The notes: generated by a model not told the origin, from the sequence alone. DNA of 64,000 bases from Myxococcota bacterium (GCA_965223435.1 CBDCWQ010000020.1:661357-725356), one strand, 5' to 3'. Positions 1-64,000 are shown, numbered from the stretch's first letter. Program-made: numbers and translations.

Positions 1-41
1 AGTTCTGGTCAGGCTTGGGCGGCGGCGGCTTGCGGTTCGAG

Positions 42-1358
42 CTACCAGCATGCGCCAACATAGGTTCCGCGGATGCGGCTCCTTTGAGGCATGTTGACCA
101 AATCGATGACCCGTTGATCTGGTCGATTGAACTCGTAGACGTCGGACAGAAGGGCTTCGTCACTGAGTCCGACGACCAACACTTCTGCGTCGTCGATGAC
201 TTCTTTGGCGGTGGAGGCCATGAGGGACGAAATGTGGGGGATGCTCTCTTCAATGTAACGTTTGTTGGCGCCAATGAGGCGGGCGACGCTGACTTCGGGA
301 TCATGGATTTTCAGCGTGAGGCCTTTGCCGATGAAGTGCTCGGCCATGGTCACCAGGGGACTTTCGCGCAGATCGTCGGTTCCGCTCTTGAAGCTGAGGC
401 CGATCATACCCACCGACCGCTTGTTGGCGCTGTGCACCGCTTCGATGGCGTGGTCGATATGAATTCGATTGCTGGGAAGAATGCCGGAGAGCATCGGGAC
501 CTCGACATCCTCGGTCTTCGCCATGTGGAGCAGGGCGCGCACATCTTTGGGAAGGCAGGAGCCGCCAAACGCAAACCCCGGCCTCAGGTAGGCCGGCGAG
601 ATGTTCAGCTGGCGGTCTTGGCAAACCAAAGACATGACCGCGTGGGAGTCCACCTGAAGTGATTGGCAAATCCTCCCGACCTCGTTGGCGAAACTGATCT
701 TGAGGGCGTGAAAGGTATTGCAGCAATACTTGAGCATCTCCGCCGTGCGAATGCCGCTGACCACAAACTCGCAGGGCAAGTGGCCGAAGAGTTCGCGCAG
801 CGGTTCGGCGCTCTTCTCGCTGTCGGCGCCGACGACGGTGAACGGAGGATGATCGTAGTCCTTGATGGAGGACCCTTCTCGAAGAAACTCGGGCTGAAAA
901 CAGAGCCCGAAGTCTTGACCGGCCTTCTTTTGGGCGTGCCGCTCGATGATGGGCTTCACCACATCCTCGACGGTACCCGGCAGCACGGTGGACCGAACCA
1001 CAAACACGTGGAATCCGGACTTTTCCTTGAGGGCCTCCCCCAGTTCTTCGGACAATCGGCAGATCGCGGTCAAATCTTGCCCGCCTTTTCTCTTAGAAGG
1101 CGTGCCCACGCAGATCAGCGAAATGTCGGTTTTGGCGACCGCCTCTTTGGCGTCTGAGGTCACCGTAAGACGGCCGCTCTTGACCGCTCCGGCCATCAGT
1201 TCTTGCATGCCCGCTTCGATGATCGGTGTTTGACCGCTGGCAATCAGGTCGAGTTTGGCCTGATCGATGTCGCATCCGATGACGTCGTTGTGGTCGCGTG
1301 CGAGACACCCTGCAGATACCGCACCCACGTATCCTAGTCCGAATATGCTCACTTTCAT
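42..1358 (-). CDS. Nucleotide-sugar 6-dehydrogenase (GDP-mannose/UDP-glucose dehydrogenase family)
   Basis: 438 aa. The N-terminus MKVSIFGLGYVGAVSAGCLA is the Rossmann/NAD motif seen in AlgD/Ugd-type dehydrogenases. The catalytic GGSCLPKD region is present. The start overlaps the upstream GT stop by 4 nt, so it is the last gene of the operon. Confidence 0.85.
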   Translation of the reverse strand: MKVSIFGLGYVGAVSAGCLARDHNDVIGCDIDQAKLDLIASGQTPIIEAGMQELMAGAVKSGRLTVTSDAKEAVAKTDISLICVGTPSKRKGGQDLTAICRLSEELGEALKEKSGFHVFVVRSTVLPGTVEDVVKPIIERHAQKKAGQDFGLCFQPEFLREGSSIKDYDHPPFTVVGADSEKSAEPLRELFGHLPCEFVVSGIRTAEMLKYCCNTFHALKISFANEVGRICQSLQVDSHAVMSLVCQDRQLNISPAYLRPGFAFGGSCLPKDVRALLHMAKTEDVEVPMLSGILPSNRIHIDHAIEAVHSANKRSVGMIGLSFKSGTDDLRESPLVTMAEHFIGKGLTLKIHDPEVSVARLIGANKRYIEESIPHISSLMASTAKEVIDDAEVLVVGLSDEALLSDVYEFNRPDQRVIDLVNMPQRSRIRGTYVGACW

Positions 1359-2578
1359 TGGCTGGTCCTCCGTGCTTCTTTGTTCCGAGAATGGGTCCTA
1401 TCCATACAGGTTTCGATGATGGCGTCGAGCTTCTTCATGGAGTGGTCCCACGAATGATGGGACAGCATACGGTTGCGCCCTGCCCGGGAGAAACGCTGTC
1501 GCTCTTTGGGGTCTTCTAGGAGACGCAAAACGGCATCCCGGTAACCCTCGGGACTTTGCGCGGTCAGGATGTGTTCGCCCGGAATGGCATCGACGCCTCC
1601 GGCCGCGATCTCGCTCGAAACCGTGGGGATGCCCATCGCGAGGGCCTCGAGAATTTTGTTTTGTGTGCCTCGCGCAATGTTGAGGGGGGCGATGGTGAGG
1701 GCGGCCTTTTGCACATAGGGCTGTACTTTGGGAACCGAGCCCGTGACGGTGACCCCTGGCCGCTCGCCCAGTTTCTGCACCGCAGGCGAAGGGTCGGCCC
1801 CCACGATGACCAACTTGGCACTGGGGCGCTTTTGCTGAATGAGGGGGAGGGTCTCGTCGCAGAAGCGAAACATGCACTCTTGATTGGGGTAGTAGTCCAT
1901 ACGCCCCACAAAACAGATGAGATCCGGGTCGTAAGGCTCGGTTGTGGGCTTGAAGGCTTCGGCGTCCACACCGTTTGGGAACCAACCGGTGGCCGTTCCT
2001 GTTAAAAATCCGTCGAGTGTTTTGAGTTCGGCTTTTGTGGTGCAGGTACAGAGATCAAATTTCTTGGCGAGCTCGACTTCCGAGAGTTGAACCTTGAGCC
2101 CTTCAAGATAGTAGCCAAGGGACAGCGGAAAAGGCTTCATTGCGCCGTAGGTGAGCCATTTTTGAGAGTCCATGTCTCCAAAATCGAGAATTTTCGGGAT
2201 GTGGGTTTGGTCTTCCACGTACTGGGCCACCGATGAGCAGTGGACAAAGATGAGGTCGTAAGCCTGGCTCGAGAGTTCTTGGAGAATCTGTTTTCGAAGG
2301 CGCGCTGAATAGAAAAAGCCCATCGAGGAAGGCTGGCGGGTGGATAGGTTGCGCACCATCCGAAGGGCGGCCACTGGCTTGTAGGTTCGGCCCACAATGA
2401 ACTTTGCGCAGTGGTCCTTGATTCCGGCGCCCGCCTCCGCTTCCTCTTCGGTTCTGGCCAGCGAGGCCACCGTCACTTCATGCTTTTGGCTGAGATGGCG
2501 AATCATGTTGAAGGGACGGATTTTTCCGCCGCGTTTGGGGGGATAGGGGAATCGGTGGCAAACGTAGAGTATCTTCAC
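1355..2578 (-). CDS. GT4-family glycosyltransferase, EpsH1/PEP-CTERM-associated 'sugar transferase' type
   Basis: 407 aa. The N-terminus MKILYVCHRFPYPPKRGGKIRPFNMIRHL matches the characteristic start of the exosortase-associated sugar transferase family, recalled from memory of TIGR03087-like proteins. The C-terminal half is a GT1 domain. It overlaps both neighbours by 4 nt. Confidence 0.72.
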   Translation of the reverse strand: MKILYVCHRFPYPPKRGGKIRPFNMIRHLSQKHEVTVASLARTEEEAEAGAGIKDHCAKFIVGRTYKPVAALRMVRNLSTRQPSSMGFFYSARLRKQILQELSSQAYDLIFVHCSSVAQYVEDQTHIPKILDFGDMDSQKWLTYGAMKPFPLSLGYYLEGLKVQLSEVELAKKFDLCTCTTKAELKTLDGFLTGTATGWFPNGVDAEAFKPTTEPYDPDLICFVGRMDYYPNQECMFRFCDETLPLIQQKRPSAKLVIVGADPSPAVQKLGERPGVTVTGSVPKVQPYVQKAALTIAPLNIARGTQNKILEALAMGIPTVSSEIAAGGVDAIPGEHILTAQSPEGYRDAVLRLLEDPKERQRFSRAGRNRMLSHHSWDHSMKKLDAIIETCMDRTHSRNKEARRTSQ

Positions 2579-4512
2579 GACTGAATCTCGGACTCGATTT
2601 CCTGGCTCAGGTCTTCGGGGGTTTGTTTGTCAAGGTAAAGGCGCGCCCATACTTCGAGATTGATGAGCGCCAGGATGTGGTCCGTGTGATCTTCTTTGTT
2701 GGAGCGGTGCAGGGCGATGGTTTCTTGCACCACTTTGGGGTCCAAAAGGCCACGCCGGGATACAGATTTTTCGCTCAGAAGCTGATCGGTGAGGGTACCC
2801 AACTCGTTTTTGATCCAGGCCCCCATCGGGGCCCCAAAGCCACGCTTTTTTCGATGAAGAACATCGTCAGGCAGTAGGCCCGCCAACGCTTTTTTGAGAA
2901 CGCACTTGAGTTCACGGCCCCGGATTTTGTGGCGGGATGGCATGCGGGCCGCAAGCTCCACCAGTTGGTGATCCAAAAAAGGCACCCGACACTCAATCGA
3001 TGTCGCCATGGTCATCTTGTCCGTCAACAGCAATAGGTCGTCAGGGAGCTGGGTTTCGAGGTCGACTTCAAAAAGGGTCCGGAGCGGATCATGGTGGCCG
3101 TGCGTGCGGTCGAAGGCTTCGCGCAGTGCATCCCACGTTCCCACGGGTTCGGACGAGAGCACCCTTTTTATCTGTTTGTCGTCGTAGACGCCTACGTACG
3201 CGCGATAGCGCTCCTCGAAGGGAAGCTCGCTCGACAGAATGAAGGCGCGCGCCAATCGGGAGAGGTTGAGAAGCGGGGAATGGCGGTCGGCCGGCAGCTT
3301 TTTGGCGATCGGGCTCAGGAGGCGGTCTCGGAGCGTTTTGGGCACGACTTGGTAGAAACCTTGGTAGTATTCGCCGAGATAGCGCCGATAGCCCCCAAAG
3401 AGCTCATCGCCGCCTACGCCGGAAAGAATGACGGTCACATCTTTTCGGGCAAACTCGGCCACCAAAAAGGTGGTGATAAAGGCCGAGTCGGCGATGGGTT
3501 CGTCCATGTGCCAAAGGAGCTTGGGGAGCAGGTGGACCACATTGGGTCGGACCAAAATCTCTCGGTGGGTTGTGTGGAATCGCTCAGCGATGGCACGCGC
3601 AAAGGGCAGTTCGTTGTAGTAGGCGCCGGCCGAACCGGTGTCGAACCCAATGGCGTAGGTTTTGACCGGTTCGCTCGCATGCTGGGACATGAGGCCGACG
3701 ATGGCGCTGGAATCGATGCCCCCACTCAGGAAAGCCCCTAAGGGCACGTCGCTGACCATGTGGGCCTCAACTGCGCGCTTGAGTTCGGCCAGGAGGGCGT
3801 CGGCCCAGTCAGCCTCGGTTCGGTGGGGTTCGGTGTGCTCTGGCAGCCTCCAGTACCGCTCTATATGCGTTTTGCCGTCTTCGACCACCATCATGGACGC
3901 GACGGGGAGTTTCTTGACCCCTTCAAAGATTGAGCCTGGTGCGGGTGTGTACCCGAGCGCAAGGTACTGTTCGAGGCCCTGGGGTGAGATGTTCACCCCG
4001 ACACCGGGTACCTGAAACAGCGCTTTAGCCTCCGATGCGAAGACCAGTCGCCGACCGTCGTTGAGATAGTATAGGGGCTTCATCCCCAGTCGATCCCGGC
4101 CTAGGAGCAGCCGCCGCCGGTTTTGATCCCACAGGGCAAAGCCGAACATGCCTTCCAGACGATGGATAAACGCGTCGCCGTATTCCGTATAGGCGTGGAT
4201 GATGACTTCGCTGTCGCTCCCGGTCTTGAAGGTGTGGCCGCGCGCGCGAAGCTCTTCGCGTAACGACCGGAAATTGTAGATCTCACCATTGCAGACAACC
4301 CAAAGGGTCCGATCTTGGTTGGAGATCGGCTGGTGCCCGCCCTCCAAGTCGATGATCGACAGACGCCTCATGCCGAGGGCAACACCCTCTGCAAGGTACG
4401 TTCCTTCGTCGTCTGGTCCCCGATGATGGGTCACCCGCCCCATCGATCGGAGCGTCTGTTCAGTGAAATGTTCAGTCCCTGAAAGGGAGACAATGCCGTG
4501 AATGCCGCACAT
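2575..4512 (-). CDS. Asparagine synthase-like glutamine amidotransferase (class II), exosortase-associated type
   Basis: 645 aa. It starts MCGIHG, giving the Cys2 nucleophile of Ntn amidotransferases. The AsnB synthetase domain with SGGIDSS PP-loop is present. It is longer than housekeeping AsnB and sits in an EPS operon. Confidence 0.85.
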   Translation of the reverse strand: MCGIHGIVSLSGTEHFTEQTLRSMGRVTHHRGPDDEGTYLAEGVALGMRRLSIIDLEGGHQPISNQDRTLWVVCNGEIYNFRSLREELRARGHTFKTGSDSEVIIHAYTEYGDAFIHRLEGMFGFALWDQNRRRLLLGRDRLGMKPLYYLNDGRRLVFASEAKALFQVPGVGVNISPQGLEQYLALGYTPAPGSIFEGVKKLPVASMMVVEDGKTHIERYWRLPEHTEPHRTEADWADALLAELKRAVEAHMVSDVPLGAFLSGGIDSSAIVGLMSQHASEPVKTYAIGFDTGSAGAYYNELPFARAIAERFHTTHREILVRPNVVHLLPKLLWHMDEPIADSAFITTFLVAEFARKDVTVILSGVGGDELFGGYRRYLGEYYQGFYQVVPKTLRDRLLSPIAKKLPADRHSPLLNLSRLARAFILSSELPFEERYRAYVGVYDDKQIKRVLSSEPVGTWDALREAFDRTHGHHDPLRTLFEVDLETQLPDDLLLLTDKMTMATSIECRVPFLDHQLVELAARMPSRHKIRGRELKCVLKKALAGLLPDDVLHRKKRGFGAPMGAWIKNELGTLTDQLLSEKSVSRRGLLDPKVVQETIALHRSNKEDHTDHILALINLEVWARLYLDKQTPEDLSQEIESEIQS

Positions 4513-4673
4513 GGGGGTAAGAGGGGGACAAGATCACTATCCGAGTTCCAACTGTAGGGCTAGTCCGAGCACCTAAAAATTGTGAACTCAGGGAAGTTTT
4601 GCGCCGCGAAACGGGTGTGGCCGCCCATCGGGGGTCTGTCGAGGTGGGTTGGGGTTTGTGGATAAGCGTCGGT

Positions 4674-5903
4674 TTACAACCGGTCTCCGAATGCTGAGAC
4701 CATCTTTTTGAGGGTGACTTCAGGGGCGTCGTCACTTCCGCCGGACGCCACCACATAGCCTTCAGAGGTGGTTTGCACAAACAAGGAGGCGCTGTCCGAG
4801 ACGATGCCCCAGCCCTGAACGGCGCCCATCCCGAGAACCGCGCCTATCGTTTCCAGCGGTTCTTGACTCATGACGGCGATGGCCGCTGCAGTATCGGCTT
4901 CCATATCGCCCGCGCTCTCTAGAATGTTGGCGTCCGAATCGGAACGGGCGATGCCTCGGAGCAGCGAGATGCTCCGCAGTGTCTTTTCCAAAGTGAATGT
5001 TCCTCCGTCCCCGTTTTTGGGTGGGCGAGCGAGCGGTGCCTCGGTTGAGTCCTCAGGGGCAGGTTCTGCGGGGCGGCTTACAGTCAGATCCGGTGGAGGG
5101 CTCGGCGGCGGGGCTTTGCGTAGTGTGGGTTGCTCCGGAATCTCTGAACCCTGGTGGTCGACCAACACGGCTGCGTTCATGAGATTGCTTTCTATGGAGC
5201 CGTTCAGGTTTGCTTCTTTGGGCGGCAGCGCAACTTCATGGATCCGAAATCTTCCCGCGGGGAGTTCGAGGAGCTCCGCGAGCGCTTCAATGCCTCGGCG
5301 CCGGGGCGTTTCGGCTCGCACCAGATATCCACCTCGAAGATAGACGCGCCCGCACCAACCCGTTTCCTCCTCGGCTTGACCGCGTTCTGCTGATTCCCAG
5401 GGGGTATGGCTGATGTCTCCGCTGGCACCGAGCGACACAGTGACCAACGCCGTATGTCCTTTTTGACCGAGCATCTGTAGCACGTCCGCAAGACTCATTT
5501 GCTCGAGACGGCCGCTGAGCCACTGACGTGAGCGCAAGAGCGCATCCAACACCGGCGTATCGCGATCGCCGTCGATGGGATGGGTCACGACGTAAGAGAC
5601 GCCTTGTAGTCTCAGCGCTTCACGTTGCTCAGATGTGAGCGGCTGACTGGCGACCATGACCAGCGGCGGAAAGGAAAGCTGATGGATTGTGGACGTGGTT
5701 GAGAGCGAACTTCCCGCTCGCGCTGGATCGGACAGGTGCCCCAGTGCAAAAAAAACAGAGGGCAGACGAGCGATGTTGCGAGCCTCAGGTATGGTGTCGG
5801 CGGCGTGGATAATGAGTTTTAGGCCTCTCTCCGAAAAGAAGTTCTCCCAATCGCTTTGGACTTCAGGGCTCGTAGCCAAAGAGAGGCAGGCGACCTCGTT
5901 CAT
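4674..5903 (-). CDS. Hypothetical regulatory protein with DUF4388-like and C-terminal roadblock/LC7-like regions
   Basis: 409 aa. The motif MSLADVLQMLGQKGHTALVTVSL...RVYLRGGYLV is typical of DUF4388. It has a Pro-rich linker, and the C-terminus resembles an MglB/roadblock fold. Confidence 0.5.
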   Translation of the reverse strand: MNEVACLSLATSPEVQSDWENFFSERGLKLIIHAADTIPEARNIARLPSVFFALGHLSDPARAGSSLSTTSTIHQLSFPPLVMVASQPLTSEQREALRLQGVSYVVTHPIDGDRDTPVLDALLRSRQWLSGRLEQMSLADVLQMLGQKGHTALVTVSLGASGDISHTPWESAERGQAEEETGWCGRVYLRGGYLVRAETPRRRGIEALAELLELPAGRFRIHEVALPPKEANLNGSIESNLMNAAVLVDHQGSEIPEQPTLRKAPPPSPPPDLTVSRPAEPAPEDSTEAPLARPPKNGDGGTFTLEKTLRSISLLRGIARSDSDANILESAGDMEADTAAAIAVMSQEPLETIGAVLGMGAVQGWGIVSDSASLFVQTTSEGYVVASGGSDDAPEVTLKKMVSAFGDRL

Positions 5904-6092
5904 TACCTTAACTGATCTACCGCCATTGGGGAGTCAGATCAATTCTGCCCATTTGTAGGAATCCGTGACACCTGGCACAAATGGCGTGTGTTGGCCCAGG
6001 TCCCTATTCTTACAGTGCAAAAGGAAGAGGACGCACTTGAGCCCAGATCGTGAGTTTAGGTACATATATTGGCGACTTGCAAGGACATGAGT

Positions 6093-6114
6093 CACCTGGA
6101 CAGTGTTCCAGGTG
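6093..6114. promoter_or_regulatory. Perfect 8-bp inverted repeat in amt leader (candidate operator)
   Basis: The sequence is CACCTGGA-cagtgt-TCCAGGTG. It lies ~45 nt upstream of the amt ATG/RBS, in the divergent intergenic region. Confidence 0.3.
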
Positions 6115-6156
6115 CATGTTACTCCCCTCAAGAAAGCGCATCGAGGTGAGTGTACT

Positions 6157-7623
6157 ATGACATGTGTTGAACGGGGCGGGGATGGCGCTCAAGCCTCGCG
6201 TTCCCCGTTGCGTGTAAGGAACCCAGCAAAGTGGCCGATCTTCTTGGGGGTTCTGTTTTTCTTAACCCAACTCTCTCGGGTGGCTGCTGCTTCGACAGAA
6301 CTGGAAGCCATTATCGACCGAAACCAGGGTTTGGTGAACGGCCTTTGGGTCTTGGTCGCGACGGCTTTTGTTTTTTTTATGCAGGCAGGATTTCTTGCGT
6401 TTGAGATCGGCTGCGTTCGTCCAAAAAATACGGTTGTCACCGCACTCAAAAACATGGGCGACTGGGTCATCGTCAGCGTTGTCTTTATGGTCATAGGATT
6501 TGGACTCATGTTTGGCCCCTCGAGTACTGGGATTGTGGGTGAGGGACTGTGGATGGGGCCCGAGGAACTTCGCGGCCGTGAGGGTTTTGAAGGCTGGACC
6601 TTTTTTCTGTACCAGCTCGCTTTTGCGGGGACCGCCGCGACCATCGTTTCAGGCGCCATGGCCGAACGTACTGGCTTTAAGGCCTACTTGTTTTTTACCG
6701 TTGTGATGGGCGCAGTGATCTACCCCGTTTATGGCCACTGGGTATGGGGAAATGCACATCTCGATAGCAACGAACCTTGGCTGGCAAAGCTCGGATTCAT
6801 CGACTTTGCCGGTGCCAGTGTCGTCCATGGCGTCGGCGGGTGGGCATCGCTCGTTGGGATCAAATTGGTGGGCCCGCGGATGGGGCGTTTTAGCTCGGAT
6901 GGGTCCGTGAACAACCTTGAGGCCAATAGTCTAAGCTGGAGTGCTCTTGGGGTCTTGATTCTTTGGATGGGATGGTGGGGGTTCAACGGGGGCAGCACCC
7001 TGGCGTTTACCGATGAGGTTCCGGTGATCATCCTCAATACCAACCTTGCGGCCGCCACGGCCGCTATGGCTGCCTTTGTGCACGCGCAGAAGATGCAAGC
7101 GAAAGAAGACGTCGAGGCTAAGTTCTTGGGGGGCGCGCTGGGTGGTCTGGTGGCCATTACGGCGTGTTGCCATGTGGTCACGCCCGTCGGTGCGATGATG
7201 ATTGGGGCTTGCGCCGGCGTGATCCACAATCACGCCTTTGTCCTCGTGCGAGATTCTTGGAAACTTGACGACGTCGTCGGCGCCGTGCCCGTTCATGGAT
7301 TTTGTGGGGCTTGGGGTCTCCTGAGCGTGGGGATTTTCGGAGAGCTGGACTTGATCGGAGGCGAGTCGCGTGTTCGCCAGGTTGGCATTCAGGCGCTGGG
7401 CATTGTCGTTTGTTTTGTTTGGACTACGGTGACGACCTTTGTTGCCCTGATGGTGTTGAAAGTGGTGACGGGGATCCGCGTTGCGCCGTTTCGTGAACTT
7501 CGGGGGCTCACGCTGTCAGCAGAGGTTGACGACGATGACGAGGATGATGATGATGATGACGACGAAATCATGTACAAGACTGCCGCGGTGGGTCTGGAGA
7601 GTAGTGGTGACAGCCGGTATTGA
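6157..7623 (+). CDS. amt: Ammonium transporter (Amt/MEP family) with poly-Asp/Glu C-terminal tail
   Basis: Amt signature regions GFLAFEIGCVRPKNTVVTALKNM are present, with multiple TM helices. An ATG at 6157 lies behind a GAGGTGAG RBS. The GTG listed at 6103 lies inside an inverted repeat and lacks an RBS. The C-terminus is DDDDEDDDDDDDE. Confidence 0.9.
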   Translation: MTCVERGGDGAQASRSPLRVRNPAKWPIFLGVLFFLTQLSRVAAASTELEAIIDRNQGLVNGLWVLVATAFVFFMQAGFLAFEIGCVRPKNTVVTALKNMGDWVIVSVVFMVIGFGLMFGPSSTGIVGEGLWMGPEELRGREGFEGWTFFLYQLAFAGTAATIVSGAMAERTGFKAYLFFTVVMGAVIYPVYGHWVWGNAHLDSNEPWLAKLGFIDFAGASVVHGVGGWASLVGIKLVGPRMGRFSSDGSVNNLEANSLSWSALGVLILWMGWWGFNGGSTLAFTDEVPVIILNTNLAAATAAMAAFVHAQKMQAKEDVEAKFLGGALGGLVAITACCHVVTPVGAMMIGACAGVIHNHAFVLVRDSWKLDDVVGAVPVHGFCGAWGLLSVGIFGELDLIGGESRVRQVGIQALGIVVCFVWTTVTTFVALMVLKVVTGIRVAPFRELRGLTLSAEVDDDDEDDDDDDDEIMYKTAAVGLESSGDSRY

Positions 7624-7741
7624 CTGGTCTCGGCGGGCTCCTCGGAGTGGATACCAAGAGTGCTCACAGTGGATGGTGGATCGAGCCATAGGTGAGGCTC
7701 TCGCATGATGATAGAACGGGAAGAGATGAGGGAAGAAGGCC

Positions 7742-8581
7742 GTGGACAACATTCTTTCTAGTCTCAGCGGCACCCCTGGGGTTATCGGGACTGCGGTCTT
7801 TGACTCGGATCATGCGTGCCTGCTTCACGACCTTCCTCTTCCTTATGAGCCGGTTCTGTTCATTGATGTCTTGTCTTCTTTGAACATCGTGTTGGACTCC
7901 TACCATTCGATGGATCCGGCCTGCCTGATGAAGGCTTTTACGGTGAAGTTCGAAAACGGGAGTCTCATGATGCGTTTTGTCGGCGACTACACGATCTGTG
8001 TGATTGCAGATGAAACTGTGAATGTCCCGATGCTTAATGTGGCTTTCAACGTGATCCGGCGAAAAACGATCGACGGTTTGACCGGTTCAGGAGAATGGGC
8101 CGGTGGTTCGGCATCGGTACCGAACAGATCGTCGTGGCGGCCTGCGCCCTCGCAAGATTTGGATCAGGAATGGGTGCGCCCAAGCATGAATCGTTCGGTA
8201 CGCTCCCTCCCCGGTGGAGCGAGTTCTCCGTCGCAGGACCTGTCGCCGGTCTACCAGTCTCAGGCGTCGACGGGTGCGGTGTCGACCAGCAGTGTGGGAG
8301 GTGTCACCAAGCCGAAGTGGGGCACGCGAGAAGAGTGGAAACGCCTCGCGACGCCGAATTCGGTTGGCCGGAAAGTGATGACGAATCTCCTTCGTACCTA
8401 TGCGGCCTACGTGGGGCCCGAGGCGAAACCTATTCTCGAGGCTGAGATTGCTGCCCTCGGGGCTACCCCGATGACTGTCCACGCAGGACAGTTTAGTGAT
8501 CTCATTCAGGCCGCGGCAAAAAGGATTCGAAAACGCTCTTTGAGGCAGGAATTCCTCACCAAGGCCCTCGGCGACGGCTGA
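7742..8581 (+). CDS. Roadblock/LC7 (MglB-like) domain protein with Ser-rich C-terminal extension
   Basis: 279 aa. The N-terminal ~110 aa have a roadblock-like pattern: GVIGTAVFDSDHACLL...FVGDYTICVIAD. The start is a GTG preceded by a GGGAAGAAGG RBS. Confidence 0.5.
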   Translation: MDNILSSLSGTPGVIGTAVFDSDHACLLHDLPLPYEPVLFIDVLSSLNIVLDSYHSMDPACLMKAFTVKFENGSLMMRFVGDYTICVIADETVNVPMLNVAFNVIRRKTIDGLTGSGEWAGGSASVPNRSSWRPAPSQDLDQEWVRPSMNRSVRSLPGGASSPSQDLSPVYQSQASTGAVSTSSVGGVTKPKWGTREEWKRLATPNSVGRKVMTNLLRTYAAYVGPEAKPILEAEIAALGATPMTVHAGQFSDLIQAAAKRIRKRSLRQEFLTKALGDG

Positions 8582-8789
8582 ACCACCTCGAATTAGCGCG
8601 CGCGGCGCATTTCTGCAAAAAACTAGCCGCAAGGATCGGCTTCGGATAGGGTCCCGGCGCACCTGGCTAGGATGAAGTGGTCAGTGGGCAGGAATGGACC
8701 GATAGGAATTCATGGACGCTCCGCGCTCGGATGGGCGCAGAGCCTAGGACACGTTCGACACCGAACATAGAGGAAAGGGATGAAAGGTC

Positions 8790-9980
8790 ATGATCTCTGA
8801 AAGCTTGATGATGTTTGCGGCATCGGTATGTCTCGCAGCCACGCCACCGACAATGGCTCCCAAGGCTCAAGAGTACGCGTTTGCCAGCGAGCACGGAGGT
8901 GATGCCAGCGCTGTTCCCTCCGCTTCCCAACCTCAGCACTGGTATCAGAAGCTGAGTGTGACTGCTTTTGCCGACGCGTATGCGAATTATAACTTCAATT
9001 TTCCTAACCCAAGTGCGGGTGCCCACAACAGCCTCAGGGCTTTTGATCTGACCAATGGCTTTGCGATTCACTGGGGTGGGCTCGACATCAGCTACGACGG
9101 TGGCACCATCGGTGTGGCGTTGAGTCTTCGTTTTGGCCCCGGTGCTCAGGCGTACGGAATTGGCATTCCGGATAATGTTGGCGGAGGCTTTGGCCAAGCG
9201 AGCCTCGAGGTCGCCAAGCAGGCCTATGTGACCTGGAAACCCTCTGACACCGTCTCCATCGATTTTGGCAAGTTTGACACGATTTACGGGGCTGAAGTTG
9301 CCGAGACGCAAAACAACTTCAACTACACTGCGGGCATTGTATTCAACAATTTGCAGCCCTTTTTCCACACCGGTTTTCGGGTCAACGTCACCCTGAGTGA
9401 GCAGGCAGGTCTGACCTTTCTTTTGGTCAACGGAGTCGACAGTGTCATCGACAACAACACGGGGAAGAGCGTGGGCGCGCAGTTCTCACTTGCGAGTGGT
9501 CCCTTTGAGCTCTATGTAGGTGGACTCATTGGCCCTGAGGTTGATGACGTCGTTGGCGGCGTAGCCGTCGACGATATCAACGACAAGTTTGAGATCCTCT
9601 TGGATGTTGTCGTGAAGTATGCTGCCTCGGAGGCTTTGCAGTTTGTGGTCAACGGAGACTTTTTGACTTCCACGAGGGACAATACGGAGGAGCAATGGGG
9701 TGTCATGGCTGCAGGCCGATTCGGTGTCAATGAGAATGTTGGGGTGGCCGTCCGGGGCGAGGTGGCTCGGGGGCTTCTGACCGCGGGGGGAGCCCTCGGG
9801 ACGGTGATGAGTGGCACGGTGACCCTCGACTATCAGCCGGTCCCTGGCCAAATCTTCATCCGTCTTGAGCCTCGTATCGATGTGGCGACCGGAGACAATA
9901 AGGATATGTTTCCTACGGATGACGGCGCGACAAGCACGGCGTTCACGACCACGTTGGGCATGGTTGTGACGACAAACTGA
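8790..9980 (+). CDS. Putative outer-membrane beta-barrel porin
   Basis: 396 aa with an N-terminal signal-like segment. Alternating amphipathic strands are rich in aromatic and Gly residues (YANYNFNF, DISYDGGTIGVALSLRFG). A strong RBS AGGAAAGGG lies upstream of the ATG. Confidence 0.45.
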   Translation: MISESLMMFAASVCLAATPPTMAPKAQEYAFASEHGGDASAVPSASQPQHWYQKLSVTAFADAYANYNFNFPNPSAGAHNSLRAFDLTNGFAIHWGGLDISYDGGTIGVALSLRFGPGAQAYGIGIPDNVGGGFGQASLEVAKQAYVTWKPSDTVSIDFGKFDTIYGAEVAETQNNFNYTAGIVFNNLQPFFHTGFRVNVTLSEQAGLTFLLVNGVDSVIDNNTGKSVGAQFSLASGPFELYVGGLIGPEVDDVVGGVAVDDINDKFEILLDVVVKYAASEALQFVVNGDFLTSTRDNTEEQWGVMAAGRFGVNENVGVAVRGEVARGLLTAGGALGTVMSGTVTLDYQPVPGQIFIRLEPRIDVATGDNKDMFPTDDGATSTAFTTTLGMVVTTN

Positions 9981-10054
9981 GATTGCGCGGAGCATACCGC
10001 GATACCCCACGCCCAGGGGCCAGTTGTTGCCGCCGGTTTGCAAGGCGCCAACAA

Positions 10055-12664
10055 TCAGCGAGCGGCAGATGCTTGGCCGGCCTTTTGGATGTCCCTCGAG
10101 ATTTTCGACGCCGCGCGGGCAAATTTCTCGCAGGCCTCGGGGGACATCTTAGGCTTGATCGTCGCCGAGAGGCTGAGCACGCGATCTTCCAGAGCCTGAA
10201 GTTGATCCAGAGGCACCTCTTTCGATTTTTCGGCCAGCTCGTGGGAGAGGCGTTTCGCGCGTTCAGAGACAAAACGCCGGTCTAGGGCGACCGTTCTCAG
10301 TTTGGGCTCTAGAGCGCCGAAGCTTTTGTGGAGCTTGGCGATGTGTTTCTCCTTTTTCGCCGTGTTCCAAGCCTCGTTCTCTTCGGTGAGCCCCGGTATG
10401 ATGTCGAGGTCAGCCAACGAGAGGCCTCGTTGCCGAGCGGCGGTTGCGAGCCGCGCTTTCAACTTGTCGGCTTCGACGCCAAAGCCGGTGATTTGAGGCT
10501 CCGGCTTCTTCTTTTCGACCATCTTGTTCACCTCGGCAGCAAACGGGTTTGGCCTGGTACCGTCCTTGTTCCCGCCGGTGTTCACCGGAACTTGGGGTGT
10601 AACCCCAGAAAAACCGTTCGGGGGTGGTGGCGCTGGTTTGTGATTGGGGTCTTGCTTTGGCGCTCCAGAAAGACCCGCGACCAGCGCGATGACCACCAAG
10701 ATGGCGATGGCAAGCAACGCCACGATGAGGCCCGGTTGAATATCTACGCCCCGAACCATCGTTGTTTCTTCTGGGGTGTCCCCTTGCGCCGGACTTTTGG
10801 GCGGAGGGAATGCCTCGCCGCTGGGCGTGGACTCTTGGGGGTCTGGGAGGGTCGTGTTTCGGTCAAGGCGCTCTCGCTTTTCCGTGGTCGCCTTGGGGGG
10901 CTTACCCACCGCCCCCAAAGCTGCGTCCTCACTTTTCAAGCTCGAAGATCGGTCCGTGCCGTTTTGAGGGGCGGCGGATTCGGCTGGCTCTTTGGTCTTG
11001 AGTGCGGCGCCATCGCTCGCCGAATCGAGGACCACCGTAGCGGTCACGTCGTCAGTCCCAGCATGGTGGCCCGTCGCCGCCGTGCCCGCGGACGGTTGGG
11101 TGCTCGGCATGGTTTTGGCAAAGACCACCGGACCAGCGACCGGCTTTTTGGGTACGGTGGTTGGGGTTCTGGGCGGTGGGCGGGACGGCCTGTCGTCCGC
11201 CCTGTTTGAGGGCACAGTAGGCCCACTTGATTGGGCCCGAAGGGGGTTTTTCGGATCGGCTCCAGCCAGAGAATCCCCTTCCATGGAGCGATCGAGAATG
11301 GGATCGATGCCAAGCACCTTGAGCCGTTTTGATACGTCGCGATGATTGGGATCGGTCCGGTACGCGGCTTGAAACCATTTTTTTGCTTTGTTTGCTTTTT
11401 GGCAATGCTCGTAAGCCAGGCCGATTTCAAACTTTAGGTTGGCAGCGGCGCGCCCGGAGGCGCCTTGCTCCAAGGCCTTTTTGAAATAGTGGATCGCGTT
11501 GGTCCACTCCTTCTTGTCCATATAACATTGGCCGATTTGTTCTAGAGCATCGACCGATCGAGAGCTGGCCAGTGCAGCGGCTTTGAATTCGCGAATCGCC
11601 TCATCAAAGCGTTCCAGTTGCCTGAGCGCGATGCCTAGATCGAAGCGATCTCGTGCGCTGGGGCCCCGAGGCATGCTGGGCGTGTCGGGCGACAAAGCGT
11701 TGCTCTTGAGTTTTTTGCTCGAGCGAAGCGGTGGAACTTTAACCTTGGGGATGGATAGGGACTTGATGCGTTCGATGACGGCTGCTGCGGTTTGCGGTCG
11801 GCTTTTGGGGCTCTTCTCCAAAAGACCCATGGCCAGCGTGTCGAGACCAAAAGCGGACTTGGGTGCCGGTGGAATCGCGGTCAAATGCTTCTGTTGAATT
11901 TCGACGACACGTTTGGCCCGAAATGGGGGGCGTCCTTCCAGCATTTCGTAGAGTATGACGCCCAATGAGTAGAGGTCGGCGAGTTCGTCCACTCTCTCCC
12001 CCGTGATCTGTTCCGGTGCCATGTACGTGGGGGTTCCCACAAACTGCCCAGTCTTGGTGAGCCAGGCTTCTTCATGTTCGGGGCTTGCGGCGCGGACCAG
12101 GCCGAAATCAAGGATCTTGACCTTGTCGCCTTTGGGGTCCTCGGTGACCATCACGTTGCTTGGCTTGAGGTCGCGGTGGACAAATCCTTGACCGTGGGCT
12201 TCCCGAAGACCTTCCGCGATCTGGCGTACGATATGGGCACTACGGTATGGGCCGAGGGGGCCCGTCTTGCGCACGATCCAGCGGAGTGTTCGTCCTTCTA
12301 CGAGTTCCATCGTGAGGAAGGTGAGCCCGGTGGGTGTAGACCCGAAATCAACCACCGAAACGATGTTCGGGTGGTTCATCTTACTCATGGCGTGTGCTTC
12401 ACGTCGGAAGCGCTCCGCCAAGATTTGGTTCGACGCGACTTCGCCAAAAAGAACTTTGATGGCGTAGTCGCGGTCGAGAACTTGGTGGCGAGCCCGATAC
12501 ACCCGAGCCATGGCGCCGTCGCCCAGATGACCGATGACATTATACCGATCGACCTCGGTGCCGATGAGCGGATCGGTGTTGAAGACCCGAAGCCTTGTGC
12601 CATCAATTCCACAAAATTCTACTTTTGTGGCGTACGGTGTCAGGCACCGTGGGCAGCTTCGCAT
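10055..12664 (-). CDS. Ser/Thr protein kinase with N-terminal zinc-ribbon-like motif, TPR repeats, one TM helix and extracytoplasmic C-terminal domain
   Basis: Hanks kinase motifs are present: HRDLKPSNVMV, DFG, APE. TPR repeats follow the kinase domain, and a TM segment LIVALLAIAILVVIALVAG follows a Pro-rich linker. The ORF track extends to a GTG at 12844, but the internal ATG (MRSCPRCL) is preferred. Confidence 0.85.
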   Translation of the reverse strand: MRSCPRCLTPYATKVEFCGIDGTRLRVFNTDPLIGTEVDRYNVIGHLGDGAMARVYRARHQVLDRDYAIKVLFGEVASNQILAERFRREAHAMSKMNHPNIVSVVDFGSTPTGLTFLTMELVEGRTLRWIVRKTGPLGPYRSAHIVRQIAEGLREAHGQGFVHRDLKPSNVMVTEDPKGDKVKILDFGLVRAASPEHEEAWLTKTGQFVGTPTYMAPEQITGERVDELADLYSLGVILYEMLEGRPPFRAKRVVEIQQKHLTAIPPAPKSAFGLDTLAMGLLEKSPKSRPQTAAAVIERIKSLSIPKVKVPPLRSSKKLKSNALSPDTPSMPRGPSARDRFDLGIALRQLERFDEAIREFKAAALASSRSVDALEQIGQCYMDKKEWTNAIHYFKKALEQGASGRAAANLKFEIGLAYEHCQKANKAKKWFQAAYRTDPNHRDVSKRLKVLGIDPILDRSMEGDSLAGADPKNPLRAQSSGPTVPSNRADDRPSRPPPRTPTTVPKKPVAGPVVFAKTMPSTQPSAGTAATGHHAGTDDVTATVVLDSASDGAALKTKEPAESAAPQNGTDRSSSLKSEDAALGAVGKPPKATTEKRERLDRNTTLPDPQESTPSGEAFPPPKSPAQGDTPEETTMVRGVDIQPGLIVALLAIAILVVIALVAGLSGAPKQDPNHKPAPPPPNGFSGVTPQVPVNTGGNKDGTRPNPFAAEVNKMVEKKKPEPQITGFGVEADKLKARLATAARQRGLSLADLDIIPGLTEENEAWNTAKKEKHIAKLHKSFGALEPKLRTVALDRRFVSERAKRLSHELAEKSKEVPLDQLQALEDRVLSLSATIKPKMSPEACEKFARAASKISRDIQKAGQASAAR

Positions 12665-12991
12665 GACCCGTTTTCCAACGGGGCTCTTTTGCCGGGGTCT
12701 CGCCAGGATGCTGCTAACGTTAGCCTGGCTAAGTCCTTGTTTCAACTGAACGAAAACATCGTCGGTGGACCCGTAGGGGGCATCGTGGGGAGGGGTCTTG
12801 AAGCCGGAAACGATGTGGGTCGGAGCAAAGACCGCATTTTGCACAAACCCATGCCAAAACGGGCCGCATCACGCCTCACCGTTGTGTCTTGGACGTCTTG
12901 TTCCTCGTTTTGGCAGCGGTCCCTCGGCCGTACAAAGAATGTACGTTGTCAGAGGAGACGGGACGAGAAGTAGGGCAATATCGCCTTACAC

Positions 12992-15304
12992 CTACACTTT
13001 GGCGGTTGCGGCGGTAGAACCGTGTTCATCCGGTTTGTCGGTCTCGGAGAATCGCATGTTGAGCTTTTGCTCATCTTTGGGGCCGATGACGTCAATGTCG
13101 ACGTGACCTCCGTTCTTGAGTTCTCCAAAAAGGATGGCATCGGCGAGCGGGCGTTTGATCTCGTTTTGGATCAAACGATCCATGGGGCGGGCTCCGTACT
13201 GTTCTGAATATCCTCTCTTGGCCAGCCAAGAACGGGCACTTTTGCTGAGATCTATGGTGACCTTCTTGGCCGCCAGCTGCACATCAAGGGCGTTGATGAA
13301 TTTGTCGACAACCATCAGCACCACTTTTTCGGGCAAGTGCTCAAAGTTGATGATGGCGTCGAGTCGATTGCGAAACTCCGGAGAGAAAGTCCGTTCGAGG
13401 GCCTTGTTCGGGTCGCCTATTTGGCCGGATCGCGAGAACCCTATTTTGTTTGCGGTCAGCTCTCTTGCTCCGGCGTTGGTTGTCATGATGAGCGCGACGT
13501 TCCGAAAGTCGGCCTTGCGCCCGTTGTTGTCGGTGAGCGTGGCATGATCCATCACTTGCAGAAGAATATTATAGATATCCGGGTGCGCTTTTTCGATTTC
13601 ATCGAGGAGAAGGACACAATGGGGTGTTTTGCGAACCGCGTCGGTAAGCAGCCCGCCCTGGTCGAAGCCCACGTAGCCTGGCGGGGCTCCAATGAGGCGC
13701 GAGACGGTGTGCTTTTCCATGTACTCGGACATGTCAAAGCGAAGAAATTCTACACCCAGCACGCGGGCCAATTGTTTGGCGAGCTCCGTTTTGCCCACCC
13801 CGGTTGGGCCCGCAAAAAGGAACGAGCCGACGGGTTTTTGTGGGCTGCCGAGCCCCGAGCGGCTGAGCTTGATGGCCTCCGCGACTTTTTCTACGGCCTT
13901 GTCTTGCCCGAAGATCACCAAGCGGAGCTCTTTTTCGAGGTTAAACAAAGCGTTGCGATCGTCGGCGGAGACACTTCTGGGCGGAATTCGCGCCATCTTT
14001 GCAATGACTTTTTCGATGTCCGAAGGGCGAATCTTCTTTTTGCGCTTTTGGGTGGGCACCAGGTGCTGTGCTGCGCCCGCCTCATCGATAACGTCGATGG
14101 CTTTGTCTGGAAGGAAGCGCTCGTTGATGTGCTTGGCCGCCAGTTCGGCGGCTACCCGAAGGGCCGATGTGGTGTACTGGACTTTGTGGTGATCCTCATA
14201 GTGAGACTTGAGGCCTTTGAGGATCTCGATGGTTTCGCTGACGCTCGGCTCGTCGACCTGGATTTTCTGAAAGCGGCGGGCGAGCGCATGGTCTTTTTCG
14301 ATGGAGGCTTTGTAGTCCTGATGGGTGGTTGAACCCATGCACCTCAGTTGCCCCGACTGGAGCGCGGGCTTGATCAGGTTGGCGGCATCCAGGGAGCCAT
14401 CTTGAGTCGAGCCCGCCCCAACAACCGTGTGGATTTCATCGATGAACAAGATGGCGCCTGGGATCTCTTTCAGTTCATTGAGAACGCCCTTGAGGCGTTC
14501 CTCGAAATCGCCGCGGAACTTTGTTCCCGCGAGCAGGGACCCCATGTCCAACGAGAAGATGGTGGCCTCCTCGAGGGCCTCAGGGACCTCCTTTTGGTGG
14601 ATGCGAAGGGCAAGGCCCTCCGCAAGGGCGGTTTTTCCGACGCCCGGGTCTCCAACGTAGATGGGGTTGTTTTTGCGCCGTCGGCAGAGGACTTGCATGG
14701 TGCGCTCAAGTTCTCGGTTTCTGCCGATCAGCGGATCGATGCGCCCTGCGGCAGCCTCACTGTTGAGGTCGCTTGCGTAGGCTTCCAAAGGGTTTTTTTG
14801 GGGCTTTTCTTCGCCCTGGGGGCCGACGGCAGGCGCCTTGTCTTCAAATCCGTGATCGCCTGGCTGAGGGCTTTTTGCGATGCCGTGCGATATGTATCGG
14901 ATCACGTCCAGTCGGGTGATGCCCTGTTTTTCGAGAAGGTAGACTGCGTATGAGTCTCGCTCACGGTAGAAGGCGACCAGAAGGTTGCTGGAGTCCATCT
15001 CGTTTTTTCCCGACGAGTGCACGTGCATGACTGCGCGCTGAAACACGCGCTGAAATGCGACGGTCTGCTGGGGGTCTTGATGCACGCCCTCCGGCAGGGG
15101 TTTCATGTCGGTTTCAAAAAAACGTTCGAGTCCAGCCTTGAAGGATTCGATGTTGCCCCCGCATGCCTTGAGAATACGCTGCCCGCTTTCGTCGTTTAAA
15201 AGGGCAAACAGCACGTGCTCTAAGGTGACAAATTCATGCCGCCGCTCAGATGCGTCGTTGAAGGCCAGGGCCAGGGTGTCTTTGAGCGCTTGCGTATATT
15301 CCAT
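12992..15304 (-). CDS. clpA: ATP-dependent Clp protease ATP-binding subunit ClpA
   Basis: 770 aa with a ClpA N-domain and two AAA+ modules. The Walker A motifs are GDPGVGKTA and GPTGVGKTE. It lies immediately downstream of clpS. Confidence 0.92.
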
Positions 15305-15306
15305 CG

Positions 15307-15618
15307 CTATTCTGGTTCCACGGTGACTTCGAGGGGAAAGTCGTTCTTGCGGGCCAGCTCGACGGTTTGGGCCACTTTGGTTTCAGCCACTTCCCGGGTA
15401 AAGACGCCGGCGACGCCTCTCCCCGATGTGTGCACATGCATCATGATCTTGTAAGCGCTGGCCTCGTCGTGATGGAACACACCCATCAGCAACGACACGA
15501 CAAATTCCATGGTGGTGTAGTCGTCGTTGTGGAAGAGGACACGGTACATCGGAGGTTTTTGGGTTGTTTCCTCCGACCGGACTACGGTTTCTGTATTGCC
15601 ATCCGTTTTTGTTGCCAT
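15307..15618 (-). CDS. clpS: ATP-dependent Clp protease adaptor ClpS
   Basis: 103 aa. The YRVLFHNDDYTTMEFVV core is typical of ClpS. It sits 2 nt upstream of clpA. Confidence 0.9.
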   Translation of the reverse strand: MATKTDGNTETVVRSEETTQKPPMYRVLFHNDDYTTMEFVVSLLMGVFHHDEASAYKIMMHVHTSGRGVAGVFTREVAETKVAQTVELARKNDFPLEVTVEPE

Positions 15619-15790
15619 GCGGTTCCTCGTTCAGCTGGCGACTGCACTTCATGGGAGTCACGCCCACCGAAGCGTCAAGCGCCTTCTGAATACCTTATGC
15701 TCACTGGGTATCTTACCTCGTTTCGTATCGGGTCTGGGCGCTTTGTCCTCACGAAGTCGCTGGCCGCAATCCCAAGAGAACATTAGGGGA

Positions 15791-16852
15791 CTACCCTGTG
15801 CCTGGCCCCGTGCCGGTGGCTTGCCTCACCCGCGCGAGCACCCCCTCGGCGACGGCACGGGCCCGGTCTTTCCCCTCAGCGAGCAGACGATCCAGGTAAC
15901 CCTTGTCTGCCATGAGCCGATCGTATTCCTTCCGTGGCTCCTCGAATTGAGACTTGAGCACTTCCAGCAAGCGCTTTTTCGCGTGCCCCCACCCAAAATA
16001 GTTCTCAGAGGCGCTCTCGAACGCAGTGTCCGGCTTTTTCGGATCCTGTCGCCCGCTTTGGTAGGCTTGTTCGAGCGCTTGGTGCTGCTCGGGGGCCGCG
16101 AGGCAGCGGTATAACGCCATGATCGGATCATTTTTGGGCTCAAGAGGCTCACCAAAGGCTGTGGAGTCGGTTTTGATGGACATCACGGTGTTCTTGAGCG
16201 CCTTGTCCGAAACAAAGAGCTGGATGGTGTTGTCGTAGCTTTTCGACATTTTTCGACCGTCGGTCCCCGGAATGGTCATCACCGTGTCGTCTATTCTCGG
16301 CGTTGGGATTTTGAGGACGTCGCCATAGCGGTTGTTGAATCTGCGGGCTGCTTCCTGGGCGATCTCGAGGTGCTGCTTTTGGTCCCGGCCCACCGGTACC
16401 ACGTCGGCGTCAAAGAGCAATATGTCCGCCGCCATCAATACCGGGTAGGAATACAAACCATGGCTGATGTCTTCTTCTTTCAGGTCTTTGGCTTTGGCAT
16501 CTTTATAGGAATGGGCTCGGTTCAAAAGCCCCTTGGGGATCACGCATGACAGAGCCCACGCGAGGTTGGTGATTTCGGGAATGTCGCTTTGCCGATAGAA
16601 AACGACCCGCTCAGGGTCGAGCCCGAACGCGAGCCAGGCTGCAGCCACGGCGTAGGTTTGCTCTCGAAGGGCCTCGGGATCGGGCAAAATGGTCAGGGCG
16701 TGGAGATCCGCAATGAACAGAAAAGACTCGAATGTCCGGGTGAGTTCGATGGCGGGCTGGATCGCGCCCAGGTAGTTGCCGAGGTGGGGCACGCCGGTAG
16801 GCTTGATGCCGGTGAGGATGCGCCCGAGAACGTCGTCCGCCATGGCGGCCAT
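15791..16852 (-). CDS. trpS: Tryptophanyl-tRNA synthetase
   Basis: The class I motif GIKPTGVPHLGNYLGA is the TrpRS-type HIGH region, and KMSKS is present. The start is trimmed to an internal Met at MAAMADD, because the longer ORF would collide with the divergent grx gene. Confidence 0.82.
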   Translation of the reverse strand: MAAMADDVLGRILTGIKPTGVPHLGNYLGAIQPAIELTRTFESFLFIADLHALTILPDPEALREQTYAVAAAWLAFGLDPERVVFYRQSDIPEITNLAWALSCVIPKGLLNRAHSYKDAKAKDLKEEDISHGLYSYPVLMAADILLFDADVVPVGRDQKQHLEIAQEAARRFNNRYGDVLKIPTPRIDDTVMTIPGTDGRKMSKSYDNTIQLFVSDKALKNTVMSIKTDSTAFGEPLEPKNDPIMALYRCLAAPEQHQALEQAYQSGRQDPKKPDTAFESASENYFGWGHAKKRLLEVLKSQFEEPRKEYDRLMADKGYLDRLLAEGKDRARAVAEGVLARVRQATGTGPGTG

Positions 16853-16929
16853 GGTGGGGCGAAACGGTTCTTGAGTCCAGCCGCTTGGCAAACATTGACA
16901 AGTGCGACCGCCTTGGGGATCCATAGGGG

Positions 16930-17262
16930 ATGTCTGAAGCAGATCTGGCGTTAGAGATTCGGGAGAAGATTCAAAAGGTTCTCGAGTCCCACGATACCGT
17001 TCTTTACATGAAGGGTCAGCCGGCACTTCCCCAGTGTGGCTTTTCCGCGCAAGTGGTGCAGATTCTTCGCCACTTCGATGTTCCGTTTCACGCCGTGAAT
17101 GTCCTCGCCGACCAAGACGTTCGAGAGGGTATCAAGGCCTACAACAACTGGCCCACTATTCCCCAGCTGTTCCACAAAGGAAAGTTCGTCGGAGGATGCG
17201 ATATCGTCACCGAAATGGCTCAGTCCGGTGAGCTCGGGGCGGTCCTCGGCGTGGCCGACTAA
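16930..17262 (+). CDS. grxD: Grx4-family monothiol glutaredoxin
   Basis: 110 aa. The CGFS active site is present (PQCGFSAQVV), with the conserved WPTIPQLF and GGCDIV motifs. Confidence 0.88.
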   Translation: MSEADLALEIREKIQKVLESHDTVLYMKGQPALPQCGFSAQVVQILRHFDVPFHAVNVLADQDVREGIKAYNNWPTIPQLFHKGKFVGGCDIVTEMAQSGELGAVLGVAD

Positions 17263-17340
17263 GAGACGGGGCACCGGGGATGATGGGAGCACCGGGGACA
17301 GGCACCCCATCTCAAGACGTGACGCTTTGTGCTTCCCCCT

Positions 17341-18513
17341 TCAGATGGGGTGCCTGTCCCCTCTCCCGCTCTGTGCTCCAAGCGCGGGAAGCGCACTTTC
17401 GAGTTTTTCGAGGCGCTTAAGTTCACTGTCAATCTCACGGGCAGGGTTGAACCAGAGCTCGTCGCTGTCTCTGTCTGTGCTTTCGAAGTTTTGCGCCCCT
17501 TCGTCGCTTGAAAGTGCGGCAGCGGTTCCCCGCCTTCTGGGTTCGACGGCCTTTCGGCGCCGGACACCGTGGTTTGCTTGCTGCCCTTGGTGTGTTTGGC
17601 GCCCCTGACGAAGGACTTCAAGCTCCTTCGGCCGAAGCGTGGGGAGCTGACTGGCGCCCTGGGCATTGTCGTAGTCGGAATCGGTGTAGTCTCGTTCGGT
17701 GGGAAGAAGCAAGCTGGTGGCGACCTGACGAACGATGTGCTCCGTGATGAGCGGCCTTTTTCGCAGAGCGCCTTCTAAGAGGGCATTGTCGCAAACCGTG
17801 TTGATCAGCCTCGGAACACCCTCGGAGGCGATGTAAACAGCCCGGATGGCTTCCGCCTCAATGATGGGGCCTTGGGCGCCGGCATGACGCAGTCGGTGTC
17901 GAATGTAAGCGTCGGTGGATACAAGATCAAACGGGCCGAGACGGATTCGCTGGGCGACCCGCTGGGCGAGCGGGGGATCGACCGAAAGATTTTGTTCTAT
18001 TTCGGGAAGTCCAAAGAACACAAAGGAAAGAAGTTTGTGTCCCGGAATCTCGAGGTTGAGAAGCCCCCGGAACTCTTCCATCAGGGTCTGAGTAGAGAGC
18101 ATCTGGGCTTCGTCGACAAGCACCACGGCCTTTTTTTGCGCGCGGTGAATCGCCAACAATCGCTCGAAGAGTTGGCTGAGAATTTGAAGCTTGTCCTTCG
18201 CAGGCTGTTCGACGCCAAGCTGCAAGGCGATGTGCCGAACCAGCCAGTCGGGCTGCACGTCTCGGTGGATGATCACCATCATGACCGCCTCGTAGGAATC
18301 GGTCGGGAGGCTTGCGATGAGGCGGCGGGCCAGTGTGGTTTTGCCCGTTCCGATTCCGCCGACCAGAACCGAGAGGCCCTTCATGGCGTCCAGGCCGTAG
18401 CGAAGTCTCACGAGCGCTTCGCTGTGCTGCGCGGCGTCGTAGTATGCTTGGTTGACAGGAGCGTTGGAAAACGGGTCCTTGTGGAGGCCATAGTAGGATA
18501 GGTAGTTCATGGG
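17341..18513 (-). CDS. ExeA/GspA/MshM-family AAA+ ATPase (PEP-CTERM-locus 'secretion ATPase'-like)
   Basis: It starts MNYLSYYGLHKDPFSNAPVNQAYYDAAQHSEAL...VGGIGTGKTTL. This matches the characteristic N-terminus and P-loop of the ExeA-like family. The C-terminus is extended and low-complexity. Confidence 0.7.
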   Translation of the reverse strand, partial: PMNYLSYYGLHKDPFSNAPVNQAYYDAAQHSEALVRLRYGLDAMKGLSVLVGGIGTGKTTLARRLIASLPTDSYEAVMMVIIHRDVQPDWLVRHIALQLGVEQPAKDKLQILSQLFERLLAIHRAQKKAVVLVDEAQMLSTQTLMEEFRGLLNLEIPGHKLLSFVFFGLPEIEQNLSVDPPLAQRVAQRIRLGPFDLVSTDAYIRHRLRHAGAQGPIIEAEAIRAVYIASEGVPRLINTVCDNALLEGALRKRPLITEHIVRQVATSLLLPTERDYTDSDYDNAQGASQLPTLRPKELEVLRQGRQTHQGQQANHGVRRRKAVEPRRRGTAAALSSDEGAQNFESTDRDSDELWFNPAREIDSELKRLEKLESALPALGAQSGRGDRHPI

Positions 18514-18627
18514 CTTGCTATCGGTAGTCCGCGTCCGGACCGGAGGTGTCAAGCCAAAGAGAAGGCGTTTTGGGAGGCAAGCACTTTTTGGCCCTCCGGC
18601 GACAGTCCGATTCACGCTGGGGCGGTA

Positions 18628-21600
18628 CTAGAGGTATGAAATTTTGTCTTCGGGTTCTTGCGGATCTTCTTCTGCATCCGGGTTGTAGGTACCGCCGGTC
18701 TCGGTGTGGTCCAATTCGTCGAGGGGTGGTGCCCCCAGTTCCCGGAGTCGGTCGGCTACGCCTCGGTGGTTGGCATCTTGCTGGTAGCAGGCGCGGAACC
18801 ACCGAATTGCGCCTTCTTGTTGCTCGGCCGCTTCGTGCGCGGCACCGATCTCGTATTTCAGATTGATCTCCGCGGGGGTTCCTTGGGCACGGTCAAGGGC
18901 CCGGGTGAATACGAGGATCGCACTGTTAGGGTCTCGGTTCTCAAGGAAGCAATGCGCAATCATTTCGAGGGAGTCCACCGCTCGACTGGGCGAACGGGCG
19001 GCCGACATGAACTCTTCGATGGCCGCTTGGGTCCGCCCAAGCTCCTTAAAGGCGAGGCCTTGGTCGTAGCGATCGTCGGGGTCGGTGTCGTCCGAAGGAT
19101 CGTTCAAAGCGGCTTCGAGGGTTGCGACCAGGGGGTTGGCGTCGGCCCCTGACGGCTCCGGCTCGAGGGCCTCGGGTGACTGCTCGGGTTCTTCCTCGGT
19201 CAGGCCTTCCTGCGCGTCAATGGTCTTAAGCATGTTGAGGGCGCGCGCGTGGTTCGGACATTTTTCGAGGAGGGCCTGGATGGTTTCCCGGGCTTCGTCT
19301 AAGACGCCAGCCTCGATAAGGAACTCCGCTTCGTCGAGTTCGTCGTCGATGTCCTCCATCGGTTCGGGAGGTTCGACGATGGCTTGTGGTGCGGTGTCGA
19401 TGGTGCCGCCGTCGGCCGGTTGCTCCGCGGGGGCTTGCCAAAGGTCTTCGGGCACTTGGTTATGGGCCGTGGTGGGGCCGTCCGTCCTGGGCATTTCGGT
19501 CTCTGGGATGCTTGCCACACCGGCGTGACCAAGTTCGTTCTCGGCGGTGATGGGGTCCTCTGTCGTGCCTTGGGCAAACGAGGCCTCGGCGGCGCCCGCA
19601 AGCGGTTGGGCCTCGAACGGTTGCGGAGCCTCATAGCTGGTTGTGGGATCTTCGTTGTCGAAGGCGTCAAAGGCCGCCATGGCCTCGTCGCCGGAGGGCA
19701 AAAGGTTGTCCCCAAAGGGCTCGTCGAGCAGAGGGGTGGGTTCGCCACCACCCGTGGTGGGGAAGGGTGTATTCTCGATGGCGTGATTTTCAGTGACGGG
19801 GGCCGCCCCGTCCAAAACCCCCGCCGCAAAACCTTCGATCTCGCCCAGGAAATTGGCGACTTCGTTCTCGGCCGCCGGCTCTTTGGGTTGGTCCTCAAGG
19901 AGCATCACTGAGGAGAACGTCGCTTCCGGCAGTTCGTCGGGTTTGGGCGCGGGTTCTTTTTCGTGCACCGGCGGTGGGATGGCAGCCGACTGGAGGTCGT
20001 TGGCAAGCGCGTGGGCGGGCGAGGCCGCTTCTAGAGGGCTCGCGCTGACGATGTAGTCGTCCGCGACGAGCGTGTTGTCGGGTGCGCCTCCGGTGGTGTC
20101 CCCGCCGAACTCGAACGCCGGGCCCAGGGGCTCGTCTTCGTCCGCAGGCAGGGTCGGCTCCAAGGAAGTGTTGGCGCGTTCCACCAGATCCTGGCTTTCG
20201 GTCATGATGTCGATGGAAATGCCTTCGTCATCGGAAGCGGGGTCCATCGCGCTCATCCCGCTGAGTAGAGGGTGTTCCGGCGCGATCTCCTTGAGCTGGG
20301 CAAGTGAACCGCGTGCCTCGACATCGTTTTGATTTCTGCTGTGGATGTGAAACACGTTGACGATCGCCTCTTGGGCGCGGGCACTTTCTCCCATCTCGAG
20401 GTACAGGTCCCTCATTTTGTCGTAGGCCAGGACGTTGTCCGGATCTAGATCGAAGACCTTGCGGATGTGCTCGAGGGCTTTTTCACGCAGGCCATATTTG
20501 GTGTAGACGTCGGCCTCGGTCAGAATCTTGCTGATCGCGGCGCTGGTTTCACCGCTGGGTGGCGCCCTGAGGGCCTGCTCGGGTTGGGATACACCCGAAT
20601 CAGAGGATTCGTGTAACACGAGGACTTCGTCTTCTTCTGGCAGCGCGCCGCTTGCGCTTGGAATCGGGTTCGAAGGTTCGGTAGGAAGACGGGCCTCGGA
20701 TGGGATGAGGTTGGGCAGGGGCGTCATGCCGCCCATCGACAAGGGGCGCGCTCCAGCATCGAGCTCGAGTCGCCCGTGGGTATCGGCCACGTTTTGGGCA
20801 GATACCGGATAGATGCCCGAAGGCATGGGCTGCGAGGGTTGCGGCGCGTGAGGTTCTTCAACAGCTCCGACGCCGAGGGCGCTTTGCGCTTCGGCATCGG
20901 TGGGATCGAGCTCGAGCACCCGCTGGTATATGGCGCGGGCTTCGTCGAGTCTGCCCGCATCTTGATACACGTGCGCGAGTTCTCGATACACGAAGATGGC
21001 TTTTTGGGGTTGGCCGAGATCGCTGAACGCTTGCCCAAGGAGGCTCAACGTCTCCGGTTCTCTCGGGTTGCCTTTGAAGCAGATCTGCAGTTTGGCAAGG
21101 CCCCTTTTGGTGTCCCCGCGACTGAGATAGACCTTCGCGAGGTCTTTGACGACGTCCAGTCGGTCGGGCGCGTGGTAGACGAGGCGCTCCGCGACTTTCA
21201 CGTAATCGTCCACGCGGGCCTGTTGTTTGAGGAGACCGGCCGCGGTTTCAAACTCGTTGATGGCTTCGGGAAGCGCACCTGCGCGTGAGTAAGCCTCAGC
21301 CACTTTAATGCGCGCGGCCACGTTTTCCCCGTCGAGGTCCGCCATGCGTTTGAGGGTGTCTAGGCTGTCCTTGGGACGCCCCTCGGCCTCGTGGAGCTGG
21401 GCGGCGATCTGATACTGAGACATGGCATCGGAGGTGAGGCCCAGGTGCTGATAGAGCTCAGCAAGTTTGAGAATGACCTCGAGGTGTCTGGGTTCGTGCC
21501 TCAGGATTTGCTTGTAGACCGCAACCGCCTTCAGGAAAAATCCCTGCTCGCCGTAGGATTCTGCAACTTGCTTGTAGACCCGGGTTGCGTTTTCTCGGTC

Positions 21601-21756
21601 GCCCTTTTTGGAATAAACGTCGCCGAGCTTCAGTAAGGTACGAACATCGCTTGGATCTTCTGCGATCAATTTACGCAATTCTTTGATCGCGCGATCCCAC
21701 TGCCCTTTGGAAATGTATTTTTGGGCCTGGTTGATGATTTTGTTCTTGTTCGCCAC
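18628..21756 (-). CDS. Large TPR-repeat protein with acidic low-complexity centre
   Basis: 1042 aa. TPR repeats occur at both ends, and the central segment is rich in D/E/P. There is no signal peptide. It lies directly upstream of the ExeA-like ATPase. Confidence 0.7.
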   Translation of the reverse strand: MANKNKIINQAQKYISKGQWDRAIKELRKLIAEDPSDVRTLLKLGDVYSKKGDRENATRVYKQVAESYGEQGFFLKAVAVYKQILRHEPRHLEVILKLAELYQHLGLTSDAMSQYQIAAQLHEAEGRPKDSLDTLKRMADLDGENVAARIKVAEAYSRAGALPEAINEFETAAGLLKQQARVDDYVKVAERLVYHAPDRLDVVKDLAKVYLSRGDTKRGLAKLQICFKGNPREPETLSLLGQAFSDLGQPQKAIFVYRELAHVYQDAGRLDEARAIYQRVLELDPTDAEAQSALGVGAVEEPHAPQPSQPMPSGIYPVSAQNVADTHGRLELDAGARPLSMGGMTPLPNLIPSEARLPTEPSNPIPSASGALPEEDEVLVLHESSDSGVSQPEQALRAPPSGETSAAISKILTEADVYTKYGLREKALEHIRKVFDLDPDNVLAYDKMRDLYLEMGESARAQEAIVNVFHIHSRNQNDVEARGSLAQLKEIAPEHPLLSGMSAMDPASDDEGISIDIMTESQDLVERANTSLEPTLPADEDEPLGPAFEFGGDTTGGAPDNTLVADDYIVSASPLEAASPAHALANDLQSAAIPPPVHEKEPAPKPDELPEATFSSVMLLEDQPKEPAAENEVANFLGEIEGFAAGVLDGAAPVTENHAIENTPFPTTGGGEPTPLLDEPFGDNLLPSGDEAMAAFDAFDNEDPTTSYEAPQPFEAQPLAGAAEASFAQGTTEDPITAENELGHAGVASIPETEMPRTDGPTTAHNQVPEDLWQAPAEQPADGGTIDTAPQAIVEPPEPMEDIDDELDEAEFLIEAGVLDEARETIQALLEKCPNHARALNMLKTIDAQEGLTEEEPEQSPEALEPEPSGADANPLVATLEAALNDPSDDTDPDDRYDQGLAFKELGRTQAAIEEFMSAARSPSRAVDSLEMIAHCFLENRDPNSAILVFTRALDRAQGTPAEINLKYEIGAAHEAAEQQEGAIRWFRACYQQDANHRGVADRLRELGAPPLDELDHTETGGTYNPDAEEDPQEPEDKISYL

Positions 21757-21894
21757 GTGACCTTTACCGTGGATTCTGCCCTTGGGAGCCCAAGTATAGC
21801 TTTGACCCCGGGAGCCTACAAACCGACTTTAGCGTGTAACTCCCTGGAATCATGAATTACCCGTCGACTATGGGTGGACGCACCCAGAAGTCGG

Positions 21895-21948
21895 GCGACA
21901 AACGTGCGTGTGGGTGTTGGGCTCGCTCTCGAACACCCGCGACAAACG
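21895..21948. promoter_or_regulatory. Direct repeat GCGACAAACG x2 flanking a 7-bp-stem hairpin (candidate regulatory element upstream of TPR gene)
   Basis: The element reads GCGACAAACG-tgcgtgt-GGGTGTT-gggctcgctctcg-AACACCC-GCGACAAACG. It sits in a 408-bp ORF-free region ~140-190 bp upstream of the TPR gene start. Confidence 0.25.
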
Positions 21949-22164
21949 CCTGTTCGCCTCCCGTGTGCCACAAGATCAGGGTCAAAGCACCCGCGATCGT
22001 ACAACATCGGACCCTTGGAGGACGTGGGTTGATCTGAGGGCAATGGCATAGGGCGTTCTAGGACGGTGGATTGAGACCCACATGCCTTGATGCGTTGAAG
22101 GGATTGTTCCATAAGTACTAACTCTGAATGATATACCGGAGGCCGAGGGTGCTTCTGTCAGTGA

Positions 22165-23226
22165 TTACCCGCCCTGCATCCGTCGAGCAACGGACCCTCT
22201 GGGTTCGCTCGAGCTTCGTCCCATGCGCCACAGTACGACAACAAACCCCACGGCCACCGCGAGTGTGACGCCAATGAGACCGACTGCCGTCTCGAGGGCG
22301 ACGAAACAAACCGCGAGGCCCACGCCGCCGAGAATGCCTCCTAGGGCGTAACTCAGAAGAGCTATCGCGTTTGCCTTCAGGCCGTGGTTTCGAAGTCGGA
22401 CCGCGTAGTGATCGGGACTTCCTTGGGTCAGAGGGAGATTGCGTGCCGCCCGAGCGCCCATCACAAACAATGTGTCGAAAAGCGGGACGCCAAGGATGAT
22501 CGTAGGGGCTACCGCCGCCAACCGGTGATTGAAAGTGTAGTGACCACTCATGGCTAAGGCCCCCAGCATGAAACCTAAGAACATGGATCCGGTGTCCCCC
22601 AGGTAAATGGAGGCCGGGGGGCGGTTGTGTACCCAAAAGCCAAGCGCGGATCCCACCAGTGCAATATTCAAAATGGCGATGGTGGTGTGTTGGTTCCATA
22701 GGGATACCACTGCCAAGAAGACGCCCGCAATGGCGGCCACGCCCACGGCCAGGCCGTCGGAAACGTCGATGAGATTGATGGCATTGGTCATCCCCACGAG
22801 CCACAACACTGTCAGGGCCAGGGCGAGCCAGCCTGGCAGAAAACCCAGGCGGATCATGATGCCAGCTTTGATCAGAACAAAGGCGGCCACCAGCTGCCCC
22901 AAGAGTTTGGCACTGGGGCTCAGGACCTTCAAATCATCAAAGAGGCCGATCATGACGATCACCGAGGCGCCAAGGAGGAGGCCCAGCACTTCGCTGGTGA
23001 AGGTATAGGTGAGGGCGACGGAGAACAGAAAGGCCAAGTAGATGGCGATGCCCCCGAGGTAGGGGATGGGTTTTTTGTGTTGCTTCAGCTTGCCGTCGGG
23101 CTTGTCGACAACCCCGTAGCGAAGGGCGCCTTGTCGAACCATCGGTGTCAGGTAGAGCGACAAAAGGATCGCGACCACAAAGGCTGCGGGAAAAGTGAGC
23201 ATGCCCAAGTCGAGGATGAGGTCCAT
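22165..23226 (-). CDS. Polyprenyl-phosphate N-acetylhexosamine-1-phosphate transferase (WecA/MraY family, GT4)
   Basis: 353 aa polytopic membrane protein. The motif DKPDGKLKQHKKPIPYLGGIAIY is typical of the WecA/MraY family. Confidence 0.75.
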   Translation of the reverse strand: MDLILDLGMLTFPAAFVVAILLSLYLTPMVRQGALRYGVVDKPDGKLKQHKKPIPYLGGIAIYLAFLFSVALTYTFTSEVLGLLLGASVIVMIGLFDDLKVLSPSAKLLGQLVAAFVLIKAGIMIRLGFLPGWLALALTVLWLVGMTNAINLIDVSDGLAVGVAAIAGVFLAVVSLWNQHTTIAILNIALVGSALGFWVHNRPPASIYLGDTGSMFLGFMLGALAMSGHYTFNHRLAAVAPTIILGVPLFDTLFVMGARAARNLPLTQGSPDHYAVRLRNHGLKANAIALLSYALGGILGGVGLAVCFVALETAVGLIGVTLAVAVGFVVVLWRMGRSSSEPRGSVARRMQGG

Positions 23227-23256
23227 GGGAATGTTGCCTGCACGTCGTGCGCCGCG

Positions 23257-23865
23257 CTACGAAAGGGGCGAATTGCCGAGGGTTACCAGCGGCGCGTCTT
23301 CGGGCTCGGCAGGGTGGGTTTCAGGCGATGCCCGCCTGGATAGAAGCCGGCCGTAGATCACTTCGAGGGCCTGTACAAAGGTCAGATCGTCGTCGGGGTC
23401 ATCGAGATCCTCCATGACGTAAACCGAACGCTCAACGCCGAGCGCTTGGAGCGCTTCTTTGTCGGAAGACGTCTGGAGCACAATGGCCGCCGCGAGCCTT
23501 ACGAGCCTTCGCGTGGGGCGAGGGCGGTCGCGCAGGTCGTCGGGGCGCACGTGCGCGATCAAGGGGGCCCGGATGCCCAAAGCGATGGTTCCCCCCATTT
23601 TGGCGAACCCTTGGGCACCCACGGCCTGCACAATGTGGGGCTTGGTTTCCCAAGCGGCGCGCGCCGTAGAGAACCAGCTTGTGAGCCCTGAAGGGTTGCT
23701 CAAAAAGTGCGTGACTCGGTGGCGCTTGGCAATGGCCCGCGCCATGGCGGTCGTCAGGGCCTCGGTTTGAGGACTTCCGAGGAGCAAAACTTCGAGGCGT
23801 CGGTTGGCGACGGTTCCCCAGCCCGCTTTGGGGTTGCCCGAAGGCATGGTTCTTCCGGAATGCAT
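23257..23865 (-). CDS. Truncated GT4 glycosyltransferase (N-terminal domain only; possible gene remnant)
   Basis: 202 aa. The region KPHIVQAVGAQGF...IALGIRAPLIAHVRPDD...EALQALGVERSVYV resembles a GT4 N-domain (PHIVHAHG...ViaVS...LGV..ErihV). No GT1 C-terminal domain follows, because the ORF ends 30 nt before the next gene. Confidence 0.35.
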   Translation of the reverse strand: MHSGRTMPSGNPKAGWGTVANRRLEVLLLGSPQTEALTTAMARAIAKRHRVTHFLSNPSGLTSWFSTARAAWETKPHIVQAVGAQGFAKMGGTIALGIRAPLIAHVRPDDLRDRPRPTRRLVRLAAAIVLQTSSDKEALQALGVERSVYVMEDLDDPDDDLTFVQALEVIYGRLLSRRASPETHPAEPEDAPLVTLGNSPLS

Positions 23866-23948
23866 GGGTAGGGCGGGCGCTCTTTGACCCTACGAGAGTC
23901 CGTGTTGGTGCTCAAAGTCAAGGTTTCTCACGGGCACAAACCGCGATT

Positions 23949-24758
23949 TTGGGAAAGAAGTGTGCGATAGGGCGGCCATTGCTCCCGCTTTTGAAAAACG
24001 TGGTGGTTCATCGGAGCTTGCTCTGGAACTTCATCGGCAGGGACCTCAAGGTCCGGTATCGGGGGACCGTCTTTGGCTACATGTGGAGCCTCCTCGAGCC
24101 GATGGCACAAGTTTTGGTCTACTATTTCCTGTTTACCACGGTGCTTCGGCGCGGCACCGAGGACTATCCGCTGGTGGTGATTCTTGGGGTTCTTCCCTAC
24201 GGATTTTTTACGGCAGTGGTGCAGGGTGGGGCGGTTTGTTTGGTGAGCAATGCCAATCTCATCAAGAAGATTTATTTGCCCCGTGAGCTTTTTCTTTTTG
24301 GGTTGGTCGGTTCCAACCTCATCTTTCTGGTTCTGAGTCTCTTGGTGGTGGTGCCTTTTCTTGTCTACTACGGGGTGGGACTGGGAGCGACCGTGTTGTG
24401 GGTGCCGGTTTCGGTGTTTCTGTTGGCCCTGTTTGCGAGCGGTGTCGGGTTTGTGGTGGCCTGCCTGAACGTTCTTTATCGGGACGTGGCCTACGTGCTT
24501 CGGGTGGCGTTACGCATTCTCTTTTATGGGTCTCCCGTCATTTATCCGATCTCCATGGTTCCCGAACGTCTGCTTGACGTTTATTTGCTCAATCCCGTGG
24601 CGGCGTGTCTCGCCATGATGAGGGCAGGGTTGATGAATAGGCCTTTGGCGCTGTCGTCCGCCAGCCTAGGGATTGCGGCCGGGGTTTCGGTGGCGAGTTT
24701 TGTGGTGGGGGCCTTTGTTTTCGCGCGCTATGAAAGGTTTGTGGTCAAGTACTTATGA
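23949..24758 (+). CDS. ABC-2 type polysaccharide exporter permease (Wzm/KpsM/TagG-like)
   Basis: 269 aa with six predicted TM segments. The N-terminus [28 protein letters not shown] is characteristic of ABC-2 permeases. Confidence 0.8.
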
Positions 24759-25525
24759 GTGCTTGGGCCATTCAGGCGCGGGATTTGAAACTTTGGTTCC
24801 CGCAGTTTCGGCATCGGCCGAGGGGCGTCAAGGAGGCGTTCTTGAGTGCCGTTCTTCATCGCGCCCCGCAAAAAGAGGAGCGCAGGTTTTGGGCGCTCAA
24901 AGGCATTTCGCTTGAGGTGGCTCGCGGCGAAGTCCTCGGTGTGGTGGGAAGCAACGGTTCTGGCAAAAGTACCCTTCTGAAGGTGATCGCAGGCATCTAT
25001 GAGCCCGATGAAGGAAGCATCGCGACCCGGGGTCGAATCTCGTCCCTGCTCGAGCTTGGGGCGGGGTTTCGGGAAGAACTGACTGGTCTCGAGAATATTC
25101 GGCTGAACGGCGCAATCTTGGGGCTCACACCGGCGGACATTCAGGCCAAATTGGAAGAGATTGTCTCGTTCTCGGAGCTTGGAGACTTCGTCCGCCAACC
25201 CTTAAGGACCTACTCGTCTGGCATGAAAGTCCGCCTCGGGTTCTCGGTGGCGTCCTTCGTGCAGCCCGAGATTCTGCTTATCGACGAGGTTCTGGGTGTG
25301 GGTGACGAGCGTTTTCGCGAAAAATCGATGGCCCGAATTCAGGAGATGGTTCGGGGTGAAACCACCATTGTGGTGGTTTCACACAACCTTTCAGAGCTCG
25401 AGCGGCTCTGCGATCGGTTGATCTTGGTGCAAAAAGGCCAGCTTCATTCTGAGGGTAGGCCCCCCGAAGTGATTCAGACCTATCGAAAGAGCCTAGGCCT
25501 GCCGGTCGAAGGCGGCGGGTCTTGA
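24755..25525 (+). CDS. ABC transporter ATP-binding protein (Wzt/KpsT/TagH-like)
   Basis: It has a Walker A motif GSNGSGKST, the signature LSSGMKVRL and a Walker B motif LLIDEVL. The start overlaps the permease stop (ATGA). Confidence 0.88.
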
Positions 25526-25540
25526 CGGGGAGAACGCGGT

Positions 25541-26812
25541 TCAAAGGCCGTTGTCGCCGGTGATCTCACGCAGCGCCTCTGCGAGACGGGCGGTCAGGCT
25601 TCGGCGATCGTATTTTGCAACCACATCGCTTCGGTACGCGATGCCATCGAGCGTACCCTCGTTCAGTTGGAGAAGCCACCGCTCAAGCGCCACGAGGCCA
25701 TCACCGGGTGCGCTGCTGTCGATGGCGAGGGATGGCCCGTTTGCGTCGCGCAAAATGTCGAAGGCTTCGCCTCGTGGCCCCACCGCAAGAATGGGTCGGC
25801 CCAACCGAAGGTAGGGATACAACTTTTGGGGCACTGTGGCCGAGGGGGCGCGGCATTCAGGGACGATCAACAAGGTCGCGTGGCACGCCGCCAGGCGGGT
25901 CATGGCTTCCGCATGGGGGCGGTAACCCAATTCTTGCACGACGTTTTCGAGTACAGTCCCTCGCACGTTAGTTTCTTGATGGGTGTTGCCCATCAAGGTG
26001 ATTTTGAGGCGCGTCTTGAAGCCGGGGTTGTTGGCTAGGAACGCACCGAAAAGCTCGAACGCGCGGTGTGGCTGGTAGCCCGGATAAAAGGAGCCCGCAT
26101 AGCCGATTTCAAGGACCCCGTCTCGAGAAGGGGGGCTTGCCACGGTGCGAAAATCATCTTCCTCGTAGCCGTTTGGGATATGGATGGTCTTGTGCCGAGC
26201 GAAGGGAAAGGCGCGGATGCTGTTCACCCGCTGAAGCTGGGTATTGGCGATAAGGCGGTGCGCATCTTGGCGTACCCGCCGCTCCAGGCGGTGATGGATG
26301 CGGCGATGGACGCGGGAGGGTGGGGTGAACGCTGGTCCCCCATACCAGGGATCTCGGAAGTCGGCGATCCAAGGGAGTCCGGTTTGGTGATGAATGCTTT
26401 GGGCCACGAGGTGGTTGGTCCAGGGGCTGCCCGTCGAATACAGGGCATCGAAAGGGTGGGTTTTCAAGCAGTGAAGGGCATGCTTGCGCGCCGGGCGAAA
26501 CCACAGAATCTCGGGATCGGGGATCAACAAGGTGCCTTCGAAGCGGGTTCTGAGGCGGCGAGGTTGGAGCTTTCGCATCCGGTGGATCCAGGGGCCGATG
26601 CGGTCCATGGCGACCCGCCTGATGTCGGTTTGTTGACCGAGTTGGGTCAAAAGATGCCGGTCGGTGGCCCAGTAAGGTGCCCCTTCATGTGCGGCGAGCA
26701 CGGTAGGGCGCCATCCAAAACCAGGAAGATGGCGGACAAAGCCGAGGGTACGCTGCACGCCGCCGCCGCCCATGGGCGGGAATCGATAGGAGATCATGAG
26801 CAGGCGCTTCAT
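25541..26812 (-). CDS. Glycosyltransferase (GT4/GT1-like)
   Basis: 423 aa. The N-terminus MKRLLMISYRFPPMGGGGVQR is like a GT4 N-domain. A C-terminal GT1-like domain follows. Confidence 0.65.
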   Translation of the reverse strand: MKRLLMISYRFPPMGGGGVQRTLGFVRHLPGFGWRPTVLAAHEGAPYWATDRHLLTQLGQQTDIRRVAMDRIGPWIHRMRKLQPRRLRTRFEGTLLIPDPEILWFRPARKHALHCLKTHPFDALYSTGSPWTNHLVAQSIHHQTGLPWIADFRDPWYGGPAFTPPSRVHRRIHHRLERRVRQDAHRLIANTQLQRVNSIRAFPFARHKTIHIPNGYEEDDFRTVASPPSRDGVLEIGYAGSFYPGYQPHRAFELFGAFLANNPGFKTRLKITLMGNTHQETNVRGTVLENVVQELGYRPHAEAMTRLAACHATLLIVPECRAPSATVPQKLYPYLRLGRPILAVGPRGEAFDILRDANGPSLAIDSSAPGDGLVALERWLLQLNEGTLDGIAYRSDVVAKYDRRSLTARLAEALREITGDNGL

Positions 26813-26918
26813 GGCGATGGCCGTTTCGGGGTGCCTGGCGGCGCCGCCCGCGCTGGCTGGATTCCCCTTTTGAACCTTGCGGGGTTTGTGTCATACACCA
26901 ACCGTTGGCCTTGAGACC

Positions 26919-28937
26919 ATGGCGAAGCGAGGCAAAGGGGATCAAGACCAGGCTCGGGGCGTAGGGCGGCGCGGCGGCCGAAACACGACCTATTCCACGC
27001 CCGCCTACGACGACGCCGAAGGGGGCGGTGATCGGAAACGAGAGAGCGGGCCGTCGCCTGGGGGTGGGCTTGCGCCCGGCGGGGGTGGGACGCAAGAAGA
27101 AGTTCAAGGTTTTCACCAGGCCACCGCGATGTTTGATCGCGGGGAGCTCTTGGGGGAGTTGGCCGAACTCGAGCTAGGGTCCGAGCCGAGTGTTTCTGCC
27201 GAAGCGGAGGCGGTCTTGGGTTGCCGCCTCATTTGTGTGGCCGGTCCAGAGATCGGGCGGGTGTGGCGTTCTACCGAGCGCGAGGTGGTCATCGGTCGAG
27301 ACGACGACTGCGGGGTGGTTCTCGAAGGGGAGGCCGTTTCGCGGCGCCACGCGCGGCTGACCAAAGAGGGGGCGTCGTATCGCCTGAGTGACCTGGGCAG
27401 TGGCAACGGTACCTATCTGAATGGTGATCGCACCGAAGACGCTCTTTTGTCGGCGGGTGACGAAGTGGCCATCGGTGGGTGGACGGTCCGCTTTGTCCAA
27501 CTTTCGGAGTCGGAAGTTCCGAAAACGGGTGAGGCGCGGGCCGAGGATTCCGATTCGAAACCAGACGAGGAGGATGAGGGCGATGATGCGTCTCAGGAAG
27601 ACGACGAGGTCCCGGATTCAGAAGCGGCCGACTCTCGGGCCTCTTCTTTAGACAAAGAGGCGGGATTTCGCACCGTGGGTCCCAAGGGCACGCCAGAGTC
27701 TTCGAAGCCGATGCCGCCCGTATCTTCTGCGGCATCTTCTAAGTTTTTGCCATCCGAGGGTTCGGCTCCGCCATCCAAGCGCGTGTTGTGGACCATCGTC
27801 GCTTTTATCGTGGCCGGCGCGGCCGGTGGTGTTTATGTGCTTTTTCGCGCGGGCTATTTTTACGACGGCTGGTCCATGTTTCGAAGCGATCAAACCATGG
27901 ATGCGCGTCGCCGTTTTCTTCAAGGGATCGAGCTCGTCAAGGCCAAACGATGCGGAGACGCGATAGAGTTGTTTGATCGGGTCTTGGCGCTTCAACCGGA
28001 AAATCTCCGTGCTGTAGACTATCGAACCCACTGCGAGCAGGAGGTGGGCTTTTGGAAATTGATGGAGTCGTCCAAAAAATTGGCAAAAGCTTTCCGCTTC
28101 GAGGCCGCTATCGCCAAGCTTTCTAGCATTTCCTCCGAAAGTGTCTACGCGTCTCAGGCCGAACGTCTCGCGGATCACTATCTGTCTTTGATGGAGGCTC
28201 GCGTTCTCAAACGGATCCAGGCTCGCTTGGACGCCAATAGTGACGGCGGTGCCCTTGACCTCATCGCACGCACCCTCGACCGCTATCCCGGTTTCGCCAA
28301 GGTGCGTGCGATGCGTACCGAGATTGAGGCCCGGCGCCAAGCGAGGCTGAAGGCGCAAAGAAACAGGAGGCGGACGCCCTCGCGCAGCATGAAGCGTGCG
28401 ATTGCGCTGTATCGTTCGGGTGGCCTCGATGAAGCTTTGAATGCGGCACGGAACGCCAAGGGTTCGGGTGCGGCGGATCTTACCCGCGACATGTTGCGCG
28501 TTCGGACCATCCTCAAAGAGACGGCGGCCGCGCACAAGGGAAAGGATGTATCCAAGATCTTGAGCCTTGCGCCCCAGGGGCTCGCGGTGGATCTTCGAAT
28601 AGCCGGTGGTCAAGGGCGCCTCCGTTCACGTCTCAAGACCTACTATGCGGATGGGCTTTACCTGAGGGGCATCGACGCTTACCAGCGTGACGATCCGGTG
28701 TTGGCTTTTCGGCTTTTTAGCCAGGCCCTTCGGGTGAGGCCGGGTCATGTTCTTTCCAAGGCCCGGGTGTCTGAGCTTGCTGGTCTGGCCCACAAGTTGT
28801 TCGATCGCGCGCAGACCATGGGCACCTCGGATGCGGCCGAAGCCAAACGTTTGTTGAGGACCGTCATGAAACTCACGAGGCCCGAAGACGATCTTCACCG
28901 GCGTGCCAAGCAATGGCTGCGGCAGCGCGGACCGTAG
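26919..28937 (+). CDS. FHA-domain protein with acidic linker, TM segment and TPR-like C-terminal region
   Basis: The FHA core is VVIGRDDDCGVVLEGEAVSRRHARLT...YRLSDLGSGNGTYLNG. An acidic stretch DEEDEGDD follows, then the TM segment WTIVAFIVAGAAGGVYVLF. The ATG at 26919 is preferred over the TTG at 26877. Confidence 0.75.
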   Translation: MAKRGKGDQDQARGVGRRGGRNTTYSTPAYDDAEGGGDRKRESGPSPGGGLAPGGGGTQEEVQGFHQATAMFDRGELLGELAELELGSEPSVSAEAEAVLGCRLICVAGPEIGRVWRSTEREVVIGRDDDCGVVLEGEAVSRRHARLTKEGASYRLSDLGSGNGTYLNGDRTEDALLSAGDEVAIGGWTVRFVQLSESEVPKTGEARAEDSDSKPDEEDEGDDASQEDDEVPDSEAADSRASSLDKEAGFRTVGPKGTPESSKPMPPVSSAASSKFLPSEGSAPPSKRVLWTIVAFIVAGAAGGVYVLFRAGYFYDGWSMFRSDQTMDARRRFLQGIELVKAKRCGDAIELFDRVLALQPENLRAVDYRTHCEQEVGFWKLMESSKKLAKAFRFEAAIAKLSSISSESVYASQAERLADHYLSLMEARVLKRIQARLDANSDGGALDLIARTLDRYPGFAKVRAMRTEIEARRQARLKAQRNRRRTPSRSMKRAIALYRSGGLDEALNAARNAKGSGAADLTRDMLRVRTILKETAAAHKGKDVSKILSLAPQGLAVDLRIAGGQGRLRSRLKTYYADGLYLRGIDAYQRDDPVLAFRLFSQALRVRPGHVLSKARVSELAGLAHKLFDRAQTMGTSDAAEAKRLLRTVMKLTRPEDDLHRRAKQWLRQRGP

Positions 28938-28973
28938 GGTTGAGCGATTTCAATGTACGCAAGGACGGTACGC

Positions 28974-31667
28974 ATGGCCCAAGAGTTGGGCACACCGGTC
29001 CCAGAGGGGTTGGATGACGCGGCCGTTCTGAGAAGCCGAGAACAAGGCGGAGAAAATCGCCTACCCCCTATTCAAGAGAGGTCGGTATGGTCGATGTTTG
29101 TGGGTGCCCTTCGTGATCGCACCCTATTGATTCTCGTTGGTGCGGCGTTTTTGTCTATCATCGTCGATGTTCTCAAAAGCCATCTGAGCTCGGGCTCTTT
29201 GGCGGGTGGTATCGATGGCGCTGCAATTTTGGTCGCCGTCCTTGTCGCTGCTTTGGTGACAACGTTCAACGAAGCACGCGCGGCCAAGCAGTTTCGACTT
29301 TTGTCCAAGATGCGTGATGACGTCGTGGCCAAGGTAGAGCGTTCAGGTCATGTGCGACAGGTCTCGGTGTTTGAGGTCGTCATGGGTGATGTTGTTCATT
29401 TTGAGCTCGGCGATCGTTTGTGTGCCGATGGGCTTTTGCTTGAAGGTGTCGACGTTGCGCTCGATGAATCGATGCTGACCGGGGAGTCTGTTCCTAAGCA
29501 AAAATCAGAAGAGGACTTGCAGCTTTTTGGGGGCACGACGGTTGTGGAGGGCGCAGGGCGGCTCTTGGTGACGAAGGTGGGTGCCCTTACAGAAATGGGA
29601 AAGCTACAGCTGTCCCTGACGGAGCCCCGAGAAACCCCGACCCCGCTTCAAGAAAGGCTGAGCAAGCTGGCCGATCGGATCGGTGTTTTGGGATTGTCGG
29701 CTGCGGTGTTCACCTTCTTGGGGCTGTTCTTATCAGGCTTTTCCAGGGGCACGCTCCCTCAGACGCTCGACATTGATTTTGTGAGCCAGGTCTTGGAGTA
29801 CGCGGTTGTCGCGGTGACGATTGTGGTGGTGGCCGTGCCTGAAGGCCTTCCTTTGGCGGTGACCATCAGCCTCGCGTACAGCGTTCGAAAGATGGCCTTG
29901 GACCAAAACCTTGTTCGGACGTTGGCCAGCTGTGAAACCATGGGCTCGGCCACGGTGGTGTGCTCGGATAAGACCGGCACACTGACCAAAAACAGAATGA
30001 GCGTCGTTGCGGGTTGGTTTGACGGCGCGATCCATGACCGCATCGCCGTGCGGGGCCAGGTGCCCGAGGCGCTCATCGAGCGCATCGCCGAGGGAGCTTC
30101 GGTCAACTCTACGGCTTTTGTCGAAAAAGATGAAGGAGGAGACCAGTACTTGGGGAACCCAACGGAATGCGCGCTGTTGGTGCTCGTTCGGGATTGGGGG
30201 GAAGACTGGAAGGCGCGGAGGCAAGCGGCCACGGTGCTTCACCGTTTTGCGTTCAACTCAGACCGAAAGCGAATGTCTTCTCTGATGGGTGTGGGGCCAG
30301 GGGTTCATCGTTTGCTGGTGAAGGGCGCCCCAGAGGTTTTGCTCGAGCGTTCGGTTTCGGTTGAGGGAAACCAAGGACCGATACCATTCGATGCATCGCT
30401 TCGGCGTTCGGCCCAGGAAGCTGAGCGCGTGTTTTCGAGTCGGGGTTATCGAACCTTAGCCCTGGCCTACCGTGAATTTGTTGGGGAAGAAGCGCCGAAC
30501 GACGTCGAGTTGGCTGAGAGCTCGCTGACGCTGGTCTGCCTGCTGGCCATTTCAGATCCCTTGAGGTCGGATGCCAAAGAAGCCGTGAATGCGTGCCGAA
30601 AAGCTGGTTTGGATGTCAAAATCGTCACGGGGGATCATGCCCTGACGGCCCAAACCATTGCGAAGGAGCTCGGAGTCCTGGGCGATGGCGACCTGATTTT
30701 GGATGGCGCACGTTTTCGCCAAATGAGTGATGAAGAGGTGCGGATTGCGCTCAAACCCCTGCGTATTCTCGCTCGGTCGGTACCCTCCGACAAGCTCCGC
30801 TTGGTTCAGATGTTGCAGGGCGAGGGAGAGGTTGTGGCCGTGACCGGCGACGGAACCAACGATGGTCCGGCTTTGGCATCTGCAGACGTTGGTTTTTCGA
30901 TGGGGCTGAGTGGCACGGAGGTCGCCAAAGAAGCCTCGGACATCGTGATTCTCGATGACAACTTTCGGTCCATTGTGGCGGCGGTTCGCTGGGGACGTTC
31001 CATCTTCGAAAATATTCGCAAGTTTCTTCAGTTTCAATTGACGGTGAATCTTGTGGCGTTGTCTACGGCGTTTCTGGCCGCGGTTTTTGGCTACGGTATT
31101 CCACTCAACACCGTGCAGCTGTTGTGGGTGAATTTGTTGATGGACACTTTGGCTGCCCTGGCGCTTGCGACTGAGCCACCGGATCCAAAACTTCTCGACG
31201 AGCCGCCCTATGGGCGTCACGCGCCCCTTGTGACCGGCTCGATGGGGGCCCATATTCTGGTCATGGGAGCCTTGATGCTGGTGGTGTTGTTTATGGCGTT
31301 GATGACCGATTGGTTTGTGCCGAGTCATGCTTCAGAGGGCGTACGGCGCACATTTGTTTTCAATTGTTTTGTGTTTTTACAATTGTTCAATGAAATCAAC
31401 GCACGGGCGACGCGTTTTGGCCAAAGCGTTTGGCGTCGCATCTTAAAAAGCCACTTGTTCCTTTTTGTGCTGGTTTCGACGGCCTTTCTCCAGGTGCTGA
31501 TTGTCGAGTTTGGTGGGGCGTTTTTTCGAACGGAGGCTTTGACGATGGAGCTTTGGGTGAAATCGGTTCTACTCGGCAGCTTAAGTTTGATTTTTGGCGC
31601 GGTGCTTCGCTTTTTTGGGCGGCTTTTTTTTCTCAGGGAGACCCGTCTTCAAACGCACCCGTGTTAA
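28974..31667 (+). CDS. Calcium-translocating P-type ATPase (type IIA/IIB)
   Basis: It has the DKTGTLT phosphorylation motif, TGDGTNDGPAL, the CSDKTGT region and 10 TM helices. The ATG at 28974 has an AAGGA RBS. Confidence 0.9.
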   Translation: MAQELGTPVPEGLDDAAVLRSREQGGENRLPPIQERSVWSMFVGALRDRTLLILVGAAFLSIIVDVLKSHLSSGSLAGGIDGAAILVAVLVAALVTTFNEARAAKQFRLLSKMRDDVVAKVERSGHVRQVSVFEVVMGDVVHFELGDRLCADGLLLEGVDVALDESMLTGESVPKQKSEEDLQLFGGTTVVEGAGRLLVTKVGALTEMGKLQLSLTEPRETPTPLQERLSKLADRIGVLGLSAAVFTFLGLFLSGFSRGTLPQTLDIDFVSQVLEYAVVAVTIVVVAVPEGLPLAVTISLAYSVRKMALDQNLVRTLASCETMGSATVVCSDKTGTLTKNRMSVVAGWFDGAIHDRIAVRGQVPEALIERIAEGASVNSTAFVEKDEGGDQYLGNPTECALLVLVRDWGEDWKARRQAATVLHRFAFNSDRKRMSSLMGVGPGVHRLLVKGAPEVLLERSVSVEGNQGPIPFDASLRRSAQEAERVFSSRGYRTLALAYREFVGEEAPNDVELAESSLTLVCLLAISDPLRSDAKEAVNACRKAGLDVKIVTGDHALTAQTIAKELGVLGDGDLILDGARFRQMSDEEVRIALKPLRILARSVPSDKLRLVQMLQGEGEVVAVTGDGTNDGPALASADVGFSMGLSGTEVAKEASDIVILDDNFRSIVAAVRWGRSIFENIRKFLQFQLTVNLVALSTAFLAAVFGYGIPLNTVQLLWVNLLMDTLAALALATEPPDPKLLDEPPYGRHAPLVTGSMGAHILVMGALMLVVLFMALMTDWFVPSHASEGVRRTFVFNCFVFLQLFNEINARATRFGQSVWRRILKSHLFLFVLVSTAFLQVLIVEFGGAFFRTEALTMELWVKSVLLGSLSLIFGAVLRFFGRLFFLRETRLQTHPC

Positions 31668-32241
31668 GAAAGTGGATGATCATTCGATGAACAAAGGGGC
31701 GTGCCATGATGAAGGTGTGCCCCGACTGGACCACGCGGTGAACTTTGGCCCCCGCTAAACGGGTTTCGTCCACCGAGACTTTGCCGTCGCGGTGCCCGGC
31801 GATGATACCGATGTCCACCCCTTCGGGGAGTAACAGGGTGCGGGCAAGGCTATCGCCTTTGTCTGTCAGACCGGTCAGCGGCTTGAGGAAAGGACCGAGG
31901 AGGCGCGCATGGCGTGTGGCTACCGCGGAACCCTGATTGGGAGGCGCCAACATGACGATTCGACCGAGACCGTGGGGCGCACCGTTTTGGATCGCCCAGC
32001 GGATGAGAATGTTGCCAAGGCTGTGGCCAACGAGGTGGACCGGTGGGCCCTCTTTGATGAGCGCATCGATTTTTGAAGCAAGGCGATCGCCCGCTTGCCC
32101 GATGCTCCAGCGCATACTCCGGTAGTGGAACAAGTGCGGCGAAAACTGAGCCCGCCTGAGCGCCCGCGCAGCGGGGAGCATCGAGGCCGCGGTTCGCGCC
32201 ATGCCATGAATCAATAGGACTCGGGGTTGTGGATGGCGCAA
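31633..32241 (-). CDS. Alpha/beta hydrolase (esterase/lipase-like)
   Basis: 202 aa. It has a GHSLG nucleophile elbow and an N-terminal HGM oxyanion region. The 3' end overlaps the convergent ATPase gene by ~35 nt. Confidence 0.6.
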   Translation of the reverse strand: MRHPQPRVLLIHGMARTAASMLPAARALRRAQFSPHLFHYRSMRWSIGQAGDRLASKIDALIKEGPPVHLVGHSLGNILIRWAIQNGAPHGLGRIVMLAPPNQGSAVATRHARLLGPFLKPLTGLTDKGDSLARTLLLPEGVDIGIIAGHRDGKVSVDETRLAGAKVHRVVQSGHTFIMARPFVHRMIIHFLNTGAFEDGSP

Positions 32242-32250
32242 CCGACGGTC

Positions 32251-33948
32251 CTAGAACTTGCGCCCGATAGCGGTGAGGATTTGGTGGGTTTGATCCGGAA
32301 GGGTGAGGTTCAGGTAGAAGGTACTGCCCGCAGACTTGATGTGGTTCGTTGTCGGGTTGAATCCATCCTCTTCCGCCTTCCGCCTAAATGCATTGTTGGC
32401 GATCGGCCTTAGAATGGAGTTTCTACGGTCTAACACTGAAAAGCCATCGTTTCCCCAAATCACAATGAGTGTTCCTTTTTCATTTGGCGCGGCGCGTATC
32501 GGTTGTCCGATGCCGGGAACGCCGACGCGCCGTGCGCTTCCATTTTTATAGTTGAGTTCTCGGTAGAAACAAGGATCGCTCGAAGGACGGCAGATTTGGT
32601 CCGCGGTGAACGGCCCGGCGGATGGCGTGCACGGGGTGATGAAGCCGACCACGTTGTCCGAGACCCGGAAGCTCTGGTCGACGGGGAACGGAAGCGCGAT
32701 AGGCGCCGAGGCCGAGGGGGCTGTGGTGCCGGTCGATACGGTGAACATCGTGGGTTCTCTGTCACGCATGATGACCGCCCAGGTGTCTTTTTTGGTGAAG
32801 GCCACAACCTCGGTGCTTTTGGCGACGGTCGTGGTCCACGTTTGGCTTGGGGCCTCGGGCCAGCCGGAGACCGTGCTGGTTCGAAGCAGGCGTAGCCTTA
32901 GGGTTTCGGAGGTGGCCGAAGTCGATGCGACAAGGAGGCCCCGTGTGGATGCGGTGAGGTTTTGGACTTCACCCTCGATGGGTGTGGTCCCCATGAACGG
33001 AAATTCTGGGGTGCGCCTGAACCAGTGGACCCCCTCGGCGTCAGAGACAAAGACGTTTTTGTTGCCGCGCGCGATTCCGATTTTTTGGGGATTGTCGAAG
33101 GGCGGTCCTCCGTCTCCTTTGGTGGTGATCGTTTCGAGGACGGCGTTGGTGTTGAGGTGGCGGATCTTGATGCCGTCATTTTCGAGGATCCAAAGTTGCT
33201 CTTCCACCGCGAAGAAGTCGATGGTGGACTCAATGGTGGTCCCTTGTGCGGTGATCAGGTCGCGAACGATCAGCTGTTGCTCCGGCTGATGGTAGAGGAG
33301 AAGCTTGCCCTCGGTGGCAAGGACCGCAAAATCGCTGATCGGCAGCTGGCTCGAAAAAGAATCCTCGAACATCAAGGCGGAGCGGTGGTTTTTGCGCTCC
33401 AAGTAAAAGCCAGGGTGGCGTTGGCTTAGCGGATCGGGCAGGCCGGGGGAGGTCGGTTGGATGAGGGCCCAGGTTTCGGGAGGATCGGCGGCCTGTGATG
33501 GGCGTTCAGGGTTGTGCAGAACGCCCTCAAAAGGGCTAACTTCAAAGCCGCAGCGCTCGCCGACCCCGGACGCCCCGAGTTTGGCCAGCCGCCGGAGGTC
33601 GAGCTCGACGGGGGAAAAGGGTTCTTGGGGGTCTTGCTTTGTGACTTGACCGCGCCACTCTCGAACAACGGGCTGGGTCGTGCAATCGTCGAGAATGCTG
33701 ACACCGCAGGCATCGGTTTCGAGTTCGACATCGCAGCTTGAACCCGTTCCGAGGTCTACCAGGCGAAACTGGCCCCCCTCCAGCGCCTTGGTGCCCGGAT
33801 CGCATTGGTCTGCTTCCGGGGGCGGTGCGGCTTCGAGCGGGGCTCGGGTGAACTCCGGGGGTGCCTCGCACCCCGCGAGGAGGCCGGCGCTCAGAAGCGG
33901 GGCCCATCGGAAGGCCGGCGGCAGGCCCAATTTCATAAGGCGTTTCAT
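32251..33948 (-). CDS. Hypothetical lipoprotein
   Basis: 565 aa. It has a lipoprotein signal ending in a lipobox LLAGC. No recognisable catalytic motifs were found. Confidence 0.5.
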   Translation of the reverse strand: MKRLMKLGLPPAFRWAPLLSAGLLAGCEAPPEFTRAPLEAAPPPEADQCDPGTKALEGGQFRLVDLGTGSSCDVELETDACGVSILDDCTTQPVVREWRGQVTKQDPQEPFSPVELDLRRLAKLGASGVGERCGFEVSPFEGVLHNPERPSQAADPPETWALIQPTSPGLPDPLSQRHPGFYLERKNHRSALMFEDSFSSQLPISDFAVLATEGKLLLYHQPEQQLIVRDLITAQGTTIESTIDFFAVEEQLWILENDGIKIRHLNTNAVLETITTKGDGGPPFDNPQKIGIARGNKNVFVSDAEGVHWFRRTPEFPFMGTTPIEGEVQNLTASTRGLLVASTSATSETLRLRLLRTSTVSGWPEAPSQTWTTTVAKSTEVVAFTKKDTWAVIMRDREPTMFTVSTGTTAPSASAPIALPFPVDQSFRVSDNVVGFITPCTPSAGPFTADQICRPSSDPCFYRELNYKNGSARRVGVPGIGQPIRAAPNEKGTLIVIWGNDGFSVLDRRNSILRPIANNAFRRKAEEDGFNPTTNHIKSAGSTFYLNLTLPDQTHQILTAIGRKF

Positions 33949-34307
33949 CGAGACCAGAAACCGATTTTGAAGCTAGTATGTCCGAACGAAAATAGCGACT
34001 GCCCAAAAGTTGCGGGTGAACGGGCCCGAGGGATTGGGTTCCGGAGGTTTCGACGCGGGGTTCACGAAGGAAGTACTCGCCAAGGCTGCGATGAAAATGA
34101 GACCCTGACTGGAGCCACTTTGAGGCTCAGCCCGAACGGCGGGGCGATTGGCGTCGAAAGGGGCGCGCGGGTCCATGCCGGGGTGTGCCGGCGCTCACAG
34201 ATGTCGGGTTTGCCCTCGAAAATGGGACCTTTCGGGGTCCCTACCGAGGCGCTCTTCGGCGGTGAGGCATAAGGTACAGGGGCAGAGGGTTGGCCAGTAG
34301 CCAAACG

Positions 34308-37300
34308 ATGGGCGCGCACAAACACCACGTTCGAGAGACCAAGTCCGCACGGGTCATCCGATTCTTGAAGCGAACGGCCGTCGCTTTCGGTTTTGTTTTT
34401 GTGGCGGGGCTCGCCGGGTTGGTGTGGGCCTTCAAGACGGGGCGTGCCGTCGATGCGGTGCAGATGGAGGTGATCGAAGAACTCAGAACGGTCTGCAAGC
34501 TGGACGCGGCGTTTGGGTCGCTTTCGGTGGGCGTTTTTCCCCCAGAACTGCACCTCAGCGAACTGGAGCTCAAGCACTTTGATGGCCGGCGGCTCCTTTC
34601 GGTAGAGGAGGCTATCGTTTCGCTCAAGCTGCTCCCGCTGCTTTACGGGCGTCTTCAGCTCGCGCGGGTTGCGGTCCTCGGCCCTGAGGCAAGCATCGAA
34701 CTCGAGGCGGGAAAAATTCTCAATCTTCCGGTCTGCGTCGAGCCTTCTTCAGCGCCCCTTGCAAAAGAGGGCCCCACCCGCCTTCCCATCGCGCTTGGGG
34801 TCAACGAGTTGACCATTGAGCGGGGGCGTTTTGAGCTTGTTGGCCAGGACGAGGTTCAAGCGGAGCTGAAAAACATCGCGGTTTCGTTGGTACCGGCGTC
34901 GACCGGTGGACTCAACATCGCTGTGGGGCTTGATGACGGTTCTTTGACCATGGAAGACGAGACCTTTGTCGTCTCCCGCGTTCGGATGTTGGGGCACCTC
35001 GAAGGACTCATTTCTCGTCCTCGCGCCCTTTCGGTGGACCTTTTCGAAGTGCATGTGGCCGATGCAGAACTGAGCGGGAAGGGCTCTGTGGATCTATTGG
35101 GCCCCGTTTATGATGGCGAACTGAAGGTCGAGGCTCCGCTCAACATCATCCACCGGCTGGTGGACGACATACCCAAGCTCCACGGAAACGCGCGGGTTGA
35201 AGTTTCGGTGGCGGGTACGGTTGCGTCGCCCCGCGCCTCCGGTTCGGTGTTTGTGGAAAAGGGACAAATGGGACCGTACCGTTTTGGGGACGCGTCGCTG
35301 GTTCGTTTTATCGTGGACCGAAAGAAGCTCGAACTCCCGCGCGTCGATGTGACCTTAGACCGAGGAAGGGTTTTGGGATCTGCGACGCTCGATTTTGACC
35401 AAAAACGGAGCTTTCGAATGAAGACTGAGGTTGAGAACTTGTCGTTTGGTCGCCTCATGGACGCGCTTGGGTTGCCCGGCACGTGGATCGATTGGCGGGC
35501 GACCGGGAGAGGGGACGTTCGCGGCGGCTTGACGCCGCTTTCTTTGGCCGGAAAGTTCGACTACGACATTCGCAGGCTCTTTGTGTACGACCAAGCCTGG
35601 GACTCACCCCGGCTGCGCGCCACCGCGTCTTTGCCCTCACCGCATGTGCTCCTTCACGTAAAACCCGCGCGGGTGGCTGGCGCTTGGCGGTGGGACGAAG
35701 AGGGTGTGTCTTTTTCTAAAACGACGATTCAAGGTGGTGACACCAAAGCGGATGCGGCGGCGCGCGTGTATTTCGAGGCCTCACGGGGCATGTGGGTGGA
35801 TGCGCACTTCTCCGAAATCGATTTTAGGGACATTGGGCCCATCGCGGGCCTAAAGCTCGAGGGTATCGGTGCGCTTTATGGCCGGCTTGAAGCGAATGCC
35901 GTGGGTATTGGCGCAAAGGGCCGTTTTGATCTGGCTTCCATCAGAATTGGTGGCATTCCCTTTGGGCAAGCATCTTCCGAAGTTCGTTGGCATGATGAGG
36001 CCTTTCTTGACTTTTCTGATGTACGCGGTCGGTTGAAAGAAACGGCTTATCAAGGGGACGTGTCGGTTCATGTCGCTGGCGAGGTGCCCATAGATGTTCA
36101 GGGCTCGATTTCACGCGGCCGAGTGCAAGACGTGTTGATTCCCTTGGGAGTGGATGGCGCAAACTGGGGTGATCCGCGGGGCAAGATTGAGGGAGACTTC
36201 CATCTCAAGGGTCCCGTTTCTCACCTGTCGGGGCCGATAGGGCTCCGGCTCAAGGCCTTCGAGATCCTGGGTGAGCGGGCAGAAAAGGCGATGCTCAAGG
36301 GGCGCCTTGATGAAGGTGTGGTTGTGCTGGATAAAGTGCGTGCCCATAAACATGGCGGTACCGTGGTGGGGCGCGGACGTTTCGACCCCCACACCCATCG
36401 CGTCCGGGCCCAGGTTGATACCAAGGATTTTCGCCTCAAGCATATTGATTTGCTGCATCAAAACCAGGAGCGGCTCGACGGTGAGCTGATGCTCCACGTG
36501 GGTGTGCAAGGGCAGCTTGGCTCCGTGACGGGAACGGTGGCCGCGCGGGTTCGGGGCGCGCACGCGGGGTCGGTTCCGCTTGCAGATGGATCTTTTAGGG
36601 GGAGGGTCCAAGGAGGGGCTGTCGAGGTAGAGGGGGGCCTTTCGGACGGGACCTTGTCGGTTGCGAGCAAGATCGCGTTGCGCCGCCATCTCCCTTATGA
36701 AGCTAAAGTGTTGCTGAAACAAATGCCCGTCGCCCAGATCGTTTCTGGCCTTCAAGGGCATCTTCGTTACAAGGGGAACGTCTCCCTTGAGGCTCGCCTT
36801 GGCGGAAGCTTAGTCGATTGGCACTTATCGAGTGGGAAAATGAAGCTGAAGCAGGCGGTCCTCGCCACCCAAAGTTACGGTTTTGAGAGCGCGGGGAGTA
36901 CGAAGTTCTTGCTGAAACGTGGCGTGTTCCAGACCGGTCGGTGGGTGGTGACTGGACCGAGGACACGCCTGGTGGCCAAGGGCCGCTTCGGTAAGGATGC
37001 CCTCGACTTGAAACTCAGCGGTCGGGTCGATCTCGGTGTGCTTGAAGGTTTAAGCCCCTCCGTGGAGCGTGCGGGCGGGTCGCTGTTGATAGATGCCGGG
37101 GTTGGTGGCACCTTTATGCGCCCAGATCTCGTGGGCACGGGTCGGGTCGACGGCGCGATTTTGCAGTGGCGAGGCATCCCCAGCCGGCTTTCTGGATTCC
37201 AGGCCGATCTGAGCTTCAGTCAGTCCACCGTTGTGGTCGACCGTTCTTTGGGTCGCTGGGCGGGGGGGCGTCTTGAAGCCGAGGGCCGAGTCTTTTTGAG

Positions 37301-38276
37301 GAGCTTTCAGCCGGACCGCGTCGATTTGTCCGTTCGCCTGAAAAATACCCGCCCCACTTTTGCCCTCGCGATGGTGGATCTTTCCGGCCAGCTCGACGGG
37401 GATCTGGCGCTGGAGGGGTCCTTGGCGAAGCTGTTGGTTCGCGGTGACCTTCGGGTGCGGCGGCCTCGGGCTCGTCCCAAGCTTGAGTGGCAAAGCCTCA
37501 CCAATCGACGTCTCACCATCAAATCTTATGATCCCTCAAGGGAGCGGTTGACCTTTGATGTGGGCCTAAAGATGCAAGATCCACTTCGCATGAAAAATGA
37601 CAGCGCCGACGTTGAGCTCCTCGGCCATGTTCGGCTGAGCGGAACAAACGAGCGGGTGGGGCTTTTGGGTACATTGGTGGCAAGGCAGGGAGGACGGGTG
37701 ACCTTTTTTGCCCGAGAATACGAGTTGGACGCGGCGACGATCGAGTTTACAGACCGATTTCGCTTTTGGCCTCAGTACGATTTGCTGCTGAACTCACGCG
37801 CCTGCGATGCGCGGATCCGGGCGAATGTGGTAGGCACCCTGGATCGCGATCCCCAGATCAGCTTGACCAGTGTGCCCGAAATGGATGAAGACGACATCGC
37901 GTCTTGTCTTATCAGCGGCGTCCGAAAGAACATTGATGCGGAAACTTTTGCACCCCTTGCCAGCAATATGCTGTGGAAGGCCTCGGGAGTGGATCGCCAG
38001 GTGAGAAAGGTTCTTCCGGTCGATCAAATTGACGTAAGCACGGAGTACTCGTCTCAGACCCAGGCATACGAACCGCGGGTTTTGATTGCCAAAGAGATAC
38101 TCGACGGTCGGATTCGCTTGGAGTATTCCAGTTCTCTGGTGAAGACCACCGACCAACGGGCCGCCTTGACCTGGAGGCTGACGCCGAGACTGACGCTCGA
38201 GGCCGGCTGGACCTCGTCGGAGGACGTCCCCACTGGAGACCTCGGGCTTGATCTCAAACGACGCTGGGAGTGGTAG
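34308..38276 (+). CDS. TamB-like translocation and assembly module protein (AsmA/DUF490 family)
   Basis: ~1320 aa. It has an N-terminal TM anchor AVAFGFVFVAGLAGLVWAF and long beta-rich repeats. The C-terminus has a DUF490-like ending LTWRLTPRLTLEAGW. Confidence 0.75.
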   Translation: MGAHKHHVRETKSARVIRFLKRTAVAFGFVFVAGLAGLVWAFKTGRAVDAVQMEVIEELRTVCKLDAAFGSLSVGVFPPELHLSELELKHFDGRRLLSVEEAIVSLKLLPLLYGRLQLARVAVLGPEASIELEAGKILNLPVCVEPSSAPLAKEGPTRLPIALGVNELTIERGRFELVGQDEVQAELKNIAVSLVPASTGGLNIAVGLDDGSLTMEDETFVVSRVRMLGHLEGLISRPRALSVDLFEVHVADAELSGKGSVDLLGPVYDGELKVEAPLNIIHRLVDDIPKLHGNARVEVSVAGTVASPRASGSVFVEKGQMGPYRFGDASLVRFIVDRKKLELPRVDVTLDRGRVLGSATLDFDQKRSFRMKTEVENLSFGRLMDALGLPGTWIDWRATGRGDVRGGLTPLSLAGKFDYDIRRLFVYDQAWDSPRLRATASLPSPHVLLHVKPARVAGAWRWDEEGVSFSKTTIQGGDTKADAAARVYFEASRGMWVDAHFSEIDFRDIGPIAGLKLEGIGALYGRLEANAVGIGAKGRFDLASIRIGGIPFGQASSEVRWHDEAFLDFSDVRGRLKETAYQGDVSVHVAGEVPIDVQGSISRGRVQDVLIPLGVDGANWGDPRGKIEGDFHLKGPVSHLSGPIGLRLKAFEILGERAEKAMLKGRLDEGVVVLDKVRAHKHGGTVVGRGRFDPHTHRVRAQVDTKDFRLKHIDLLHQNQERLDGELMLHVGVQGQLGSVTGTVAARVRGAHAGSVPLADGSFRGRVQGGAVEVEGGLSDGTLSVASKIALRRHLPYEAKVLLKQMPVAQIVSGLQGHLRYKGNVSLEARLGGSLVDWHLSSGKMKLKQAVLATQSYGFESAGSTKFLLKRGVFQTGRWVVTGPRTRLVAKGRFGKDALDLKLSGRVDLGVLEGLSPSVERAGGSLLIDAGVGGTFMRPDLVGTGRVDGAILQWRGIPSRLSGFQADLSFSQSTVVVDRSLGRWAGGRLEAEGRVFLRSFQPDRVDLSVRLKNTRPTFALAMVDLSGQLDGDLALEGSLAKLLVRGDLRVRRPRARPKLEWQSLTNRRLTIKSYDPSRERLTFDVGLKMQDPLRMKNDSADVELLGHVRLSGTNERVGLLGTLVARQGGRVTFFAREYELDAATIEFTDRFRFWPQYDLLLNSRACDARIRANVVGTLDRDPQISLTSVPEMDEDDIASCLISGVRKNIDAETFAPLASNMLWKASGVDRQVRKVLPVDQIDVSTEYSSQTQAYEPRVLIAKEILDGRIRLEYSSSLVKTTDQRAALTWRLTPRLTLEAGWTSSEDVPTGDLGLDLKRRWEW

Positions 38277-41200
38277 GACGATTTTTGCCGCCTGATGGTC
38301 CTCGTGAGCTTCGCATGGTTGTACGGGTTCCACCGAGATACCGCATTCGAGGCCTGAGGCGGCGATTCGTGTGGGGGGCGTGTGCGGTCGCTCTGGCTGT
38401 CCTTTCAGCGGTCGGCGGCGGGTCTGGCGCGTTGGGGGCGGCGCTCGAACCTGTGGGCGACGCTGCTTTTTCGGGCAAGCGGGTTTCGTCCATCGCCATC
38501 GAGGTGGCGTCTTCTGAGGATCGGGCGGAGCTTTTGCGGCTTTCTGGTCTGCGCGAGGGGCAGCTTTATTCCTCGGCTGCCATCCGCCGTGCCGTGAAAC
38601 TTCTGTATCAACTCGGTCGCTTCGAAAACGTCTTTGTGCGTGCGGCTGAGACCGACGGTGGGGTTGCGTTGGAGCTGGTTCTTCCCCCGAAGCCGCACGT
38701 GCAGAAGATCCGAATTCTCGGGGAGACCACGTTGACGGAGACCGAGGTCCAAGAGGCGATGGGTTTGGTACCTGGCGATCATTTGGATGTCCGGTCTTTG
38801 CCCGCGTTGCGGCAGAAACTGCGGGAAACGCTGCTCGCGAGGGGTTTTCGCCGGGCGGCCCTAGGGATTGCCCTCCAGGCCATGGATCGCTCGGGGGGAA
38901 TGGATCTGCTGCTTCGGGTGGATGATGGGCCCAAGACCCGGCTTCGGCGGCTCGGTCTGAAGGGAGAGCTTCGCTACCCCCGCCCATGGATCGTCCAAAG
39001 GCTAGGACTTTCACCGGGGGATCCTCTGGATTTGCGGGCTATTCCGGCGATGGTGGAGCGGCTTGAGGCCGATTATCGGCGCCGGGGTCACTGGGATGTG
39101 GCGGTGTCCGGCCCAGAAGTCGTCGAATACCCCGACGTTTCGGGCGATGCGCCGGTCGCAGATTTGGTCTTTCGCATCGAGGCGGGTCCGAAGCTTCGGG
39201 TTCGTTTTTTGGGAAACCGCGTCGTGCCCGAAAGGCAGCTTCGATCGGACGCCCAACTGATGCACGCCCTTGGAAGCGGTCCGCCCGAGCTGGCTGAGGT
39301 CCGCGAGCGGATCCTCGGTCGGTACGAGCGGCGCGGATTCTGGAAGGCCGAGGTGCGGGCGATGGTGCGCTCTTCGCCGGATAGGACTGAGCGGGTGGTG
39401 ATCTTTCGAATCCAGGAGGGAACCCGCCCTCGGGTGGCGCGCTGCCTGTTTCCGGGCAATACGGTTTTTCGAGAGCGCGATCTTTGGGAGCAGGTGCTGC
39501 TTGCCCTGGAGCGTACCTTGGGGTCTGAGCTGGAGCGCCCGGGGGCCGATCCCGAGGTGTTGGGCGAAATTTTGGGGGATCACTCCTCACCGGGCGAAAG
39601 GGATTCCGAGCAGCCGTACAACACTTCTCCCGATCCGAATCGCTACGAGCCTTTCTTCCAGAATCCCAGGCCCAGGATTTATGTGGCGCGTGCCTATCGG
39701 GCGGCGGCGGACGCCATTGCTGATCTTTACCGTTCGAAAGGGTATCAGACGGTCGAGGTGTCTCCTCCAGAGGCCACGCCGAGAAAGGATGGCCGTCTCT
39801 TGGATGTGCGCATCCGTATTCAACCTGGCATTCCGTGGCGGATCGGGAAGCTCAGCTTTGGTGGCAACGAAGCCATCGCTTCGGGTGTGTTGGGCGGCGT
39901 GTCCAAGCTGGACCCTGCGCGCGAAGGGGGGGAGCCTCTTTCTTTCTATACGGTTGAAGAGGCCCGAAGGTCTGTCATGGCGCACTACCGGAACCAGGGC
40001 TACTTGTATGCGACGGTCGCGGAGGAGGTTCTTGCCGCACCCGACGAGGTGCCCGAGCTGAAGTCTCCTCAGGGGCTGGATACCCCCGACGAGCGCATCC
40101 CGGTCCGTGAGGCTTGCCGTCGGGCCGAGATTCGGGGTCGTCCGGAATGCGTCGTGGAGCTTCACTTTCGAATCAACCAGGGCCCGTTGGTGCGGACCCG
40201 ACGCATCATTCTCCGAGGTTTTGCGCGGACGAACGACAAGATCGTCCGCGAAGCGGTGTCCATTCGCGAAGGAGAGATTCTGACGGAGAAAGACATGGTC
40301 AAAACGCGCGCGGAGCTCTTGCGGCTCGGCGTGTTCGAGCGGGTATCGGTTGCGCCGCTGGACCAGGACGAGATCGCGAGCCAAAAGGATGTGTTGATCG
40401 AGGGCAAGGAACGAAAGCATCTGTCGTTTGAGGTCGGCCTGGGGGCGTCCACCGAGCAGGGCCTTCGGGTTTTTGCGGGCTTTGGCCATGCAAATCTGTT
40501 TGGGCGGGCGATTCGACTGCAGGCGAGCACCAAGCTGAGTTACCTGCCCGATCCTTTTTTTGTGTTTTTCAACGAGGAACTTCGGGGGAACGTAGAGACT
40601 TTTTACAAATCGTTTGGGACTTTGGATCGCATCGAACGCGAGTTTGCGGTGGGCCTGACTTTTCCCCGCGTCTTTGGGCTCCCCCCGGGGTACAGCGCCG
40701 GCATGAACGTCAGCGTAGTCCGCGACAATGACCCCGATTTTTCGCTCGATTCCCGCAAGATTTCGCTCACGGGGAATTATAAGGGTTTCAAGCCGGGCGT
40801 GTTTGGGCAGCCGCGGCCGTTGGCGATTCAGCTCCGAACGGAGTTTGATTGGAGTGATCTCAAGTGCAATGTATTGACTTCGAGTCGGGTCGGGCAGGGC
40901 AACCAATGTATCGGCGACGATCAGGAAGGGACCAACGTGTATTTGAGTGCGGGGCCAAGGGTGAGCTGGGACCTCAGGGATCGCGCGCTCGATCCCCGCG
41001 CCGGGGTGTATGCGGAGCTTGGCGGAAGCTACGCCAAGGGGCTCGACAACAACAGCCCGGACCATGTCGATGTCCAAGGTCAGGTCAACGTTTATGTTCC
41101 GCTCTCTCGCGGGGGAACCGGGCTTGCGCTGGCGTTGATCGGGCACCGCGTGGTTCTGCTCGAGGATGGTGGGGCGCCTATTCCCCGCAACCGCCGCGCC

Positions 41201-41557
41201 TTTGTCGGGGGACACAGCACGGTTAGGGGATATGCGGAAAGAAGCATTTTCCCCAGGGACGGCGACCTCGAAGGTGAGGGCACCCTCCTTTCTCAGGGAG
41301 GGGCGCTTTCGGTTGCGGTGAAAACTGAGTTGCGGCTGCCGGTTTTTGGAGCTCTGTCCTTGGCGGGTTTCTTCGATGTAGGCGAATTGTTTGAGAATGC
41401 CAGCGCGTTTGCGCTCCATCGGGACTACGCGGCGGGCGCGGGCCTTGGCGTCCGATACGCGACCCCGGTCGGGCCTCTTTCCATCGATTTTGCGGTCCCG
41501 CTCAATGGAGATCGTGGCATTCCGCAACAGATTCACTTCTCTGTCCGTAGTTTTTGA
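38270..41557 (+). CDS. Omp85-family outer-membrane assembly protein (BamA/TamA-like) with extended POTRA array
   Basis: The protein ends in a C-terminal Phe (HFSVRSF). The terminal ~400 aa form an Omp85 barrel. N-terminal to that are at least five POTRA-like modules. The GTG start overlaps the tamB-like stop (GTGGTAG); an alternative ATG lies at 38315. Confidence 0.8.
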   Translation: MVGRFLPPDGPRELRMVVRVPPRYRIRGLRRRFVWGACAVALAVLSAVGGGSGALGAALEPVGDAAFSGKRVSSIAIEVASSEDRAELLRLSGLREGQLYSSAAIRRAVKLLYQLGRFENVFVRAAETDGGVALELVLPPKPHVQKIRILGETTLTETEVQEAMGLVPGDHLDVRSLPALRQKLRETLLARGFRRAALGIALQAMDRSGGMDLLLRVDDGPKTRLRRLGLKGELRYPRPWIVQRLGLSPGDPLDLRAIPAMVERLEADYRRRGHWDVAVSGPEVVEYPDVSGDAPVADLVFRIEAGPKLRVRFLGNRVVPERQLRSDAQLMHALGSGPPELAEVRERILGRYERRGFWKAEVRAMVRSSPDRTERVVIFRIQEGTRPRVARCLFPGNTVFRERDLWEQVLLALERTLGSELERPGADPEVLGEILGDHSSPGERDSEQPYNTSPDPNRYEPFFQNPRPRIYVARAYRAAADAIADLYRSKGYQTVEVSPPEATPRKDGRLLDVRIRIQPGIPWRIGKLSFGGNEAIASGVLGGVSKLDPAREGGEPLSFYTVEEARRSVMAHYRNQGYLYATVAEEVLAAPDEVPELKSPQGLDTPDERIPVREACRRAEIRGRPECVVELHFRINQGPLVRTRRIILRGFARTNDKIVREAVSIREGEILTEKDMVKTRAELLRLGVFERVSVAPLDQDEIASQKDVLIEGKERKHLSFEVGLGASTEQGLRVFAGFGHANLFGRAIRLQASTKLSYLPDPFFVFFNEELRGNVETFYKSFGTLDRIEREFAVGLTFPRVFGLPPGYSAGMNVSVVRDNDPDFSLDSRKISLTGNYKGFKPGVFGQPRPLAIQLRTEFDWSDLKCNVLTSSRVGQGNQCIGDDQEGTNVYLSAGPRVSWDLRDRALDPRAGVYAELGGSYAKGLDNNSPDHVDVQGQVNVYVPLSRGGTGLALALIGHRVVLLEDGGAPIPRNRRAFVGGHSTVRGYAERSIFPRDGDLEGEGTLLSQGGALSVAVKTELRLPVFGALSLAGFFDVGELFENASAFALHRDYAAGAGLGVRYATPVGPLSIDFAVPLNGDRGIPQQIHFSVRSF

Positions 41558-41755
41558 ACCACACTTGCCCCTGTTTGACCCCCCGCCCGGAGGCTTTGCC
41601 GAGGCATTTGGGTTTGGCGCGGTCATTGCAAGGTCTCCTGCACACGGGATGTGGGGCGGATCCCACTCTCAAGTCGGATGATCTGACAAATCACTGGGCT
41701 ACACAGTTTCCGTTTAGGCGCAGCTGTGAGACAGTGGTCTCGAAAGGAGCGGGCG

Positions 41756-42148
41756 ATGGCGATGAAGACAGAAGGGCGTCGATCCCAAAGGGTCCCTATT
41801 GGACCATTTGTGGTTGGGTTGTCCGACCAAGATCACACAGTCCAAGGCAACGTGGGCGTGGGCGGCGTAGGCTTTGAGATCGAAGCATCGGTCCCGGTTC
41901 GCCCCGGCGATGGGTTGCTGGTCCACCTATCGCTAGAAGAAGAAGGCGATGAGCCGCTGTGTTTGGGGGCCATCGTCAGGCACACCCACGCGCTGGCGGA
42001 CCAGGCTCGGAAATATGTGGGTGCAAAATTCGTCGACATGGACGCACTGGTTGAGAACCCGCTGTTCCGATACGTCGAAGAAGCGGCGCTCATCAAGACC
42101 GTGCATCTGGAAGAGCCGGTGCGCGTGACCCCCTCGCAGCCGCTTTAA
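41756..42148 (+). CDS. PilZ domain protein
   Basis: It has the RRSQRVP (RxxxR) motif and the NVGVGGVGF (D/NxSxxG-like) motif. An AAGGAG RBS lies 8 nt upstream of the ATG. Confidence 0.6.
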   Translation: MAMKTEGRRSQRVPIGPFVVGLSDQDHTVQGNVGVGGVGFEIEASVPVRPGDGLLVHLSLEEEGDEPLCLGAIVRHTHALADQARKYVGAKFVDMDALVENPLFRYVEEAALIKTVHLEEPVRVTPSQPL

Positions 42149-42176
42149 TCCCCCTGAATGTGTTATCCCTTCTCCC

Positions 42177-42899
42177 GTGTTTTCGCCGGCGTCCAAGAGT
42201 CCTGAAGACCAAGGTCGTTTGTATCGAGAAGCGCTCGAGCGCGGGGCCCTGTCCCTCGGCCTTACCGTTTGTCCAGAGGCGGTGGACGCGATGTGCATTC
42301 ATTATGAGCTGCTCTTACGCTGGGCGGTTCGTGTGAATTTGACCTCGGTCCTTGACCCGGTTCGTGCTGCGGGCCTTCACGGTATCGATTCTTTGCTTTT
42401 CGCAGAGTGTCTGACCGGGGCGGTCGGGGCGTCGCGCGCCGCTGTTGATGTGGGGTCGGGCGGAGGTTTTCCGGGCATTCCGGTGGCGCTGGTGCACCCT
42501 GAATTTCAAATGACCCTTCTCGAACCCCGGCGTAAGCGGGCGTCTTTTTTGCGCGTGGTGCTCCGCACCATCAAGCGCACTGATGTTCGGGTTGTCGAGG
42601 GGCGACTTGAAGGCTCAGAGGTTCGCACGAAGGAGGCCGTGGCCTCAGAAGGGCTTTGGCCAAGCGACGTGATCCTTTCGAGGGCCACCATGCCGCCTCA
42701 GATCTGGATCGATCGACTGGCTCCCAGGCTTCGTCCTGGAGGCGTTGCCCTGGTAAGCTCAGGTGCGCAAGGGCCCGACCCGGGTGAAGTGAAGCGCTGG
42801 GCAGAGGATGCGCGCTTGTCTTACCGTGACCGGCTCTCGTGGACGCTCCCCGGCGGCGAAATGAGGCGCATCGATCGCTTGGGGGCGCCAGCCGTGTGA
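42177..42899 (+). CDS. rsmG: 16S rRNA (guanine527-N7)-methyltransferase RsmG
   Basis: It has the motifs VDVGSGGGFPGIPVAL and LLEPRRKRASFL, with a GidB-like fold. Confidence 0.85.
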   Translation: MFSPASKSPEDQGRLYREALERGALSLGLTVCPEAVDAMCIHYELLLRWAVRVNLTSVLDPVRAAGLHGIDSLLFAECLTGAVGASRAAVDVGSGGGFPGIPVALVHPEFQMTLLEPRRKRASFLRVVLRTIKRTDVRVVEGRLEGSEVRTKEAVASEGLWPSDVILSRATMPPQIWIDRLAPRLRPGGVALVSSGAQGPDPGEVKRWAEDARLSYRDRLSWTLPGGEMRRIDRLGAPAV

Positions 42900-43079
42900 T
42901 TCTGTCCGGTTGCAGCGCTCCGGGCGTCTTTGCTTCCCTCGTGGACGGCACGCAAGATGGGGAACAGACGTGGGCCGTGGTGGTGCCCTTTCGCGGCCAG
43001 CGACCGGATAAACCCCCTTGCCGTGGATATCCGGTTGGAAAGCGCGCTTCTGGTTCTCTCAGGCGGTTGACCGTGTGTC

Positions 43080-43826
43080 TTGAGATCGTTATCCCTTTTT
43101 GCTGCCGTGGGTTTATTAGACGCATTTAAACGCAAGTCGCCGCTTGAGCGGGCCGCCAAGCAGCTGCGGGAACCGTTCGCTCAGCCCGACTATCGAAGGG
43201 CGGCGATGGACAAGCTCTTGGAGATGGCGACGCCGGAGGCCTACGAGGCTTTGCTCGGGCGGTTCACCTTCAACGCCAATGGGCAGATCGCCGACGAGGA
43301 CGAGAAGCGGGATCTGGTGGATCAGTTTGTGGAGCTGGGGGCTACGGTGGTGGGGCCCTTGAAGACCTTTATCGGAAGAGAAAAGGCCATTTCATTCCCC
43401 ATTCGGGCTTTGGTGCGCATCGTCGGTCGAGACGAGGCGCTCCCCTTCTTGATAGAATGTCTGTCGGCCCACGAACCGTCAGACCACCGGTCGTTTCAAG
43501 CGAAGACGAGCCTCATCATTGCGATCACGGATCTTGCGGGGCCAGAGTGCGCAGAGGTGATTGCGCCCTACTTGTCGGATCACAGCGACGATGTGCAGTT
43601 TCAGGCGGTGGTGGCCCTTGAGGCGCTGGCCAACCCCGACAGTGCAAAAGCGCTGGCCAACGTGTGTGTGGAGGAGGCCCACGCGGGTCGGATCCAGCGG
43701 CGTGCGGCAGAGGCTTTGGCCTCGCTCAAATTTTCCGTGAAAGAAGAGTTTGAACGGTTTCAGCCTGAAATCAAAGAAGAGTACATATTGGGCAAAAAGG
43801 GTGTGCTTGCCAAGAAGTATGCCTGA
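43080..43826 (+). CDS. HEAT-repeat protein
   Basis: The C-terminal repeats are of the PBS-lyase HEAT type (QAVVALEALANPDSAKAL.., RRAAEALASL). The start is uncertain: TTG at 43080 versus ATG at 43206. Confidence 0.45.
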   Translation: MRSLSLFAAVGLLDAFKRKSPLERAAKQLREPFAQPDYRRAAMDKLLEMATPEAYEALLGRFTFNANGQIADEDEKRDLVDQFVELGATVVGPLKTFIGREKAISFPIRALVRIVGRDEALPFLIECLSAHEPSDHRSFQAKTSLIIAITDLAGPECAEVIAPYLSDHSDDVQFQAVVALEALANPDSAKALANVCVEEAHAGRIQRRAAEALASLKFSVKEEFERFQPEIKEEYILGKKGVLAKKYA

Positions 43827-44790
43827 AGACGCGAAAGGGAGCGGTTCGCTGGCGCTGTCCGCCCGGCAGATAGGCTCAGGCAAGCTGGAAGCAGTGGTCT
43901 CCCAGCACAGCAAACGACTTGATCACGCGTTGTGCGCGGTCGCGCCTGGATTGAGTCGAAGGCTTGCGCGGCGTCTGATTCGCGAGGGTTGTGTCTTTTT
44001 GGATGGTCGGCGCTGCCGTATCGAGTCCAAGGCGGTGGCCAAGGGGGCCAGGATTGTTCTCCATGGTGGGGCGACATCGCAGAGCAAGGAGCAAGATGGA
44101 CTGCGAGACTCGTTCCCCTCCGATGGCTTTGAGCGCATCTATGTCGATGATGACGTGGTGGTGGTCAACAAGGCGGCGGGGGTTCAGGTGAACGAAACCG
44201 AGAGCACCGTGAAGAGGGGGCTGATCACCCGGCTTGGGGTCAAGCAGGCTTTCTTGGTGCACCGTCTAGATAAGGACACGTCTGGCGTGATGGTGTTTGC
44301 ACAAAAACGTGCGGTCGCCGCTGAGCTGGCCCACGGTTTTCGCACCCGTACCGTTCAAAAAGTCTATGCGGCCATCGTTGAGGGGGCACCCTCGGACGGA
44401 TGGGTAGAGGCACCGCTCGGTCGCGATCCTGCTCGTCCTCGGGCGCAGGCTGTGCTCCCGGCGGGTCGGCCGGCCAAAACACGCGTTCGGTGCCTTTTGT
44501 CCATCCGTGGGTTGTCTTTGTTGGAGGTTCGTCCGGTGACTGGGCGCACGCACCAGATTCGCGTCCATCTAAGCCACCAGGGTGCGCCGATTCTGGGTGA
44601 TCTCCTTTATGGCGGTGTGTCTGCGTTTCGGGCGGGTGATGAGGTGGTCCACGCCCCAAGAACCCTCCTGCATTCGTCCAGCCTCAGTTTTCGCTTAAGG
44701 GGCAAGCGTCGGGTTTTTGTGGCGCCCCTGCCGACAGATTTTCTCGCTTTTAGGTCGCTTGGGCTGGCGTTCTCGCACTTCTTTACGTAG
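43819..44790 (+). CDS. RluA-family pseudouridine synthase (RluD-like, S4 domain + catalytic domain)
   Basis: It has an S4-like N-terminal region and the catalytic HRLDKDTSGVMVFA motif. The ATG at 43819 overlaps the upstream stop by 8 nt. Confidence 0.85.
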   Translation: MPEDAKGSGSLALSARQIGSGKLEAVVSQHSKRLDHALCAVAPGLSRRLARRLIREGCVFLDGRRCRIESKAVAKGARIVLHGGATSQSKEQDGLRDSFPSDGFERIYVDDDVVVVNKAAGVQVNETESTVKRGLITRLGVKQAFLVHRLDKDTSGVMVFAQKRAVAAELAHGFRTRTVQKVYAAIVEGAPSDGWVEAPLGRDPARPRAQAVLPAGRPAKTRVRCLLSIRGLSLLEVRPVTGRTHQIRVHLSHQGAPILGDLLYGGVSAFRAGDEVVHAPRTLLHSSSLSFRLRGKRRVFVAPLPTDFLAFRSLGLAFSHFFT

Positions 44791-44799
44791 CCTCGGTTC

Positions 44800-45312
44800 A
44801 TGGCACATATTGGTCGATGGTCCGTGGTTTTGGGGCTGATGGTTCTGGGCGTGGCCCAAACGGGGAACGCAAAGGAAGAGGACAAAAAGGACAAGGCTTC
44901 GGCTGAGACCCACAAGGTGCACATGAAAGTGTGGCGTGTTCTTGATGGTGCCAAGAAAGAGATTGATGGGTGCACGGCCCGCTATGTGGAAGAGTACCCG
45001 AAGGCCAAAGGCACCGCGCGGGTTTCAACCACGGTGCAAAAAGACGGGAGGGTGTCGAAGGCATCGGTCAGTACGTCGCTTGAAGGGGCTCGGAATCTCA
45101 GGGCCTGCCTAGAGAAGATCGCACGCGGCTGGCGCTTCCCCGAGCCCCAAGCGGAGTCCGCTGATTTTTCGTTTGAACTCGTGGTTCAAAAGGGCGTGAA
45201 GTTTTCGCTTCTGAAGCCGGGTGAAAAGCCCAAAGATCGGCCCAAAGAAGGGAAGGGCGACCAGGGATTTATCAAGTTTGTGGGGCGTTGGCTTCCCCCG
45301 GGTTGGAAGTAG
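44800..45312 (+). CDS. Hypothetical secreted protein
   Basis: 170 aa with a signal peptide MAHIGRWSVVLGLMVLGVAQTGNA. The mature part is Lys-rich. Confidence 0.45.
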   Translation: MAHIGRWSVVLGLMVLGVAQTGNAKEEDKKDKASAETHKVHMKVWRVLDGAKKEIDGCTARYVEEYPKAKGTARVSTTVQKDGRVSKASVSTSLEGARNLRACLEKIARGWRFPEPQAESADFSFELVVQKGVKFSLLKPGEKPKDRPKEGKGDQGFIKFVGRWLPPGWK

Positions 45313-46100
45313 GGCGTTCGGTGTCTTCATACGCCGTCCGGTGCCCGCGCTTCGCAAGACCTTGGTTTTTTGCGTTGAGGCCCTATCCGCGGATCTTTGC
45401 CGGGGTCTTCATCGGCGCCGTCTTGGCGGTTTCCGGCTCTGTTTTGGCCGGGGAAGAAGTGGATGCCGGCTCAAAGGACAAGCGGGTACTCACCTTCCAT
45501 GGGCTCCGGAGGCTGGAAGAAGATCCCAAAATATCCGATGAACACAAACGCGCCGCCTGGGATGCGTTTGTCAAGCGTGCCACCGAGCAGGTCGCCTATG
45601 CCAAAAAAGCAGTGGTGCACTGGGAGCGGGTGGCAGAGCAACGGCTGGTGAAGACCGCCCAAGCCTACGAGGCCGATGCCGGGGCTTCAGTCGACAAGAA
45701 AATACACGCTTGGCGCGCGCTGGTGGACCGTTTTCCCAAGGCGTCCGAATCCGGGCACGCGCAAAAGCGCATCGCCGACCTCAAAGCTCAGGAAACCGCG
45801 CGACGGGTGGAAGTCGCCGAGCACAAGGAGGCCTCACGGCGGAACAAAGTCGTGCGCCTTCAAGCGTGGGGCGAGGTGTTGGCGTGGACCCAAGGTGGAC
45901 CCGAGGCCGATAAAGCCGCCGCGCGGGTGCGCGCGCTCAGAGGCCAACTTTATGCCGAAGCTTCCAGCTTAGACCGGCTTGTGGGGATAGATGCCGCGAG
46001 CAAGATTCGTTTGTGGCAAGAAGTCCTCGATGGCCGGCCGACCCCGCGTCAATCTGCGCGCGCGCTCAAACGCATCGAGGCCCTCCGCGGGCAACGCTAA
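45288..46100 (+). CDS. Hypothetical membrane-anchored protein
   Basis: It has a hydrophobic anchor IFAGVFIGAVLAVSGSVLA. There is no in-frame ATG, so the start is TTG at 45288 or GTG at 45321. The rest is helical and charged. Confidence 0.4.
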   Translation: MASPGLEVGRSVSSYAVRCPRFARPWFFALRPYPRIFAGVFIGAVLAVSGSVLAGEEVDAGSKDKRVLTFHGLRRLEEDPKISDEHKRAAWDAFVKRATEQVAYAKKAVVHWERVAEQRLVKTAQAYEADAGASVDKKIHAWRALVDRFPKASESGHAQKRIADLKAQETARRVEVAEHKEASRRNKVVRLQAWGEVLAWTQGGPEADKAAARVRALRGQLYAEASSLDRLVGIDAASKIRLWQEVLDGRPTPRQSARALKRIEALRGQR

Positions 46101-46125
46101 GCCGTTTTTTGGCAAGGGGAGGGGC

Positions 46126-46147
46126 GCCGCTCACGGGTGAAAGCGGC
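46126..46147. terminator. Hairpin between convergent genes (putative bidirectional terminator)
   Basis: The sequence GCCGCT-cacgggtgaa-AGCGGC is a 6-bp stem with a 10-nt loop. A second hairpin GCAGACG..CGTCTGC follows at 46149-46178. Both lie between the stops of the 45288 (+) and 46168 (-) genes. Confidence 0.4.
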
Positions 46148-46167
46148 TGCAGACGAAACGCGTTCGG

Positions 46168-48489
46168 TTATCGTCTGCCTTCGCGGGCGGTCGATAACAG
46201 GGACGCATTTCGTTTGGACCCATCGAGCTCTACAGCGGTTTCGAGGGCTTCGATGGCCTGAACGCGATCGCCACGCATCAGGGCCATTTCTCCTTGCTTC
46301 ACGAGCATATCCGCCGCGTACTGGCGCTCGGTGGCGTCGAACAGCTGCTTACGATAGCGGACGCGCATGCCGTGGTTGATGAGCAGTCCATAGGCCTGCT
46401 CCACCAGTTTTTTTGCCTCGTCCGCGATGGATTTGACGTTTTCCGGAGCGCTCCTGAGTGGCGGTGCGGTGGTGTTGAACTCTCGTTTGGCTTTTTCGAA
46501 GGCTTCGCGGAAACTGCTGTGGTGTGCGGACCAGTGCACCCCCAGCACTTCGAAGTGGTTCATTCCTTTGAGGTGTTCGAGTCGCGTGCCAAGCTCTTTT
46601 TCTAGGATGCGGATGGATGCGGCAATGGGGCCGGTCAGCTCACCGGTGGGGGCGCCCGGATCCTGAATGTGTAAAAGCCCGCTGCTGAGCGCCAGTCCCA
46701 GAATTCGAAGGGACCCGAGGCGACCTATGGGGCTGCCCGTGACCGCTTCCAAGATGGTGCGGCTGCCGTCGAATTGCAGCTGAAGAAAGCGGACCTCCTT
46801 TTGCTGAAGCTGGAGGGTCGCACAAACTTTATCGAGATCTTCGTCGACAACGGCAATCTGCCCGAGCTTCTTGCCGTAGAGTCGCTGAAGTTCAGTCGAA
46901 CCGAGCGCCTCGTAACGGGTTCGAAAATGCCGACCGAGGATACCGAGGCCCTTGGTCAGCACCAGGTCTGCGTCGCCAGGGGGCTCTTCCCAAAGACTCC
47001 ATTGGTAATGACCGCCCGGCCACGCGAACGCGAGATCGAGCTTCACTCTGGCTTGCTCGCGAAGCGCAGAGGATAGATCGCTCTTGGATAACCGCCCCAG
47101 GGCTATCAAGGTGCGGCCAAGCGACTTCCGCCGAGTTTTACTTTCTTCGAGTGCCTCACGAAGTGCGCTTTCGTTGATTTTCTTTTGGGTCACCAGAATG
47201 CGTCCGAGCCCCGTTTCCGGGTCGAACGGTGTGGTTTTGACAAAGGCTACACTCCCGCGATGGACATAAACGCGAAGGCATTTTCCTTGGGTTTCGAGCG
47301 TGAGCACCCCGCGGCCGTTTTTGCGCACCACGTAGTCAAAGACCGAAAGGGCCGTGGCATTCTGGAGATCTTGCGGACCGCTGGCGCGCTTTCGCTGAAA
47401 CGACAAGACGTCGGAAATCGCTGAGGGGGACGATAAGGTACCTCGAAACGCGGGAACGAGGTCCTTGGGTGGCTTTTGTTTGGTGGCCTGCTGGAGCTCC
47501 TCTGGAACCACATCGACCGTGGCTTTGGTCGGTGGATTGGGATGGTTAGGGTCTTGGCCTTCTAAGAATGCGGACAGTTTCTCTATGGTTCCGGCGGCGT
47601 CCACCAAGGACAGCCCGAGGCGCCCTCCGTTTGCGAAGACCACATCGGCCTCCAGCTTGAGGATCGGGTCCGATCCCGGGGTGACCAATTCGAGGGTTTG
47701 CCGCGACCGGAGAGGCAAGGGGGCCGCGCGGACCAGCAAACCACCGTTTTTGAGATTCGACTTCAATTCGAGCTTCAGTTGCGCAACGTCCGCGAAGGTG
47801 ACGATGCCATCCGTGAGCGTGGGCAGCTCTGCATGGGCATCTTGGGTTGCGTCCTTTCGGTCTGAAGGGGCCCGAGCGGGTGGCCCTGGGTCCCTGGCCG
47901 GTTCGTCCGAAGGGGCTTTGGGCTCGGTGGTTTCCGGAGACTTCGGTGAAGTGAGTCGTACGCCACGTGCCGGTTTTCGGCTGCGCGGAGGAGGTGCCCC
48001 CTTCGGCGGTGTGGGCCTGGTGCTCATCTGAGGCTTAGAGCGGGTGTGCACCGGCTTGTCTTCGCCTGGTCCACTTTTTTCGACCAGATGTCTCAGCGTG
48101 CTTTCCCAGAGCGGTTTCACCCGGTCGAGGTGTTTGGCAACGAGATCGGGATCGAGCACCTCTAAGGTGATCCATTCGCCTTCGCGACGCGCGATCCGAG
48201 TATGGATTCTCAAACGCCCGGCCCCCTCAATGCACAGCTGAAAGTTTTCGCCCAAGGCCCCCTCCGGTCGAATGACATGGAGCAAGCCGTGTCGAATTTC
48301 CGCCAGGTACAGGCCGAGCAGCATGGCGGCGTCGTCGATGCGAAGCAGATCATCTTCGAGCCGTCTTAGGGCAATGGCCTTGAATGCAAGCGGAAGCTCC
48401 TCTGCGACCGTGTCTCGGTTGATATCCGATATCGAGGGCTGAGTAGGGGCTCGGTCGCTGTGGGTCATCTCAAGGCTCCGTAAGACCAA
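46168..48489 (-). CDS. Multidomain regulatory protein (PilZ-like, DUF4388-like, degenerate J-domain-like, TPR-like)
   Basis: 773 aa. The DUF4388-like segment is LSVFDYVVRKNGRGVLTLETQGKCLRVYVHRGSVAF. The segment MNHFEVLGVHWSAHHSSFREAFEKAKREF is J-domain-like but lacks HPD. Confidence 0.55.
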   Translation of the reverse strand: MVLRSLEMTHSDRAPTQPSISDINRDTVAEELPLAFKAIALRRLEDDLLRIDDAAMLLGLYLAEIRHGLLHVIRPEGALGENFQLCIEGAGRLRIHTRIARREGEWITLEVLDPDLVAKHLDRVKPLWESTLRHLVEKSGPGEDKPVHTRSKPQMSTRPTPPKGAPPPRSRKPARGVRLTSPKSPETTEPKAPSDEPARDPGPPARAPSDRKDATQDAHAELPTLTDGIVTFADVAQLKLELKSNLKNGGLLVRAAPLPLRSRQTLELVTPGSDPILKLEADVVFANGGRLGLSLVDAAGTIEKLSAFLEGQDPNHPNPPTKATVDVVPEELQQATKQKPPKDLVPAFRGTLSSPSAISDVLSFQRKRASGPQDLQNATALSVFDYVVRKNGRGVLTLETQGKCLRVYVHRGSVAFVKTTPFDPETGLGRILVTQKKINESALREALEESKTRRKSLGRTLIALGRLSKSDLSSALREQARVKLDLAFAWPGGHYQWSLWEEPPGDADLVLTKGLGILGRHFRTRYEALGSTELQRLYGKKLGQIAVVDEDLDKVCATLQLQQKEVRFLQLQFDGSRTILEAVTGSPIGRLGSLRILGLALSSGLLHIQDPGAPTGELTGPIAASIRILEKELGTRLEHLKGMNHFEVLGVHWSAHHSSFREAFEKAKREFNTTAPPLRSAPENVKSIADEAKKLVEQAYGLLINHGMRVRYRKQLFDATERQYAADMLVKQGEMALMRGDRVQAIEALETAVELDGSKRNASLLSTAREGRR

Positions 48490-48817
48490 TCACCATCTTA
48501 CCGGTGCGGTCACCACAACCTCAACCGCAGCTTGTCCGAGGCGTCAGGAGACAAAAAGGCGATCTTTGTTTCGACTCCGCCCCGTGTGGGCTCCCGAACT
48601 ATAGGGCCAACGCACACAGTCGCGGCAGCGTCTTTACGACAGACGTGGTTTTGCGGTCGCGCCCTCGTGGGCGCGGCGCGTACATCGCTTGATTCTGACC
48701 CCGATTATGGGATAGGGGCCTACACGCGAAGGGCGGGGTGCTGTGGGCCCCGCCGGACCCAGGCACAGCGATTCTGGGGTGCGGACGGCAGAACGATCCA
48801 CGGAGGGCGACTGAACG

Positions 48818-49315
48818 GTGACGGTGGGTGCAACCAAGGCCTGGGCAGGTGATGAAGCGCCTGTCGTCTATTATCGCTACCAAGACGAATCCGGCGAGGT
48901 CACCGTCGTCGACGCTTTGGAGCGCATTCCTGAAAAGTATCGCGCCGGGGCCCAAGAAGTCATCGTCGGTGTAGAAACCCAAGCCCAGCGTGTGGTTCGA
49001 ACCCTTGGCGAAGCGACAAAAGGGGCCAAGCCTTTTGTTTATGGTCTGGATGGTCCGTCGGCCCTCGCCGGCGCCGGGGCGATGGCCATGGTGTTTTTCG
49101 CGCTGGCGTTCCTTCGGCCCATGCGCCGGGTGGTCGTGAAGACGGGGTTGTTGCTGCTTGGTGCCGGGCTCTTGGGCGGTGCCTACTTCGGTTGGTTGGA
49201 CCGGGCGTCTCGCCCTCAGGCAGGACGATCGGACGCGTTTTTGGGCCGTGGCGACGGGGATGGGGTCGCCAGCGATCGGGCCTACGAAAAACGCTTCACG
49301 AGGCGTGGCTTTTGA
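48818..49315 (+). CDS. Hypothetical membrane protein
   Basis: 165 aa with a GTG start. It has two hydrophobic helices (AMAMVFFALAFL, LLLLGAGLLGGAYF). Confidence 0.35.
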   Translation: MTVGATKAWAGDEAPVVYYRYQDESGEVTVVDALERIPEKYRAGAQEVIVGVETQAQRVVRTLGEATKGAKPFVYGLDGPSALAGAGAMAMVFFALAFLRPMRRVVVKTGLLLLGAGLLGGAYFGWLDRASRPQAGRSDAFLGRGDGDGVASDRAYEKRFTRRGF

Positions 49316-49617
49316 GTTCCGTCCGTCATCCCGTGGAAGTTCGCAATGACCGCGACAATGGACGCTTGCTCGTCTCCTGGAGCGACAGCACGAGGCTGCA
49401 GTACCCCTACGATTTTCTGCGCAATGCGTGTCCCTGTGCCGGATGTCGCGGACACAGCCCCGGGGAAGTGCCCCCACCTCAACAGCAGGGCGTCGTCCTC
49501 CAGCGCATTCATGAAGTTGGAACCTACGCGCTTCGTTTCGATTGGTCCGATGGCCACACCACCGGTATCTACGCCTGGTCCTATCTCGAGGACATCGGCC
49601 AGGCCGTGGTCGCGTGA
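49312..49617 (+). CDS. DUF971-family (gamma-butyrobetaine hydroxylase N-terminal-like) small protein
   Basis: It has the motifs LLVSWSDSTRLQYPYDFLRNACPCAGCRGH and YALRFDWSDGHTTGIYAWSYL. The start is non-ATG: TTG at 49312 or GTG at 49339. Confidence 0.5.
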   Translation: MSSVRHPVEVRNDRDNGRLLVSWSDSTRLQYPYDFLRNACPCAGCRGHSPGEVPPPQQQGVVLQRIHEVGTYALRFDWSDGHTTGIYAWSYLEDIGQAVVA

Positions 49618-49873
49618 GCGAAGCCCATAAACGTTCAACGAAGTCCACAGGGGGCGCACGTCGGGCGCACGATGTGGGGTGCGGACCGGGTTCGGGTGGG
49701 TCCATGTTGATGGTGGCCACCCAAGAAAAGATTCGGTGAACCGGGCCGGAACGGGGTTCCAAGCCCTGCTCTTTGTCGGGGAAGCGCCAACCGGGTGAGG
49801 GCTTCTTCCGAGGTCGAGGTGGTGGGCGCCCGGGGGTGAACCTCGTCCTGACGATCGGTTAGAATCCGGGAAT

Positions 49874-51187
49874 ATGGAGAATACCCTAGCCGGCGCGTTC
49901 TCGGCGGCGGAGACCCAGTTCGCGGCGGGGCAGTATCGCGAGGCGCTGACGTCGTACATGGCGGTGGTCAAAGCCGCCCCTCGGTTTACGCGGGCTCGCT
50001 ACCGCATTGCGGACTCCCTTCTCAACCTGGGTGACAAGCCGCGGGCCAAGGAGGTCTACAAGAGTCTCGCGTGGTACTACATCAAGGCGGGACACCCGTT
50101 ACTTGGCCTGGTGGTTTGCAAGATGGTGCTGGCCCTCGACCCCAGCTACAGCGACCTTCTGAACATTCTCGCTGAGCTTTACTCTTCTGAATCAGACCGC
50201 GTGGCTGCGGATGTGGAGTTGCCAGAAGCCTTGCCTTTACCCGACGGCGCACCGTTGCCTGATGTCGAAAATTGGGATGCCTCTACCCTTTTTGAGTCCG
50301 CAGCCAAGATTGCAGGTGACACCGAATCCATCACCAGCGTTCCGACCCGTTTCCCGATGATTCCCCTGTTTTCGCACCTGACTGAAGATGCGTTTATCAA
50401 GGTTGTCGGTAGCCTGCGTCTACGTCGTCATACCCACGGTGAGCGAATTCTTACGGAAGGAGAGAAGGGCGACTCATTTTTTATCCTCGCCGATGGGGTG
50501 GTTGTGGTGTCGAAACGTCTGAAAGGAAAGGAGACGGTTCTGGCTCACCTCCATCAAGGCGCAGTTTTTGGGGAGATGGCTTTGGTTTCGAATGCGTCGC
50601 GGGCGGCGACCGTCATGGCCCTGGGCGATGTCGACCTTCTTGAGCTTTCGCGCGCCGACTTAGAGAATCATGCGGGCGAGCTCGAAAGCGTCAAGGAGGC
50701 GCTCAGGAAGTTCACCCGCGGCCGATTTTTGGCGAACTTGGCGGCCACCAGTCCTCTTTTTCGGCCGTTGTCCAAGCCCGATCGGCGGGCGCTGATCCAA
50801 AAATTCAATCCCAGAAAAGTATCGTCCGGGGACATCCTGATCGAGGAGGGCCGGATGGGCGACGGTCTGTACCTGGTTTTGCGGGGTGATTACCGGGTGT
50901 CCAAGCAAGGCGGGCCCCGCGGGCTCGAGCTGGCAACCCTACGCGGCGGAGATGTATTTGGGGAGATTTCCCTGATGCGCGACGAGCCTACCACCGCAAC
51001 CGTGACCGCGACCTCTCCCGGAGAAGTCTTATTCTTACCGCGTGAGGCTTTTGGCGACATGATCAGCCAGCACCCGCAAACCAAGCAAGCGCTGGCGGAA
51101 ATCTCAGAAGAGCGACTTCGGGTCCTCAAGGAAAAGATGGTGGCCACCGGCGACATCATCACCAACGATGCGGAGCTCCTGTTCTGA
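49874..51187 (+). CDS. Tandem cyclic-nucleotide-binding-domain protein with N-terminal TPR-like region
   Basis: It has two CAP-type cNMP-binding domains. The first contains GEMALVSNASRAATVMA. The second contains GEISLMRDEPTTATVTA. Confidence 0.8.
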   Translation: MENTLAGAFSAAETQFAAGQYREALTSYMAVVKAAPRFTRARYRIADSLLNLGDKPRAKEVYKSLAWYYIKAGHPLLGLVVCKMVLALDPSYSDLLNILAELYSSESDRVAADVELPEALPLPDGAPLPDVENWDASTLFESAAKIAGDTESITSVPTRFPMIPLFSHLTEDAFIKVVGSLRLRRHTHGERILTEGEKGDSFFILADGVVVVSKRLKGKETVLAHLHQGAVFGEMALVSNASRAATVMALGDVDLLELSRADLENHAGELESVKEALRKFTRGRFLANLAATSPLFRPLSKPDRRALIQKFNPRKVSSGDILIEEGRMGDGLYLVLRGDYRVSKQGGPRGLELATLRGGDVFGEISLMRDEPTTATVTATSPGEVLFLPREAFGDMISQHPQTKQALAEISEERLRVLKEKMVATGDIITNDAELLF

Positions 51188-51308
51188 ATACCCGGGGTTC
51201 CGAGCAATCGGGCGGACCGCAGGCGGAAGTGGCTTGGGTAATGCTTATTAGATAAAACCCTTTTGAGGCGAACATTGACGGGCGACTCCAGAAGACCGAG
51301 CCTCAGAG

Positions 51309-52244
51309 ATGTTGGACCCTGGCTCCATAGTATGGGTGCTCGTTTTGGGTGCGGCGGCGGTAGGGGTCGGTGCGGCGGGCTTGGTGGCCCTCCTGTACAG
51401 CGTGCTGACCTACGCCGTTTGGCTGGTGGAGCGGGGGCAGCGCGGGCGTTCTCCGCTCAAAGGTGCGGGCCGGGAGTGGGGACAGTTTCAGACCTCGGCG
51501 GCCATTGAGTTTCTGTCTTCGGCCCTTTTGTTTTTGGTTCATCCCTTTGGCGCCATTGATCCGTTGCCACCCCGGGAACGGGTACTTTACGGACGCCGAC
51601 CGGTGCTTTTGGTCCACGGTTATGCGCAAACGCGTTCCAACTTTGCGTTGTTGGCTTTTCGATTGGCGTCGATGGGCTTGGGGCCCTTGTATGCGGTGAA
51701 TCTCAGGCCGTATCGCGCCAGCATCCGTGACCACGCGGCGTTGGTGTCGGACCGCATTGATGAAATTCTTCGCACCACGGGTGCGCAGAAAATCGACATT
51801 GTTGCCCATTCTATGGGCGGCTTGGTGGCACGGGTCGCAGAATCGATGGGGGAGCGTCGGCGCGTGCGGCGCCTGGTCACCCTGGGCACGCCGCATCGGG
51901 GCACAAGGATGGCTTTTTTGGCCTTCGGCGAGTGTGGCGCAGAGATGCGAGAGGGGTCAGATTTTGTGAAGTCTCTGCCACCATCGCCTCAAGGGCTCAT
52001 CGTGGCCATCAGCAGCGAACATGACAACGTCATTGTGCCTGCCGAGAACGCCCGAATTGGCGATTCGGGGCGGAACGTGGTTGTGAGCCACGTAGGGCAT
52101 ATGTCGCTGCTTTTGAACGAACAGGTGGCGGAGATCGTGGGAACGTCTTTGGGGGAAGATATTCAGACCACTCAGGATTTGCTGGCGGCCGTGTCGCCTG
52201 AGGTTGCCACTGTGCGGGCCTCGTCGGTTCGTCTTGCCGGGTAA
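51309..52244 (+). CDS. Membrane-anchored alpha/beta hydrolase (lipase family)
   Basis: It has an N-terminal TM helix, VLLVHGY and a nucleophile elbow AHSMGG. It resembles a class 2/PGAP1-like lipase. Confidence 0.65.
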   Translation: MLDPGSIVWVLVLGAAAVGVGAAGLVALLYSVLTYAVWLVERGQRGRSPLKGAGREWGQFQTSAAIEFLSSALLFLVHPFGAIDPLPPRERVLYGRRPVLLVHGYAQTRSNFALLAFRLASMGLGPLYAVNLRPYRASIRDHAALVSDRIDEILRTTGAQKIDIVAHSMGGLVARVAESMGERRRVRRLVTLGTPHRGTRMAFLAFGECGAEMREGSDFVKSLPPSPQGLIVAISSEHDNVIVPAENARIGDSGRNVVVSHVGHMSLLLNEQVAEIVGTSLGEDIQTTQDLLAAVSPEVATVRASSVRLAG

Positions 52245-52250
52245 TAAGCT

Positions 52251-53342
52251 TTGAATCGGAAGAACAAAGGCCCACTGTTGGCACCGGGTCGAATTGCGTC
52301 TGATGCCTCACGAACCACCCTCGAACCCGGATGGCTAGGCCATCAGCCCCCGGCACCAGAGCTTGTTGCCCAAAGTTTGTCGCATTCGTTTCAAGTTGTG
52401 GTCGGAAAAGGTGGCGTAGGCAAGACGACCATGGCGTCGGCCATGGCCCTCCATGCCTCTCGGGGGGGACTCCGAACGCTCTTACTGGAGGTCAACGCCC
52501 CGGATGATGCGGCGCACTGCCTTGGCGTTCGTGCCGCGGTGGATGAACCCAAAGAGGTTCTGCCGAATTTGTGGCTCTGTCGCATGACACCGGAGGGGGC
52601 TCTCAGGGAATACGCGTTGATGGTTCTCAAGTTTCGTGCCCTACACAATCTCGTTCTCGAGAACCGGGTCGTGAAATATCTTCTTCGGTCCATACCCTCT
52701 CTGGGCGAGTTTAATATGTTTGGCAAAGCTTGGTTTCATGCCACTGAGCTTCTCGACGATGGCACGCCCCGCTATGAGCGGGTGTTCGTGGATGCCCCTT
52801 CCACGGGGCACGCGCTGACTTTCTTGTCGGCAGCGCGAACGGTTGCTGATCTGGCGCCCCAGGGAACCATGAAAGAGGCTTCGGAACGCATGGCTCTTCT
52901 GCTTGAAGCCGACTCGAGTTGCTTGCACGTAGTTTCGTTGGCTGAAGAGATGCCGGTGAACGAAGCGCTCGAGCTTATTCGGAGCGCGCGCGAACGACTT
53001 CATATCGCGCCCGGCCTTCTTTTTGTGAATCGGGTCATCGAGCCTTGGGCGACCAAAGAAGAACGGGCATTGCTTGAGCAGGCGGAAAAAGAGGCAGAGG
53101 CTCAGGCGGGCCTTCAGGCCTATGCCGAAGTATTGCGGTTTTGCCGGAACCGGGAACTGGTTGCTAGGCAGTCTGTATTGCGACTCCGCAACGAGGGTGG
53201 ATGGCCCATGGTGTTGGTCCCAGAACGCCGCTCTTTGGAAGATGTGGTGTCGGTTTTGGCGCAGGCGAGCAGCGACGGTCCGTCCGCCGAGGCTGCCCGG
53301 AGTCTCGGGCGTGGTTCGCTTGGGGAAGGGAACGATGGGTAA
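52251..53342 (+). CDS. ArsA/Get3-like anion-transporting-type ATPase, paralogue 1
   Basis: It has a deviant Walker A motif VVGKGGVGKTTMASAMA and ParA/MinD-superfamily ArsA-like architecture. The start is uncertain: non-ATG, with TTG candidates at 52251, 52278 and 52377. Confidence 0.68.
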   Translation: MNRKNKGPLLAPGRIASDASRTTLEPGWLGHQPPAPELVAQSLSHSFQVVVGKGGVGKTTMASAMALHASRGGLRTLLLEVNAPDDAAHCLGVRAAVDEPKEVLPNLWLCRMTPEGALREYALMVLKFRALHNLVLENRVVKYLLRSIPSLGEFNMFGKAWFHATELLDDGTPRYERVFVDAPSTGHALTFLSAARTVADLAPQGTMKEASERMALLLEADSSCLHVVSLAEEMPVNEALELIRSARERLHIAPGLLFVNRVIEPWATKEERALLEQAEKEAEAQAGLQAYAEVLRFCRNRELVARQSVLRLRNEGGWPMVLVPERRSLEDVVSVLAQASSDGPSAEAARSLGRGSLGEGNDG

Positions 53343-54573
53343 GCGGGGAACGCGCATAGCGGGCACGCAGGCGGAGGTGCAGGCCGGGCTCGGCGATATT
53401 TTGGCGAAGGTTAGGCTCGTGGTGTCCGTGGGCGCCGGGGGCGTGGGCAAGACATCGACATCGGCGGCTATGGCGATTCATGGTGCGTGTGAGGGTAGGC
53501 GAAGTTTGGTGTTGACCATAGATCCTGCGCGACGTCTTGCGAATGCTTTAGGACTGGCTGAGTTTGGCAATCAAGAGCGTGTTGTTGAACCCGAGGCGTT
53601 CCGAGCATGTGGACTCGAGCCGCCCTCTGGACGGCTCTCGTGCATGATGCTCGACGTGAAGAGCGCGTGGGATGAAGTGGTTCGCCAACATCACCCCGAT
53701 GCCGAAGCCAGAGCCCGCTTGGTTTCCAATCGACTGTTTGGCGCGCTGTCTCGTCTTGCTGGATCCCAAGAGTATATGGCGATGGAGAAGCTTTACGAGC
53801 TTGCCAATCGCACCGAAGATCCGCTGGATTTTATCGTGCTTGACACGCCGCCCACCGAGCATGCGTTTGATTTTTTGAACGCGCCCTCACGAATCTTGGA
53901 CGCGCTCGACAACGAGGCAACCCGTTGGATCTTGGAACCTTTCGAGAAGAGGGGGCGCATTACGGACAAGCTGTTTGACGCGGGCTCTTCCTTCCTCATT
54001 CGGAGCATTTCTCGGTTCACCGGACCCGATTTTTTGCAGGAGATTGCGGAGCTTTTGTCCGGGTTTCAGGGCATGTTTGACGGGTTCAAAGAGAGGGCAA
54101 AAGCGGTGCGCAGTCTTTTCAAAGACCAAGGCACGGCGTTTGTTTTGGTGGGAACCCCCGACCGCGTGGGGATTGAGCATGTCCGTGAGTTTGACGCCCG
54201 GCTTCGGGAGCGCGGTATCGATGTGGCGGCCCTGGTACTCAACCGATCGTTTCAGGACCCCTTTCGCCATGGACGCGCCCAAGATTCAGGTGCCTTTCGA
54301 AGCTTGGTTTTTTCACTCGGGGGGACAACGGAGCTGGTGGAACGGGTGGACGGGTTGCTTCAGCACGCCCAAAAAAGTGCCCAGTCCCAATCGGAGACCG
54401 TCGCCAAGCTGAAGCGTCAGTTCAACCATCAGCCCATGATATTGGTTCCCGAGTTCGACGCCGATGTGCACGATCTGGTTGGTCTGAAGGCGATGGGCAA
54501 ACACCTCTTCGCACGTGGAAGCGACTTTTTGTGCGTAGGCCGAGAACCCGATTCTCGAGCCGCTTCATTTTGA
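53335..54573 (+). CDS. ArsA/Get3-like anion-transporting-type ATPase, paralogue 2
   Basis: It has a P-loop VSVGAGGVGKTSTSAAMA and an ArsA-like TIDPARRL motif. Its ATG overlaps the paralogue 1 stop (ATGGGTAA). Confidence 0.75.
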   Translation: MGKRGTRIAGTQAEVQAGLGDILAKVRLVVSVGAGGVGKTSTSAAMAIHGACEGRRSLVLTIDPARRLANALGLAEFGNQERVVEPEAFRACGLEPPSGRLSCMMLDVKSAWDEVVRQHHPDAEARARLVSNRLFGALSRLAGSQEYMAMEKLYELANRTEDPLDFIVLDTPPTEHAFDFLNAPSRILDALDNEATRWILEPFEKRGRITDKLFDAGSSFLIRSISRFTGPDFLQEIAELLSGFQGMFDGFKERAKAVRSLFKDQGTAFVLVGTPDRVGIEHVREFDARLRERGIDVAALVLNRSFQDPFRHGRAQDSGAFRSLVFSLGGTTELVERVDGLLQHAQKSAQSQSETVAKLKRQFNHQPMILVPEFDADVHDLVGLKAMGKHLFARGSDFLCVGREPDSRAASF

Positions 54574-54585
54574 GGGTGACGCTCT

Positions 54586-55752
54586 ATGCTGAGGCGTGCC
54601 TTCGAGTGTAGCGCGCACCGTGCGGTGCCTGCCTTCCTCGTCGCTCTCCTGCTCGCTTGCGCGGGCCCGAGGGTCAAAGATGATGCTTTTCTGCGTTCAG
54701 TCGACCCCGTCGAGATGGATCCAGTCGTCGTTGTTCGTGCAAAAGATCCGCTGATCGGTCTCGATGGCTACGATGCCAAGCAGCTTCTTGAGCTCAGCAC
54801 GAAACTTTACCACGAAGAAGAATACGCCCGCTCTCTTTTGGTGCTCGAACGATTTCACACGCTGTTTTCAGACTCTGCCTTGGCGCCTCAAGCGGCGTAT
54901 CAGCGGGGGCTGGCCCACGAAGCGCTTGAACGCTATGAGGAGGCTTTGCCCGCCTATCAGGTGATCATGGAAAATTTTCCTGAGGCGCCGGTTTTCAATG
55001 ATGCACACTTTCGTGCGGCCGTTTGCCTTGGCAAACTCTCCCGGTGGGAGGAAGTCTCGTCGCTTTTTACCCGCATTCGGCAGTTCGAGGGTTTGTCGAC
55101 CATGGATGAGCTCGAGGCGCGGGTGGGTCTTGGCGTGTCTTTGTTTATGCAAGCGGCGTACACGCGCGCCGAGGGTGCGTTTCAGGCGGCGGTGTTCTTT
55201 TACGAGGACCAAGAAAAACAAGAGTATATCCCGGGGGAGTATTTTCTTGGTCAGTCGCGCTTTTACCTCGGGGAAATCTATGCCCGCGCTTTTGAAGCGA
55301 AGCGCTTGAGCCATCCCCATGCTGGGGACAAGGATTGGGCCGAAACCATGGGTGTGGAGCTCGAGGAAAAGTGTCAGGCGCTTCTTCGTGCGCAAAACAA
55401 TTTTATTCGTGCCATTCGCGTGGGTCACGCGGGGTGGGCCACCGCGGCTGGCTATCGGATCGGTTCGTTGTACGAGCGTTTGTACGATGATTTGATGAAA
55501 CTCCCCGTTCCCGCCGAGCTCGACGAAGAGTCGGCCCAATACTACCGACAGCAGGTCTGGGAGCGGGTCAGTGTGCTGGTGGTGAAGGCCATCAAAATCT
55601 ATGAGCAGTCCCTGCAAATGGCCGAACGCACGGGGCAGGACAACGAGTGGGTACAGCGTGCTTCAAAGTCGCTCGATCGGATGAAACACTTGTACTTGGA
55701 GTCGTTAAGAGCGCGCGCCGGACAAAGCGAGCCCAAAAGCGCTCGAGAATAA
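54586..55752 (+). CDS. TPR-like lipoprotein
   Basis: It has a lipobox LLLACAG and a GAGGGTG RBS. The body is helical, TPR-like repeats. Confidence 0.55.
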   Translation: MLRRAFECSAHRAVPAFLVALLLACAGPRVKDDAFLRSVDPVEMDPVVVVRAKDPLIGLDGYDAKQLLELSTKLYHEEEYARSLLVLERFHTLFSDSALAPQAAYQRGLAHEALERYEEALPAYQVIMENFPEAPVFNDAHFRAAVCLGKLSRWEEVSSLFTRIRQFEGLSTMDELEARVGLGVSLFMQAAYTRAEGAFQAAVFFYEDQEKQEYIPGEYFLGQSRFYLGEIYARAFEAKRLSHPHAGDKDWAETMGVELEEKCQALLRAQNNFIRAIRVGHAGWATAAGYRIGSLYERLYDDLMKLPVPAELDEESAQYYRQQVWERVSVLVVKAIKIYEQSLQMAERTGQDNEWVQRASKSLDRMKHLYLESLRARAGQSEPKSARE

Positions 55753-55829
55753 GGCCCGCTTTGGTTGTACGTCATCACTGTTTTGCCGTGTAGCAGGCGC
55801 TTCTAACTGCCTAGCGCCGTATTGCTAAA

Positions 55830-64000: not shown

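Follow-up and report, generated by a model that had tools for sequence, protein, structure and literature searches.

An overlapping gene pair for BagA/BagB-type ATPases, followed by a TPR lipoprotein gene, in a Myxococcota bacterium

Introduction

Two adjacent genes for separate ArsA/Get3-like ATPases, found in the genome of a Myxococcota bacterium, raise the question of whether the pair serves an arsenical pump, acts as a bacterial Get3, or belongs to a family of its own. ArsA is a single polypeptide made by fusion, which has three cysteines that bind metalloid and is encoded together with arsB and arsD. Get3 forms symmetric homodimers, which have a zinc clasp of the CxxC type and a signature lysine in both subunits; its partners are Get1/2 and Get4/5. 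The DNA analyzed here, referred to as the window, comprises 64,000 nucleotides (GCA_965223435.1 CBDCWQ010000020.1:661357-725356), and the two genes are examined in it together with their neighbors and their relatives in other genomes.

Results and Discussion

Arrangement of the locus

Four closely packed genes lie on the plus strand of the window, encoding an α/β-hydrolase, a BagA-like ATPase (#1), a BagB-like ATPase (#2), and a lipoprotein with a TPR solenoid (Table 1). Only 6 nt separate the stop codon of the hydrolase gene from the first possible bagA start, and 12 nt lie between the bagB stop codon and the TPR lipoprotein gene. A promoter and terminator scan returned counts equal to the shuffled expectation.

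Table 1. Features of the locus, with positions counted from the first nucleotide of the window.
Feature	Position	Strand	Length	Basis
α/β-hydrolase (PGAP1/Lipase_2-like, membrane-anchored)	51309..52244	+	311 aa	Pfam, hydrophobic N-terminus
bagA-like ATPase gene (#1)	52251..53342	+	363 aa from first TTG, start uncertain	NCBIfam and PDB matches
bagB-like ATPase gene (#2)	53335..54573	+	412 aa from ATG	NCBIfam, PDB and fold matches
bagA/bagB start/stop overlap, ATGGGTAA	53335..53342	+	8 nt	Read from sequence
TPR-solenoid lipoprotein gene	54586..55752	+	388 aa	TPR matches, lipobox Cys25
Giant ORF, convergent	55830-63887	-	2685 aa	ORF call

The junction between the two ATPase genes reads ...aacgATGGGTAAgcgg. 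Since it contains both the bagA stop (GGG TAA) and the bagB start (ATG GGT AAG), the two genes have 8 nt in common. The overlapping ArsA-like pair described in the first-pass annotation is thus borne out by the sequence itself, and the Walker A motifs given there, GKGGVGKTT and GAGGVGKTS, match #1 and #2 exactly. In the database, #2 is called as a protein of 420 aa (P0001) that begins eight codons upstream of the ATG, most likely at an in-frame GTG at 53311, which would also overlap bagA. The ATG is favored here because the closest relatives of the window locus share the identical 8-nt overlap geometry. The 5' end of bagA stays uncertain: in-frame TTG codons at 52251, 52278, and 52377 are all candidate starts, and none of the three corresponding N-termini had an exact match in the sequence collection.

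Assignment of the two ATPases

Both proteins match the Pfam family ArsA_ATPase (PF02374; 67.0 bits for #1 and 91.5 bits for #2, with a gathering score of 24.3), and no transmembrane segment is predicted in either. Among the NCBIfam profiles, #1 scores highest with BagA (NF053622, 113.5 bits), followed by TIGR00345 (58.1), the ArsA profile TIGR04291 (53.1), and BagB (39.8). Conversely, #2 scores highest with BagB (NF053621, 258.8 bits), followed by TIGR00345 (86.9), TIGR04291 (50.0), and BagA (48.0). The closest structures divide in the same way: the best PDB match of #1 is 6bs3_A (Rv3679), with an E-value of 3.6e-22 versus 1.3e-8 for 6bs3_B, and that of #2 is 6bs3_B, with an E-value of 1.1e-51 over residues 19-398 versus 1e-4 for 6bs3_A. 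Furthermore, a family BagA HMM gives 340 bits with #1, and the AlphaFold model of BagB (pLDDT 80.7) finds 6bs3_B as its best fold match (E = 5e-23, target-normalized TM-score 0.78), with Get3 structures next. The title of PDB entry 6BS3 is "ADP-bound bacterial Get3-like A and B in M. tuberculosis". By profiles and PDB matches alike, each window protein most resembles its own counterpart in the BagA/BagB pair, and resembles the other paralogue, ArsA, and Get3 less.

The window pair is a distant Myxococcota-type copy of BagA/BagB (Rv3679/Rv3680), an arrangement that was already known. Both proteins miss the NCBIfam equivalog cut-offs (113.5 versus 400 bits for BagA, and 258.8 versus 521 bits for BagB), and scores so far below these thresholds mean that functional equivalence with the mycobacterial proteins is not to be assumed. 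Judged by sequence, the pair falls within a wider BagA/BagB orthologue group, outside the narrow mycobacterial equivalog. The novelty that the first-pass annotation implied for a split ArsA-like pair is accordingly lost, as NCBIfam models and a crystal structure already exist for this family. Its view of the two proteins as separate ArsA/Get3-class paralogues is sound; they are anciently diverged, with 25% identity over 161 aa. The heterodimer that it had proposed from the coupling of the genes is almost certainly formed, because, among solved structures, the nearest relative of each protein is a chain of one and the same heterodimer crystal, 6BS3.

The likeness to the M. tuberculosis proteins (6BS3/6BS4/6BS5) extends to the A-then-B order of overlapping genes, the common fold, and the asymmetry of the P-loops, which in the PDB alignments read GKGGTGKS in Rv3679 and GAGGVGKT in Rv3680. 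The switch I motif TIDPAxRLA of mycobacterial BagB is likewise found in window BagB, the degenerate switch I of BagA is common to both, and neither pair has a metalloid or zinc site. However, identity is only ~33% between the BagB proteins in the aligned region (Foldseek) and roughly 30%, as read off the alignment, between the BagA proteins. The window host also differs in being diderm and Myxococcota-like, its genes overlap by 8 nt, and its module is extended by a conserved gene for a TPR lipoprotein and, in a sub-clade, by one for a membrane lipase; neither gene turned up in the Actinomycetota loci examined.

A physical BagA:BagB complex with ATPase activity is known only for mycobacteria, to go by PDB entry 6BS3 and the works cited in PMC10597346. 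According to the same works, mycobacterial BagAB protects from glycerol and NO toxicity, and PMC10597346 and PMC12216072 describe phenotypes of mycobacterial bagAB mutants in citrate killing, in glycerol/NO toxicity, and in survival with streptomycin or rifampicin. The published phenotypes, which concern stress and survival of antibiotics, come from M. tuberculosis and M. smegmatis. A literature search on bagAB by name and on Get3 in Myxococcus returned nothing relevant.

Complementary motifs in BagA and BagB

The P-loop of BagA, GKGGVGKTT, spans residues 52-60 (nt 52404-52430), and that of BagB, GAGGVGKTS, spans residues 33-41 (nt 53431-53457) and lacks the signature lysine. In the deviant-Walker-A class of ATPases, this lysine crosses the dimer interface into the nucleotide site of the partner. 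The family alignments show that its distribution is absolute: it is present in 66 of 66 BagA sequences and in none of 81 BagB sequences.

Switch I displays the opposite pattern. In window BagB it reads TIDPARRLA and includes Asp63 (nt 53521-53523), which is equivalent in the alignment to the aspartate of the STDPAH motif in ARSA1/Get3; PDB entry 9ns5 is titled as a Get3 D57N mutant in ATP-trapped form. The aspartate is conserved in all 81 BagB sequences. In window BagA, the residue aligned with Asp63, at the position of the catalytic aspartate, is Asn82, and across the family this position is variable (Ala in 17, Asn in 15, Asp in 10, Ser in 10). Switch II of window BagA is DAPSTGH, and window BagB carries the BagB-specific motifs GSQEYMAMEKL and DTPPTEHAFDFL. 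The asymmetry, with the signature lysine in BagA only and the switch I aspartate in BagB only, is seen in the window pair and likewise in the M. tuberculosis pair.

From this complementary loss, of the switch I aspartate in BagA and of the signature lysine in BagB, we infer a BagA:BagB heterodimer that would possess a single complete ATPase site. For BagAB, already solved in structure, a single complete catalytic site is thus what the motif pattern predicts.

The BagA alignment also contains two weak points for a one-site model. A glutamate two residues before the lost aspartate is conserved in 63 of 67 BagA sequences and might replace it, and ten of the 67 retain aspartate at the switch I position.

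Distribution and coupling of the gene pair

Conservation across genomes, which had been proposed as a check on the pairing, is broad: of 80 genome loci, about 66 have bagA immediately preceding bagB. These loci represent at least six phyla, the coupled order being kept in Myxococcota, Actinomycetota, Binatia, Planctomycetota, Acidobacteriota, and Thermodesulfobacteriota. The two genes overlap by 4 nt (ATGA/GTGA) in 38 of the 66 loci, which come from several phyla, and at least 10 others have an overlap of 1 nt (TGATG). Natural bagA-bagB fusions occur but are rare (P0067 and P0097), and in 12 Polyangiales-type loci no bagA adjoins bagB. On these alignments and gene orders, the pair is ancient and extends over at least six phyla, together with its coupling and complementary motif loss.

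The neighboring genes

The three neighbors singled out by the first-pass annotation fared differently. The TPR lipoprotein association is real and conserved, and the linkage holds in both directions. A TPR homologue lies immediately downstream of bagB in 13 of the 80 genome loci, all of them Myxococcota-labelled. In the reverse test, bagB precedes the TPR gene on the same strand by no more than about 600 nt (median gap ~24 nt) in 56 of 59 metagenome loci seeded with the TPR protein, and bagA is also present in all 39 that offer enough room. Within a Myxococcota clade that includes Myxococcus and Archangium, the lipoprotein gene is conserved as the third member of the module.

The TPR protein has a signal-like N-terminus, and its lipobox cysteine, Cys25 (nt 54658-54660), is invariant in 29 homologues; for the pattern scan a narrower alignment was used, the first alignment of homologues having been too diverse. 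Its model is an all-α solenoid (pLDDT 88.2) whose fold matches are generic TPR proteins only, and its profile matches are limited to weak TPR and YbgF/BamD-like hits. An identity as BamD or YbgF was rejected, given the weakness of these profile matches and a rank of only 8 for the BamD fold, with a query-normalized TM-score of 0.28.

The lipase association is only partly upheld. The hydrolase matches PGAP1 (45.4 bits), Lipase_2, and Abhydrolase_1 in Pfam, has a nucleophile elbow of the GHSMGG type and an N-terminal hydrophobic segment, and has an orthologue with 52% identity in the same position at a related locus (L161). It is absent, however, from contigs P0002 and P0003 and from all 80 genome loci. 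The lipase is an accessory first gene of the cluster, confined to a sub-clade.

The link to the giant protein proved accidental. The 2685-aa ORF has no Pfam match and is not conserved as a neighbor of bagAB in any relative examined, and it was rejected as a member of the system on both grounds. All-against-all single-linkage clustering of neighboring ORFs was of limited use for such comparisons; a giant cluster made of spurious, GC-rich ORFs, an artefact, dominated the outcome, and few clusters were usable.

Relationship to ArsA and Get3

The window pair shares with ArsA (E. coli R773; PDB 1F48) the principle of two homologous nucleotide-binding halves acting together, and the rare BagA-BagB fusions mimic its fused architecture. 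A canonical ArsA that was recently split, its halves now being separate genes, would explain the Pfam ArsA_ATPase match of both proteins and the switch II motif of BagA, which resembles DTAPTGH. Yet the two window genes are separate ORFs, each with its own start and stop codons, whose products share just 25% identity and each resemble BagA or BagB more closely than any ArsA half, and their TIGR04291 scores of 53 and 50 bits compare with a cut-off of 650. The split arrangement itself is ancient and occurs in several phyla. The metalloid-binding cysteine triad is also absent: neither family has a conserved cysteine column outside β-strand positions that, judged from their location, are buried, and at the best-conserved of these columns the window proteins have Leu79 and Ser31. 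Nor does the genomic context fit, as no ArsB/Acr3-type pump or other ars family was found by Pfam among the ~30 main ORFs of the 64-kb window, a set comprising all non-nested ORFs of 200 aa or more and hence lying above the size of ArsR, ArsC, and ArsD. A recent split is therefore extremely improbable and is already effectively refuted; it was one of the two outcomes that the first-pass annotation had set against its own interpretation. Since the pair lacks both CxxC and conserved cysteines, and the ORFs scanned include no gene for an ars pump, metalloid resistance is rejected, as that annotation had maintained. The labels "anion-transporting ArsA" and "arsenical pump" ATPase on bagAB-type genes are likely mis-annotations, which are hereby corrected.

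A case can also be made for a true bacterial Get3, which would catch tail-anchored proteins in a hydrophobic groove and deliver them to the inner membrane. Like Get3/TRC40, the window proteins have the SIMIBI deviant-Walker-A fold with a helical insertion, and BagB keeps the DPA motif of switch I. Behind 6bs3_B, the fold matches of the BagB model include many chains of Get3, client-bound forms among them (E about 1e-15, target-normalized TM-scores of 0.72-0.79, or about 0.75), which places the model in the Get3-type fold, and the insertion between switch I and switch II contains the invariant, methionine-bearing GSQEYMAMEKL motif. However, a strictly invariant motif of the EYMAMEK type is unexpected in a promiscuous hydrophobic groove, and both proteins fall below the cut-off of 135 for TIGR00345 (Get3/ArsA/TRC40). 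The CxxC zinc motif is found in neither window protein, and any CxxC at all occurs in just 3 of 67 BagA and 1 of 81 BagB sequences. In place of a symmetric homodimer, the diverged paralogues would form a heterodimer with one degenerate site. Moreover, the conserved module contains no receptor-like (Get1/2) or tail-anchored client gene; its conserved neighbor is a lipoprotein, and the anchor of the lipase is N-terminal. Taken together, these observations make a Get3 function improbable, and the dedicated targeting factor that the first-pass annotation had suggested finds no specific backing.

A possible role at the envelope

The whole is best explained, very probably, by a BagA/BagB orthologue pair that forms an asymmetric heterodimer and that, in a module with the TPR lipoprotein, may have a role at the cell envelope. 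BagA and BagB would be soluble, cytoplasmic deviant-Walker-A (SIMIBI-class) ATPases of the Get3/ArsA fold, translated from one mRNA by coupling and assembling as a BagA:BagB heterodimer in the window organism. In this complex, BagA would supply its signature lysine in trans to the nucleotide site of BagB, and the BagB-centered site, which keeps Asp63, would be the sole complete hydrolytic site. Nucleotide binding at the BagA site, with Asn82, may be regulatory or structural. The complex might then work at the cytoplasmic membrane or envelope, for example in the ATP-gated handling of a hydrophobic client.

What suggests an envelope role is the module shared with an exported TPR lipoprotein and, in the sub-clade, with a membrane-anchored lipase/esterase. 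As the lipoprotein is exported and BagAB is cytoplasmic, any cooperation between them would be indirect. This separation of compartments is also consistent with another explanation, that the lipoprotein and the lipase are syntenic passengers and BagAB acts in a purely cytoplasmic process such as protection from metabolite stress. No Actinomycetota locus has the TPR gene, about nine Myxococcota-labelled loci lack it as well, and the mycobacterial phenotypes are metabolic (glycerol and NO in M. tuberculosis). Against passengers stands the linkage in the 56 TPR-seeded loci, where bagB lies closely upstream even though the TPR proteins are just 29-36% identical to that of the window; linkage this tight despite such divergence usually signifies co-function. 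A passenger status is accordingly rather unlikely.

An envelope role for the pair may be developed one step further, though with rather low probability: BagAB of the Myxococcota clade could have gained a dedicated envelope partner, so that BagAB, the TPR lipoprotein, and in some lineages the lipase constitute one module for membrane or envelope homeostasis. If so, the TPR partner would be the first genomic clue to the client or process of the BagAB family, that of M. tuberculosis included. The strictly linked lipoprotein gene also offers a handle for a client or pathway search in genetically tractable Myxococcus species.

Identity of the ATPase pair

The four forward-strand genes of the cluster are tightly packed, with only 6 nt between the lipase gene and the first ATPase gene, and 12 nt between the second ATPase gene and that of the TPR protein. 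The window reads ATGGGTAA at positions 53335-53342, which places the stop codon of the first ATPase gene and the start codon of the second in an 8-nt overlap. The overlapping, coupled gene pair described in the first-pass annotation is therefore real, and the Walker A strings quoted there are exact for both proteins. The 5' end of the first gene is uncertain, as in-frame TTG candidates occur at 52251, 52278, and 52377; none of the three corresponding N-termini was matched by exact look-up.

Features of the cluster and of its surroundings in the window
Feature	Position	Strand	Context
TamB/AsmA-like (1328 aa), then Omp85/POTRA protein (1095 aa), short overlap	34290-41557	+	
DUF4388/PatA_N protein with MshE-type c-di-GMP-binding motif	46168-48489	-	shared upstream order
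GBBH-like_N protein	49192-49617	+	shared upstream order
TPR protein with double cNMP-binding domain	49874-51187	+	shared upstream order
Alpha/beta-hydrolase (lipase), 311 aa	51309-52244	+	ORF
ArsA-like ATPase 1 (BagA-like), 363 aa with first TTG as start	52251-53342	+	ORF
ArsA-like ATPase 2 (BagB-like), 412 aa counted from ATG	53335-54573	+	ORF
TPR protein, 388 aa	54586-55752	+	ORF
Giant ORF, 2685 aa, convergent on cluster	55830-63887	-	ORF

Both ATPases exceed the Pfam ArsA_ATPase threshold. The top NCBIfam match of the first is 'ATPase BagA' (113.5 bits, with lesser scores of 58.1 for Get3/ArsA/TRC40, 53.1 for ArsA, and 39.8 for BagB), while that of the second is 'ATPase BagB' (258.8 bits, the others being 86.9, 50.0, and, for BagA, 48.0). 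Since these scores fall far below the NCBI equivalog cut-offs of 400 (BagA) and 521 (BagB), functional equivalence to the mycobacterial proteins is not established. Among PDB sequences, the first protein matches 6BS3 chain A (Rv3679) with an E-value of 3.6e-22 and chain B with just 1.3e-8; the second matches chain B (Rv3680) over nearly its full length (E 1.1e-51) and chain A with just 1e-4. The AlphaFold model of the second protein (pLDDT 80.7) has as its top structural match 6bs3_B (E 5e-23, target-normalised TM 0.78), from the entry entitled 'ADP-bound bacterial Get3-like A and B in Mycobacterium tuberculosis', followed by dozens of Get3 chains (target-normalised TM 0.72-0.79). Together with the 25% identity of the two proteins across 161 residues, these best matches show the pair to be distantly orthologous to the known BagA/BagB heterodimer. 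The architecture is not new, because it is that of the BagAB family.

A recent split of ArsA is ruled out by the low mutual identity and the separate best matches to BagA and BagB. Metalloid resistance was likewise rejected: neither window protein contains a CxxC motif, no cysteine is conserved in the BagA or BagB alignment outside a presumably buried beta-strand column (where the window proteins carry Leu and Ser), and a scan of approximately 30 main ORFs across the 64 kb found no ars gene. The earlier view of a Get3-like pair instead of an arsenic pump is borne out, and neither the Get3 CxxC nor the metalloid-binding cysteines, which that annotation had called for checking, were found in the window proteins. 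Neither protein has a transmembrane segment.

Conservation and coupling of bagA and bagB

Among the candidates scored, 7895 BagB-like relatives were found at E <= 1e-10, the closest being 57% identical and, where a source was named, originating from Myxococcota or 'Deltaproteobacteria' MAGs. A pattern scan of species-representative genomes yielded 80 bagB loci, belonging to Myxococcota (Myxococcus, Archangium, Polyangiaceae, Bradymonadaceae), Actinomycetota (Solirubrobacterales, Thermoleophilia, Acidimicrobiia, Phycicoccus), Binatia, Planctomycetota, Acidobacteriota, and Thermodesulfobacteriota. A BagA homologue lies directly upstream on the same strand in about 66 of the 80; the junction is a 4-nt overlap (ATGA or GTGA) in 38 of these 66 and a 1-nt overlap (TGATG) in at least 10, and the 8-nt form is that of the window's closest clade. 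In two proteins, P0067 (695 aa) and P0097 (659 aa), BagA and BagB are naturally fused in that order into a single chain, an arrangement that resembles the fused architecture of ArsA. The upstream bagA, the junction overlaps, and the fusions together imply that translational coupling and joint action are ancestral features of the BagAB family.

Both fusions retain both P-loops, GKGGVGR[ST]T and then GPGGVGKTS. The twelve loci in which bagB has no adjoining bagA (L039-L041, L044, L045, L052, L056, L058, L064, L068, L072, and L080) are mostly from Polyangiales or Polyangiaceae.

Complementary motifs of the two subunits

In the MinD/NifH/Get3/ArsA class, the signature lysine works in trans, contacting the nucleotide of the partner subunit, and the switch I aspartate activates water; the standard ATP-trapped Get3 mutant is D57N (cf. 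the title of PDB entry 9ns5). Motif statistics were drawn from 67 aligned BagA and 81 aligned BagB sequences.

Motifs of BagA and BagB
Motif	BagA	BagB
P-loop	GKGGVGK[TS]T	G[S/A/P]GGVGKTT
Signature lysine	66/66	0/81
Switch I	Asp position A/N/D/S (window Asn82); conserved Glu 2 residues before	TIDPA[RK]RLA; Asp 81/81
Switch II	DAPATGH, ArsA/Get3-like	DTPP[TS]x[NH]ALDFL
Family-specific motif	none noted	GSQEYMAMEKL, nearly invariant

Asp63 of BagB aligns with the aspartate of the STDPAH motif in ARSA1/Get3, and with Asn82 of BagA. Given the class roles of these residues, the BagB-centred site is predicted to be complete, with its own P-loop lysine, its own aspartate, and a trans lysine from BagA, and the BagA-centred site would be deficient in both the aspartate and the trans lysine. 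The conserved BagA glutamate could compensate for the lost aspartate. BagB from the twelve loci with no adjoining bagA likewise has no signature lysine.

A linked TPR lipoprotein

The TPR protein has a signal-like N-terminus with a lipobox cysteine (Cys25) invariant across 29 homologues, and is modelled (pLDDT 88.2) as an all-alpha TPR solenoid, for which the structural matches are generic only. Identity with BamD or YbgF was excluded by score. Of the 80 genome loci, 13 encode a homologue directly 3' of bagB; each of these carries a Myxococcota label (Myxococcaceae, Archangium, Bradymonadaceae, and others), and none is from Actinomycetota. In the reverse test, metagenome contigs were scanned with patterns from the TPR protein alone: among loci with more than 600 nt of upstream sequence, a same-strand bagB lay no more than about 600 nt upstream in 56 of 59, and within 400 nt in 50 of those 56 (median gap about 24 nt), while bagA was also present in all 39 loci with enough room. 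The suggested TPR lipoprotein link is therefore real, and bagA-bagB-TPR is a tight three-gene module.

The proposed lipase link holds only in a sub-clade: an orthologue (52% identical) occupies the same position in a close relative, L161, but is missing from two other close relatives and from all 80 genome loci. The lipase is thus a sub-clade accessory. The giant ORF, listed earlier as a neighbouring membrane protein, has no Pfam-A match at E <= 1e-3 and adjoins bagAB in none of the relatives examined; its convergent placement is incidental and it is unrelated to the pair.

Possible function

Published work describes bagAB (Rv3679/Rv3680) as a pair of ATPases that interact and are implicated in the protection of M. 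tuberculosis against glycerol-derived and nitric oxide toxicity (PMC10597346). In M. smegmatis, transposon insertions in the homologous genes make cells tolerant to citrate (PMC10597346), M. tuberculosis bagAB insertions improve survival in streptomycin, and Rv3680 insertions lower fitness in rifampicin (PMC12216072). These phenotypes are compatible with, though not proof of, a role in the membrane or in envelope permeability. The most economical reading of these phenotypes, taken with the linked lipoprotein and the membrane lipase, is a putative envelope-associated role of BagAB. The first-pass annotation had proposed a tail-anchor targeting factor, against which some features speak. Conservation of the coupled pair in multiple phyla, the complementary motif degeneration of BagA and BagB, and the TPR lipoprotein strictly linked in one Myxococcota clade go beyond the descriptions found.

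Other surroundings

In many Myxococcota and many Actinomycetota loci of the 80 (for example L001:7728-8618 (-) and L016:7855-9102 (-)), bagA is closely preceded by a divergent gene for a ParA/MinD-like ATPase (Pfam AAA_31, CbiA, MipZ); none occurs at the corresponding position of the window. It may be a second conserved bagAB neighbour across phyla. The gene order at 46168-51187, upstream of the cluster, is common to the contigs of three BagB relatives (P0002, P0003, and P0008). The TamB/AsmA-like and Omp85/POTRA proteins form a TAM-type outer-membrane assembly pair, which shows the host to be a diderm. Positions 1-33948 hold no ars genes and encode ordinary chromosomal functions, including UDP-glucose dehydrogenase, glycosyltransferases, asparagine synthase, an ammonium transporter, a BBP2 porin, a Ser/Thr kinase with TPR repeats, a ClpB-type AAA+ ATPase, a 1042-aa TPR protein, a class I (Trp/Tyr-type) tRNA synthetase, an ABC-2 exporter pair, an FHA protein, and a P-type cation ATPase.
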